Below, one piece after another: positions 1 through 64,000 of a stretch of 64,000 nucleotides of DNA. The notes beneath the pieces were generated by a model, which saw only the letters and a program-made list of their open reading frames with translations, was not told the DNA's origin and did not search any database. Position 1 is the stretch's first letter. Every line of letters begins with the position of its first letter. The stretch lies in the NCBI GenBank assembly GCA_030141605.1, contig JAQGDQ010000203.1, positions 332,565 to 396,564 of the forward strand, in the 5' to 3' direction. The stretch comes from Tubiluchus corallicola. Lineage: Eukaryota; Animalia; Priapulida. Position numbers and translations under genes: made by a program.

Positions 1-247
1 AGAGGGAAAATAAGAGAGGAAGAGAAGCTTAAACGAACGAAAAAGTATGAATCGGAAGTGGTATCAATTTACTATGCATGAGTTCTGTTTCATATACGCC
101 GTAGCAGCAACGGTATGTCATGCATTTTTAACATCATATAGGTTGCTTTATATTACTATCTCCTATAGTAATTAATAATGTACGAAATAGACGGTCAGTC
201 TTGATTCGATCGTCAGCGTTGCAATTTAGGATAACAGAGAAACGCAA

Positions 248-585
248 CAGCTTACCGGGCTTTCTACAGCTTACCTGACTTTGTACAGCTTACCCGGTTT
301 TCACAGCTTACTCAGCTTTCTACAGATTACCTGACTTTCTGAAGATTACCAGCCTTTCTGCAACTTACCTGGCTTTCTGCAACTTGCCTGGTTTTCTACA
401 GCTTACCCAGCTGTCGGCCACTTAGATGGCTTTCTACAGTTTACCTGCTCTCTACAGCTTACCCGGCTTTCTGCAACTTACATGGCTTTCTACAGTTTAC
501 CTGGCTTTCTACAGATTACCCGGTTTTCTGCAACTTACATGGCTTTCTACAGTTTACCTGCTTTCTACAGATTACCCGATTTTCT
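248..585. repeat. Minisatellite, ~19-bp unit (consensus CAGCTTACCTGGCTTTCTA), about 17 degenerate copies
   Basis: Units read directly: cagcttaccgggctttcta, cagcttacctgactttgta, cagattacctgactttctg, caacttacctggctttctg, and so on. Confidence 0.9.
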
Positions 586-2072
586 TTATTGTACATAAAA
601 CGCTTCTGCCTAGTCGTAAATACATGCCACAGTCAATGAAATGTTTAGTGCACTCTATTGGAATAGAAATTTGAGGAAACACTGGTTACGTGGATTTCAA
701 CATTTTGATGACAAGTTATTGCGTTGCCTTCAAGTTCAATTTTTAACTTATTTCACGTTTTTGCGTCTTTCTGCCCATAAGTGTGGGCCACTAGGTTCAA
801 CAAATTATGCGGTTAACAGTTCTAATTTACGTGTGCTTTATTTTTGTATACTACTTATACACAGAAAACGATATATCAGAGTCACAATTAACAAAATAAT
901 AAATTTCACGAGAAATGATGTTGCAACAAGCTAAAAGTTTAAAAAGCCCGCCCAGTCTTACGACACTATGGGAATCCATCTTAGCAGTTATAGCTGAAGT
1001 TACAGTATTGAGATACATAGTGGTACTAATGAGCTATCACCTTGCTCAAAGTCGTTGATTTCTGCATACCATGTAGCGTACCCGTATGCCAATGATTCTA
1101 ACCCTGCAGGCCACGGCCTGTCAACCAGGACTTTTTCAATCTTAGCTTAATTTTATTCTGTGTAGGTTTGCAGTGTATGATGCGTTTTCTGATTTTGATT
1201 TTGAAGCACTGGCTAATGCACGACGTCAATGAGTGTGGTTTCATTGAATTCCCAAAATCCTTTAAGGTGAAATGCACAATAAGTTTAAAAAGAATAAAAA
1301 AGTAAGAAAGAATAATAAAAACTTTTATAAAGTCATATTAAAGGTAAAACAGCTCAACCTTGCAGGTATAAACATGTAAGTGTCCCTAAAGGGTAAATAC
1401 GAACTGAAGCTTTCCTTATAAAGGTCACATTGTCATTCAGTGATTAATCAATTGACTTAGTCTACAAAGCCAGTGGTCATTTTTCAATCGAATTTACGAT
1501 GTGTCACACGACAGTTTATCTACAGTTCGCTTTCACATATTTTACATATTATCCTTTCTCAAACTACATGCTAATGATTTACATTCTATGTTTGAGTAAT
1601 TACGGTATCATGCATATTACATGGCTAGCGTTGTTGTGAGAGTATTTGCAGCGTGATGTGGTTTTTATTGACCGTGCTACTCTCTGTACCTTACGAGAGC
1701 TTGTGCAGCGATATGTCATTGCGCCTGATCTGCATATTTATACAAGCCGAAGCTGAGTGCATGATATGTGTTTAGAATATAATATTGCATGAAATTATGC
1801 TCTCAGAGAGATGGTAAACGTTGAAGTGGACATTTGCTATGATTTATAAGCTATGGGCAGAAAGTTGGACGAACGCCGTTTGCCATGCTATTAATTTCAA
1901 GAAGAAAGTTTTGTTTTCACATTTTAAAGAAATTCCAATTACGTTTAACTGCTGAAAGGCCGCAACGTATACATAATGTGACCAGTTAATTAAAATAAGT
2001 GATGAAAATTCTGCTATCTATTCATTCCAGGCATACAATATGATATTAATATAAACGAGTGTTTAGGCAACA

Positions 2073-2170
2073 GGAATGGCAGAATGGTTACTATATGTGG
2101 TTGATGACCGAAGTTAAGCAACAATTGCCATAGTCAATAAATGGATGGGTTACCACCGGGAGCAATACTC
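2073..2170 (+). mobile_element. Degenerate 5S rRNA-derived sequence (SINE3-like head or 5S pseudogene fragment), preceded by a tRNA A-box-like motif
   Basis: 2102-2170 tgatgaccgaagttaagcaacaattgccatagtcaataaatggatgggttaccaccgggagcaatac follows the 5S internal control region (TGATC..CGAAGTTAAGCA...GTCAGTACTTGGATGGGTGACCGCCTGGGAA). The 5' part of 5S is absent; TGGCAGAATGGTTA is there instead. Confidence 0.65.
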
Positions 2171-5100
2171 ATTTTAAGTGGTTAAGATTTCACCGCCGTC
2201 TTAGTGTCATCTTGAGGTTAATCCCAATAATTACCTAGATACAGGTCCTGCCACAATGTTAATTAGGCTCTTTCATTGAGTGCTGAATCCCAGTGTGTAA
2301 TGTCCTGAACTTTCTGAAGAATCATCCTACATGTAACATATTTCTTACACAAAAATAACAAGTTTTCCATAGTTTCATTCCTAACGTCGCGTAGCTAATA
2401 AACAAGTTTACAAATAATCAACCATTAACTTTCTCCACCAAATATTAAAAGGTGTATTTCCACACATATCTTAATCTAATTTAAAAAATATATAATAATT
2501 AAATTTTAAAGTTATTAAAGTTAATAAGTAAGTAAAGTTATAATAAGCGTATAGAGTAACATGCACACGCGCCCAAGCACGCACACGCTCATGCACACGC
2601 GGTTAATATGTCTTGGGGTTGTAGGATAACGAATAAATATTGGGCCAGAACCCGTTTTTTAAGTTCAGTTACAAAATGATTTGTCACATGGCTATGGCTA
2701 TGGCCTTGAGCCATGACTATTTGGCTATAGAGTGACTAAGGAGGTGTGTCATGACCCATAGACATCGACCTCGGGACATATAGGCCTCACCTTGTTATTA
2801 GTTAATGAAATTTTACATCTTTGTTGCAGTTCATCTTATTTTCAATAAACATAGCGCTTGTACAAGTCTATAATGTGTTTACTGCATTCTGATAATTACA
2901 CGTAAATTAATATTCCCTTAAACTCTAACTGAATTGTCGTCTGCTGAATTCTACGTACACAATCACATTGTGTGAAGATTGTGGGTTCAACTGTAGCAGC
3001 CTAATTCACTGGCTTCAGAGGAAGAGAAATTATAGTTGCAGCCAGCAAGTGTTATGCTAGTAATAATTAGCACAGCATCTGCCTACTAGTCTATAGTTTC
3101 ATACCTTTGTGCGCATGCGCACACGTACCGGAATTATAAATGCTGCGTGAATTGGAAATGAACGCATTAGACCTGTATAACACCTGTAGAATAAAGGCAC
3201 CAGAACGCCATTAAATGGTGATACTTCATATAACGTAATTGTTTATACTGCGGTGGAAAGTAAATCTGATGTGTAGTATTGGGTATTAGTATCAACACAA
3301 GCGAAATTGGGTTGCCATGTAGAGCGTGACTGCGTTTATCGAATGCAGTAGCCTGGAAGTGGATTTCTTGGCTTCAATTTAAGTGTAGGCATAGGGAGGC
3401 CAGGATAAACAAGATTTATGTGCTGAGGTTGAGAGGTTGACACCGGAACTGTGCAGTGTGAGACTCGCTGAGTCCGTTGCTGTTACCGTTACCTTGGTGA
3501 TTCTGGTATAAGGGCGATTGGATGCTGCAGCCATGGTTACCCCAGCTGATTAGCAGGTATTTGCCCATTGTACGTAATGTTAGGTAGGCATGCTGTACGT
3601 ATTCTCAATTAGCATAGTTATATCAGCCAAAAAATTTTATATAAAAACGCAATTAAAAATGGCTCAGTTGATATTTTGCTAGTGCAATTAAGTAACACAT
3701 TGTGTTGTCTACAAAGCGTTTTTACTGTACATTTACTTTACCTTCTCTTAAAAGGTTTACTTTTAAAGTTAGTTAACATGCAAGTACCGAATTTACTTGC
3801 ATATTAGTATAGTTGAATATACTTGTAGAATCTCAGTATTGTTTCTGAGATCAATGAGAAAGCCAGATCCTCGGAAAGAAAGAAGCCAGCCTGCAACCAA
3901 AAGGAACGCACTGTCATTTCAATTATGAGTTCTTGGTGTATTTTCGGTTGTGTAATTTTAGCTCTGCTAACTGCATGGTTGAAGGTTCTGTTGCTCGCGT
4001 AATGGTTTTCCACAGACCACACAGGAATTTCACGGGAAAAATGTTTGTCCGCGGCAACCAGCTACTATACATAGCCGTGTAGTCGCTTTTAGCTATTTAT
4101 TGTTTTATTCAACATTATAGCTTGCTAGAACTGACTTTTACGTTATTCACAGTATAAATTTTTGTAGCTTTATACTCAAATAAATTCAATTCAATTCAAT
4201 TCTACAAAACCAGTAACGAAATAGTAACAATTTTACACAGTTTTAGGTGAATATTATGCAAATAGAATATCTAAAAACTTTTATTACCTTGGTACTTGCC
4301 AGTAATATCTTTAAGCTGAATAGTAGGTTAGCTGAATAGAATGTAGAACTTTTCTGTATTTATGGTTTGGAGTGCGGAAATTTGAGCATGTAAATGTAAA
4401 TGTGTGGAAAAAATGGAAATGTGGCTTAACAAAAACGTAAAGTTGGATGACCTTTTCAAATTCGATTCGCGTTTTTGCTATGTTCTTGTCTTGGGCTTGT
4501 ACGTGTCGTATAGCAGTATATCTCAGCTTAACTGTGAGAAACCGCACTTTGCCATATTTCTGCTGGTTTTATAGTAACAGAACACCACCATAAATAATTG
4601 AAAAAGCTCACAGTCGGATGTTGATAGCAACTATACTGCGTTCATTCACGTGTGTGTGTTTAATTAGCCGATCAGCATCCCTAGAGAATCATATGAAGCC
4701 ATAATGATACTGCTTGAACTTCATTGTAACACCTAACAGTACTCTGTGTCTCTAGATGTTAGAGGATGCTGAATCTCAAGCGACTTATGGGCAGGTAATT
4801 GGTTCTAATCATCTGGTCGTGTAGATTGTATCCTTGGCTGATTGTGTGTCGCTAAAATTGTCTGAAATAACTGGAAAGATGACAGCCAAGATGGCCGTAA
4901 ATTGAATCAAATTGCAAGATTAGGTGGGTTTCGCTGCGATGTAGAATGTTTGAAAGATGTGCTTGCATGTTAGAAGAGCAAGTTGTAAAAATCATTCACC
5001 AAACTACACTAAGTAGATAAGATGAGAATTTAGACACTAGGGAAGTTGCAAATATGAAAGACGTGGAAGAGATTTAAATAATAACTGGTCACAGTGTTTC

Positions 5101-6771
5101 TGCGTTTCTCAGAATCCTGATATCTCAGCTTTGTATATACTAATTTATGTCATTGCACCTTTGCATGTATGTGTAAGTTACTTAACTTGGTCAAAATGTA
5201 TGCATATGCTGCATAACCCGTGTTCACAATAAGAAACGAATGATTATGATATTAAATATGTAATTAAAATTAATTACGCAATTAAAAATTTGAAAAAGGC
5301 GAAATGTGCTATTGATACGTGATGTGTGATGTGTTTTAATGGTAATGATAAATTTCTCATTTCAGTTAAAAATGGTTTATCAGTACATAAAAGCAACTTA
5401 TTTGTGAACTTTGTAACTAGATTTCGTGTTGAGCGGCTATTCAAAAACTAAATTTAATTTTTTTTATGTATTTCAGTAAACTCTATTATGGAAAGCCTTA
5501 GCGAGATGCTAATATGTAGTTAGATTCAACACACATCAGTAACCGATTTTATACCATACAGTAGCGCCATTAAGGCGTCAGTAAGCCTATTATAATTATT
5601 GAAGTTCATTTTTTATTAAATATTACCTATTTACCCACGCTCGCCTATAATTATATCGTAACTCAATATGTTAATCCATCATTTAGAATTAATCCAACCA
5701 TTTATTTTCAACCTCGTCTCATTTTATCCTTAACTTTCTATCTAGGCTCTACGTTTGTCACACATCCCAGCTTTCACTGTTGCTAAACCTTTCTGCGACT
5801 TAAATGCCATTTATAATAAATGTACTACAATAATGTACACTTGTAATTTTCTTATTAGATATGAATCACATCCGATAAGTTTTGGTATAGGGATTTCTTC
5901 CTGTTGGGAACATCAGTATAATTTATGTTTATGAAAGTATGTAATCTATCTACCATGGATAATCTTAAAACAAAAATACAGTCGAAACGAGTTGCCACCT
6001 TAAACTATAAGACTGGGAGAATGGAACCGAGTAAAACAAGAGGAACTTTTTAAACAATCAGAGAAGGTAATTACATTCCTAGTGCGATATTTCGACAATG
6101 ATAGTTTGTCGTGAGTTGTGAAACATTTGTTAGCTTACTGAAATGATTCCGAGTCAACTGATGGGGATAATTGAAAATTATCACTTGTTGCCCGGCAACT
6201 TCAGCTTCAGCAGCGGCGCCGCGCAATTTTCATCGCCTTTAGTCATCAACTCTACACAATTTCACGACAACAGATGAATTGATTATTATAATTCTTTAAA
6301 ATAAAACTTGTTTATAAAGTAATTTCTTAGCTTGAAACGAACGAATGTCAGAAATATTTTTAAGTATCCTTGGAGGCAAATTAGTTTAGATTAAGAATTT
6401 CATTTCACGTGAAGCGAAGTGAATATCTGCGTGATCACGACGTGTTCTTCGTGACGGAAGTTAAGAACAGGTGAAAAAATGCTCACGCAACCTCAAGCCG
6501 AGCAGTGATTGAGAACTACTTGCAGATATGTTCGACAGCAACAACAATAAGTGGTTTTTGGTACAACGTACCTCTTGCGGCAGCACTTCCTGAAGTTTGC
6601 CATTTTGGGGTTGATTTTATGCTTCCTGTGTAATTTGTTTAGTTCTTTTAATAACAGAGCCAGATTCTTAACGCATTCTACTAATTTCCTCATAAAACGT
6701 TAAAAAAGAGAATAACATTGGCGAAAAATGACGAAAAAAAAAATGATCAAGAAAAACAAACACCATCACTG

Positions 6772-6810
6772 CAACAACAACAACTACAACAACAACAACA
6801 ACAACAACAA
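6772..6810. repeat. (CAA)n microsatellite
   Basis: caacaacaacaactacaacaacaac... read directly. Confidence 0.9.
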
Positions 6811-7318
6811 GTACGTCGATCAAAAAATATCATACTAATTAACATTGCAGGCCTACAGGCTTCTTCTTTAAGCTTAATTTTTTTCCAATAAACATTGATA
6901 CTGCTGCTACTGCAGTGATGTTTTTCCACGATGGGTCGAAAGTTTATACACAATAATTACAAACCCCGCGGTTTATTGACAGTAATCTGTTGTCCAACGA
7001 GTGATTGTTAACCGTCTTTATCGTTCTGCATGGAAGATGCTCTCATGTCCAGCCGTTTCGAGAGGCGGTTGAATAACTTGAATACATGTGACAAAGAAAT
7101 TTCTGCGAATTTATGCTTAATGATGTAAAGTGATTTTATTACTGACACTTCTATATTAACTTGTGGTGTACCTTATAGGCGTTCTGAGCTTGTATGAAAT
7201 TTTAGTTATCTGACCGATCCACTTATGATTGTTTTTGGCTCATAATGGCAACACGAGAAAAGTTTTCACAGTTTATATGACCTGCTATAATTAAGTAAAC
7301 GCACAACAGATGTAACAT

Positions 7319-7321
<3 letters not shown>

Positions 7322-7356
<35 letters not shown>

Positions 7357-7367
7357 GATTATTATTA

Positions 7368-7433
<66 letters not shown>
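7322..7433. repeat. (ATT)n microsatellite
   Basis: Long, slightly interrupted ATT run. Confidence 0.97.
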
Positions 7434-7435
<2 letters not shown>

Positions 7436-7805
7436 AGAGGCACAATTACTATAATTGTTATTTTGTGATAATAATAATAATCACCATACTAATGCTCTCC
7501 CAACTGCATAGTGACGCCTTCAACTAGTATTTGTTTCAGTAACTGGTAACATTTTCATAACTTTAGATATCTTGCTTTTAACTTTGTTTTTTTAAATTTT
7601 ATGCATAAACACAAAATAGACGCCAACCAATAAATTTCTTACACTTGCCGGCCAAAAACAGACACTGTTAATCAATAGCAAGTTAGTTTAAGATTTTGTT
7701 TTCTGGTGCTGTGTTTAAATTTTCACTTCTTAAGTGTAGTTAATTTGTTTAACTTCTTTGTGTAAAAACATATATTTGCAGGCCTAAATCAACATTTGGG
7801 TTAAT

Positions 7806-8000
7806 TGGCGTTTATGTAGCTTCCGGAATGCGCATGCGTTATGGGAGTGCGAAGTAGATGAAATCAGTTTATATTATTTTCAATGCACCCGTTCATATGA
7901 CCTGCGTTATGCGCTATTTTTTTCTGCAGTTATTTCTTATTAATTTTTTTATTCCGCAGGCGGAAACGCATAACGCGTTCCGGATGCTACATGAACACCA
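7806..8000. mobile_element. MITE copy A, ~35-bp imperfect terminal inverted repeats
   Basis: Left end tggcgtttatgtagcttccggaatgcgcatgcgtt matches the reverse complement of the right end, tggtgttcatgtagcatccggaacgcgttatgcgtt. A homologous copy lies at 35291-35473. Confidence 0.75.
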
Positions 8001-8514
8001 CTAGTCTGCTGTTTAGGAATTCTCACCCGTAACATATTATACGGGTTTACAGATCCCGTCCGGCAAAGAGATTGGGGAATCTACTCGTATGAATATTTCA
8101 TGAGTCTTCAAATATTTCACGAGTGTTCACGGTAACTCCTGGAAAAGCGGGAAACAATATCAATTACTGTAGACTACTTTGATGGCATAAAAACATTTTG
8201 ATATCGCGTTTGCTGCATCAAACAGATATAAAGTAGCACTTTATTGGCCAAAACAACGCGCAAGCAAACACATCGAGAGCCTTGTAGGTGATTTTAACTT
8301 CTGGAAATATCAGTGTAACAAGTGCACAATACGCCAACAACTATTATTCTGATCATTTTTGCTACCGATAACTGCAGCCAAAAAAGAAGGTGCAGACATA
8401 GCACTACTATCATTATTTAATTTCAGCTTAAGTTGTTTAACCAACGATATCATCCCCTCCTCCAGAATCTTTGCACTGATCACGCAGTTAACTATTAGTC
8501 GCTTAATTTAAATA

Positions 8515-8646
8515 CTAGTGGTAGTGGTAGTAGTGTTGGTAGTGGCAGCGGTAGCGGTAGCGATAGTGTGCAGCAGCAGCAGTGGCAGTGGCAGCAGAAG
8601 CGGCAGCAGCAGTAGCAGTAGCAATAGCAGTACCAGTAATAGTAAC
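8515..8646. repeat. Degenerate (GTA/GTG/GCA)n trinucleotide tract
   Basis: Low-complexity tract producing spurious poly-V/poly-S and poly-C ORFs. Confidence 0.85.
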
Positions 8647-11600
8647 TCAACCTTTTTGCAGAGACACTTAAATAGAACACTTAAATTTGTTTTGACTTCC
8701 TATCAGTCGAATACAATCGTATTGCAATAAAAATACATCATAACGTTTTAATTATATCCATTTGAAATTTCTTTAATTCAACTAATTGTTTGTTAGTGGC
8801 ACAAACTCTGTTATGATTTGTTATAAATCTGTTAATCATAGAATGAATAAAATTGGATCCAATTCCATAGATGATTGAAACTAATGTGATGTAACTGTAT
8901 TTCCATAGCCAAAGATTTTAGTATTGGCTGCAGGGAGCTGCTTAAAGGTGCACCTTAAATTCCGGTTAAATCCAAAACAAGATTTGTAAAACACTTTTCA
9001 GCGGAACACTAAACTGCATTACAATTCGATTAACAGGATGTGCATTCTGCCATCTTAAAGAACTTAGCTTCCCAAAAGTCACCGCGGGACGTCCCATAAT
9101 GCGCTGTTAAGAAAAACATCTCAGCGAGACTGGGCAAAGAAAGGTTTTTCGTACATCTATGTAGACGGTTTGAGATGCAGATGGATGCCACATGCTACGA
9201 AAAAACACATCTCGTTTTAGCTTATCCTTTCCTTATGTTCCTGTGGTGTGGAAGGGAGGTAAGGATGGTTCGGAAGATGTTCTTCGGTTAAATCCATTTT
9301 TAAAATCTTATGTAATAGTCGTTATTAATCGACCAATGTAACTGCGCAATAGCCTACACGATTTGCCGTCCGATAAGGGGTCGCTATCTTGAAAAGTTAT
9401 TATAATTAAAACGGGCTCTAGGCAGTTTGATGTCCTAGGCGAAAACTATTTGTAGCGTCGCCTCCTCAGCGGTCAACCCCCTTCCTTCATGGTTTTCATC
9501 CCACAGCCAAAATTGAATTTTGTTGCATGTATAAGTAGTACTTGTGTGTTAGGCTAATACATGTATTATAATGTGCTAATTAAGTGTAGTTAATTAACTA
9601 TCTACAGCATGTGTTGATTAAATGTAAAATTGAGTTTATGACCCAATTATACGTCCTGGATGTTCAGGAGCAATGAAAATTTCTTCTATTTTGCTAACAC
9701 TTTTCACGTACATGCTTTTGGCTAGATTTTTCCTGAATCTTTCCATCAATAAATTTTTGAAACACCAACTTCTCTTTTTATATCTATTTCACTAGTTTCA
9801 TCGTCTTTACAACCATAACTCTGGTCTGGTTGAAAATACTGACGTAGACATTCGATATAAGTAATTGTACTTCCAAGAGTGGAACTCATTTATTGTTTTA
9901 AACTAACTGTGTTCCTGTTGTATAGTTTTATCTTATGTGTATAGTTTTGTATTCTGCATTTCCTAATCGTTTTATATAGTACTCTACATATTGATTTAAA
10001 TCTAAAATGAAATAAAATAAAATAACATAAACATCTTTAGTGAATTTGTTTGTTGTTTAGTGTCCGCCTTTCGTTTCCTGTATTACGCTTCTGAAGGTAT
10101 ATTCGATTCTTATATGTTTTTCCGCTACAATTAGGCCAAGATTTTCCTATTGCGAAATCTTCTTGTTAGACAAACACTTTTTTATTAACAGGAGTAGATG
10201 CAATATGAACTGTAGGCAAAAGGAGGGAAATAACGTAATATTGGGAAACCAATTAAAACAAAAGTGGAAAGTGTTTTGCTGCAGGTCAGTGTCGATGAAT
10301 CATACATTTTCAAGAAATTTTTGACACAAATTAACACTTTGTACACAAAGAAATTTAGGCACAGTGACACGAGCTGAAGTTGAGTAGTGGTTATTTTGGA
10401 CATACAACACCTTGCAGATCACTCTGCCTGTGATTTTAGTACGAAGACATTTGACAAATAAGGCGAAAGTACAAAACGAGTTTTTTGGAGCTGCTTAAAT
10501 CACAAGAAGACACCCGTCATAAATAAAAAAATTGTCTTGAAATTTTTTGTCATTGTCTTATTGCATACAAACTTGCGCTAGCAGTAACACTGTATAAAAC
10601 TTTTAAATTAAAACTCCCGCGATGACTGTAGGTGTAGCAATTTTAACCATAAGTCGTTTGAAACAAATTTAGATAACATTGCATAAAGTTTGAAAAAATA
10701 ATAATCAGAATAGTTGTAGCACACTTTGTGCTAACTAAGCAAAAGTAAAAAATCACCTTATTTTGTTAGTAAGATCAATAATGTGTTTTGGTCTCGAAAT
10801 TTCCGAAAATTCAGAACGACTGTTCGTATTTCTACATATAAAATTGCAAAAACAGGTTTTTATCGCCGTATTTCAATTCCAATTCTTATATGTTAAATTT
10901 TAAACTTAAATTTACTGTATTTGTTGCTTGTCTATGATAGCACATTGCTGCTTTTTAAACGTTCTACATAAAAGTTTAAAAATTGATACTCAAATTGAAA
11001 ACTTTATCTTTTCCCAATTACTAGCTAAGCAGCATAAGCTAGAGGAAGTGTGTCTGACTCTAAAAGCTGATTATAATTTTGAAGCGGAAGTTTGTACCGA
11101 TGCTTCTTTCGTAATTACTGTGCAATGACCATGTTTCTTTGACGCGAACGTTGCCATATAAGTAATTTTGACTTTTGGAGCACAGTGTAACTTGGACGTC
11201 ACAAAAGCTCTCTGCAAGAATCATTTACAGTCATCCATCACAGCGCAGTCGTTAGTCTGCTGTGTGCTAGTTTAGAAGCCAGAGTTTTTATGGCTTCCCA
11301 AAGATAAATGAATGTTTTCAGCTGCAAGAGCGCGGCCTGACGCAAAAAAGCTAAAAACATCGTTGACCCGGTTTTAATGCCTTTGCGCATGCGGGGCGAA
11401 CATTTTACTTAACATGCAAAATTTGTAAACATATTTTCACTTGTTTTTTGGGTGATGTGACACCTACCATCGTGTATAAACGACTTTGGACTTGCTGAAT
11501 TGTAAAGAAGATTGAACGTTGTTCGGTAACACGGTTACACAGAAATTTAGGTACCTCTTAACTAGCGGATCTTGGTTTAATTACTGTTATTCGTATATCT

Positions 11601-14600
11601 GCCAAGCACTCAACTTCTGCGCAAATATTTGCTAGGTTTTGCTTAAGTTTTTGTTTAAGTTTTGACGTAAATCACTTACACTTGGCTATACATTTGCTTA
11701 CACTCCTTTCACCAGCTTATTTTTAAATCTGCTTAGGTTACTCATCTACTTTTACTTGCATTAGTTTTGTTAGTATACCTTGATTACATTTGTTTACATT
11801 ATTTACACTTGCCAACAGTTGCACACATTACTTCTGTTAGGTTATTTTGTTTACATTTGTTTATATAGTTACATTTACTTCAATTTGTTGGCATTGCTCC
11901 TATCGTCTTACTTCGTTTACACACGCCTACATCACTTACCTGCTCCACCATACCACTACATTATGTCTGCTAACTTACTTTGTTGAATTTGCTTAGATTA
12001 CTTACCTTAGATTATAATTCCTTTTCATAGTACAAGAAAAACATAGTATAAAACTTATTCATTTAAACTGTTACCTACGTTTTTATGCATCTTTTTGTGC
12101 AAAAATCGTTCTAATTTTAAAATAGATCAACCAAAAATTTCTAGACTTTGCACAACTCACTTATTGGCTTTCTTTGTTTGCAAAATGTTAAAATGGTTTT
12201 TAATTTGTACTATAATTCTGTAAATATTTATTGTGTTTTACATCCAGCTAATATTTACTAAATTTTTATAAACGTGAAACAATAAATTGAGTTTCAAATA
12301 AAAAAATGTAATAGGAAGTTAATTGTTTCCTAAGAATAAAGGCAGCTGCAGTTCTACTAGCATGAGAATACACGTAATAACATGACATGATCAGTCAAAC
12401 GTCTTGAGAATAATAAATTTCTCGTAAAAGCGTTATTGTCCAGAGTAGATTTATTGTATGTGCAGCTGAGCGTAGTTATACTGAGTATGTAGCCTTGGAC
12501 TATAGTGCGAGAGAGAGAAAGAGAGATTGAAATAATATTTCGAACAGTTAAGTTCATATATTTACAAATCCACGCAATTTCACACAAATACATACATGAA
12601 TAAATGTATACTTGAATAATTAAATAACTTGGTGTCAATATTGTAATGCTGGCGATGGTGTCGATTCACTGCAGTACACTTCATTGTAAAACGTGAATTA
12701 GCGAAAAAACAGAGAATTTTTGTAAAATGAACTGGCCAGAACCCAGTGTGCTCCATGTTAATTCTACGGAACAGGTGCTGAGATGTTAATCGCATCTGTC
12801 AGTCAGCCAGTGGAACCGATGAGACCACTCCATATCACCTACTCATAGCTGCTATTCAATGCCGATATGGAATGGCTTCGTAATGTATTAAACCATCACA
12901 ATGTGGTGGTAGGGGTGAAAAGAAATGTCATTTCGCCGCCGTAACTATTAGCTAAAAGTTTAAACACAATTGCTTTTTCGTTCTCAGCATTACAGACAGA
13001 CAGTTCTAAACAGATTGTGTTGCACTTTGTTGCCTATATAATAAAGTTCCCCACTTCTTTCTAATTATGCATGGTGAAACAGACATCACTTTTAAACATA
13101 CAAATTACATTTGAACTGCTGTTCGTACGGATTAGTAAGCTATTTACATATCTTCTGTGTATTACCACGAATTATTTTAAATTTAGTTGTATAGACATAG
13201 ATCTGCGAAATAGTCGATATAAAATTTTTCAAATCTTCTTTATTTGAATTTTTTCACAAATCTTTGCGTTTGTTTGTTAAAACATCTGTCAGATCATACA
13301 AATCACCAGATATGTTAATGGAATTAAACATAATTGTTATAATTATCACAAAAACGAGACAAAATAGAGATAATTTAAACTAATTTTTAACCTTAAGTAG
13401 CAATAGTTATCCAGAAGCTATGAAAGCAAGACACTGACAATAACTGTAGAGGCAAGCGAATTAAACTCTCTACCGGTACACGCCGAAAAGCCAAGATATG
13501 TATGGTTGTGGAAATGCGACTAACCCTTCTAGTCCTATCACCAGAGGCTCTGAAAGGGCAAATAAAATAACTTGAGTAATGGCTTAAACCGCTTGTTGAC
13601 TTATCGTCAAAAATCTAAATACACTGCACCCTGTAATGGTGCGAGTAATTAATTAGTCAAGCTATAAATAGTACAGCTGCGTCACCGTGCCAATAAGAGA
13701 CTTGAAATGACAGTATTTCTCAAGAATGATTAACATCTCAATGTGAACGCGTTACGAGCAGCTATCTTAAAAGGCGCTGTTATTGCTGAATAAGTCATTT
13801 TGACTTCGATGGTCGAAATGGAATGTCGGGTACCATATCTGACTTCATCATTTACAAATAAGGGAATGATGTGGTATTTTTGATTGATTAAATAAGAAGG
13901 AACGTTGGCTAAACAATGTTGGACGCCCCCTGGGTTTGTAAAACGTCATCTGAAGCTTTTAGTCCATTTCTAACTTTTACCCTGGCGACTGGCGTGCTGT
14001 CCATGCTTTTAGTGGGCTTCTAAGTTTTGTCCCAGTGAGATTTCAACGCTGAAATGTTCGTCTCAGCCTCTTACATCAGTTTATGATTAACGTCATTATC
14101 AAGGAAACGATGCCATGGCATATCGTTGTAGTTCTAAAACTGTGCAAGAAGATGTAATATTCCACAGGCTCTGAAATGCTCTAAAAGTTTTGTTATTGTA
14201 TGGCGAAAGAGGCGAATTCATACATTTAAGCCGCTAGACATAATTTACAGGATTTTTTAGACACGGTACAAGAGCAAAAACTACAGCGTCTATGACTTGA
14301 ATCAAATGAAGACTACACCCATTCAAATGAGTGTAACAAACCACAAGTTAAACTTTCTATCTTCTGTGTGTAAAGCCCCTACTGTGCTCTAGAGTCTAGA
14401 TAATCTGGATCCAGGCGGAAACGCATTTTAATTGATGTTATTAGTTTACTATCTGCTTATATCAAGTATGGCATGGCAACACACTGAACATCTGATAATT
14501 TACACTGACAAGCTGCTCAGTAGGGAAGCCTATACTCCTGTTTAGAATATACATGTCTTCCATGTTGTTTAACAAGCTGCAATCCACTTTTCTAGTTTAT

Positions 14601-17600
14601 ATTACTTTATAATTGCAGGGAATACGATATCAGCGGGGGGCATTTCCACCAAGGTAGTCCTGCCAACCTTGTCAACCAAAAAAAGGTTAAACCTTAAATT
14701 GTAAAAAATGTTTTGCAATAATGACGGTGTTGGTGTGAGTAATGTAGATCAGGATGGTGTATCATCTAAGATAATGATCATAGCGATGGTGGAAGCAATT
14801 GTGTTAGGGGTGGTAGTGAGAGCAGCGATGGTGACTGTTATGGTGTAAGAGGGAGTATTAGTGATGAGAATTCTGTAATTTATAAAGGAGACAAATCACT
14901 CAAATCGAACTTGTTGTTAAAGTTTGCAGGGGCAACCTCGCGAATATTCTTTTAGATTCGCCATGATACAAGATTTTTACATTATAGTCACATACGCGAT
15001 TAGTTGCCAATAGCCATTAGGTTCTCTATCGATAGGTATAAATTACACTGCAAACCATAGCTGCCCACAGCGGAAATAGAATCTAACCCATACCCACTAG
15101 CCTGGCTAATCTAGTTTCCAAAATAGCCACATACACATAAACAACCGCGTTCTGTTCTTGTCGTCCGCTAGGCCAAAATACAAACTATATCGCTCAGAGT
15201 AGACGTTTGTTAGGGTTGCCACTTAACAATGTAAGGGTCACTCATGCAATGCGCTGGAATGTATATTGTATTATCCTGTACTTGTATGTCAATTTAATTA
15301 GAAAAGAGTTGGTGACAACAACACGTGACCTGATGTAAAAATATTAAGTAGCTGCCAGGCCGTTGCGCCAAACTCTTTTCTCTGACGTGTGCCGTGATGT
15401 GATATGTAAAGGAATGCAATGCAATGTAGTGCAGTGCAACATATGGTGGAGTAATAGTATACGAACAAAATGATTTGTAATGGTAGTATAAATGGGGACA
15501 GCATTTTATTTCTGAAAATTTTAATTGTTGCTAAATATGTAGCCGAAGCAGCACAAAAAATCAGAAAAACTATGATTTTTTATGTTTTTAACAAAAATTT
15601 AAGCGAAAAGTTTCATAATTCCTTGAATGAGTTATTCGATATGTGGTAAATTTCATCCGAGATTTTTACCAGTGTAACGTTAAACCATACAAAATATTCA
15701 ATATTTAAACTTTTATTATCAGAAAAACATTACTTTTCTTTTTACTATTAGAAAAATTTCGTGAGTTAAACTGATCTAATCTGGAGGACGTGTTTTAAAA
15801 ATGGGGACGCTGAATCCGCAAAAAATGGGCCTATAAATTTTTATCGGCTACATATCGTCAGATAAAATAAATTTGGCTACGGCCCATAAATCACCGTAGA
15901 CGTTGGAAAATCTCTTTAGGTCAAGGTCTGCTGTTGTGCCTGTTGAATCTCCTAGCAACATCTAAAGAACAAGGACATTTATTAAGATGAAAGTGCTATG
16001 ATTGATCGGTGTTAATTTTGGTTCTCCGCTCAGTAAACTTGCATTTGGTAAACCTGTACGGCTACTGCACTTCCTTCGGTTAGAATTTAATCGACTGATA
16101 AATGTGTGTAGTTGATAGACCTGCACTGCCACTCCATTTTCTGCTGATATCTCTTAGCTGACCTGCTAAAGCTGTTCTGGTAGTCTGCTACTGTATTCCT
16201 ACTGTTAACATTTAGCTGACGGCTAAAAGTGCGCTGCTGTTAAACCTAGAGCTTGCTTCTTAACAACAAGAAGTTCAATAACAATATAGGTTTACCTATT
16301 GAATTTCTTATTGTTAATGTTTAGTTGATTTGATAGTGCGTTGTTGGTAAATATGTACTGAACTTCCTAATATTAGCAAATACCTGACTGCTGTTAGTGT
16401 GTACTGCTCCTAAGTTGTGGTACTACTGCACTTCCGACAGTTAGGATTTACCTAACGTGCTAAGGGCGCATGAGCGACGTTTCATGGTACCCACACACCA
16501 TACTGGTACATGGTACCCACACTGTACCGCCTCTCTATACATTTCTCTTTGTGCGTATGACCTCAGCACCTATATAAAGAGGGGTTACAAATCTCTGCAT
16601 TCAATTCACGCTGTTTTTGGCTTTTTGGCTTGCTAGATCATGTCTGGTTTACTAACTCATCTTTGCTGGCTTGCTACAGCACAGATGAGCAGAGTTATGC
16701 ATCTGTTCAGGCTAGTTATGCATACGTTATGTTCAGCTATGCATAAGTTTAGTACAGCTAGTTCAATCCAGCCTATAAAATTAATAAATTATTATTGGTC
16801 TACCGGCGACAGTTTGGAGGCTTCCTCAACGTGTCGTCCGGAAAAAGTGAAGTCAAATAAATTAGCTATTGATATGATGAACAGCGACATAAGCCACTTA
16901 TCATGCTAATTAATGTAGCGAGAGATGTTTGCAGCCTGGATACGCTTACATAATGTAATTGCTGTGCTTGACTTCATGTAGATAATTATGTGATAATCTA
17001 TATTGGGTAATTTTCATGTAATCTGCATTAACAGATGATTCTTACAAATCGACAGCAGTGATAGAAAGGGTCGGTATCTTTAATACCACAATAGTAAGCA
17101 GTTTTTAACCAGCCTTTCTTCTTAACTTTTTTCACGCCGACAATTTGGTGTGTTTCTTCCATTTTTTTCCTTTTCATCCCGCTTACTTGGTCTGTATGTT
17201 TGCCTATTCTATGGGAACAAAGCCCTGCTGTAGTCTGCTGCTAGAGTGATTAAGCGAAGTTGTGAATTACAGCAAAAAGCTAATGAAAACAAAAAACAAA
17301 AACTGAAGTGTACGATTGTTCAGTATGACATCTTGTTGTACACGCTGTTAACTTAAGAGACAGTAAGGCTGTTTCTTGGCATATAGAAAAAAGTGATTAA
17401 TAGAGTAGTCTTAGTTGCTGCATGAACACCAGAGCTTTTACGTTTCATTATGATTATTACATAAAATTGTTTTTCTAAATTCTCTTATAAGTATGAGGCA
17501 CTTGGTGCTAGCAGTTAAACTGTCCCACAAGTATTTGGTTTATTTAGTGGCATTTTGTGTGTTTTCCCTTCGTGGCGTTTTCTGTGCAAGATTAATGATT

Positions 17601-18664
17601 GCGTTTATTGATTTTTTGTCTTTTTCTCATGTGGCTTCTATGTAATCCATGAAAAATTACTGCTGGTGTTATCATTATAAAATTTTCAAAAACAAAATGG
17701 TTACATTTTTTATCCTTTTAACTTTTACATAAAGATAGTTCACAGCGTGAATTGACACGCCGCGTCTTAATTTTCATTTTTTCAACGTGTGTCTTTATCA
17801 ATGACGAGTAAATTACAAAACTAATAGTGCCAAATAAGTAATATTAAAATAAATTTAATGAATACCCAAAAGTCCCATTAGTAGGGAAAAGACTGAGAAT
17901 ATGAAAGTAGCAAAATCATTGGTAGAAGAGTGGCAGCTACTTCTACTGTACATAATGCTGAAAGGACATTAAGTTAGCTGTGGTTAGCAAACCACGCTGA
18001 TTGAATTTGCCCATGTAATCTATAAACTGCTGATAGTTAATTAGAGCTGCGAGGCTGAACACCATGCATAGTTAAAACCAATCGGTCACGTGATCAGTCA
18101 CGTGGTCACTGCTTGGTTTCTCCTGTAGCTGACTCCTTAAATCTGCACAAGCTGCTAAATCCAAATGACAAGCGAATTGCGTCATTTTGCAATTACCGAG
18201 TGTTAAAACAAAATGTTGTTTTTGTACGCTGTTGACAAATTGTTCAAATTTGTGGAAACTGAAAGCAGTTAAGATAACGCATATTTGCCTGTGAAAGGTT
18301 CCTGTTTTGTTACTAAATAGCAAGATTGAAATGAACAATAGAGTAGAAAAAATTTCAAGAAATCGTGAACAAAAACACTTAGAAATGACAAAAAGAGCCA
18401 GAACTGGACTTTTCACAATTTTTGATTATCCTATGATCTAAGTACTGATAACTTCAACTGTATATAGGTCAATAATATAATCACCGATTGTGCCAATTAA
18501 TCACCTTATTACTTATTAGTGATTGGATTTTGTTCTCATAGATTTGTAAATACGCAGGGGAAGAAAGAGGGATGAAAAGAGAAAAAATGTGGGAGGAACA
18601 AATCGAAGTTTCGACGTGAAAAGAGTTAAGAAGAAAAAAATAGGAAAAGAATAAAAACTCGACA

Positions 18665-18897
18665 ACTAGAAAGCCACTCTGTAGAGTTCACTCAGCTCAG
18701 ACTTTTCCATTACAAGAATACACTTAATAAATAAAATAGATTTCCTTTAGTAATTCTTGATCGATAATTAACAAAAATGAAAATCATACCACTCCACAAA
18801 ATTTCAAGGAAATCGGTTAAGTAGTTTTTACGTAATCCTGCTAACAGACAAACCAACAAACCAACGGCTATGAAAGCATACCCTCCATGGCAGTAGT
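18665..18897 (-). mobile_element. Non-autonomous DINE-1/HINE-like (Helentron-associated) repeat, copy 1
   Basis: ACTAG end, aaatttcaaggaaatcggttaagtagttt core, (ACAA/ACAG) microsatellite and a gaaagcataccctccatggc end. It mirrors 20626-20796. The family name comes from recalled architecture only. Confidence 0.5.
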
Positions 18898-20625
18898 TGG
18901 GGTGTCAGATTTGTGGAAGGTCGAAAATGTCGGAAAGAAAGCTTGTCCAGAAAAAAGAAAGCTAATATAAAAAGAAATTCAAAAAATGTATAATTTTGTA
19001 TTAATGTTCTGATATTGATAACAGAACGATTTTGAATTTGAAAAATCAGATTTAAAACGGCTATCAGCTTATAAAGCTTCTTCATTCTTGACAACAGAAT
19101 TCACCACGTCATGTCTAATACCAACACTCTTTTCATAATAAAAACAACAAAATCATTGTTGAAAAATTAATTCAGAGTTAATAGATGTTTAATATTTGAA
19201 TTCGGTCTGATTGCAGAGGCGTGTGGACTACTTCACACTGTGAAATAAGCCAGGAAGCTTCTTGTCCTTACCAGGCTTGAAAAAAATTGAAACAAAAAAA
19301 AAGCTGTAGAGGTCGTACGTTACGTACACTGTGACGTTTTCTAGCATCTTTTTAGCATTATTATTTGCTCAGAAAAGAAGCCCACCGGTTTACTGCTACA
19401 TAGCAACAGCGGCATCAGCAGCAACTGCAACAACCGTCTTCGCAATTTTACTTTATTTCTTCAAAAGTCCGTTTTAATTAATTAGGTAAATTTGCTTGTT
19501 ACAGCTTGTAAACAGCTGTGCGCAATTAATTAGTCAAGTCGTTTGCTGAACATGTAAAACTGATCAACCATTACATCTGTTTATTACGTTTATGTAGGGT
19601 GACGTATTCTAATGAATTCCTGTTGGGATTCAACAACAATAATTAAAATTTTATTGCTATGATTTGTGGAAAACCACTATTCATTTCATGTATTTAGTAA
19701 AGTAGATCTGAGATTAAAGTCATGGAGACGGTTTAACCAAATCGGTTTTGAATTTGTTGTGAATTGGGTGGGTGGAATTATGGTATAGAAGTCAAAGAAA
19801 TTCAGTTCATTTCTGGGGTTTATTAAACAAAAATCAATCAAAATTTAAAAGAAGCATTAATCTATATTCAGGAATTTTACGCCGAGGACGCTTCAGTTCT
19901 GATATCAAGATCGAAGACTAATACTGTTAAAGATTTTGTCGGAAAGATAATATGATATCTGCCAAGCTTGATAGAATTACATTATATAGTTAAGTTGGAA
20001 AGTTTAGTTAGCTAAAGCCAGAAATGAGTTGGAGTCAAGCCTTAAGTTACTGAATATTTTTCATTTTTATAGTACAAAAATTCAGAATAGTTTAGTAGTA
20101 TTATTTGATGTACAAATAATTGTAATCTATAGGTTATAGTCTATAATCCATTATTGTAATCTCTCCTGCTTTTACTAAATTTGAAAATATCTAGTGACTT
20201 TAAAAGTGAAATCAAACAAAAATATGGAAACTGTGTCAGAAACACTTAATTCTAATAGTTATGGGTCTTGGCCAGAATAGAATTGAATCACACAGCACGC
20301 ATTTTTGCACCTAGTCCATAGGTTTTGTGAATTTACATGGCAAATAGCCTTAGCAAACATGCGATATTACGATATTATCGATACAACTTTTCGATATTAA
20401 AACGGGTGCTAATGATCAAGGTTTTAGCTAAATGTCAGAAATTTAGATTGATTAGATTAATCGTAATTCTAGACACGTGAAACACGATTTTTTTTGTAAT
20501 TTTAAGATATGCATTTGACAAACAAGTGCTAACAAATGTAAATAAATTGGCACAGGAAAATGTCACACTTAGTAAATATGTGTTTATGGTTAGCGTTACA
20601 GTGGGTGATAATTATTTTAGTTATT

Positions 20626-20796
20626 TTTATCTTTGCCAAGGAAGTTGCGCTTCAACAAAGTTTGTTTGTCTGTTTGTTTGGTTGCCCTTTGTCAGTTATG
20701 GCAGTAAGCCTACTACGCCAGAACTTGACGACCGAACACTTTGTACAAAAAGCATTCGTGAAGCACTTCGTGGGGGTCTCAGAGGAAATATCTAGT
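20626..20796 (+). mobile_element. Non-autonomous DINE-1/HINE-like repeat, copy 2
   Basis: ttatctttgccaaggaagtt start, gtttgtttgtctgtttgttt microsatellite, degenerate subterminal inverted repeat (cttcgtgggggt) and CTAGT end. Confidence 0.5.
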
Positions 20797-21656
20797 ACAT
20801 CTTTTTTGCTATCTCCGCTTAGGCAAACAACTACGAGTTAGTTGCAGTTCCATTCTCGCTTGTATATTAAAACTGTGTAACGCTGCATATAACCTTCACT
20901 TATTAAGGTGTATAACCTAATAAGGTGAGTTACTATATATATATGCTGTCTATGTGTAGAGACACGTATATATTTGTCAGTCTATTAATGCGCCAAAATT
21001 AATGGCTAAAAAGTAGATAAACACTGTGTGGAACGTTCGTGCATTATTGATTATAAATCTATTTAATGAACAAATATTATAAGTCTTTTGCTAGTCTATA
21101 TAACACCAATGCAGGTATATTTTTGTATTACTGCCTGTTTACCTTTGTGTTAAAATTTTTTAATCACCAAAATCAGACGAATAAGTTTACGATTGTTCGG
21201 CTTTGCTAGAGATCTGTTTCTTACTGAGCGCATTCTAGTTTTATTACAGAAATCAAGTACATTAAAATAGCATACATGCCATTTTTCCTGTGTCATTTTT
21301 ACCGCGCACCTGCTAACACGTGTTGAACTTCACCTGCGTGTACCATCATCGTCATCATCGGGCTTCTTATCTTGTAATTCTTAACGGGAAATTTTTTTGT
21401 CTTGATAAACAGAGCCTTGCCAGCTTTCTGAAGGAGATTAATGTAAACCTAATCAAAATAAACTAAGAATTCTAGTTTTGTAGACCGGAATTCATATTTT
21501 CACCCTTCTAATAACCTTCTTACGTTAAGTAGCTACTAGCTTTGTTTGGAGCTAAATTTGTATAGAAAATAAAAATGTAAATTTTAGATTCTTTTGAAGA
21601 AAAATTATTTTAACAGCAATTTACTCTGGGAAAACTTAGAAATTTGGAATGGAAGT

Positions 21657-22236
21657 ACTAACGTGCTTGGATCCGGCACGTCATATTTGTAGCTCGTTTC
21701 TTGTAAATTTAATGGTTTCTTTAAGCTTTTATTTTTGCCATGGCCCGTTTTATTCGTGAAAATCTACAATTTTGCTACGATGACGAAATGCGTTTGTTTT
21801 TATCAGCACTGTCTATCAGGTATAAAACCGCAGATACATAATGGCCTCGTCGGTTCAGTGGATAGGCAGAAGGTGTTTTTAACAACTCAGCACTTGTTCT
21901 TGTCAGCCAACATGTAGACCTCGAAGTAGATTCCTGGCTAGTCTCTGTTTAAATTCGTGTTTCGAGTTCAATGTGTATCAGCATCATCGTTATAATATAT
22001 TAGAATGACAGAAGCCCAACAATATAATTAATGCCTAGGTCAGATCCATTTAACGGGCATATTTGAGGGCATATTGGGAAAGTGAAAAGTCGGCGTTCGT
22101 TAGGGTCTGCGCAATGGTTTCTATAATGAAATCCGTGGCCTGTGATAGCCTTCAAAGTTAAATGCGACGCAAACACCTTCAATAACATGACCAAGCTTTC
22201 GGTATTTCGTGCTTCGTGCCGGATCCAATAACTAGT
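21657..22236. mobile_element. Non-autonomous TIR element (MITE-like)
   Basis: Left end actaacgtgcttggatccggcacg matches the reverse complement of the right end, actagttattggatccggcacg. The left end recurs at ~31549-31620. Confidence 0.6.
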
Positions 22237-24632
22237 GCATTGTCACACATTTGTTACTTATTCAACGAAGGTCACTTGCTAACCTCTTTTATTGCTACTT
22301 CCATAAAAGTTTCTTCTAATGTAGATGGTGGCTTCGTTGGTCGTCTCATGTTCTTTTACAAGTAGAGTACCTGAAGTAAAGCAAGTCAAATACATAATTT
22401 ATTAGCAACCGATGTGAACTAAAATTTGTAAAAGTTTGTATTTCATCATTAATTCAGTACAAGATTCGGTTTGTATTAGAGCGATCTTATAGTATTCGGT
22501 TCTAATTTTTATTAATTTAACCGCTACAAAATAGTAAATATCTGTATATCAAAAGTTTATGAATAGTTTTTAAAATCCTCATTATCAGTTGTCGATGGAA
22601 AAACACATTATGAATTTCATTTTACTTTTGTAAGTGCAAGTTTACATACTTAAAATAACAACAGTTTGACAAAATCTGTTTATTTCTTCGGTTCTGGCCT
22701 ATAAGTTACTAATGAGAGTCGAATACATTTCCCAATAACAGAGAAATGAGGCAAACGCGCAAAGGCAAATTTGAACGTTTGCCGTAAGAAGCCGCGACCA
22801 TTAGAAATTTGAAGCTGGGAGTGAACAAATATACAGACTACATTAATAATTTAAATCTGTGGAAATCGCTAGTTTTAAAATGATAAAGTTTTGAACATTA
22901 TTAGGCTTCATTCATTAGCAGAAACGTCGCACAGTTAATTCTTATTTTTAACAAGGCATGCGCCATTCTATTCCCTTTATATTAATCTGCAAATTATGTG
23001 GATGAACTAGGTTTATTTATTACATTTTGACACAAAGAACAGCGCACACCAATGATGCAGTGTAAGAATCACACAAACGCATACAATTAGACTAGAAATG
23101 TACACCAAAATATAAAGTACGCATAAAAAGTAATATAAGTCGACGTGTTTATCTGCAAATGTCTACAACTGTAATACGTTTCATGTTGTTTATCAGCCAC
23201 TGCTGTCTACGAAATTGAATGTGGTAAAAACACATTTGTAGAAATTCCTGAAACAGTAGCTACAGGCACTTTTCTAAGAATGTAAATTATGCTCTCAGTA
23301 AAAACTGACATTTTTTGATATTGTTACACGAAGGTCCACTGGCTTCCAGATAAATTTTTCGTAAACTAAGATATTTGTATAATCTTTATATTGTCTCGCT
23401 GTAAGAATGCCACTGAAGCTTGACACGCGCTGCAAAGGGAGGTAGAATATTGTAATTATTATAGACCACTGTTTCACTGAATAATTGATCACGTGATAAC
23501 ATATATACGTCTCTCTCGCTGCTTTCTATCGCTGGGGAGTTAAAACATAATGGAAATTGTATCAAGCTAACCGTAATGGCACATGGGTAGTAAGACTATG
23601 TAGACTTGCTTCAGTGTAACATATTTTAAATGTCTATAGTAAATAGACCTTTAGGCGGTAGTCGACACACGGCTACGGCAATTGTTACTAGTCGTAAAGT
23701 ATAAGATGTGAGGTGTTTATCACCCAAATTAACATATCACGTATTTTATTCATAAATAATTTGAACAACAGTTCAGGACATGTGATGATAGCAAAAGTAC
23801 GTTAAATGAATAAAATTGCCCAGTTTGAGCAGGATAATACATATAAAACATCACTTTAAAAAAATTACAATATATAAAACTTAGGTTTAAAACAATTACT
23901 ATATATAAAACACAGGTTTCAAACAATTACATTATATAAATATACGTTTAGAACGATTACAATCTAACATTTACACAATTGCATTTATTTATCTATTTAT
24001 TTATTTATTTATTTATTATTAACAATTGCGTTTAACAGTAATGCACAAAAAACAATTAAGAAACTAACCAAGTAATAATTACACAGAGAGATGATCTGAA
24101 AATTTGAAATTAGTTAAAAGATAAATGAGATTCTTTTAAAGCTTGGTAAAACACATCGGCAAAATTGAAAGTTTACATTTCGATGTCAAGATGGACTGAG
24201 TCATTCCAACTCGGGTATGCTGTTGAATAGAGAATATGTGGGTAATGTTGTAATCTTTCTTATTTTCTTGAATATTTTTGATGAAAGACTGGTTATAGAT
24301 CTTACCTTGTGTGGTCATTAGTCTTGTTTGGGAGCGTATGTGCACCTTTTATCCTTATTTTACACTTACTTACATTGATTTTCCTGACTTTATTTCATTG
24401 ATCTTAATTAACCTGGTTTGACTTGCTTACGTTGAATTTGTTGTGACATTTGGAGGCTGCTATCGCTACGTTCTTTCGCCAAAATTACAGGCTTCTGTAA
24501 TTTAATTTATAGTTCAAAAAGTCTGTAGTCTTCTAATGAATTTTTTTTAAACTAACAACAAACTGTTATAATTAAGAATTGGGGTAAATTTCTGCATTTC
24601 ACGTTATTTATTGTTTATCTGAATAAAAACTA

Positions 24633-25585
24633 CCGTAAAACGGGGTGAGTTCGCCACTTTTTAAGGGTATTTTTTTACATTTCCTGCCTTAGCAAGAGAA
24701 TTAGCCAACCGATTTTCTTAGTTCAAGCTTTATATTGCCCTTCGAATAAAACACTATCGTGGGGTGAATTCGCCGCTAACAATTTAACACTGTTTAATGC
24801 CATTCTAGGCAGCTGAAGTTAACTGGTTGTGATTGGCTGGTTGGGGGTGAGTTCGCCACCCTATGAAAAAATTATAAAAAATGTCTAGTTTTAGTTTTCA
24901 AATATAAACTTCTACGTTGGCAAGGAAGGCTTGAACGTCTTGTGCACTGATCTTATCGCGGTCGCCCTTGATGTTGCCAGCCACTCTGAAAACCAGATTG
25001 TTCCTTCGGGCGAATGATTTGACAAAGTCTATTCCAGGGGTGTTTGCCTTGAATCGTCGTTCCTGGATTCCCTTCGCGTCAAGAACACTCTTAATCAGTA
25101 GTCGGAGATCGATGGCAGTCATTGGGAACCCCCACTCAGCGGCCACTGGGAGTGTACTGGCGATTTCGTGCTCCTCGGCGGCGGAGAACACTGGCTGACT
25201 TCCGGTCTTCTGCGGATGACTTCCGGAGAGTTTGTCAGAAAGGTCTTTCTTGGAACTCCGAATTGCCTCGCCGCTGGGCTGATTGTCCTGTTGGTATTCT
25301 TGACGGCATGTAGGGCAGCTTCCAGAGCTTCTGGGGTATAATTTTGGTATCTATGACCCGGTACAGTGGTGCAGGTGCGTGGCATGTTAAGTAGCCAGAA
25401 ATAGTAGACAAATAATATGTAGCGCAGAATGGAATACTTCTAGTGCGAATTGAAAGAAGATAACTGTCGCAAACTGTTTATAATGACGGTGATCATGATA
25501 TCTGTTCATTAAATACTGAACAATAGTTACAGCAAACCTACAATGGCCATTATGTAAGGGGTGGCGAACTCACCCCGTTTTACGG
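24633..25585 (-). mobile_element. pogo-like (Tc1/mariner superfamily) DNA transposon, internally deleted, 953 bp
   Basis: Perfect 25-bp TIRs CCGTAAAACGGGGTGAGTTCGCCAC (24633-24657 and 25561-25585). TA target duplication at 24631-32 and 25586-87. Internal copies of the GGGGTGARTTCGCC motif at 24761 and 24844. Contains transposase N-terminal coding sequence. Confidence 0.93.
24898..25385 (-). pseudogene. Truncated pogo-type transposase: HTH_psq and CENP-B-type HTH domains, no DDE domain, one frameshift near 25241
   Basis: MPRT...YTPEALEAALHAVKN...ISPAARQFGVPRKT (psq-type HTH). Restoring one base continues LSDKLSGSHPQKTGSQPVFSAAEEHEIA...WGFPMT..DLR...FKANTPGIDFVKSFARRN (CENP-B HTH). The frame stops at 24898. 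Confidence 0.85.
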
Positions 25586-26630
25586 TAGTTATTTATTTAT
25601 TCACTTGCTAGTACTATGCTGAAATTGATGGAGCAAAATTAGCCAGGATTTGTACTGAAATATGGTCGAGTAAAAGTACAGCGGCTAGCCGTCTCTGGCG
25701 TTGATTAATGCTCTTTCTCGCCTAGATCTCAATGGTCTTTGTTATTTCAGGTTCACACTGTAAATATTGGATGATCAGTCGAGTGGACAAGGGAAAATCC
25801 TTGACCGATCAATACGTGATTGCCAAACCTAATTGATATCGATTACGCTAATCGATGCTGTGACCGTAGTTGTGTTTGCATCTGCCGATGGCTGTTCCCA
25901 CTCAAGAAGACCTTCAGAAAAAGCGGAGCCCTTTTAGTGGGAAGCCCTTTTATTTATAATGAAGCGAGAAGAGCTGTACACGTTCTTGAAGAACCGCATT
26001 TCTTCGGGAAAAACCGAAACGTGATACAATGTAATGGTGCAAAAATAGAAACCTCTATAAACTCACAAGAAAACACGAGCCAACGCTGCGGCAGCTTAAT
26101 TAGTTTTATTGGTGCTAACTCACCTCATTGTGTTGGCGGTAGCGTGATGGATATGAGAGTACGCATGAACATTTTCACGCACCCACCACGGACATGTCGG
26201 TAGTGATTAACATCAGCTGTGCGGACGTAAGTGGTTTCAGTCCTTCGATGTTGACGTAATTAGCAATAACAGCTTCGTGCTAGATTAGATATTAGTGAGC
26301 TTAATCGAGGAAGGTCTACTAACACATGAGACTTGCTGCAGCCACTAATATACTAAAGACTTATTAGTTTATTATAGTGGCACTTGCGTAGTGAGAACGT
26401 AAATTTTTGTGTCTTTCTTTATGTTGCATGACATAGACAAGTCTGTGGTCACATTTGAAGGTAACAAGACTTGGCCCATTGGTTGACAAAATGCATGATA
26501 GTAGTGTAGTGCTAATCAACTACACACATTGATTCTAATGGCATTTAATTTTATTCTTGGTAAGCGCCTGGAATCTGTAGCTGAAGGATGCGTTGAACCA
26601 CGGTACGAAAAAGAAAAACGAGAAAAGAGC

Positions 26631-28034
26631 ATGGCAGCCGAGAAAAGGAGAGCAGCACAGGAGTGCCTTTTATTGGAGGAGGATGACAGCAGGGCAGATC
26701 CATCAAAATCCTCGCAGCAGTCAGACACAAACAGACAGAGCAGCGATCTGAACAAGAATGGCGTCATCTGTTCAGATCATCCTAACACACGCATAATGAT
26801 CAACATCAGTGGTTTAAGGTTCGAGACCCGGGTAAAGACGTTACGTCGGTACCCTGATTCTTTGTTGGGTAATCCAGCCAAACGTTGCAAGTACTTCGAC
26901 ACTTTGAGGAACGAGTATTATTTTGACCGACATCGACCTAGCTTTGATGCAATTCTCCATTATTACCAGAGTAAAGGGCGACTGCAGCGACCTGCCAATG
27001 TTCCTATGGACGTATTCATCAGTGAAATCAAATTTTTCCAATTAGGCGAGAAGGTGCTTGAGCAATACTTGGAAGGAGAAGGCATCGTGAAGGAGAAACC
27101 AAGAGCTTTACCAAAAAACCCCACTTTGAGGACAATCTGGAAATTGTTTGAGCACCCAGATGCCGGATGGCCATCACGTATTGTGGCAGTTATATCAATA
27201 TCAGTCATAGTGTTATCTGTGATCACATTCTGTGTGGAAACGTTACCAGAATTTTCTCAAAATAAAACTGTTTTGTTTCAAAATGCCACAAGAGATGAGA
27301 TTGGGGCCTTTCTTTTTAGCGATCCTTTCTTTGTCATTGAGACATTGTGTGTGTGCTGGTTTACATTTGAGTTAATCATGCGTTTTGTGTCGTCGCCAAA
27401 TAAATTTAAGTTCTGGAAAAGTTTTATGAATATTATAGATTTGACTGCCATCGTGCCATACTTCATAGGTCTATCAGTGACATACATCAACAAGTCTGGA
27501 GATATGGGATCGATGAGCTTAGCTGTACTCAGGGTTCTTCGTCTAGTCAGGGTGTTTAGAATATTTAAACTGTCACGACATTACAAAGGTTTGCAAGTCA
27601 TTGGTCAAACTTTACGAGCAAGTATTCCAGAATTAGGATTACTTACTTTCTTTCTCATCATTGGCATGATTCTTTTTGCTAGTGCTGTCTACTTTGCCGA
27701 ACTCGACAAAAGTGACTCTCACTTCACTAGTATTCCAGCCGCATTTTGGTGGGTGGTTGTCACCATGACCACAGTTGGATATGGTGACATGTTTCCACAA
27801 ACAGGTTGGGGAAAGTTGGTGGGATCTCTCTGTGTGATATCCGGTGTTCTGACAATAGCACTTCCTGTGCCTATCATTGTGTCAAATTTTGATTATTATT
27901 ACCACCGTCATTGTGACACTGAAGCTTATACGACAGAAGAGGAGGATCCTCAAGCTGATGGCGATATAGGTACCAGAATAGATTTGGAAGCAGCTGGTAG
28001 CAAAAATGATGATTACGATGAAACACATTGCTGA
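26631..28034 (+). CDS. KCNA: Voltage-gated potassium channel, Shaker/Kv1 (KCNA) subfamily alpha subunit, single coding exon
   Basis: T1 domain [10 protein letters not shown]...[32 protein letters not shown]; S4 [18 protein letters not shown]; pore TMTTVGYGD; S6 [10 protein letters not shown]. The start is taken as ATG 26631 (AGCATGG). An in-frame ATG at 26538 or an upstream exon is also possible. The specific paralogue cannot be assigned. Confidence 0.97.
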
Positions 28035-29011
28035 GATACAGAACGGATTCGTGGTGGATATCTTACAAGCGTACGTTATTTATGTTTAATAATTGTTTCT
28101 CTGTAATACTCATTTCTGGAATGTCTACGATCTGGAATTTTTTCGTTTTGCAGTGTATTTTAAATTTGTTAACAGTTTTAACTAAGTAAAGAAGTTTTTC
28201 AACTTGATTATTAGAGCCCTAATATAGGCATGTACCCCATTTTCATTCCATATTAGAATGCCTTGTATACATTCTGTATGTATAGTCATGAGAAATGTGA
28301 CCTTGTCTTTTACTGTGATACATATAAAGACGGTCAGGTGAACTATAATCATACCTAGGTTTACCGCAATACATGATGTTGGTCTCACATTTCAAGTATG
28401 CTCGTCTTTATTATAATGTGTAATGTTTTGCTAAGTCTGGACTTTAAATGTTCTGCATTTTGTTCGAATTATTCCTATTTTAACAAATTGTAAAAGTAGT
28501 AAGTCTTGATTAAGTTGCTGCAACGCTGCTTTAAATTAGGACTGGTGCCGTAAAATCATTTTGTTCATTCAAATGTACTGAACTTCATAATATACTTAGA
28601 TATCGTTTACTACAGTAACTCTGTTTAATTCGTATCTTTGAGGATGGATGAAATTCTTCGTATTATGCGAAATATGGGTTCTGTGACAATTTGTACATGC
28701 GCATAGAAGCTCATTTGAGTTGTCAGAGTTAATCAGGTCTGTCGTTAGCTGATTTGATTGTATAAAATGATGGAAAGCAATGTGGTCTATTAATAAACAT
28801 GGATGTTTATGAAACAAACATGTTATTTGCTTAAGGCTATGCGATATAATGCCTACCTTCAAAGTAGATGTTGTTTTCTTATACGGATTGTTTGCCATTT
28901 TTATCTTGCTATAACGTTGATAACATTTGTTGTTTCCAGTACCATTTCAAAACTATATTGTGTATTTCTTTCTATTAATTTTTTTGTTATGTCATGCTCA
29001 GTTTTGCAGCC

Positions 29012-29128
<117 letters not shown>

Positions 29129-31307
29129 TTATTGTATTATTCACGTTCGTATTTAAAAGACTCACTTGACAATCAAATACCGTATGATAACAATCATGAG
29201 CTAAATTATTGTTTTTACAATGGCCTGTTGCTTGAATCTCGTTCCATGCTTATGTCATAATTTAAAAAAATATTTTCACTAATTAACTATTAAATGAGCT
29301 AAGCATGTTCTCTAAATAGTAATAATACATGTAATTGTTGTTTCAACAGAAATCTTTGCTGAAGTCTTTTTTATGCTGATTTCAATAAAACTAAAGACTT
29401 AGGAATCACTTCAGTACATTTCTAATTCAGTAAGCCGTTTTTCATAGAATTATAACTTTATATGTACCTAATTACAGACCCCTTATAAGTACAATTATTA
29501 AACTTTGCATTAAAATTTATACTAAAGTGGAAAGTTGTGCCTCATTAATAATAATTGCAGATTTGCAAGCGTATTTGATTGTCAGGGGATAAAACGATTT
29601 TAATCTAAATGAGAGAAGCAAGTAACAAATCATTGTTTTCCAGTAAACAGGTTCGATTGGTGATTGGACAAATGAGGCTGGGAAATACAAATTTTAAGGC
29701 TTTTCTGCATTTTATAGTATTTTTGAATTCCTTTTTCAGTTTCAATTTAAGAGGATCTCGTGTTGGATCTATTAACTTTTGTTAATGTTTGATAATTTTT
29801 CTTTGAGATTTTTTTGTAGACAAACGTCCCATAATACCACATAATTATAGCTTGAACCATATGTCAATAACGTACTTGCTAATCCTTGGGTTTACGCCGC
29901 TTGACCAGTATTTGCTACTGATAGGAATCGCAGGTATTTACCATTTGTGTATATAGAAATCATAATTACATTACTATGATGTTATTAAAATTAGCTTGTT
30001 GTTTGTTATTGTTATTTCAAGTTTTCAAATTGCTTTGTAACCGCCTGATTCCTCGTGTTGAAAGCACTAATTTTAACTTGTTGCTATTATTGGTTGGTAC
30101 GTAAACGTGCCAGGACTAATATCCATTGTATTATTATTAAAATTTTTACATTAAATATTACCATTCTACCTATGCCATTTTTGTCACTTTTGTAGCCTAC
30201 TGTTCGTATGTTGTAAAAACAGTTTGAAATTACCCGTTTAATTTTTTCTTGTAAAATAATAACGAGATCTTTTAAATTACCTTCTTCTTGATGATAGAAT
30301 CGTTACTGTTTGGTACATAATTTCTATGTATTGTGCAATTCTAACATCCCGGTTTTAAATCAGTATTCCCAATAAACGATTTTTTGTTATAACGTTGAGA
30401 AGTTAAGTGATCATTATACTTTCTGTTGTTATTGTAGCAGTGCACACAATAATTTCCAATCTTTCAACAGTATTTTTTAACAATATTTCAAAGTCAGTTA
30501 TTAATAAAATTTGATTGTTAGACCATCATCGTCGTACGTCCATCACGTTACATCTATTATAGCGCTGGGCATGCAGAATTTTAAAATAAAAAAATCCGCC
30601 CTCGAGATAGCTAAACAAAGCAGTAATCCAGAAAAAACTAGTCACTGCTATTGTGGTGTCTGGTCAGCACCATTTCCGTTCTCTTGAGCATCATTGAAAC
30701 ACTAAAATCTTGTTGGAGAACGCCGTTTACTAGTTGCGACATGCGTGCTGCCATCTAGGGCCTACAAAAAATGTTATTAAGCAAGACAGAAGCTAGTGTT
30801 GTCCTTCCGCGGGTGTAAACGATGTGGTAGAGAAATGAGGTATTTAGGAAATTAAGTTAGATCCGGAATTTGAACGCAAGATCTTTGTCATTCAAAATGC
30901 ACATGCTTCACCGACCAGACAAATGATTGACAACTGTCTCACTGAATGTTATTGAGCTGCTTTGTTTAGAAATATTATGCTTATTTTTTAATTTATTTTT
31001 TATTTTAAATTTGTTTCATACATGTATACATAGCATTGTATAAAAATTAAAAATACTCAACTATACTACAAAATAGCGGTAGAAATAAATAAAATATTTA
31101 CATATGCATACATACACACCCAGACACAAAACATAAAATCACAAGACAGATCACTAAAAATACAATACACAGAGGCATGAAACTCAATAAAACTCACCTT
31201 AAAATGGTAAAAGATGTTGATTTCATAATGCAAAATATAGTTTGTAGTTTGTACCAGTTCGTCCATATAACTGTATTGTGATATGCAGAGTAAACATACA
31301 ATTTATC

Positions 31308-31435
31308 AATAATATTATTAGGTATTTCTGCCAGCCCTTATATAAAGAATCCTGTTATTTTTCGTGTAATAATATTATTAGGTATTTCTGCCAGCCCTTA
31401 TATAAAGAATCCTGTTATCTTTCGTGTAATAATAT
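31308..31435. repeat. 60-bp tandem duplication (2 copies, 1 mismatch)
   Basis: aataatattattaggtatttctgccagcccttatataaagaatcctgttat(t/c)tttcgtgt occurs twice, followed by aataatat microhomology. Confidence 0.95.
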
Positions 31436-31548
31436 CATAGTTTGGCTTAAATAAAACACAAGCCCAGTGATATTTGGTTACTTTCATATGTTAAGTTTGT
31501 CCATTACCTTTCATCAGTACTAAACACTGTATAAACTAGAATGCAAGC

Positions 31549-31622
31549 ACTAACGTGCTTGGATCCAGCACGTCCAATTTGCTCGTTTGATCTTTTTGTA
31601 AAGACAAAGTTAATGGTTTTCA
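31549..31622. mobile_element. End fragment of the same MITE family as 21657-22236
   Basis: actaacgtgcttggatccagcacgtc...ttaatggttt aligns with 21657-21720. Confidence 0.6.
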
Positions 31623-33239
31623 CAAGAAAGTCGCGGGAAGCATTTAGCACAGCATAGAATATGTTTTCCATACTGTTGGGCAAACTGTTTGTTAGACTCA
31701 CGGTTAACAGAATCAGTCGCTTAATTGACTAATAAACGTCTGGTTCGTGCCGCTCCTATTCAAATGTGTATAAAAACTGTCGGCAGTTGATTCAATAACT
31801 CCGCATAACTAGCTCAATTTTTGTAGTTAAAATAAGACACTTGCGATCAAAGAGCGTTTACTACAGCGCGCCTTTGCAAACCATTATTTTCCGTGTTTGT
31901 CGTTTCCACTGCTTCCGCACAGAAAGCCACGTAAACACACGGATACGTACTCTAATAGTCAAACCATTTTTTCTGCGGAGGGACAAGTTCATTTTTATAA
32001 TGGAGAGACTCACACGATGTAGAGATTAAACCTGGTTTGACGACAAGTTAATCCCAAATATAGTCACAGAGATTTTACAAAGGAGCTGTACGTCGAAGTG
32101 CCTATGATGCCTATGAAGTCAATAGTGATTTTAGAATATATCTTGTTTTTGTTATTAAGTTAGCGTTCCCGTAAATTTAGATCTGATTTTGCGATTGCAT
32201 TTTTTAATTCATAGTATATATTTACACGCGCTTTTGCAACAATAGATCTACTTTGCCCTGAAAATGTTCTTTCATAGTTATGTTGTTACAATGAAAAAAA
32301 CTTGTAAGCTTCAAAACATTGTTACCTATATGATAAAAACCGCTTTTTAATTTTCAGTGAAAACAATCGGTCCATTTGAATTCTACTGGAAAGCACGCTG
32401 TAAAATTGCGACTTCTCGGTACGCTTCACGACGAAATGCTTGTGATAACTTTTAAAGATATATTTGACAACAACACCACTAGACAATCTAACCAAGCTTT
32501 AGGGATTACAAAGACAAATGCGTGCCATAGGAAATGACATTAAGTCATTTCGCATCAAATAATAAAATACTATAAACAATAACTGGCAATCGGCCTGTGC
32601 TTAATTTCCAACGTGCTGAAGTATAACTCTACATAACTAATTGGTTTACTTGTCAGATGAATTTAAATTAAATCATATTGTTGATAAGTTCTTAAGGCTT
32701 TAAAACCAGTATTTATTTCCCAGTATTTATTTCACGAAGCTGTTTGTTGTGTTTGTTTTTCTTTTTTCTTTAGCGTTACTACAGCTATTCTTGTTTCTTG
32801 ACTATCACTCACTCACACTGGGCAAATTTTTATGGTGAAAAAAATCGCAAGTAGCGTATCATGTACACACGGAAACATCTGTTGACGCATGCGCGGTATG
32901 CGTGTGTGTCCAATTCGTGCTTTTTTTTTAGAAAATTAGCTGGATCAAGGGCGTATAGACCATTAAGCAAGGGCAAAGAAAACAAACGAAACTGATCCCT
33001 GAAAATCTAGAACAAACACAAAGCTGCCTGATATTGTTTACAAAAAGAAACATGCAAACGTTGTAAACTAACAACCTGTACCACTGTCTGTATTTCAGTC
33101 AAAATATGAAAAGATAAAACGTATATGCAGCACAGAATTAAATTTTAGAGATGAAAAGGGCTAGTTAGAAGATTATGGATAAAAGCACAAAGAGCCAAAG
33201 ATACTTACCGGTGCCTATTAAAAGATAAATGATTATTCA

Positions 33240-33590
33240 GATTTACATCTTTTAAACGGTTTTTAACAAGTTTGCTACCCTGAGCACACAGCAAAGCAGC
33301 ATCGTCGACAGACCCAGGGAGTTCATTCCAGATTTAATTATTCTATTTGAAAAACTTTTTTGAAATAACCAAGTTGGCGGTGAGTAGGCTGCAACTTTAA
33401 GCGGTGACCCCAGGTTACATCAGATACAAGTGCTTTGCTAAAAATACATATTTGTCTATAGCACTGTCTCCATTTAATATAGGATATGTTGACCAAACAT
33501 ACATCGTTAGATCATACAATGAGATTTGTCAGACTTTACAACGCTCACCAAACGAGATAATGCTACGTACATTTTATATAAAATAAACTA
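33240..33590 (-). mobile_element. Decayed CR1-type LINE 3' fragment
   Basis: The minus strand reads FSNRII / WNELPGSV with a frameshift, resembling the FFSNRVV..WN.LP C-terminal motif of CR1 ORF2. Confidence 0.5.
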
Positions 33591-34468
33591 AAGATTGACC
33601 GATTGATTAAAGATAAAGACAAATTAAGTTATTTTGTATTTTTGGTAAAATGCACACTCGCAGGTTTTTTTAGTAAACAGGTATACACTAAACATAAATC
33701 ATTTACTCCGCCAACCCATTGTACGTCGAATCACATCTGATAATAGCTGACTTTAATCAAATTATGCAATTCAGCTAAACTTTGCCAAAATTTTGATTTT
33801 TCAAGGCACTAGCGTCCTCTCCTCACTGCTACAGTTACTACATGTTTACAGCGTGACAGAGACTACACACTACAAGTTGCTCGCGCCATCTGTTGCAAAT
33901 AAATAAAATTTCGCATGGGTGCGATAAGTATAGTACAATCTCTCTTATTGCTACGCACAACATGCATTATTACAGAATTGTACAGTTTTGCAGTTTTGAG
34001 TTACTCGCTTGCGAAGTAATTCTACAGAAAGGTTTGTTTCGCAGTGATGCTGCTATCGTTCTCGATTTTGCATTATCTTTTAATATTGTGACGTCAGAGT
34101 TGACCAACTCCCCACTTCTAAATTTTTACGAAAGAATCGGATTCCATCACATCAGTAAATGGTGTTCTAAATGAGTATTCAGGCAGTTTGGCAGAAAAAC
34201 TCAATAAGCGATTAACACAATGCTTTGCGTTCCAGATTGTTTACATACCACATGTTTATTTGAGCTGATTAAATTTTATCGTTTATTTCTAACGTAATAC
34301 ATAACACAACTACAACTAGCATGAAATTATTGCTGAAATAAGCGCCTCAAAATGTCTCTAAATTGTTCATGTTATTCTTCTCTCTTTTTATTTCACTCTT
34401 TTCGTCCTTTTTTGTCGTTCTCATCATTTCTCATCCTCTCTCCTCTCGTTTCTCTCTTCCATCTCTCT

Positions 34469-34469
<1 letters not shown>

Positions 34470-34522
<53 letters not shown>
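34470..34522. repeat. (CT)n microsatellite in a pyrimidine-rich tract
   Basis: Read directly. Confidence 0.95.
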
Positions 34523-34526
<4 letters not shown>

Positions 34527-35290
34527 CCCACCTCTCTCTCGTTCCCCGTTCTCTGTGTCTTTTCTTATCTCTTTATCTGTTCACTCAACTCGCCTTTTTT
34601 CTCTGCTTCAGATGGGGTCTTGAAAATTAGCTCTTATGAATGCATAGGAGTGAACGTGTGAACGTAATGACAGAAACTTATGCTTTTGTACACACCTCTA
34701 CAAACTGTTTTTACCACATCTTGGCCATATTTTATATAAGTTGATTGCCGGTGCAGATGATGAAATCCGATGTTGTTAAAGTCAATAATTTTCAGTTTTA
34801 AAAATCTACAAATTAAAAAGTGGTTGATTATTCGTTTATTTTTCTTTTCTACCAACAGGCACGGGGACGTATCAATAGCTTAAACAATATAAACAATAAT
34901 TTCAAAATCAGAATTTTTTCCGTGTAATTAGACTGCGTTGAGCATTTCAGGGTATGTATATTTTTTGCTGGCTGACAAAATTGGCAGATCATATCAATTT
35001 GTAAAGTAGCCGCGATTAAGGGGTTCAAAATCTTGAAACCTATTAACTTAACTTTCTATTAACTTGTGCGACTTTTTTTGGGGAAGATATTTTTCTGGGA
35101 AATGGTTTTTTCATCATTTGATCGGTACCCGAAGAATTTTGTGATTGTCCGAAAATTTTTTGCCGAATTGGGGGGGGGGGGTGAGGGCTGCAGCTCCCTT
35201 CCCCTTCACTGGTTCGTATGCCTGTACCGTGATCTATATGCACTAAAGTGACCCATGCCTTAAGTGAGGTCATCCATATTGAACCAGTTT

Positions 35291-35473
35291 TAGGTGACGT
35301 TTAGCATCCAGAATGCGTATGCTGTTTATCTTTTTTTCAATGCGCCCGTTTATCAGACCTGCGTTATGCATTATTTCTTTCTGCAGCTATTTTCTATTGA
35401 TTTTTATTCCGGAACTATTCCGCAGATGGATAACGCATAACGCATTCCGGATGTCTGGTAAACGCCACTTTAA
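35291..35473. mobile_element. MITE copy B (same family as 7806-8000)
   Basis: Shares ttttcaatgc.cccgtt.at..gacctgcgttatgc...tttctgcag.tattt...attccgcag...aacgcataacgc.ttccggatg with copy A. Confidence 0.75.
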
Positions 35474-35629
35474 TGCCATTTGATTATCCGAAGCTCTTTT
35501 AAAAATAATTCTACGTTCCTCCTTGCGAAAGAATGTTAGAATATGCAGGCATAAAAGATTTGTAGGTCTACCATGTCGTCGTGTATAAGAAGACTGAACG
35601 GTGTACTACTGTAAATTAAGATACTTTAG

Positions 35630-38400
35630 ATATTTATTAGTGTCAAAAATACATACAATGCAAGAAAAAACAAGGCATACATACAATTTCGATTTTGAAA
35701 TATACAAGAAAAAACAAGACACACATACAATTTCGATTTTGAAATATAATGATACTATATACAAACAAAACAATTACTAATAAAACAAATATTATTAAAT
35801 CTGCTTGTTAGTTGTATTAGTTACTTAAATGAAACGTTCAATGATTAGTATTTAAAATAAATTGTCATTCCTTAGGCCTCATTTTCAATGGTATGATTAT
35901 TACATAGTATATTGTTCTTCATGTCTTAAAAACGCTTTTTCAACATAATCAATAAATGCCTTAATTACTTCCAAATCATTACTTCTCATCAGGAATAAAA
36001 ATTTATCAGCATCGCTCATAAGGAAAAATTCTGGTATAATTACATTGATGCGATTATATAATTTCTTTCTAAAATCATTGTAATATGGGTTTTTATAACA
36101 AAGTGTAATTGGTCTTCGATTTCATTTCTTAAATAGTATGAGCGTATACCATTTCCAGCTGGGATTTTTCAAGGTTTAACGTACCTCCCTCTTTCAATAC
36201 ACAAAGTATGAGAGCTGATTCTCAGTTTTGTAAATTTTGTTATAGCATATTTGGAATAACCAGAAAGTAAATAGTTTCCTAGTTGATATTGTTTTTTGAA
36301 GGTACGATACGTTCGCAGTTTGTTTTGTCCATCAGGTTTGTTATTATTATGGATTTCTTCTTCCCAAAACAAAGTATAATCAGTTTTTATGAAGTAGTCG
36401 CTTAGGTGAAAACGTTGTCTGGTTATTCCACACGTGTTCAAAGCTAAATACACATAATGTATACTTAACAAAAGTAGTCCAACAAAAACAGCTAAGTTTC
36501 GGTTTTCGTTATAAGCAGTGGCGGATTGTATACTTAATTATTTTAATAAAAATGGGGGAAACGGCCACGTTCTGCCCTAGTCGCACATTTGCTTGATTTG
36601 TTATCGACATTCAAAAGAAATCTGCATAATTTAATATTGGCATCTTCGCTTGGCGCACTATCAAATTTAGTTTGAATAAGCGGAGAATTGGTTTTAATTT
36701 TAGTAATGCTAGGTCCCCATACACAAGAGCCATACAGCATGATAGGTACTACAGTATGTTCAAATAATTTGATAATAGTAAGTGGATTTGAGATGTACTT
36801 TTTCATGCAGTAAAAAGCTTTTAGGCATTTGTCTTTTAGTTTGGTGCAGCTTTGCCTGAAAGCACCGACCACTAAGTATTCAGAGGATTGGACTATTTTC
36901 AGCTTATCAGACCCATAGGTAAAGTTCAAGTCTTTTAGACTTCTACTTCTGCCTGCTTTGTTAAAAACAATAATTTCTGTCTTTTTAGTGTTAACTTCTA
37001 GAGCCCATTCGCTACAATAATTATTAAGCTTATTTAAGGCATTGTTGCAATCCTGACTGGGAACAAGAAAGTAAGACATATCATCTGCATAGAGAAGACA
37101 TTTGGTTTCAAAATTGCCTAGACTGACGGGATCGCATTCATTAGATGTGAAAACTGTTGGTAAGTCATTGATATACAAGGAAAAGAGAACTGAGCTCAAC
37201 GTACATCCTTGCTTAACACCTAAGGAGGATGCTATATCTATATACCGCCAGCGATTTTAACGGAGTAATTAGCTTTAGAGTAAATATTTTGCAGAATCTT
37301 AAGAAAATAACCACCTATATTATTTTATAGCAATTTATAGTACAATCCAATTCGCCAAACTGCGTCAAAGGCTTTGCGCAAATCAACGAAATAACAACAA
37401 AGTTTATGATTTGGTTTCAAAAATTTATCAATAAGTGTTTTTAATGTAAACATATGGTCACTGGTACGACAGCCTTTTTTAAATCCTATTTAAAATGCAG
37501 AATGTTATTATTAGGAATTTTCTAACCTGTTATTAAGAATGCTCGCAAATAATTTGCTTAAGCTGCTTGAAATGGCAATTCCGCTATAATTGTTTGGATC
37601 TGTTGCATTTCCACTTTTGTATATTGGGATGATGTGGCTTTGCTTCCACTGGGTAGGATAGCAGGAACCAGAAAAGACCAAATTTATTAATTTACGAAGA
37701 TAGGGAACCATAACTTCGCTTGAAGCATTTCCTTTATTAACCGTCTGTACCAGCAGTTTTGTTATTAAAACTGTTTAATGACAATCAGGATTTCCGTATC
37801 AGTCATTCTATAATCTAACTGAGAAAAAGAAGTGTAATTTTCTTCAATATACTCTGACAATTTTTTAGTTTTTCTCCAATGGCTGTCATTACTATTCAAT
37901 GAACTTCGAAAATGTTCTACCCAAACTATTGGGTCAATGTCATCGCCCTTGTTTAAGGTTTTTTTCTGGGTTCTGATTATCTTTCAAGTGTTTGATTAGG
38001 TTCCAAAAGACCTTCGGATTTTTAGTTTCCAGTTCAGTTAGTTGTTTCATAACACGGGCTTGATATTCCCTGTGTGCTTGCTGCTTGATCTTTTTATAAT
38101 ACCTCTGTTCTTTAAAGTACAGTTCTCGTAAGTTTCTATTATAAGGGGCGCTTTGCAATTTAAAATGCAAGTATTTTAGTCGGTTGTGGGCTGCTTTCCA
38201 TTGACTGTTAAACCATTTCTTATCTGGCCAGTGTTTTTGCTGGGCTACGCGTTTATTATTATTTAGAGTATTTCGTTCTTTAATTATCTTAGATGCAGCT
38301 ATAAAGCAAAATGGAATTAATGTTATTTACAGCCGCTTCAATCTCGTTCTCGTTTACATTATAATTAAAGCAATGTAGTATAGTGCATTAAGGCCTTTTT
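35630..38400 (-). mobile_element. Decayed 5'-truncated non-LTR retrotransposon (RT ORF2 remnant; RTE-X/L2-like, clade uncertain)
   Basis: Broken ORFs give PIYKSGNATDPNNYSGIAISS, GVKQGCTLSSVLF, LLYADD, W.LEVNTKKT and KLRTY...KLRISSHTLCIERGRY, with many stops and frameshifts. AATAAA lies at the 3' end near 35635. Confidence 0.9.
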
Positions 38401-39252
38401 ATAAATAATCTCTGGATTGTGGCACGTCAAGCTTCGCTAGCGGTTTCTTTACTTGCGTAAACTACATGAAAGTGCGCACATCATTGTCTATTGTTGAGCA
38501 GATGAAACCACAAAATACTATAATTTGTTAAAATCAAACCTGTTGTAGTTTGCCATTTTTTATGAAAGATGAAGTGTAGCCAACCTAAAAGGAGAGAAAG
38601 TAGGTAAATTAGTAAAATTATGGTATTGTGTGCTTTCATTCGCATACATTACCCATCAACTATAGTGAATGATGAAAGCAATTTACCTGTAGCATAAGAC
38701 TTCACCGCCACACTCAACAAAAATTAGAACAACGTCCATACTAACTGAACACAACAGAGTAGCGCCACCTATCAATACTGGCCTTCATTCACTTTGTTAA
38801 ACGAATGCGATTCGCAATGTCTACACAATTATATTACTAGAATTTAATAACCAAGATTTAATAGACAAAATAAGCAACAGAGGAAATGAATTAAAGCAAC
38901 AAGGTTTCTCTCAAAAGCAAGTTTTGAACAACGTGTACGTTGATGACACATCACATCATGCCAGTGATTCCACGTCAGCAGCGCCGCGTCACGTTTTTGC
39001 AGCCATGTGTAAATTTTTACAGACATGTACGAATCTTGATAAGGCAGTTGTAAAGCTGCATGAGTGCATTTCTATTTACGTACTTACGCACCTCATATCT
39101 ATTTATACATTATTATATGAGGTGCATCTAGTTACGTAGGCCTATTCTATTAGTCAAAATAATGCTTAGATGCGCAGTCAAGATTCGTGTTTTCTAAGCT
39201 GAAAGAGTTAGACGGAATTTGCCAACTTTATAAGGCCTTGCTAATTTTTGTA

Positions 39253-40590
39253 ATGGCCTGTTCATCGTCCAAAGACTACTCCATAGATATGGCGGCAATA
39301 TGGAAAAGAGCAAACTGGTCTGAAAGATTGTCCAGCCTGTTTGATAGTGGTACGTTGCAAGACGTTGAGTTCATCGTAGGTGAAAAACGCATCACAATAA
39401 GAGCAAATAAACTCGTCTTGTCGTTGGTAAGTCGAGTATTTTTTACAATGTTTTATGGATCACTACCAGAGGTCACTAACACACCTATTGAAGTTCCAGA
39501 TATCAGAGTGAAAGTGTTCAACATTTTTCTCGAATTTGTTTATACCGACAGGATTCCCATAACTGATTGTAGTGTGTTATGTCATGATGGGGTTCCTTCA
39601 GCATTTGAACTAATTTATGTGGCCAAGAAATATGACGTGAGAAGGTTGGAAAGCATTGCGGCTAAGTACATTATGTCACATCTGACAGTTGATAATGTGT
39701 GTGATGTCATTAGAGAAAACTATTTGTACGAAAACCGGGACGTGCACGAACAGTGCTATCAACTAATTGATTTGTACCCGCTGGATGTGTTTACGTCTAA
39801 GAGTTTCACAAAGCTAGCCTACACAGAATTGCTGGAAATAGTTAAGAAAATAAACAACAAAATTTCTGAATTATCAATTTATGAATCAGTTGTTGGATGG
39901 GCGCGGGCTCAATGCGCCCGGAAAACACTGGCGACTTCTACTGGTAACATTCGCAACGAAATGAGCGACGTACTGTACGAAATTCGTTTTCCCTTGATGG
40001 ATCTGCAAGAGTTTGCGGATGGACCCGCTCAGTCCGGCATATTAACCGATAGTGAAGTAGCTAACATTTTCTTAAACAGGCATGGATCATTAAACAAAGT
40101 ACAGCTGATTTTTCCCGGAGAAAATAGGTGCGATTTTATGCTAAACTCACAAGACTTTAGGGGTAGGCCTACGCTTGTCTTTAGAGTGCCAGTACAGCAC
40201 ATTGATGGACTTCAACGCGGAAAAGGAAAGTGGTTTTCCTCTAAACCATGTTATCCTATTGCGGGAGTGTCCTGGGCGCTAGAACTTAGGAAGTGTGGCC
40301 CACTTACCTGTAATTCTGAGACTGAAAAAGGCCAAAGTTGTTGTTTTCATTTCCGGTTTGAACCCCATTGTGCAGCAGAAGAACGAAGAACTAGAACATT
40401 GTTCAGGGAATCCAGGATAGTGCTGGTGAATCTTGATCCACAAAAAAGCATCGAAAAAAAGCTGGCTGAGGACAAAACACCAGCTATTTGGTGGGAAGAC
40501 AACTTCATTTCGTCACGTGACTTGCTGACATTTGAAAGTGGCTTTATTATTGCTGACGTGATTACAGTTTACTTTATACCATGTGTTTAA
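39253..40590 (+). CDS. BTB/POZ-BACK protein with a C-terminal MATH/TRAF-like domain (putative Cullin-3 substrate adaptor), intronless
   Basis: BTB: DVEFIVGE...ANKLVLSLVSRVFFTMFYG...IEVPDI...FLEFVYTD...AKKYDV. BACK ends IRFPLMDLQEFADGPAQSGILTDSEVANIFL (BTBD1/2/3/6-like). C-terminus FSSKPCY.IAGVSWALELR...FIS..DLL...SGFIIADVITV is MATH-like. First ATG 39253; alternative 39289. Confidence 0.9.
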   Translation: MACSSSKDYSIDMAAIWKRANWSERLSSLFDSGTLQDVEFIVGEKRITIRANKLVLSLVSRVFFTMFYGSLPEVTNTPIEVPDIRVKVFNIFLEFVYTDRIPITDCSVLCHDGVPSAFELIYVAKKYDVRRLESIAAKYIMSHLTVDNVCDVIRENYLYENRDVHEQCYQLIDLYPLDVFTSKSFTKLAYTELLEIVKKINNKISELSIYESVVGWARAQCARKTLATSTGNIRNEMSDVLYEIRFPLMDLQEFADGPAQSGILTDSEVANIFLNRHGSLNKVQLIFPGENRCDFMLNSQDFRGRPTLVFRVPVQHIDGLQRGKGKWFSSKPCYPIAGVSWALELRKCGPLTCNSETEKGQSCCFHFRFEPHCAAEERRTRTLFRESRIVLVNLDPQKSIEKKLAEDKTPAIWWEDNFISSRDLLTFESGFIIADVITVYFIPCV

Positions 40591-41055
40591 CTAAGACACT
40601 TCAAGCAAATAATCATGCTAGTGTAATTATAAGAATCCACGCGAAAATAATATTGTAATTTGCATAAAATGAGACAAACTAATAAAGATTAACCGCATGG
40701 CAGCCATTCTAGTGCATGAGACAAAATTTTCATGTTGCGTATTTGTGCAAAATCGTAATGGCTAAAATCTGAAAATCTGAATGTAATGTTTTATTTTTAT
40801 AATGCAACTCAGTTGTGCTGTTTTATAGCCTATTAACTGTTACCGCTGCTGCTGCTGTTGTTGTTACTAAGACTGATAGAATTTTTTTATAACGACGAAT
40901 AAAAACGAACAGTCTTAAATTTTATTATTCTTATTAATACTTAGTCATTCTTTATCTAATTTAAAATTTCAACTTGCTGATTTATGTAGAAATGTAGCGA
41001 GATTAGATTAATTAAATTATGCTCTCAAAACAGAAAGTCCAATGGAAGTGGAAGT

Positions 41056-41156
41056 GTTTTATTAACTAACACTGATTGATTATCTCTGTAAAGTTTTTAT
41101 CGGTGATTATCAATGTATTTTAATGGCAAATAAAGATTATTATATATACATATATA
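41056..41156 (+). mobile_element. ~100-bp 5'-truncated copy (3' tail) of the LINE at 60370-64000
   Basis: ttttattaactaacactgattgattatctctgtaaagtttttatcggtgattatcaatgtattttaatggcaaataaagattattatatata is nearly identical to the reverse complement of 60375-60474. Confidence 0.9.
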
Positions 41157-41810
41157 AGCAGAATAAAGTTGGAAACAGGTGTTTTGCAGCACATTGATTC
41201 ATTGAATGAATATCTGCACCCTGACATAAAATACTGACTTTCAACACAGCCAATGTAATATCAGTTAGTATTCAATGACTTAAAGTTGATTTTTCTTGAC
41301 CTGTCCGTTAAGAAAAGCAAGCATATGACGGGTGCGGAAATTCATTCAACATATTACAAAAAAAGGGCCGATTCCACGTTTATTCAACATCAAGTTCCAT
41401 CGGTCTTTCAAAGTTAACCTAATATCGCGAAATTTCAACATAATTCAAAACGTGAATTGAAGCGATAACTAAATTTTGACTACCCTGTAGTTCCTTATAA
41501 TAAAATTTACTGCACAGTTTCATATCCAAAAGCATCTGTGTGATTACGTATCATTTAGATCAAGCAGGCAGCAGGTGTGTTTGTATAAGATTTTGTTTGA
41601 GATATCTTTGTTTACCATTGATGCAATAGAGTTGATGTATTTCAGTGTGTAAATAAATTTGATTGTCATCAAACTACATTGTGAAAAATCGATTTGAGCT
41701 GCAAATAAGTAGTTTTTGCAAATGAAAAAGCTACACAAATACAACAATTTCCCACTACGAAACTCATGTTGTAGTGTTCAGACGTGGAAACATCAGACAA
41801 TGTTCCTAAA

Positions 41811-42995
41811 ATGATACCAAGGAAAGTTCATGTCAGAGATATTGATGCAGCATTACACACTGGTTTAAAAAATCAGCAATCAGTTGATAAAGTCAAGAGA
41901 AATGCAAAAAGGTGGTTGCATCCGAAGGTATACACCATCCAGGAAATAGAAAATAAAAGTACAGTGAAACCTGGCGATAACAACTACTATCGTGATTGTT
42001 CAGTAACAAGCAATGAGTTGTATTACAAATTGCACCCACTTTTGAATTCTGCAAGGATTTTCGGTCTCTTTCACCTTCCGAAACATCGGCCCGAAAATGC
42101 TTCTCTGCTTGCCTCTTTTTCTGGAGCCACCTGGTGGTCGCTCGTGACACTGCTGTGTGTTACAGCAATATGTGCAAAGTCATTGAAATCTGACACTGGC
42201 AAAGCTGACCTGACGACAGCCACCGGCATTGCACAGTCGTTTGTCTTGTTCTTGGAGGTAATTCTGGTTTTGGTTAGATGGTTCACATTTGTTGCCGGAT
42301 TCAAAATGGCGAATGTTTTCTCAGAATTTGAGAAACAACTTCCTCGTTATATCAATCACAGTAAAGTTACTAACATCAAATCACTTACACAAACTCTCAG
42401 AGAAAATCGGCTTTCATGGGGATTAACCTTGATGGGCTGGGCGGTGATTATAAGTACTTTTTTGTATGCAACAATAAACAAGGTTTTCGAGAACCTGAAT
42501 TCAACTATAACTCTACGTTTGGTATTTATAAATACGGTTTATGTTATCTATGACAAGTTTCAGTTGGCAACTGTCATTTTTGCTGCATACATCGTCGTCT
42601 CGTTGTGCAAAATATTAAATTCTAAATTTAGTTTTCAACACGATGGCCTACGATTGGATACTGACGAAAAGGTGAATAATTTCTTGGACAAGCAAAGAGG
42701 ATTCATTCTTCTAATTGAAGTTGTGGATGAGACAATATCACCAATGCTTTTGATGATTTGTCTCGGAAGTTTCATGGTGATCGTTGTTCAAATTTATCTT
42801 TACAGCCATAATTATCACTCCGGTATTCCACCAGGTTATTTACAGGAATTTGTCCACGTGTTTTCTACTCTACAAAGTTTCTCATTCCTACTGATTCTTA
42901 TCAGCTGTACAGCTCTGCACGAAAAAGTCATGCAAGTTGAAAGAATTTTACATTCTATAAAACGAAGTCAATTGGGAGAAATGGCCAGATATGAG
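41811..42995 (+). CDS. GR/GRL 7TM chemoreceptor, variable exon V1 (N-terminus to TM6)
   Basis: Multi-TM ORF with L.PLL..A..FGLFH at TM1; paralogous to four neighbours. Ends MARYE followed by donor GAG|gtaaat (phase 0). First ATG 41811; the ORF track starts at GTG 41784. Confidence 0.85.
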
Positions 42996-44128
42996 GTAAA
43001 TACATGAAATAATTCTCAGACCTGGCACTCTTCATATGCTATGTAGATTTTTTTTATTTCAGGAAATATAAAGAATAAAAGCAAGCATGTAGTGATGGAA
43101 AGTTAAACAGCTTCTAAGAAAATAAAACAAATTAGAACTGTTTGGAAATTTGCAGCAAGAGTTAGTTGTACAAGTGTACAAGCCACTAGAGCTCTAACAA
43201 TAAGAAAACAAAGGTAACACCTTGCCAAAACACACTCGATGGCTTGAAACACTTTATACGTGAGTGAAGTGCAACAGATAAAAGAAAAATATATATTTTA
43301 CATTAACTGTTGTTCAAAACAATTCATGTGCAGGTATTATTGCCTAAAAGGATGATGTTCTTCTATTCTTAGCCCTTAGCAGTTCCAGTGTTGGAAATTT
43401 TTTTCAAGTTTCTTTCCAGGTCTTTGCATCCGAAAACTGATTACACGTTCAAACTAATAATTAGTTGTCTTTAATTAAGTTACTGCACACTTGATAATTA
43501 ATAATAAAACCATTGCCTCCATACTCAACCAAGATCAGTCTCTGAATCATGTGAGATGCAATTTAAAAACTTTAAGATAGAGTTAATTGCTTACAACAGA
43601 TGTAGAGACGATTGCTGCTTTAATCTGGTACTTTAAGTTAAAAAAGTAAGCGTCTTATATCCAACGCTTATCACATCTTGTTGATTCCTAATATTCCAAT
43701 GCCACCTTCCTGGTGGGTCAATAACTAGATATAGTTGCTGTGCTGCAAATATTAGCAGTGTGACCTGCTAATTTTATTCTATCTGTGAATTATTCCATCC
43801 ATTACATCACTGAGGCACTTATTGCAGTATGCTATTATTTAACAATAAACGCCAACAATAAATGTGTGCAAGGCTGTTATGCATTTGTCTAGCAAATGGT
43901 AAATAGATTGAAATTAAAAGCATTTGTGTTTACACTACTTTGTTCTGCACAACATTAGCAAGCAACAGAAAAACCACCTTATTTATAGCAAAAACAATTC
44001 AGGACTTTTAGATCACGTTCAGAATTATTGCAATCGAGAAGTACTCCTCGTATGCTAGTTCAAGAAAAGGAAATAAATATTACTCAAAGTTAAACAAGAC
44101 AGGTGTTTTCGATTTTTCTACAAATGAT

Positions 44129-45241
44129 ATGAAGAAATCTAAAGACGTTTCAAAGCAAGTTGTGAGTACCATAAGTTGCATAGCTTGGAAATCATGTGAT
44201 GACGATCCTTCAATGCCCATCAACCGTGAAATGGAAGAAAAGAATTTCACAGAAATTTTGATGATGAATGATATGTATAAAAGCTTAAAACCTTTGCTGC
44301 AATCTGCCAAAGTTTTTGGATTATTTCACGTACCAAATCAATACCAGGAGAGTTTTCGCATGCTGTCATATTTTTCTAGAAGCACCACTTGGTCGTTCAT
44401 TGTTTTTCTTGGTGTAGTGTCAATTTGCATAAAGTCTTTGGTTGCAGATGTACAACATGCTAACCTTACTACAGCCAGTGGTATTGCACAATCATTCGTC
44501 TTACTGTTGGAAGTAATTCTCACACTTGTGAGATTTTTTGCATTCATTGTTGGGTTCAAGATGAGAAAGGTGTTCATCGAGTTTGACAAGATGGCATGCA
44601 AGAGGAAATCATATTTTGCTAAATCTGATTCAACTACAACCAAAATTTCTGTAACTTTTATATCCTATTTCCTGGCAGTAATTGGATGGGTTACAATGAT
44701 TGTGACATTTGTTTATGCAGCAATTCATAAAGTAAAAGTTCATATCGGCAACGACAATAATACTATGGGCAACATAATTATATCAGCAGCATATCTCATT
44801 TACGACAAATTTCAACTCGCAGTGGTAATATTTCCTGCCTATATCACTACTTGTCTGTGTATCACCTTGATACAAAAATTTAAAAATGCAAAACTTGGTG
44901 AAACCACAGACCAGAATCTTCACGTCTTCTTAGAAAAGCAAACCAAATTCATTCATTTAATCAAAGTTATTGATGAGACAATGTCACCAATGCTTTTGAT
45001 GATTTGTTTCGGAAGCTTCATAGTGGTCGTTGTTCAAATTTATCTTTACAGCCATAATTATCACTGTGACATTCCACCAGGTTATCTACAGGAATTTGTC
45101 CACGTGTTTTCTACTCTGCAAAGTTTTTCATTCCTACTGATTCTTATCAGCTGCACAGCACTTCACGAAAAAGTCATGCAAGCTGAAAAAATTTTACATT
45201 CTATAAAGCGAAGTCAATTGGGAGAAATGGCCAGATATGAG
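44129..45241 (+). CDS. GR/GRL 7TM chemoreceptor, variable exon V2
   Basis: 371 codons from the ATG to MARYE, donor GAG|gtaatt (phase 0). Motifs LKPLLQSAKVFGLFH, GIAQSFV, YDKFQL and QIYLYSHNYH. Confidence 0.85.
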
Positions 45242-46893
45242 GTAATTACATTAAATAGTATCTTATGCTTATAAGGGACAGTTGTAGATGACGGAATGCT
45301 CAAAAAATCAAATCTCAAGTTCTGTTTTTGCTTGCTAATGGCATTCTAACAAAATATTATAAAGCACCTTTGCAAATACAGTTGCAATTATAAGACCATA
45401 ATAAAATAATTAACTGATCAAATGAATTAATAATTTACGTGTGAATGTTAAAATGTTACAAACTACAACAAAATTGCAAATGCAATGTTGCAAAGGCTAT
45501 AAAGGCTACAAAGGTAGTTTTACAGTCTATTGTTCTGCTGGATTCTGCATATAAACAGATTGAATCACTTGAGCATGTATGTATAGGCTAACAAATTTAA
45601 ATGTAAGCTTCATCCAAGGCTTGAAGGCCTGAAAGGTGGCTGCACATGACAGTATATCAGTTTATCCCCAACAATTATAGTTCTTTGTATTTTAGCCAGT
45701 GCAGTTCATTACACAAGTTGGGGTAATCCAGGTATGAAACTGTCTACACCATTGAGACTTTGCCAGTGGTGTAAATCGTGCCATCAGCTGCAAGTGAAAA
45801 CAGAGGCAATAAGCACATTTACCCGTGACATCACGTAGTGTCACCTTTAAACGCACAAGATTCTTGTACAGATTTTGTAACTTAAAATTAACATTTATTA
45901 TCACGTAAAGTAAAATTTTGCATTTTAGCACACTATATTTCTTTTATAAATTACTCCTAGAGTCACGTCTGAGGACTTCACGTATTTGAAATTGAAAAAT
46001 TACAAAATCGTGTTTATCTTATTTGCAGTTAACTGTGCAAGGTCTGTGAAGACCTTTTTATTGCTAATTTGAAAGAATATGCTTTCGCTCATTGAATCAT
46101 AAATGTTGACAATGCGTTTGTTTGCCGCTCCTCATATTTTTGCTATGGACGTCTCCGAATGCCTAATGTTTGCTTATAAACTCTGCTTTTAACAGAGGCT
46201 TGTTATCTCACTAGTTTTTACCAAAAATTGTTTCCTGTCAACTACAGTTTTACTTGCTTCAAGAAGGTCGACCTATCACTACCAAGTTATTAATAAAAAA
46301 AATTTCTCGCCCTGTTTTTAAACCTGTTTTTTACTGTGGGAATGCCTCAGCATATTACCATAATTCAACGCTGTCAGTTCTTTAGAACTTCTGTCTTTCA
46401 GATTTTATGACATTTCTGACTTAAAAAATGACGAAGAACATGGACATTCAATCGCACACACACATTGTGCATTGCGCCAAAAAAAATTAAAGGGGCAAAT
46501 GCTTTTTTTAATGATTTATTGGCTCTTTGTGTTGCCAACTGATCTATGTTCATCCAGCAGAGGATTAGTGTTGCCTAGTTCAGCTTTAACTCATCCACCA
46601 TAGAAGCCGAGAATAATCGATTAATACGTTCACAAGACTTTGAGTTTTTTCTTAGTTATAGTTTTAGCTGGTAATGAAATACTATTTTTTGAGACATGTC
46701 GAGGACAATCGTGTGAAAGTAACTTCTACAAAGCTCACAACTATTTAAGTATAGTCTTTTTTAATCTGAGTTCAGGGACTATTAGCGATCACCCTGACGA
46801 TTATAAAATTAGTCATGGTAATATGAACACATAATTAATTAGTTAATTAAATTTCGATACCAAACTTGCAAGACAGGCGTGTAAAATATTAGA

Positions 46894-46966
46894 AATACTG
46901 TCTGTATTTGAACCACTGCCCTTCTGCTTACAAGGCAGATGCTTCAGATCAATAAGCTACTTTATT
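46894..46966 (-). pseudogene. Degenerate tRNA-Thr(UGU)-like sequence (tRNA pseudogene or SINE head)
   Basis: Minus strand: aataaag-TAGCTTATTGA...TCTGC-CTTGTAA-GCAGA (perfect anticodon stem, anticodon TGT)...GGTTCAAAT...cagtatt. The acceptor stem pairs 5/7 and the T stem is broken. Confidence 0.7.
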
Positions 46967-47540
46967 ACTCAGCGAAAAGTTTTAACATTTCCTGTCTATA
47001 AACTTTGGTATCAAAATTTAGTTATATGTGTTTTTGTAATATCTTTCATAACAATCTTGACATTACGATTATAATAATTAAAAGTGGTCTTGTTTACTCA
47101 AAACAAAGGCACAGTTAATAAACTTGGTACAACCAAAACAGGTTTAACTGCGAAGGTATAATAGTAGAAAGTACAATTTTAGTGTTTTTCATTCATGCAA
47201 TAATAATTTCTAAAATGAATGCCTTTTTATAATGAATGCTCATTATATAAGTCAGTTTCTTTTTTGACTTCGATCATGGTGTATAGCGTAGGAATTCTAA
47301 AGGAGAGAAGAAATCGCTGCAATTATGGGCAAACTGACTATTTACCCAATTATAAATGTATCAAAAGAAAATGTTCTCCAATGTTTCTTTGTTTGGCATG
47401 CAGCACTCAACCACATTTCCTTTGGCTATTGTGATCTGTTAATGCATCAGCTTGAGGCTTCTACGAAGGAACCTAGGTCACCAGAGTGCTTCAAACACTT
47501 ATACTTGAACGAAGTGATGTTTTTGTTAAATTGTTTCATA

Positions 47541-48677
47541 ATGGGCACCAGAATACCTTCTGCTCCAACAAATACTTTTAAGAACTCAGTAATAAAAAGT
47601 CCAACGAAATGGACACCAATTCAGACAATGGTTGGTGATGGAAAGCTTGCAAATAACGTGATTTCAGAGTCTGGCGACTTCATATTGTTGGACACAGTGA
47701 GTTTTTATAAAAGCTTGCATCCACTTCTAACGTTAGCTAAAGTATTTGGCCTATTTCACATTCCAAGTAGAAAAAACACGCAAAGGAGATTCCAAGCTCT
47801 TCTATGTGGCAGTACGACGTGGTCATTAGCAATGGCTGTTGGAGTCACAATAGTGTGTACCTACGACTTAATTACGGACTTGAGAGCTGCAGACTTGATT
47901 ACTCCAGCTGGTATAGCACAATCATTTGTACTTTTTCTCGAGGTTGTGAATACTATCATTAGATGGTTTGCTTTTGTTTCAGCTTTTAAAGTGACCAAGT
48001 TGTTTTCCAAGTTTGAGTGTACTACAGAAAACAGTGCCGAACGGACAAAACTACTTAGGCTCAAATTGTTTAAACGAGAGCTAAAAGACAGCACTGTCAG
48101 CTGGACATTAGCCTTTGTAGGATGGATTGCGATGAGCTGCACATTTTTAAACGCTTTAGTAGAGAAAGTGAAATATATCTACGAAGATACATCCATTAGG
48201 AGTTGCGTTTTAAATATCGTATTTTTATTCTACGATAAATTACAACTTTCCACGATCATGTTTCCAGCCTTTATTATAGTTGGTGTTTGTTGCACTCTGC
48301 TCTCCTACTTTGAAACTCAAAAGGAACCCCCGAAAGTCAATACCGATAAAAATGTGTTAAGTTATCTGAAGGGACAGTCAGCAATTATAGAAGTTATTGA
48401 AGTCATCGATGCAGCTATATCACCCTCGCTTTTCATGATTTGTTTCGTGAGTTTCATGGTAACTGGATTGCAAGTATATCTCTACAGTCACAACTATCAC
48501 TTTGGTGTACCAAAAGGTTTTATGCAAGAGTTTATATTCGTCTATTCTACTCTGCAAACTGTCTCGTTCTTATTAATTCTGATCGGCTGCACAGCTGTGC
48601 ATGAAAAGATTTTGCAAGCGGAAAGAGCGTTACGCAAAGTTGAACTTTATCAACTGGGTGACGTGGCACGCTATGAG
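47541..48677 (+). CDS. GR/GRL 7TM chemoreceptor, variable exon V3
   Basis: Ends VARYE, donor GAG|gtataa (phase 0). The start is set at ATG 47541 by length comparison with paralogues; the ORF is open back to 47325. Confidence 0.85.
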
Positions 48678-48745
48678 GTATAATATTGGGCCTATACCAA
48701 ATTAATTCTTTTTTTAAGGCATGTCGCCTCTGAAGTGAGGAAAAT

Positions 48746-49056
<311 letters not shown>

Positions 49057-50165
49057 AATTCTTTATTGCTATAAAATTTAGTAGTTTACTACCCATTCAA
49101 AAATTGACAGCATAACCAGTGTTTCCACTGCTGTGAGTATTAGTGTCAGGATAAAATAAAATTATGAGTAAAAACATGAGTGAAGCTATGATCATTACAT
49201 CGATTGCACAAAAGTCTACATTCATTTGACACGGTTCAGCGAGTACTTAACACAATTTACAATATTTGCAAGTAATAGTTTTGTCTAAGATATTAAAATT
49301 GTGTAAATATGAAATTGCATGAGTGGTTTTGATTTTTTTTGAGTTGGTGACACTACAAGTTGAATGTTGATAATAATAAAAAGGTGTGATTTGATATTTT
49401 GTATTAGGTCTTTTTGATGGCTAGCATGTTTTTAGTTCATTTTTGAATCCTTTTAGCGTCACTGCAGATTTTACATTAAATAGCTGAATACTCTTGCTTT
49501 TGTGTTAGTAACGGAAACAACACAGTAAAATTAAATAAAGCAAAAATAAAACAAAGCAAGAATAAAGCTCAGCGAAACAAAGCATAGACATAAAATATTA
49601 CAGCTTCTGAAACACACTGAGACTTGTAAAATCTGCATGTTACGATCAAAATAGAGTTTTGAAAATAATTTGTGTTGCCACTACTCAATGTTTAACGCCT
49701 TCATGCCGATTTTTATTTAGAATAATAGGTAAACAAGCAGAATGAAGCGAAGTATAAAATACACGACAATGTTTAGAGCGGCAAAATAATGTAAAATGGT
49801 CAGAAAAAAGAAAAAAATGCGACATGAAACAATAGTTATAACGAGGCAGCAGTACAATAATCATTATCGTTTATTAATATTATGACGACCAAATACTTAG
49901 CGCCAGTTTATCGATGAACATCACGTTTGTCAAACTGCTTGCCTTTGAATATTAATAAAATTAGGATGCAAATGCAGCTAAGAATTCAAGTTTATTGCAG
50001 CAAAATGTTTATGTTCACGGGTAAAGTCATTGGGTGAACGTAATTATCCGATGAGATTGAAAATGACGATGATGGTGGTGATAATGATTGTGATTGTTAC
50101 TCTGGTAATGACGAAAATGATAGTGATGGTGATAAATGAGAGCCATAATTGAATTGCTTTTGCAG

Positions 50166-50255
50166 GTACTTATTCATCTCCAACAACTATCATCAAGATC
50201 TATTGGCCTCACAATCTGGAAATTCTACGTCATCAATCGAAACTTTGCTTTTATC
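50166..50255 (+). CDS. GR/GRL shared (constant) exon C1, 90 nt: VLIHLQQLSSRSIGLTIWKFYVINRNFAFI
   Basis: Acceptor ttgcttttgcag|GTA and donor ATC|gtgagt, phase 0 on both sides. The peptide matches the GR pattern of the IL3/TM7a region (F..QL......T..G.F.I.R). Confidence 0.85.
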
Positions 50256-50377
50256 GTGAGTTCAGTTTGTTGCTATTTTGGAAATATAGCTTCGCCCAGT
50301 TTAATTTTTAAAGTGGAGATTAGATTTTTGATCTTTTCACTGATGAACTCAATAAACAGTTTTGTAACGTGAGGCGA

Positions 50378-50456
50378 GTTGAGTAGCGGAGTGGTCATGG
50401 CATGCGTTTGTCAGTGAATGGCTCGTAAGTGCCCGGGTTTGATGCTCCCTGAGGGA
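50378..50456 (+). mobile_element. tRNA-derived SINE head in the intron between the constant exons
   Basis: A-box-like TAGCGGAGTGG and B-box-like GGGTTTGATGC with long (Leu/Ser-type) spacing. Confidence 0.5.
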
Positions 50457-50883
50457 AATTTCATTCGCCATGCTAATTTCTTGTTGCGCATATTATACCC
50501 ATCTTCCGTACATATACATATATATGAATGTGATTAAAACAGCTCTACCAGCTCAGTGGTTCATCTTAATGGCTATTCATGATAACGAGTTTGGCATTGA
50601 TCTCCCCAAAAAACAGTGGACCTATTATTAAGAGCTGGATTTTGGGTTGCAATACATTTGCAATGTATTTTATAAAGATTAAAAATAAAAACGTGCTTTA
50701 CCTAAAGCACCTTCATCACAAAACAAATTCATATTTTGCTTTGAGTTCTTGTTGTCAAATAAACTCTTGAATAAAAGTTACCAAGCTAGTTTGTTACTAT
50801 TGCATGATAAATTTATAACTGTTATAACGTTTATAACTGTTGTTGAGTTGCTTAGTTTAACAATAAATGTTGTTGTTTTGCAG

Positions 50884-51045
50884 ATTGTCAGTGGTATCTG
50901 CACGTTTTTCATCGTGATAGTACAATTTCATCAGACAATTATTGGAAAGCAACAGACAAACGTGACACTCCTTATGGACGCCTTTGCCAATGAAGCTTGT
51001 CATATCTGCAGACGATTTCTCAACAACCTTAGTGATCCTGATTAG
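50884..51045 (+). CDS. GR/GRL shared terminal exon C2 (TM7b and C-terminal tail): IVSGICTFFIVIVQFHQ...LSDPD*
   Basis: Acceptor tgttgttgttttgcag|ATT, phase 0. TFFIVIVQF fits the GR superfamily TM7 signature TYhhhhhQF. Stop TAG at 51043-51045. Confidence 0.87.
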   Translation: MVSGICTFFIVIVQFHQTIIGKQQTNVTLLMDAFANEACHICRRFLNNLSDPD

Positions 51046-52800
51046 AAGCTTCGAGCTTGTCAACTTGCTGCTATAGCTTGACAAAACGCATCTAACTATG
51101 GTGCAAATTCTGCAAATTAAACAATATATGTCACTTTAATATTAACCGAGCAACAAAACGAAGAAAAATGAGATTTTTCTAAGCCCAGGGACAGATTGTA
51201 TATTTTTATCCACTCATATAAGAATGTGTAGGTTTTTTACCTACTCATTTTGCTAATTTGAAATTTGAACCTAATATTCAGACGCATAAGCTTTAGCCAA
51301 ACAAAGACAGCAGAGTTTTATGTTGTGTGTTGTTTTTTATATAAAAATTTATTTCTTTTTTTGAATAATTCAGAAGGACCGAATTTTAGGGTTAAATTAA
51401 AATATCAGTAGGTGGACTACTCTTACCCTGACTGGTATCAAATTGGTATATGGCTAGTGTTTTAAGTAAACTGCATTCTTATTTTTTTTTTATAAAATTC
51501 CATGCATTGCAAGCCAAAATCCAACTTTTAAAAGCAGGTTCATTGTTTTTATGGCGAGAATCACAGCTCAATTCATTACCTGTACTTTTGATAACATTTA
51601 AATTACACTTAATCAAACTACGGTTCTCTTGTTTAAGAATAATCTGAGGATGCGTTCGAAAGCTTTTACATGGAAATTGAGAAACAAGAAGCGAGTTGCT
51701 GTTTTAACTTGCCTATATTCTTGCCTCTACTGAATTGTTATTACCACTTTAGAACTTTAAAAATTTATAGTTTTCAGAATGTTTAGTGTATGTAAAATGA
51801 ATGTATGTATGTATGAATTATTTACGTAAGCCTTCCTTTTACTTATTTGAACTGAATCGAAACTAAAATTTGTAGTGATTTAAAACTTCTTGATTTGATA
51901 GCAAATATCGTATTATGACTATTAGCAGAACGCAGTAGAAATAGCTCGTTTCTATCAGCTCCGGTATCTAAAGTCAAATTAACAATGTTCATATTGTTAG
52001 TGCTACTAATCTTTATTAACACTTATGTTTATTATAATTACATATTTCTTTAGAGAACACGTCTTTGTGCGTTGTGATGTGCACATAACAAATAAAAGTC
52101 CGTTTCTGTATTTGTGGCAGTAGCTGCATTATTGTATTTTGAGTGTGCAGTGGCGATAATGGCATCTCTGTCGAGCAATGCCGAAACGTGCCGATTTATG
52201 ACTAATCAAGTGAATAAGTCTTTAAAATTACGTCTTCATTGGCTTTTAAGCTAACATTAAGCTTTCCAAATCTAAATCACCCATTATTAGAGTCCCTGTA
52301 TATTTAAATATATAGTTGTAAATATATAGTAATTCTATCCATTATTACAGTATGCTGCTATCTTCTGGTGGGAAAAACGCAAAAACAAGACAGGCTAGGG
52401 GATGAAAATAACAGATGACAGAATGAGAATGGCCATTTCGTTTTTGTTGTAAACCGTGACATTTACAAGATTGACATGCTCAAACAAATATGATCACGCA
52501 TAGGCAAATCACATTTATTACATTAAAACGTGCCTGTAATTGTTTGCGATGAATAAACGGTAGCTCGCGTGGATGTCATTGACAATTTAGCTTAATGTTG
52601 GTGTTGGAAATACTTGATTGCTCCTTCTTTCTGGCTAAAGCTGTGAGTTAAACTAAACGTTGTGTCTTCTAATTAATACCGCAGGAACTCATACGACTTA
52701 GACAACTTCATTTGTAGCTACCGAAAAAGTTATCTAGACGTGTTTAGTCATCTTGCTTCGCTAGAAGTGACCTGTTGGTGACACAGTTTTTAAATCCAAA

Positions 52801-53901
52801 ATGAAAGCACATCATAACACATGGACCATCGGACTGACTGGTTCACTTAAAGTCACGAAGGAGCACGTTAAAACACTATCTCCTAGAAAACTCAATACAG
52901 GTTCCCATAATGATTCCAACTGCCAATTTTACCAGAAATTACGTCCACTATTGATTTTTGCCACAATTTTTGGCTTGTTTCACATGCCTAACAGAAAGAC
53001 GCAGAAACGGTTTGGGTTGGTGGTATTGTCCTACAGTACCATGTGGTCTTTGACTATTCAGATTTTCGTCACAGTTCCAACTATATGGTCCCTTATGCGT
53101 GATACCAGTAAAATTGATCTCACAGCAGCAGAAGGAATTGCCCGGTTATTTGTCATGTTTATGGAAGTAACACTCACATGTATAAGATGGTTGGTATTCT
53201 TTGCTGGATTTAAACTGGTAGATGTCTTAGCAGAATGCAGAGAAGTCAGCAAAATTCAATATCCAAATATGCTGGTTACAGTCATCTCTGGGAAACAGAA
53301 GTACTTGGAGAAAGGAATATCATGGATATTTGCCACGTTAGGAGGGATCATAATTGTCTTTTCGATTATTACAGAATCTCACACTTTGTGGAAGCGGTTT
53401 AAAAGCGGAGAAGAAGAAATTTCATTTCTGCCGATTCTGATTATGTATTTGGTTTCTGACAAGCTGCTGTTGGCAACTGTGATGTTTCCTGCTTATATTA
53501 TAACTTGCTTTTCCTACGTGCTAATATCCCATCAAAGATCATTTCAGAAAACAGAAGAAAATCTTTCAGCTGAAGAAGTCATGTTGTTTTTGAAAAGACA
53601 TTCAAAGTACATTCGCGTTGTCAAGGTCATAGACAACGCTATATCTTCTACACTGCTGATGATCTGTCTGGCAAGTTTTATGGTAGTTGTAGTACAAATT
53701 TATCTTTTCAGTCACAATTTCTATGCTAACATTTCCCACGGATATCTGCAACAATATTTGTATGTCTACTCTACCATGCAGTCTGTGTCATTTCTGCTGA
53801 TTCTTGTTAGCTGTACAGCAGTACATGAAAGCGTTATGGAGGCTGAAAATAAGTTACATGCGTTGAACAAAGAGAGCCTGGGGGAGACAGCACGTTATGA
53901 G
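52801..53901 (+). CDS. GR/GRL 7TM chemoreceptor, variable exon V4 (second array)
   Basis: 367 codons from the ATG to TARYE, donor GAG|gtaaat (phase 0). Motifs LRPLLIFATIFGLFH and QIYLFSHNF. No terminal exons found downstream in the window. Confidence 0.85.
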
Positions 53902-55919
53902 GTAAATTTATTGTATTGCATTTGTCTATCAGCAATATTTCACTAATTTCTGTTTTAAATCACTCATGTTTTGTGTGTAGGTTTGTATGTATTTATATAT
54001 TCTCTCCATTATCTATCGTAGTTTTTCGTACTTAGTATTTCTTTGTGTTGTCTTACAAAGAGATGATCTTGCTTACATGATTGCCTCCTGTTCTGAAAGT
54101 AGGGTGGGAGTTTAGCAGCCAAAACCTGAAATTGCTCAAAATATGGATTCCTCCATGGTGACCTTATTTTTGTGTTGGTTTTAGTATTGTTTTTTGTTGA
54201 ATTCTTTTATTCAGATAATAATGCAACACAGCTATCTTGTTGACTTTCATCATTTACACGAAATTTGATGATTATAATCAATTCCAAGCGATAAAGCGGC
54301 TAATGTGGAATTGTACTGTCTAGACATCCTATACCGCAGATCTTCTATTAATTAAATCAAAGCTGATTAAGATTAAATTATTTTTCATTATTGGTCTGCA
54401 GGGTGTAATTAGATTTCACGAAATCTGATCTTGATAAAATCTTTCCGAAATTTTAGTAACTCAGTAAACCGACTCACGTTCTAACTCCTTATTTTAACAG
54501 CTGCAAGAAAACAACAGAAAATAAACACTAGAGGCATTTACCTTTACCAACCCAACTATGAGAAAAATCGCGAATTTCGGATAGTATCTGCTACATAGGC
54601 CCCTGGGTCTATTTGCTCTTAAACCCAAAACATTGAGATCGAATGTTGTACAAGCCAACCGAGGCTATACAACCATAAGTCGTGCTTTAATATGGTGTGC
54701 GGTAAAACCGCACAAGTAAAAATGACACAAGAAAAAAACATGGTAAAAGTGGCACAGGAAAAATGGCACAAATGGAAATCGCACAATTGAAAATGGCATA
54801 TATGTTATTTTGATGCAATTAATTTCTATAAAAAAAACTAGAATGCGCCCAGTAGGAAGCAAATCTCTGCCAAAGGCGAACAATCCTAAACTTATTCGTC
54901 TGATTCCTTTGATTAAAAAAATTTACCCCAAAGATAAACCAAGCAAACATACAAAAATACACCTGTATTGGTATTATATAGACTAGACTCACAAAATATT
55001 TGTTCATTAAACAGATTTATAATCAATAATGCACGAATGTCCCACATACAATTTGAACTAGCCTTCTACACGTATTTTTTCTTCCTTATTGTTTCTTTTT
55101 ATGCATTTTGAATCATGTATTGGTAGTATTGCTGCTGGCACTGCTACCTCTTGTGCTCCAAAAATGTTATAGTCCCAAGTTATTTTTAGTATGCTTTATG
55201 ACTGCCATATAATAATCGTTTTGTTACTTTGTTGTAACACGACAATTAGACTAATACTTTGAGTGACAGATATGAAATTAAATGTGTTGTAGCACAAAGG
55301 GTCAGCAAACAAGAACGTTATCAGCAAATTGGCAAATAACCCGATAGCATGCAGGACAACTTATTGTAACTACAAAGGACAATTATGCTGTGGTGTCTGT
55401 TTGTAGCAGTTGTTTTGAATTGCGATTGTGTTTTGCAACAATATACGATGATGTAAAATAGCCTGTCTCATCAAAAACGCGATAAAGCATTTCTAAAACT
55501 CAATGTAATGAAACAAGAAGTCAAGTTATAATTATTTTGTGCGGACTTCAAGGTTTCCATTGTGATTTGGCCAGTTTAAAAGAAACACCTACCTAATCAG
55601 TCAGAGACGATCATTGGCAAAATTTAGCAATTATTAAAAAGCTTGCTTGCCACTGTCCAGCTTAAGTAAGTTTATGTGTTGACTGTCCTACATTATGTGG
55701 TTCTGTGACACTTGACATTTCTGTTGTTCCATTTAACAAATTGAGCCATAAAAACTGCAGTCTTTTAATCCCGGTCATATTACCAACACCAATTGTATAA
55801 GTACCAAATTTATTGGCAAATAAGCCAATTAAGGAAGCACATAGATTTCTAATATGAACGTGTCTTACTAGTAGCCAAATATAGATCAAGCTCCATTTTG
55901 TCGTCTGAAGATAAGTAAA

Positions 55920-57047
55920 ATGGAGAAGTCTCGTGATGCAAGGTCCGTTGACTTGGACAATAATCCTAAACATCTAAAGCAAGAAGAGGAGATAAACACT
56001 GAGTCACCTCCCACAAGTGGCAATAACTTCAATGTTATTTTTGAAACTGGTTTGTATCAGCAACTAAGGCCACTGTTGACAAGCGCAATGTTTTTTGGTC
56101 TCTTTCATATTCCTAACTGCAGAAAGAAAAATGCACTATTTGGACTTGTATTGTTGTGCTCTCGTAGCACCATTTGGTCATTAATTAATCTGATCTTTGT
56201 CACTTCAACAACTGTGCTCTTGTTTCTGATTGATTATGAGGATATTGAGACAGTGATACTCACAACGCCAACAGGAATTGCAAAAATGTTTGTCATTTTA
56301 ATGCAGGCAACATTATCTTTGATAAGATGGCTGATCTTCTTTGCTGGTCTCAGAATGGCACACATTATGGAAAAATCATATGAGGTTCAAGAAGCAGAAA
56401 AAATCTATTCTTCTCTTATTCCTACAAAAAAGAACAAGAAGAAAAATTTCGAGAAAAGAATGGTATGGAGCCTGACTGTATTTGGATGGATTGTTATTTT
56501 TTACTCGTCTGTCAAGGAAGTTTTTGTTTTCTGTGAGATATTTGTGGAAGATCTGGAAAAGGGAGCCATTTTTGACATTGTGGCGATAATCATACTTTTC
56601 CTGTATGACAAATTTCTGTTGGCAACCGTCATGTTTCCCGCATTTACCATAACGAGTTTATCTTTTATATTAAAGACTAATCAAAATTTGGCACTGAAAA
56701 TGGAAAATCTCTCAGATGAAGAGATTATGTTATTTTTGAAAAGGCAAACGAAGTATGTTCATCTGGTCAAGGCCATAGACAACGTCATATCTCCGACATT
56801 GTTGATGATCTGTCTGGCAAGTTTTATGGTAGTTGTGGTACAAATTTATCTTTTCAGTCACAATTTCTATTCTGGCATTCCCCCAGGTCATCTGCAGCAA
56901 TATTTGTATGTCTACTCTACCATGCAGTCTGTATCATTTCTGATGATTCTGGTTAGCTGTACAGCAGTACATGAAAGCGTTATGGAGGCTGAAACAAAGT
57001 TACATGAGTTGAATAAAGAAAGTCTGGGGGACACAGTACGTTATGAA
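55920..57047 (+). CDS. GR/GRL 7TM chemoreceptor, variable exon V5 (second array)
   Basis: 376 codons from the ATG to TVRYE, donor GAA|gtaagt (phase 0); closest to V4. Confidence 0.85.
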
Positions 57048-57399
57048 GTAAGTTTTTATCATTACCTTGCTGAAGACATTTATAAATGTCCCTCTTGTTT
57101 ACAAGTATGAAGACGATAGTCTAAATGGTAGATTATCTTAAAGAAACGGCCCCAAATGATGGTAATCGTGAACAGAAAGATGTTTTCTTAAAAATGTTTA
57201 TTTATTTTTCACATTATGCGTGCAATCCAACAGTAACAAAACAAAATTCATGCTTGTGAAGCAGCAGTGAGCTAAGGTAATTACGAAAATGTATGAAGAA
57301 ATATCAAGATTAGCAAAGAAAATAAGCAAACAGATTGATTAAACTGTCATATTCCAAATTACTCAAAACAAGCGTTCTAGAGTTATCGAAAGTCAGCAC

Positions 57400-57700
57400 C
57401 AACGAGGTGCATCAGTGGCTTTGTATGAAATGCACAATAGTTAAATGTTTAGAAATTTTGATAGTGTACCACGTGAACACCCAGAATCTCCCATTCTCCC
57501 AGGAAGCTTTAAAAATTCCCCCACGTACATCAGTTTTGGACCACATAAGCAACGCTATACAGCAACTAAATAATAATAACTTCAGCATAGACGTGTTACG
57601 TGATGACACCAGCAAAGGTGTTGATATATATTTTTGAGCTGATCGTTTTGCCCAACTGCTACAATGTGTTAAATTGTTAGGGTACTCTAAACTTGCTGAA
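57400..57700 (+). mobile_element. Highly decayed LINE reverse transcriptase fragment
   Basis: KCLEILIVYHVNTQNL...LDHI...SIDVLRDDTSKGVD resembles RT blocks K.LE.II...HL..NNL and VD.I.LDFSKAFD. Confidence 0.4.
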
Positions 57701-58199
57701 CTATCTTCGTGTGACATCTTCAGCTCAGGTACCCTCAGCGAGTACTTCGTGACCGTGTTCAATACTCTCTCTTGGAGGTTTCATTTAGTATACTATTTTA
57801 AGCTGCCTACTTTGCTGGTTGAGGATAGTTCACCTCTGCCAGCTTAGTGACTTATCTCTGAGAGTTAACATTGAAATAAATTAGGCTCTGGTCTCTTACC
57901 ACAAATATAACAACGAATAGGCCCTGATCTATTCGATGTTTATTCGTTTTCCTACAAAGAGAATCATCTATAAAGCAGCTTATCCAAAGATTTTCTGAAC
58001 TTATTACGCGATAGTATGCCAGCTGACCACCCATCGGTGGACAAGTTAAATAAGATACTGTTATTGTTTCGCCTAGCTAAGATGCTTACAATGACAAGCA
58101 AGAGAGAATATGGTCTTACGTATTTACAGAAATATGATGATAAAGGCTTGAAATCTTAAATTACCCAACTATATTTGCCTGTTAGTCTTAATAATGTGC

Positions 58200-58790
58200 A
58201 CTTGTGTTAATAGAGTTTGGCAACTAAAAGTTTAGCTTTATCGACCATCAGAAAGTTTTGAAATTAACATATGGGGCTAGTAATTCAATTACTTTACTCA
58301 TGTAAGGTAATCTTATAGCATTGTAAAATGGACATGTTAATAAATAAAACAACTCATCTCTACTTTCTTAAAACTACTGATTAAAGATTTGTTTCTAGTA
58401 TCAATGGAAAGCTTATTGCATTCATTTATATAAGACAGGAAGAAACTTGATTGAAAGTAGTTAGAATTGCAAGACATTAACGACAAATTTTCACTATTAT
58501 GCAAATTATAATAAGTTCTATCATAAACATGTAGCACAAGTAGAGAAGTAAGGTAACACGGAGAAGCTCCTTTAACTATTTTATAAAATAAAAGCATTTT
58601 ATGAATGTATCTTTTGTGTGACATGTTTTCCCAAGAAAGATCTTTCAGCAATTTCTCACCGTATGTAACAAAAACAGCCCCTGTCACTACTAACGAAGCA
58701 TGGTACTGAATTTGCTCAACAACTAGAACACTTGCTTCTGAACAATATTTTAGCAATCACAGTATTCAAATGAGAGGATGAGGAAAAATA
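58200..58790 (-). mobile_element. CR1-type LINE 3' ORF2 fragment
   Basis: EQIQYHASLVVTGA...EKLLKDLSWE...LFYKIVKG.SP.YL...SSFF...NKL matches typical CR1 C-terminal motifs. Confidence 0.8.
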
Positions 58791-59639
58791 ACTATAATAT
58801 AATATGTTGGGATTTAACGCTGGATATCAGCTCTGAAAAGAAGTCGAGTTAATTACTCTTAGGCGCAGTTTGCAGTTGCACTCAAAGGGATAGACGGCAG
58901 CACATGTCCATTGAGTAAATGAAGCCAGTATTAAGGAATCAGAATCAGAATCAGTGTAAGTTAAGGAAGAATCAGAATCAGTATTAAGTTAAGGGGCGAG
59001 GTCGACTTGTGCGAGCATCAAGTGAAAAATAGTCAAGTTAAAGTCGACCAATACTTTGGTGCTGTCAAGGCACTGAGTCAGTAGGAGAATAAAGAAGTGA
59101 AGTGCGAAAGAATAAAGTATTCAAATATTGGGTGTACCCAAAAACGATGTTGTCACTTCCTGTATCGCCTACTTTCTTCTAGAATTTTGCAGTATAATTT
59201 TGGCGGACAGAAAAGTTAATAATCTGTGCAGAGGATTGTTAATAATCGGTTTTAGTGGTTTTACGTAGTGCGCTCTTCAGTGAAAAACTGTATCATTTAA
59301 ATTTGCTAATCCATGGTTAAAACCTAAGTAACAAATTGTCAATTATTCTTTTTCGAAAATTAAAGACATCGCATCCTTGAATTTTTTTAAATATGTATTC
59401 GATTCAAGATTTTCGTATTTAAGTTTGTGTAAATTTGTTTTTTATAATTATTATTTCTATAGTTACTCAATTGGACCCAAATACCTGCTAGACCCCAAAG
59501 TCATTCAGTACGATTCCGGCTCCTAAACGCAACCATACGAATGGCAAGACTATAATTGTTTGATTGGCCAGATATTAGTAACCGTGTCATTCTGGTATCG
59601 TTCACGTTGCTAGTAAAACAGCAAAGAAGCGAAATTAAT

Positions 59640-60365
59640 AATAATAATAATAAAAAAATAAAAAATAAAATAATTATTATAATTATAATAATAATAATAG
59701 TAACCTTTATTTAAAGTCAGCATTAAATTCAAAAGACAACACAAGTCTGCCACGACGCTTTTGTGGTTTCTATCTCTAATGACCAGTGTTGAAATGCTCA
59801 AATCTTTCTGTGCAAAATCTAAATATGCTAACGTTTGTCCGCCTGCTGTCCTTTCTGGCTGGTTCTATCGTTTGCTGAAGACCTTTAATGAATTAGTTTC
59901 AGGTAGTCAAAGCATATGACCATAGTACCTGGAATATTAATGGTGCATTTTATAGAGTTGGGAATAACACTGTCTCAAAATTTAATGAAGATGGCTTTGT
60001 GGCCTATTTGCCAGTGACATTATTTGTCTAATTGAAGCACATTCTAATTCTAGTCCACAGATTATGCTTAAAATCTATACATGTGTACAAAATTGTCATC
60101 CCAATTCAGATAAGCGCCATTTTGGAGATTGTTCTAGTGAAGAATTCAATTCGCCGCGGTGCAAAATCCATTGACAGTAAATGTTCCGAATATATTTCGT
60201 TAAAATGTTAAAAGATTTCTTTGATCTTGAAAGAGATGTGTATATCAGTGCAACATATGGTATCACCAAGGGATGCGTCTTTTAATTTGCGAAATAATTT
60301 GGATGTTTTTACTTTATTAAAAAATGATATTATTAAATTTAGAATGCAAGATGAACCTGATTTCA
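59640..60365 (-). mobile_element. Older decayed LINE 3' portion, abutting the younger LINE
   Basis: The minus strand ends aataaaggttactattattattat (poly-A signal plus TAT tail). LSELGW-like and LYKMHH-like remnants lie upstream. Confidence 0.45.
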
Positions 60366-60369
60366 TTTT

Positions 60370-63300
60370 ATATATATATATATATATATAATAATCTTTA
60401 TTTGCCATTAAAAACATTGATAATCACTGATAAAAACTTTATAGAGATAATCAATCAGTGTTAGTTAATAAAAACTTACACTGCTGAAGGCAAATGCGTC
60501 AGTGCAATCTAAACTACTGTGCAGTAATGACGAATAAAAGCAAACATATTTACAACTATACACAAAAAAATATAAAAAAAACTATGATTTAATTAATATG
60601 GCCGTGGGTATATGAATTCGGAATTAGTGTGTATGTTGTCGTACTGGTGTGATGGTATTTCATATCTGGTTAATATTAGTGATTTTAATTTTGTTTTAAA
60701 TGCTGATAGGGACTTGATTTGTTTAACCTGTAATGGTAGAGAATTCCAAAGTAAAATTGCTTGTTTGATTACAGAGTTCGTTCCATAGTGGGTATTTGTC
60801 CTAATTTGTTTTAGATTGCTTGTTCTGGAATTAACGATAGGATTTGGAAAAAAGATAAATCTGTTATTCTGGAATGGTTTGCTGATGTTGTTAATATATT
60901 TATATATAAAAAGCAGAGTAAAATATTCTTTGTGTGCTTCAATGATTGGGAATTTTAAAGTTTTTCTCAGGTTAGTTGTTGAAGCTTTGAATTTTTGTCT
61001 ACTTGCCTTGTGTTTGTATGAGTACCCAGCTATCAATCTCAACGCATAGTTTTGAAGGAGATTTAATTTTAAGTAATTTTCTCTTTTGGTTTTTTGAAGT
61101 AGCGTACATCCATATAAGAAGTGTGGTAGAACTAAAGTTTTATATATTAGTGTTTTAGTTTCCTTTGTTAGTTGCCCTTTAACTTGTCGGAGATATGATG
61201 TGCTAGATGCCATTTTTGTGTATATGTTATTAAAGTGATCATCCCATGAAAGATTATTGTCTACTTGTATGCCCAGGAATTTAACATTGTTAGTTTTTTT
61301 TGATTACAGCATTATCTATTGTCAAAGTGGTTGATGATGCATCATTAGTATTTAATGAGGGTGACAGTATCATGAATTCTGTTTTGTCATTATTCATTTT
61401 TAGCTTGTAATGACTAAATGCCATATTTATATTTTTTATATCTTCTTCTAAATAATTTTTTGCAGTTTGGACATTTTCATGGGCTATGTAGATTGTAGTG
61501 TCATCAGCGTATTGCGTTATTTGTGAGTGTTTTAATACACTGGATATGTTGTTTATATATAGGCAAAATAATAACGGACCTAGTAGTGTTCCTTGCGGTA
61601 TACCTCTGTTTAACGTGGCCCAGTCAGAAAAGTTGGTTGTATCTAACTTTACTCGTTGTTGTCTATCTTTGAGATAATTTTGTATCAGTTTTAACGATAT
61701 CGAATCTAATCCGATTTGTTTTAAATTATCGTAAAGTAGTTCGTGATTAATGCTATCGAAAGCTTTACTTAAATCCAAAAATGCTGCTAAAATGTATTGC
61801 TTGTTGTCTAAACTATGTCTCCAATTTTCTGTTGTGTGTATTAGGGCGTCAATGGTTGAATGATGTTTACGGAAGCCAAACTGATGTTTTGATAAAAGTT
61901 CATGTTTATTTACATATGAATTTATCTGATCATAAATTACCCTTTCCCAAACTTTGCCGAAACAATGGATTACGGAAATTGGGCGATAATTCATGGGATC
62001 ACATTTTGGATCTTTTTTATGGATTGGAGTCACATTTGCCATTTTACATACCGTTGGAAATTTGCCTCTCATAATTATCTGATTAGCAATGTAAGTCATA
62101 TGCGGGGCTATTACAGATGCGCTATCTTTTAGAATTTTGATAGGAATATCTGATGGTCCACTCCCTTTGTTGGAACTTAGGTTATTTAATATGTCGTTAA
62201 TTTCTCCTACTGTGACGCTTTTGAATGAGAATACTGTGTTAGACGATTTGTTTTTTAATTTATTAATTATATTATTGCTAATATGAGAAGCCACTCCCTT
62301 AAAATTTCCAAGATTCAGGAATATTGCATTTAACGCGTTGGCAATATCTTTGGGTTTTGTAATAACAGTGTTGTTGATCTTAATTTCGTCAACACGCGTT
62401 AGTTTGTTACGGCATTTATTTATTACATTGTTAATAATTTTCCATTTTTCTTTGGTATTTGTTGCGTTTTTACATTGTTGTTGTATATGTTTATTTTTCA
62501 AGCATTTATTAAGATTATTAAATTGATTTCTCTTTTTTTTATAATTGTTATGATTGTTTTTAGTTTTGTTCTTTTCCCATATATTATACATTCTGTTTTT
62601 CGCTATTCTTAGTTTGCCAAGTTCAGGTGTTGTCCAGGTACTTTCGTTATTGAGTTTGCTTTGTTGTGGGATTTGCTTTACGTTTTTATATGGTGCATGT
62701 ACATTAAGGCAATATTCGACATTATATGTCAGAATATTAACTTGTGTATCTATTTTATCAGTCATATATATGGAGGTCCAGTTCATTTTTGCTAAGTCGA
62801 TTAAGTATGAATGTTTGTTGTATTGGGCGTAGTCTCTCATTAAATGCCAGACTGAATTTTGGTTATTATTATGCTGTGGGGTCATTTATCTACTAATATT
62901 GTGAAATGATGATCTGAATAATCACACGGGAAAGTATCATATGCTACGAAATTATTGTTACTATTCGAAATGAAATGGTCGATTACTGTAGCTGATGTTT
63001 TAGAAATTCGAGTAGGTTTATTGTTGTTAAGTATGTGGACATTATATTGTTTTAAAAGCTCTGTGTATGTTTTGTATGCCAGTGTGTTTGTAGCTAAAAT
63101 ATCAAGGTTGAAATCGCCCATTATAAGAACTTTTTTATTTTCGAAAACACTGCGTTCTAGTTCTTCACTAAAGTATTTGAAAAATGTTTTGTGTTTGAGA
63201 TTGGGTGGTCTATATATGGTTCCTATTACATAGTTCTCAATGCTGCACCAAACAGATTCAATCTTGCCGGTTCTGATGCCTTTCATTTCTTGTGGTCTCA

Positions 63301-64000
63301 GGTGTGAAGGTATATACATTGCAACCCCTCCACCTTTCTTATTTTTACATCTATCTCTTCTTATTAATGTGTGATTAGGTAATTCTATAGTGTTGCTAAG
63401 TATTTGTTTATGTAGCCAAGTTTCTGTTGTGCCTACAATCAGATTTTCGGTGGCGTGAATTGTATCTTTCAGCAGCCAGTGTTTTTTGACGAGACTTTGA
63501 ATATTTATATTTAGAAATTTGATGTTCTTTTTATAAGTAATCATGCATTTTTTTAGCTCATCACTGGTATTATTATTGTTGGTGTTATTATTATTATTAT
63601 TTGGCAAAATGGGTCCAGGGTTAGTTGCGATACCACCAAGTATAAGTAGTAAACGAATTATGGTTAAAATGTAAGCCAGTTCAGAACATGAGTATAGAGT
63701 GCTTTCAAATTTAGATGAAATCTGTAATTTTTCCAATTTTTTTAGAGCTACGTATTTTAGATTGACATGACGCATTTGTCTTATAGCACTGAGGTACACA
63801 ACTTTTAAGATGGATACAAATCTTTTTAAAATAAATTGCATAGAGTGTCTTATTCTATCGCTATTTACAGGAAAAGCAATGAAAAAGTTGTTTAAATTAC
63901 CTTTAGTCATTACATTACAAATTACTGTTACGTAGATCATTTTCAGTTTTAGTATGGATAGTAATGTACGTAGAATAACTAAGACGTAAGCATAGTTACA
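60370..64000 (-). mobile_element. Young CR1/L2-group LINE: APE endonuclease plus reverse transcriptase ORF2, 3' UTR and (TA)n tail; 5' end probably beyond the window
   Basis: APE motifs NINIQSL, TETWL, GGGVAMYI, IYRPP, MGDFN, IDH, SDH. RT motifs NYRPIS, QFGFR, DLSKAFD, GIPQGTLLGPLLF, YADDT, KFLGI. The 3' end is aataaagattat(ta)n at ~60370-60403. Confidence 0.95.
60593..63940 (-). pseudogene. LINE ORF2 (EN-RT) split by two single-base frameshifts (~62885 and ~61295)
   Basis: ORFs 62882-63940, 61290-62885 and 60593-61213 join into one frame if the A3 run at 62885-62887 is A4 and the A8 run at 61294-61301 is A7 (giving ...KKTNNVKFLGIQVDNNLSWDDH...). Confidence 0.88.

Follow-up and report, generated by a model that had tools for sequence, protein, structure and literature searches.

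A probable gustatory-receptor-like locus with variable long exons and shared terminal exons in a likely priapulid

The 64,000-nucleotide stretch of DNA analysed here (the window) probably holds a gustatory-receptor-like (GRL) locus in which each of three variable first exons (V1–V3) is spliced to the same pair of constant exons (C1 and C2), giving three receptors in a likely priapulid or close relative. The V–C splice junctions are those suggested by exon anatomy, which supports the shared-exon architecture put forward in an initial annotation of this DNA. That annotation also considered the arrangement a possibly undescribed diversification system, a view that does not hold, because insect Gr and Or genes are described as often having long first exons in tandem ahead of shared C-terminal exons (PMC13388675, PMC6175461). 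What looks new is the priapulid-type host.

41811..42995, + strand: V1, variable first coding exon, 1185 nt / 395 aa, predicted helices S0–S6; phase-0 donor GAG/GTAAAT
44129..45241, + strand: V2, variable first coding exon, 1113 nt / 371 aa; donor GAG/GTAATT; 7tm_7 35.1 bits
47541..48677, + strand: V3, variable first coding exon, 1137 nt / 379 aa; donor GAG/GTATAA
50166..50255, + strand: C1, constant exon, 90 nt, predicted S7a; phase 0/0, between ttttgcag and gtgagt
50884..51045, + strand: C2, terminal constant exon, 162 nt including the stop, predicted S7b (pore); acceptor ttttgcag
51116..51121, + strand: ATTAAA, putative poly(A) signal 3' of C2
52801..53901, + strand: V4, intact V-type exon, 367 aa; donor GAG/GTAAAT
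55920..57047, + strand: V5, intact V-type exon, 376 aa; donor GAA/GTAAGT; 7tm_7 29.4 bits

Exon anatomy and constraint

The coordinate pairs given earlier for V1, V2, V3, C1 and C2 all proved exact on re-check, and re-reading of the sequence bore out that V1, V2 and V3 each have their own ATG and a frame that stays open from there to a common phase-0 donor, R-Y-E/GT. V1–V3 are intact, but the count of three V exons was short, since with V4 and V5 the window carries five; no degenerate sixth V exon was found in it. All five share the equivalent phase-0 donor after R-Y-E and have A or G at −3 of the ATG, which fits genuine start codons but does not bear on promoters. In one alignment V3 and V4 are 38–55% identical to V1, and the read-through tails past the V donors (1–20 aa) are mutually unrelated. 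As had been stated, C1 and C2 are in phase 0 and join in frame with each of V1–V3, C2 supplying the TM7 motif TFFIVIVQF; the joined V+C1+C2 products would measure 478 (V1), 454 (V2) and 462 aa (V3), with no internal stops.

C1 and C2 are single-copy within the window. With nhmmer, C1 matches itself alone and C2 finds one extra match (E 8.4); the TM7 motif occurs four times in the six frames of the 64 kb, and an AG lies six codons before it in one of the four, C2. Phase-0 candidates scored against C1 reached at best 13 in the V1–V2 spacer (20 candidates) and 3 in the V2–V3 spacer (35 candidates), compared with 12 in a control upstream (291 candidates). By candidate scoring, nhmmer and motif scan, none of the spacers contains a private C exon that could be used, in agreement with the earlier reading of them. 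Two C1-like candidates were rejected: a heavily gapped match in the V2–V3 spacer, significant in one of three gap settings, and a score of 27 at 51546 (next best 26 among 127,701 positions), which lies upstream of V4 and overlaps a repeat.

Substitution patterns show the V exons to be under purifying selection. The V1 and V2 reading frames are intact although synonymous sites of their cores are saturated (pS 0.73), and in simulated decay the V1 frame escaped stops in 2 of 1000 runs with 0.1 substitutions per site and in none of 1000 with 0.25. The V1/V2 tails have dN/dS 0.036/0.195, and V4 and V5 are also constrained (core dN 0.45, dS 1.49). A tree of the unconverted cores sets (V1,V2,V3) apart from (V4,V5) with support 100/99, a split that matches the two sides of C1/C2. 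The last ~280 nt are homogenised within two exon pairs, likely by gene conversion:

42720..42995, + strand: V1 3' tract homogenised with V2 44966-45241, starting at V1 residue 304 and covering S6 whole plus most of S5
56766-57047, + strand: V5 3' tract homogenised with V4 53620-53901

Such conversion would confine the V1–V2 differences to S0–S4 and the start of S5. The proposal of different ligand modules on an identical pore is overstated, since a near-identical S5–S6 stretch is likewise common to V1 and V2. As natural variants that match in S5–S7 and differ in S0–S4, these two could show directly which helices determine ligand choice.

How would one locus make three receptors? Each V exon would have its own promoter, and a transcript starting at one V would skip the V exons downstream and join first C1 and next C2, in the manner proposed for Gr39a-type loci of insects. 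The products would be three predicted channel subunits with distinct S0–S6 parts and a common TM7 pore part, and gene conversion would pass the last ~280 nt between neighbouring V exons.

Family, fold and host

The TM7 motif, intron positions, 7tm_7 matches and V1 fold support placing the V exons in the animal GR/GRL family of predicted ion-channel subunits, with V as S0–S6 and C1/C2 as the TM7 region, as originally suggested. TFFIVIVQF agrees with the GR/GRL motif (T/S)Yhhhhh(Q/K/E)(F/L/M) with Y to F, a change treated as conservative and seen also in sea urchin SpurGRL1 (PMC7746228). It begins at codon 7 of C2, directly behind the acceptor AG and six codons, and an intron six codons before the motif is the conserved GR/GRL position (PMC2680840). 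C1 has the 90 bp of the penultimate exon between phase-0 introns (a rule from PMC13388675). A conserved 3' phase-0 intron is likewise found in non-arthropod GRLs (Nematostella, Trichoplax, sea urchin; C. elegans gur/lite-1/egl-47; PMC2680840, PMC5850775). The locus departs from the "bitter GR supergroup" structure of three phase-0 introns and a separate 69–72-bp second exon, having two introns and a V frame uninterrupted as far as the 90-bp exon; the first intron is missing from Daphnia Gr53 too (PMC2680840).

Assignment to Pfam 7tm_7 (PF08395, gathering cutoff 26.6 bits) was borne out by two of the five V exons: V2 (35.1 bits) and V5 (29.4 bits) exceed the cutoff, whereas V1, V3, V4, C1 and C2 have no match of their own. 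In the Atlas, both V exons tested lie at 0.95–0.96 to 7tm_7 clusters. The expected likeness to GR/OR structures was seen with V1, whose model (pLDDT 63.6, middling; the other four of five are below 50) covers S0–S6, with S7 outside. In a structure search (VIA) with this model, the top eight rows were all insect GR/OR (Z 16.4–19.5; next row Z 8.2), with a best rmsd of 4.4 over 301 aligned residues. Residues 68–395 of the predicted fold resemble BmGr9 (8vc1), DmGr43a (8jm9), Gr64a (8jme), AgamOR28 (8v3d) and MhOR5 (7lic) at Z 17.9–19.5, at 7–14% identity to these five solved channels. The alignment to AgamOR28 stops at residue 354 of the 396-residue chain, and the stretch beyond is about the length provided by C1 and the start of C2. 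Foldseek gave a best E of 8.5e-4, to Gr43a.

Sequence relatives of the V exons were found neither among 1805 candidates, nor among 1.84 billion representatives in a five-exon profile search, nor among 311 pattern matches in metagenome contigs. PDB sequence searches returned 0 matches for the V profile, C1 or C2, and exact look-up in a sequence collection found 0 of 7 window translations.

A priapulid or close relative is the likely host, judging from one gene used for this placement only:

26538..28031, + strand: intronless Kv1/Shaker gene

In a 15-row tree, rebuilt from a quick 41-row tree with a long-branch warning by leaving out 26 rows (including P0006 and other long ones), Kv1 groups with Priapulus caudatus paralogues at 100/100. 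Of seven motifs hand-picked from the alignment, five are restricted, among 120 matches, to P0005 and the pair of P. caudatus paralogues, and the remaining two occur also in one and two further proteins. The non-insect host surmised earlier is therefore upheld; the intronless Shaker pointed in the right direction, but the evidence is the Kv1 sequence rather than the missing introns. A BTB-BACK gene gave three matches at 31–34% and no clade signal, and above-cutoff matches of 98 other ORFs were only to reverse transcriptase, endonuclease and HTH_psq domains.

Alternative readings

Alternatively, the V exons may be mutually exclusive internal exons served by one shared leader further upstream (cis or trans-spliced), with the same C exons, which we consider unlikely. 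Acceptor-like sites do lie ≤400 nt upstream of four of the five V ATGs, but this equals the background rate (1.1 per 400 nt) in a weak test whose threshold missed both true acceptors; on a second scale, neither the 811 nt preceding V1 nor the 1755 nt preceding V4 hold a site as strong as that of C1.

Does V1 use C1 and C2 at all? Two features of the V1–V2 spacer bear on this question:

43040..43079, + strand: strong acceptor-like site with its AG at 43061-43062, 67 nt 3' of the V1 donor; ad hoc score
43722..43824, + strand: possible decayed C2 copy (43751), no AG, in-frame stop at codon 7; borderline

V1 might once have been a complete gene that has since lost its private C exons and is mostly spliced to 43062 (397-aa pore-less protein or dead transcript), leaving only V2 and V3, or V3 alone, on C1/C2. 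The acceptor-like site is the region's strongest, with a stop and AATAAA (43074-43079) adjoining; its use would add E-I-stop and could truncate V1 to a pore-less form. It scores 14 against 11.8 for C1, and 0 of 5000 random 81-nt stretches reach 14, on an ad hoc, untrained scale that also gives 11.9 to a site 41 nt behind V3 and 12.6 to one at 46028. The 43722..43824 stretch may be a dead C2-like relic, or chance: its gapped score is reached by 4 of 2000 shuffles and 1 of 110 other tiles, and the ungapped region-level p is 0.08–0.16. If the relic is true, V1 once had private end exons; it has, however, decayed to 27/51 identical bases while V1 stayed open, which argues that V1 is still in use. 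Moreover, V1 has kept an intact, constrained frame although its core divergence is saturated, the V1–V2 spacer has no C1 relic of significance, and none of the four other V donors has an equally strong proximal acceptor. We thus regard loss of V1 from the set as quite unlikely and favour sharing of C1 and C2 by all of V1–V3.

V4 and V5 stand as intact V exons without visible C exons in the window, which counts against the shared-C1/C2 explanation of V1–V3. No C-like exon was found for them in 53902-55919 or 57048-64000 (the remaining 6.95 kb of the window). A 44-aa hydrophobic frame from 53981 was rejected as a private V4 terminal exon (score 14 against C1, control 12; no TM7 motif). V4 and V5 likely start a second V+C unit whose C exons would lie past the window end. 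Trans-splicing of both to the upstream C1/C2 would account for two intact, constrained exons with no C-like exon behind them in the window, but is very improbable: LINE-type sequence makes up ~3.8 kb of the 6.95 kb that follow V5, which suits a normal long intron (V1 to C1 itself spans 7.2 kb), and V4 and V5 form their own clade, as expected from duplication of a whole V+C unit. Hardly any weight falls on a non-collinear priapulid chemoreceptor locus serving all five V exons from a single C1/C2 (V1–V3 in cis, V4/V5 in trans).

It is just as improbable that the assembly dropped or collapsed private C exons of ordinary tandem genes V1, V2 and V3: the near-identical V1/V2 tails are hard to assemble, a run X1 contig over V2 has V1-type letters at 13/13 differing sites in the last 176 nt and the X1 pieces listed leave parts of the spacers unbridged, but the window is without any N, X1 pieces are collinear over most of the V1–V2 spacer and run from V2 into the V2–V3 spacer without a joint, and identical loss would be needed three times (V1, V2, V4). 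Run X1 is DNA-like and may be the window's own source; its contigs cross spacers, with 5 of 30 bins uncovered, and are collinear with the window over 43056-43797 and 43935-44161, no joints being listed. Run X2 (RNA by guess) gave 0 contigs over 41500-48740.

Comparison with known loci

The layout resembles Drosophila Gr39a (also Gr23a and Gr28b) and Blattella germanica Gr60a-m (13 receptors), with tandem long first exons and shared short phase-0 C-terminal exons; in these loci, exon use is mutually exclusive and the large exons are under purifying selection (PMC2204066, PMC6175461). As in Gr39a/Gr28b-type loci, the present V exons are long first exons in tandem with equivalent donors, their large exons are under purifying selection, and one C-terminal exon set is common with none private, subject to the 43062 acceptor and the borderline relic at 43751. 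The insect layout has three shared exons, whereas here there are two, the 69–72-bp exon being part of V (PMC13388675). Gr39a exon A copies are noted as very recent and/or converted (PMC2204066). Unlike insect Gr loci, (i) the present locus shows conversion only in a sharply bounded 3' tract of two exon pairs; (ii) the motif in C2 is followed by a 38-aa tail that carries two N-glycosylation sequons and one CxxC; and (iii) the likely host is a priapulid rather than an arthropod, with no sequence relative found. Vertebrate clustered protocadherin and UGT1 loci also place variable first exons on constant 3' exons, with gene conversion among the variable exons; this likeness is functional only, without homology. 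Clusters of this type are expected to have a conserved element ahead of every variable exon; here the 700 nt upstream of the five V ATGs hold 0 8-mers and 4 7-mers common to four of the five (null means 1.4 and 11) and so show no k-mer enrichment, a comparison that a degenerate or more distant element would escape.

Among the papers listed, our literature search found none on the layout outside arthropods; the parts of the centipede Gr literature available do not mention alternatively spliced Grs. C. elegans egl-47 makes two isoforms, and if these follow a V/C layout the novelty of the present locus is lower. The search found no priapulid GRL either, "gustatory" occurring 0 times in PMC10280001. 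The GRL sets reported outside arthropods are small (3 in Trichoplax, 4 in Nematostella), whereas here five V exons lie within 15 kb.

Provided the splicing is as predicted, an early-branching ecdysozoan phylum also multiplies its taste receptors in the insect manner. Since no relative was detectable among the 1.84 billion representatives, the array likely expanded within this lineage, which supports the view that an ancestral structure of a long exon plus short phase-0 exons lets the layout recur repeatedly. Automatic annotation and sequence search miss such loci, which suggests that GRL counts outside arthropods may be too low.

A gustatory-receptor-like locus with a probable shared end

The locus is a real, well-formed GRL (gustatory-receptor-like) locus with an insect-type shared-exon layout, in which long variable first coding exons (V) are accompanied by two constant exons (C) predicted to encode the TM7 region:

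V1, 41811–42995, open over 395 codons
V2, 44129–45241, open over 371 codons
V3, 47541–48677, open over 379 codons
C1, 50166–50255, 90 nt, phase 0/0, with a strong acceptor and the donor GTGAGT
C2, 50884–51045, terminal exon, 53 codons and a stop
V4, 52801–53901, same strand as V1–V3, behind C2, intact; donor position as in V1–V3, no C exons in the window
V5, 55920–57047, same strand as V1–V3, behind C2, intact; donor position as in V1–V3, no C exons in the window

On re-reading, the coordinates that the initial annotation had assigned to V1, V2, V3, C1 and C2 were all exact. V1, V2 and V3 end in phase 0 at R-Y-E followed by GT, and joining each by script to C1 and C2 yielded products of 478, 454 and 462 residues, respectively, with no internal stop and with a last hydrophobic segment that spans the C1/C2 join. 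A profile of the five V exons found no sixth one, intact or decayed, in the window.

Pfam 7tm_7 scored above cutoff in V2 and V5 (two of the five V exons), which also adjoin 7tm_7 clusters in the Atlas at 0.95–0.96. When a V1 structure model of middling quality (pLDDT 63.6) was used as a query, insect GRs and ORs filled the top 14 rows of Foldseek (best E 8.5e-4) and the top 8 rows of VIA (Z 16.4–19.5; next row Z 8.2). By helix count, V would span S0–S6 and end ahead of the TM7 region, under S0–S7 labels that we take to apply to the V and C helices. The TM7 motif of C2 carries a Y to F substitution, a change that is conservative according to PMC7746228, which also places the last residue of the motif in the Orco gate.

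Behind this motif, C2 encodes a tail of 38 aa (50929–51042) with two N-glycosylation sequons and a CxxC, a composition that would be compatible with an extracellular C-terminus common to all isoforms. C2 is flanked by an inverted pair of a ~110-nt element (50601–50710 and 51457–51559, 74% alike), which may influence how C2 is spliced or may simply be a repeat. A compound (AAT)n/(AGT)n/(AAG)n microsatellite lies in the V3–C1 intron (48745–49050). In the V2–V3 spacer, a repeated element at 46840–47081 has elevated depth and numerous loose ends in X1 (a DNA-like sequencing run that may be the window's own source), and 20 nt of it match sequence upstream of V1 in inverted orientation.

Probable gene conversion between V exons

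The 3' ends of V1 and V2 (42720–42995 and 44966–45241) are near-identical, and those of V4 and V5 are likewise homogenised, in both pairs likely by gene conversion. Where V1 and V2 encode the same residue, they use an identical codon in 48 of 114 cases ahead of V1 residue 304 and in 71 of 79 cases past it; for V4 and V5, the counts are 56 of 101 before the change point and 66 of 77 after. An equally sharp change was found in none of 500 permutations for V1/V2 and V4/V5 alike, compared with 10 of 500 for V1/V3 and 69–409 for the remaining seven of the other eight pairs. Silent-site constraint alone cannot explain the similar tails because pS in the V1/V3 tail is 0.60. The homogenised tract extends over most of S5 and the whole of S6; in V1/V2 it continues for ~18 nt into the intron. 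The initial proposal of a different pocket on the same pore is thus too broad: V1 and V2 also share the S5–S6 tract, and their difference narrows mainly to S0–S4.

One X1 contig over 44785–45569 consists of the upstream part of V2, a last 176 nt with V1-type letters at all 13 differing sites, and then the V2 intron; it reflects a conversion that is segregating or, alternatively, a chimera made by the contig assembler.

Are there end exons besides C1 and C2?

For a private C1, phase-0 exon candidates of 60–150 nt were scored against C1. None was found: the best scores were 13 among 20 candidates in the V1–V2 spacer, 3 among 35 in the V2–V3 spacer, 14 among 37 in the V4–V5 spacer and 15 among 154 behind V5, against 12 among 291 in an upstream control region. 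Searched with nhmmer, the window held no second C1 (self-match only), and C2 matched itself and one further stretch at E 8.4. Across the six frames of the window, the TM7 motif appears four times, with an AG six codons ahead in C2 only.

Two findings point in the opposite direction. The region's best acceptor-like site, at 43062, follows the V1 donor by 67 nt and scores 14 on a home-made, untrained scale, versus 11.8 for C1 and 12.8 for C2; none of 5000 random 81-nt stretches reached at least 14. Splicing to it would close V1 with E-I-stop, with an AATAAA adjoining. Further on, 43722–43824 resembles the acceptor and first codons of C2, with a score that was matched by 0 of 300 control stretches (in all three gap settings) and reached in 4 of 2000 shuffles and by one tile among 110 others; the ungapped region-level p was 0.08 (protein) and 0.16 (DNA). 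As the search took in eight regions with two queries, this likeness may be due to chance. With no AG and with codon 7 a stop, the stretch is unusable as an exon.

Synonymous sites are saturated in the V1/V2 cores (pS 0.73), and all five V frames are open despite such divergence. The V1/V2 tail has dN 0.036 and dS 0.195; V4/V5 have 0.45 and 1.49 in the core and 0.069 and 0.252 in the tail. Neutral drift was simulated for four of the frames, with 1000 runs per level: each frame remained open in 2–6 runs at 0.1 substitutions per site and in none at 0.25. Read-through tails behind the V donors are mutually unrelated. Together, the open frames, low dN relative to dS, drift simulation and unrelated tails show that the V exons are constrained, or were until recently. 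Since they are constrained and a V subunit without S7 would have no pore, the simplest reading is that the V exons use C1 and C2, the sole C exons present; that V1, V2 and V3 all do so is quite probable.

In a tree of unconverted cores, V4/V5 stand apart from V1–V3 (support 100/99), as would be expected from early duplication of a whole V+C unit. LINE-type sequence with RT and endonuclease domains makes up roughly 3.8 kb of the 6.95 kb that follow V5. The C exons of V4 and V5 most likely lie beyond the window; less probably, V4 and V5 are orphan exons or are trans-spliced.

Known loci and neighbouring genes

Protocadherin and UGT1 clusters offer a comparison for the shared-constant-exon layout; egl-47 has isoforms, and fly Gr loci have isoform-specific promoters. 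The locus has the same layout as insect Gr genes, with two shared exons instead of three because the first of three ancestral introns is missing. PMC6175461 describes 26 alternatively spliced Gr genes in cockroach, with up to 13 receptors per locus and commonly RNA-supported, and PMC2204066 the gain, loss and selection of alternative exons at Gr39a. Because these papers describe such loci, the layout counts as known, and the suggestion of an undescribed diversification system falls; the locus is useful for chemoreceptor evolution, the system itself is not new. Our literature search, which covered few subscription papers, found no shared-exon case outside arthropods. Nor did it find priapulid GRLs, including in passages of PMC11682238 and by term counts in PMC10280001; as the main GRL surveys lay outside its coverage, there may be an earlier mention. 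The host likely belongs to a phylum with no earlier description of the layout.

Transposon-derived sequences around the locus are as follows:

24898–25439, minus strand, transposase-like fragment containing HTH_psq
36169–38326, minus strand, LINE-type fragment (RT/endonuclease domains confirmed for 36546–37256)
58337–58756, minus strand, LINE-type fragment
60593–64000, minus strand, LINE-type fragment continuing past the window end (RT/endonuclease domains confirmed for 61293–64000)

An intronless BTB-BACK gene (39256–40587) has distant relatives only (31–34%). Over 90% of its length, the intronless Kv1 gene (26538–28031) shares 66% identity with a Priapulus caudatus channel, versus at most 62% with named non-priapulid matches. 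A 15-row tree places it with the same protein and the match P0005 (support 100/100); a 41-row quick tree, flagged for long branches, joins it to both P. caudatus paralogues. The alignment shows unusual residues common to this Kv1 and its relatives; five of seven motifs, chosen after viewing the alignment, are absent from all others of 120 matches. Judged by this single gene, the host is likely a priapulid distinct from P. caudatus, or a different scalidophoran. This Kv1 belongs to a divergent subfamily that comprises, among the matches, only the two P. caudatus paralogues and P0005, in which the changed residues follow S4 and S6 or lie in the pore turret.

Follow-up and report, generated by a model that had tools for sequence, protein, structure and literature searches.

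Two long open exons, V4 and V5, lie behind the only spliceable constant exons of the DNA analysed here and probably belong to a gustatory receptor (GR) cluster with alternative splicing, as its second cassette, the tail of which would lie beyond a LINE, past the edge of the window. This window, i.e., the whole stretch of DNA analysed, covers 64,000 nt of Tubiluchus corallicola (Priapulida; contig JAQGDQ010000203.1, positions 332,565 to 396,564, forward strand). The locus would be organised as two tandem cassettes, (V1, V2, V3)+C1/C2 and (V4, V5, ...)+C1'/C2', and we infer that V4 and V5 are expressed and that the phase-0 donor of each is joined, one V exon at a time, to another pair of short exons beyond the LINE that would code for the pore. 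In such an organisation, each V exon would give S1-S6, which hold the ligand pocket and the larger part of the anchor, and the shared tail would give S7a and S7b, contributing to the anchor and the pore; by analogy with insect loci, each V exon is assumed to have its own promoter. An earlier sequence-only reading of this DNA had already proposed a second variable-plus-constant cassette: selection, splice donors, phylogeny, homogenisation and gap length all speak for it, while the downstream constant region itself is unseen.

The window contains five long plus-strand open frames, V1 to V5, and no further V exon was found on either of its strands (all five domains detected being V1-V5). The upstream cassette comprises the long first exons V1 (41811..42995), V2 (44129..45241, with an uncertain start methionine) and V3 (47541..48677, with further in-frame methionines at 47325, 47442, and 47517), followed by two exons common to all three: C1 (50166..50255), a 90-nt exon bordered by AG and GT that encodes the S7a region, and C2 (50884..51045), a terminal exon that encodes the S7b pore motif and the stop codon. 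V4 (52801..53901) and V5 (55920..57047), also on the plus strand, are long first coding exons. V4 opens with the ATG at 52801, encodes S1-S6 and the start of the last intracellular loop over 367 codons, and ends in ARYE directly followed by GTAAAT, with the GT donor at 53902; V5 opens with the ATG at 55920 and ends after 376 codons in VRYE followed by GTAAGT, at 57048. Both donors are in phase 0, as are the other three V donors and both borders of C1, so that coordinates and translation bear out the common R-Y-E/gt donor previously noted for V4 and V5. Their position 3' of C1/C2 is equally clear: C1 and C2 lie between V3 and V4, the C2 stop is 1756 nt from the V4 ATG, and these two are the only spliceable tail exons in the window. 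Overall, five V exons with matching donors, arranged as tandem long first exons, are thus found with a single tail.

Judged from sequence and predicted fold, V4 and V5 encode S1-S6 of a GR (GR/7TMIC) channel, activity as a tetrameric ligand-gated cation channel being a prediction. Pfam 7tm_7, with its cut-off at 26.6 bits, recognises two of the five V exons, V2 (34.5 bits, E 1.9e-8) and V5 (28.3 bits, E 1.5e-6); V1, V3, and V4 have no Pfam match. The first matches of V4 in the Atlas (0.96) belong to the GR-family clusters 7tm_7, DUF267, and Trehalose_recp. The V4 structural model, although of low confidence (pLDDT 55.8), superimposes on BmGr9 with a Z score of 16.2 (rmsd 5.4, 293 aligned) and on Gr43a with a Z of 16.0; against 48161 chains, ranks 1 to 8 are all insect GRs or ORs (Z 14.2-16.2), and rank 9 drops to a Z of 8.0. 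A sequence search of solved structures gave no match, and protein searches with the V exons returned no relative (0 of 7998 candidates in one, no match in another, and 0 of one candidate in a third). That no protein library searched holds a relative suggests that such receptors escape gene callers.

S7b lines the pore of these receptors, and S7a forms the anchor together with the inner parts of S4-S6, according to the work that also defined the S7b motif (PMC12635824). As V4 and V5 lack exactly S7, they require a tail to be channels. The S7b motif and 3' introns are described as hallmarks of animal GR-like proteins (PMC7746228), whose common intron positions are likewise reported in PMC5850775. 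The motif, TYhhhhhQF, is found in its TFhhhhhQF form in C2 of the upstream cassette; the corresponding exon for V4 and V5 would lie outside the window. In addition, C1, with its 90 nt and its two phase-0 borders, resembles the 90-bp phase-0 penultimate exon known from GRs (PMC13388675).

V4 and V5 form a subgroup of their own, as had been proposed from their YLFSHNF and QQYLYVYSTMQ motifs (YLYSHNYH and QEF in V1-V3). These motifs hold, and the V4+V5 clade receives support of 100/100 in the 5' part of the alignment and 98/98 in the 3' part, with only 36-39% identity between V4 and V1-V3 across the whole alignment. Within the subgroup, the share of identical synonymous codons rises from 52/94 to 66/77 at a break near 53620 in V4 and 56766 in V5 (permutation p 0.002). 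The same is true of V1 and V2 (38/97 to 77/88, p 0.002), and a weaker 3' rise is seen for V1/V3 (p 0.014) and V2/V3 (p 0.08), while none of the six cross-group pairs shows 3' homogenisation (p 0.26-0.80). The homogenised region corresponds to the last ~100 codons and ends a few bases beyond the donor (53620..53909 in V4, donor included, and 56766..57055 in V5, both on the plus strand). In the V4 model (pLDDT 55.8) it covers S5-S6, the helices that pack on S7.

Such a 3' jump in synonymous identity may be read as the signature of regional gene conversion. Its restriction to each group agrees with there being two cassettes, the V exons of each adapted to the tail of that cassette; proximity or prior divergence, rather than separate tails, could also produce it. 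Because S5-S6 are homogenised within but not between cassettes, the locus lends itself to testing whether variable exons co-adapt to the S7 tail they are spliced to. Of note, V4 bases at positions 56933-56951 of V5 in the DNA run X1 were considered as a polymorphic conversion and are explained by bubble collapse between paralogues.

No second tail was detected within the window. The best non-self tblastn match has an E value of 0.13 for C1 and of 0.042 for C2, the latter being antisense to C2 itself. An AG-anchored exon scan recovers the true C1 and C2 with scores of 152 and 82, respectively; after V4, where three intervals were scanned, the highest scores are 12 for C1-type and 23 for C2-type candidates. 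The earlier statement that 53902-55919 and 57048-60370 hold no C1- or C2-like exon stands as far as intact exons are concerned; it needs qualifying for a faint, unspliceable trace at 57822-58025. V5 has no intact tail within the 6953 nt on its 3' side, where the window ends in a LINE. This element (60370..64000, minus strand), previously recognised as filling the rest of the window, is confirmed by endonuclease (E 2e-7) and reverse transcriptase (RVT_1, E 4e-37) matches spread over three frames, and it continues beyond the window end. Since the window stops inside the LINE, the absence of a tail for V4 and V5 is unproven. The window edge most likely accounts for the lack of a tail in view. The antisense LINE presumably sits inside the intron after V5. 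From the V5 donor it is 3323 nt to the LINE and 6953 nt to the end of the window, ~3630 nt of which are LINE. Given that the V1-to-C1 intron measures 7170 nt, a tail located just beyond the LINE would imply no unusual intron length.

The trace (57822..58025, plus strand) begins 775 nt 3' of the end of V5 and associates, in one frame and in the correct order, a C1-like segment with a TM7b-like motif. Taken separately, the C1-like segment (57825-57872) is weak, its score being reached by 77 of 1000 shuffles, and that of the TM7b-like motif (57999-58025) by 25 of 1000. The joint pattern, for which the threshold was set post hoc, occurs in 1 of 1000 shuffles; among 38 real chunks two show it, this one and the true tail. 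Nucleotide identity in register amounts to 34/90 and 19/48, with the second half of C1 unmatched; the frame contains stops, and all three splice dinucleotides that one would expect are missing, so that, as it reads now, the trace is unspliceable. It is surrounded by transposon debris and overlapped by another open frame (57974-58156), which has no Pfam match and an Atlas match (0.91) to an unnamed cluster. This faint trace may be due to chance or to a long-dead tail, which could have been that of V4 and V5's own cassette. If so, its death would long predate the last selection on V4 and V5, which must have used another tail since, either a more distal one on the 3' side or, with lower probability, C1/C2 through trans-splicing.

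Selection on V4 and V5 is manifest. A codon-model fit between the two exons gives a dN of 0.35, a dS of 0.96, and an omega of 0.36 (p 5e-9 against neutrality), and their 3' tracts alone give a dS of 0.32 and an omega of 0.30 (p 6e-4). This dN/dS comparison, which the sequence-only reading had suggested, points to purifying selection and away from neutral orphan pseudo-exons. Because V4 and V5 are under purifying selection, an old orphaning is excluded. Beyond the donors, the read-through tails are unrelated (14 and 20 aa for V4 and V5, 1-10 aa for V1-V3), as are the intron flanks; selection therefore maintains the donor rather than a read-through product.

A very recent orphaning, in which the tail has been lost or cut off, for instance by the LINE or by a rearrangement, and V4 and V5 have not yet decayed, would agree with the lack of an intact tail in 6953 nt and with the transposon debris and LINE that follow V5. 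The time available for it is narrow. About 3.9% of point changes in V4 and V5 create stops, and the chance that both frames (2229 nt in total) stay open falls below 5% beyond 0.035 neutral substitutions per site, or beyond 0.010-0.015 when frameshifts are counted; the loss must fall within ~0.01-0.035 substitutions per site. Moreover, the diverged sample X5 retains V4 or a close paralogue of it, with 45 differences and no gap over a 360-nt contig (its contig on C2 shows 13 differences in 200), and the trace after V5 is much too decayed for a recent loss. Recent orphaning is unlikely and, as had been anticipated, ranks behind a second cassette.

V4 and V5 transcripts might alternatively take the upstream C1/C2 from another pre-mRNA, by trans- or back-splicing. 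Three features of the locus can be read in this way, namely the single spliceable tail of the window, the purifying selection on V4 and V5, and the possible dead tail 3' of V5, and variable-to-constant trans-splicing between clusters has a precedent in Tetranychus sDscam (PMC9258826). The sDscam version relies on RNA pairing, however, according to the same source, and complementarity of the intron that precedes C1 (49100-50165) with five of five segments after V4 and V5 stays at shuffle level (p 0.21-0.95) in a comparison that would miss short pairings; such complementarity between donor-side and acceptor-side introns would be expected of a trans-spliced locus of the sDscam or mod(mdg4) type. 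Furthermore, sDscam cassettes additionally carry their own cis constant exons, no trans-splicing paper among the matches listed contains the term "gustatory receptor", and a window that terminates in a LINE leaves the absence of a cis tail unestablished. Trans-splicing is accordingly improbable, in line with its earlier ranking below a second cassette. A variant in which the second cassette had its own tail, now long dead at 57822-58025, and V4 and V5 were kept functional by trans- or back-splicing to C1/C2 is just as improbable; it would make this priapulid locus a non-colinear chemoreceptor gene, for which no precedent was among the literature matches listed. Inverted copies of a LINE tail at 41047-41156 and 60375-60482 (94.5% identical) were considered as arms for back-splicing and discarded, the first lying upstream of V1, 9 kb from C1.

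Exons of 30 aa are short enough to be missed by similarity searches, and V4 and V5 might end, still within the window, in terminal exons of their own or in ones that have diverged strongly; they might also yield truncated six-helix subunits through intron read-through. A strong acceptor is present at 54401, and AATAAA signals are present at 54520 and 57875. Against private exons, a six-frame search of the window meets the TM7b pattern three times, once in the true C2 and twice beside stop codons, and the intervals V1-V2, V2-V3, and V4-V5 contain no private tail. The read-through version is opposed by the lack of conservation of the tails past the donors, and a product without S7 would form no channel, S7b being pore-lining and S7a part of the anchor (PMC12635824). 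Such terminal exons or truncated products have a small chance of being real. A C2-type candidate at 54372 (score 23, reached in 1 of 60 shuffles) was rejected: it is the in-frame pyrimidine tract of the 54401 acceptor, has neither T-[YF] nor QF, and comes from one of six intervals tested.

An assembly error that placed V4 and V5 behind C1/C2 or deleted exons is very improbable, since C1, C2, and most of V4 lie on a single X1 contig of 4321 nt (49366-53686), which shows two differences. Overlapping contigs of X1 and X4 connect V4 with V5 and cover most of the stretch up to 60314, with the order unchanged; X1 is possibly the window's own sample, but its contigs come from a separate assembly. What could favour an error is that the contigs break at repeats after V5 and that the window lacks bases common to both runs. 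These are single bases at 57483 and 58256, either small window errors or private indels. No contig extends past the LINE, and a run presumed to be RNA matched four short pieces of repeats and no exon, which carries no information on expression.

The arrangement itself is already well known in insects, and its interest here lies in the priapulid host and the putative cassette-restricted gene conversion. In Blattella, 26 genes, such as Gr60a-m, are reported to splice tandem long first exons into shared C-terminal exons (PMC6175461). Dendroctonus Gr38a-d combine a unique N-terminal exon with two shared exons, as in the present locus, and 30 variants are given for Tribolium Gr214 (PMC6720082); eight alternatively spliced loci with one or two shared exons are described in Rhyzopertha (PMC8956072), and Drosophila Gr39a, Gr23a, and Gr28b have the same layout (PMC2204066). 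The resemblance extends to the common phase-0 end of the long exons, the 90-bp penultimate exon, and the short terminal exon with its S7b motif, with splicing predicted in our case. An ancestral GR layout of a long exon, a 69-72-bp exon, a 90-bp exon, and a terminal exon that is short, each of them in phase 0, has been put forward (PMC13388675); here there are two shared exons and the 69-72-bp exon is merged into V. The same source anticipates more than one "conserved core" per array, with isoform names that let long exons be reassigned if a second core was missed. In contrast to the sharp 3' homogenisation seen here, gene conversion is raised once, as a possibility, in the Gr39a paper (PMC2204066). 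The host also differs, being a priapulid and not an arthropod, which suggests that the enlargement of GR repertoires through long-first-exon duplication is old or has repeatedly evolved outside arthropods. No paper on priapulid GRs was among the literature matches listed, although supplements of GR-like surveys and subscription reviews may list such receptors, and PMC4244043 and PMC11912695 yielded nothing on a layout of the V4/V5 type.

The likening of this locus to the alpha and gamma protocadherin clusters in the sequence-only reading overstated its novelty, the insect GR loci being a direct precedent (PMC13388675). Vertebrate protocadherins also form tandem variable-plus-constant clusters, and in fugu the 3' part of their variable exons is reported to undergo regional gene conversion within subclusters (PMC1852091); these are unrelated proteins and the likeness is one of layout only. 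Unlike protocadherins, the five V exons show no shared upstream promoter motif, all ten pairs being at shuffle level. Tetranychus sDscam-beta, too, has several variable-plus-constant cassettes in one locus, but there RNA-pairing-guided trans-splicing between cassettes has been shown, whereas no pairing signal is seen here.

Elsewhere in the window, a single-exon Kv1 gene occupies 26631-28034, and this one gene points to a priapulid or a close relative as the likely host. Its best single-copy matches are Priapulus caudatus proteins (67% identity over 94%). In a tree of 29 rows, made of the window protein and 28 of the 120 matches listed and including no other scalidophoran, this protein groups with two Priapulus paralogues and one further protein, the clade having 100/100 support.

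The last ~100 codons of the V exons, the long first coding exons of these GR-type receptors, encode helices S5-S6 and are homogenised inside each group (V1-V3 and V4/V5), not across groups. The homogenised 3' tracts pair 42663-43011 with 44909-45257 in V1/V2, and 53620-53909 with 56766-57055 in V4/V5. Regional gene conversion is the likely source of this group-restricted homogenisation.

Downstream of V5, faint segments resembling the shared tail exon C1 and the TM7b motif of C2 lie at 57822-58025 (+), in the same frame and in the expected order, a joint pattern reached in 1 of 1000 shuffles. This trace contains stops and is devoid of splice sites; it reflects either chance or a tail that has long been dead. 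A 61-codon open frame at 57974-58159 (+) is protein-like according to a protein language model (recognition 3079) and was assigned to no named family. Between V4 and V5, a strong splice-acceptor-like site (54381-54401, +) is followed by a short closed frame, and the two could possibly form a 5' UTR exon of V5.

The antisense LINE that runs off the window end may be a young element; its frame breaks at 62882 and 61290-61303 (-) coincide with short homopolymer runs. Relative to the sequencing runs X1 and X4, single bases are missing from the window at 57483 and 58256. Two LINE 3' tails with (TA)n ends, 94.5% identical and inverted to each other (41047-41156, +; 60375-60482, -), bracket the entire receptor cluster. 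Decayed remnants at 58337-58756 (-, C-terminal part; no match in a Pfam search) and 36543-38300 (-, reverse-transcriptase-like frame) are presumably LINE-like, judging by eye from their motifs.

V1 sits ~1.2 kb downstream of a single-exon BTB-BACK gene (39163-40590, +; Pfam BTB E 2e-14, BACK E 1e-7). Further upstream, the product of a single-exon Shaker/Kv1 channel gene (26631-28034, +) joins a divergent Priapulus caudatus paralogue clade with 100/100 support, a placement suggesting that the host is a priapulid. An interspersed repeat at 54742-55046, with an inverted copy (82.8%) at 21027-21285, is present in high copy number, very many sequencing contigs matching it. Finally, a compound microsatellite of ~270 nt, (AAT)n(AGT)n(AAT)n, starts shortly 3' of the V3 donor (48750-49022, +).
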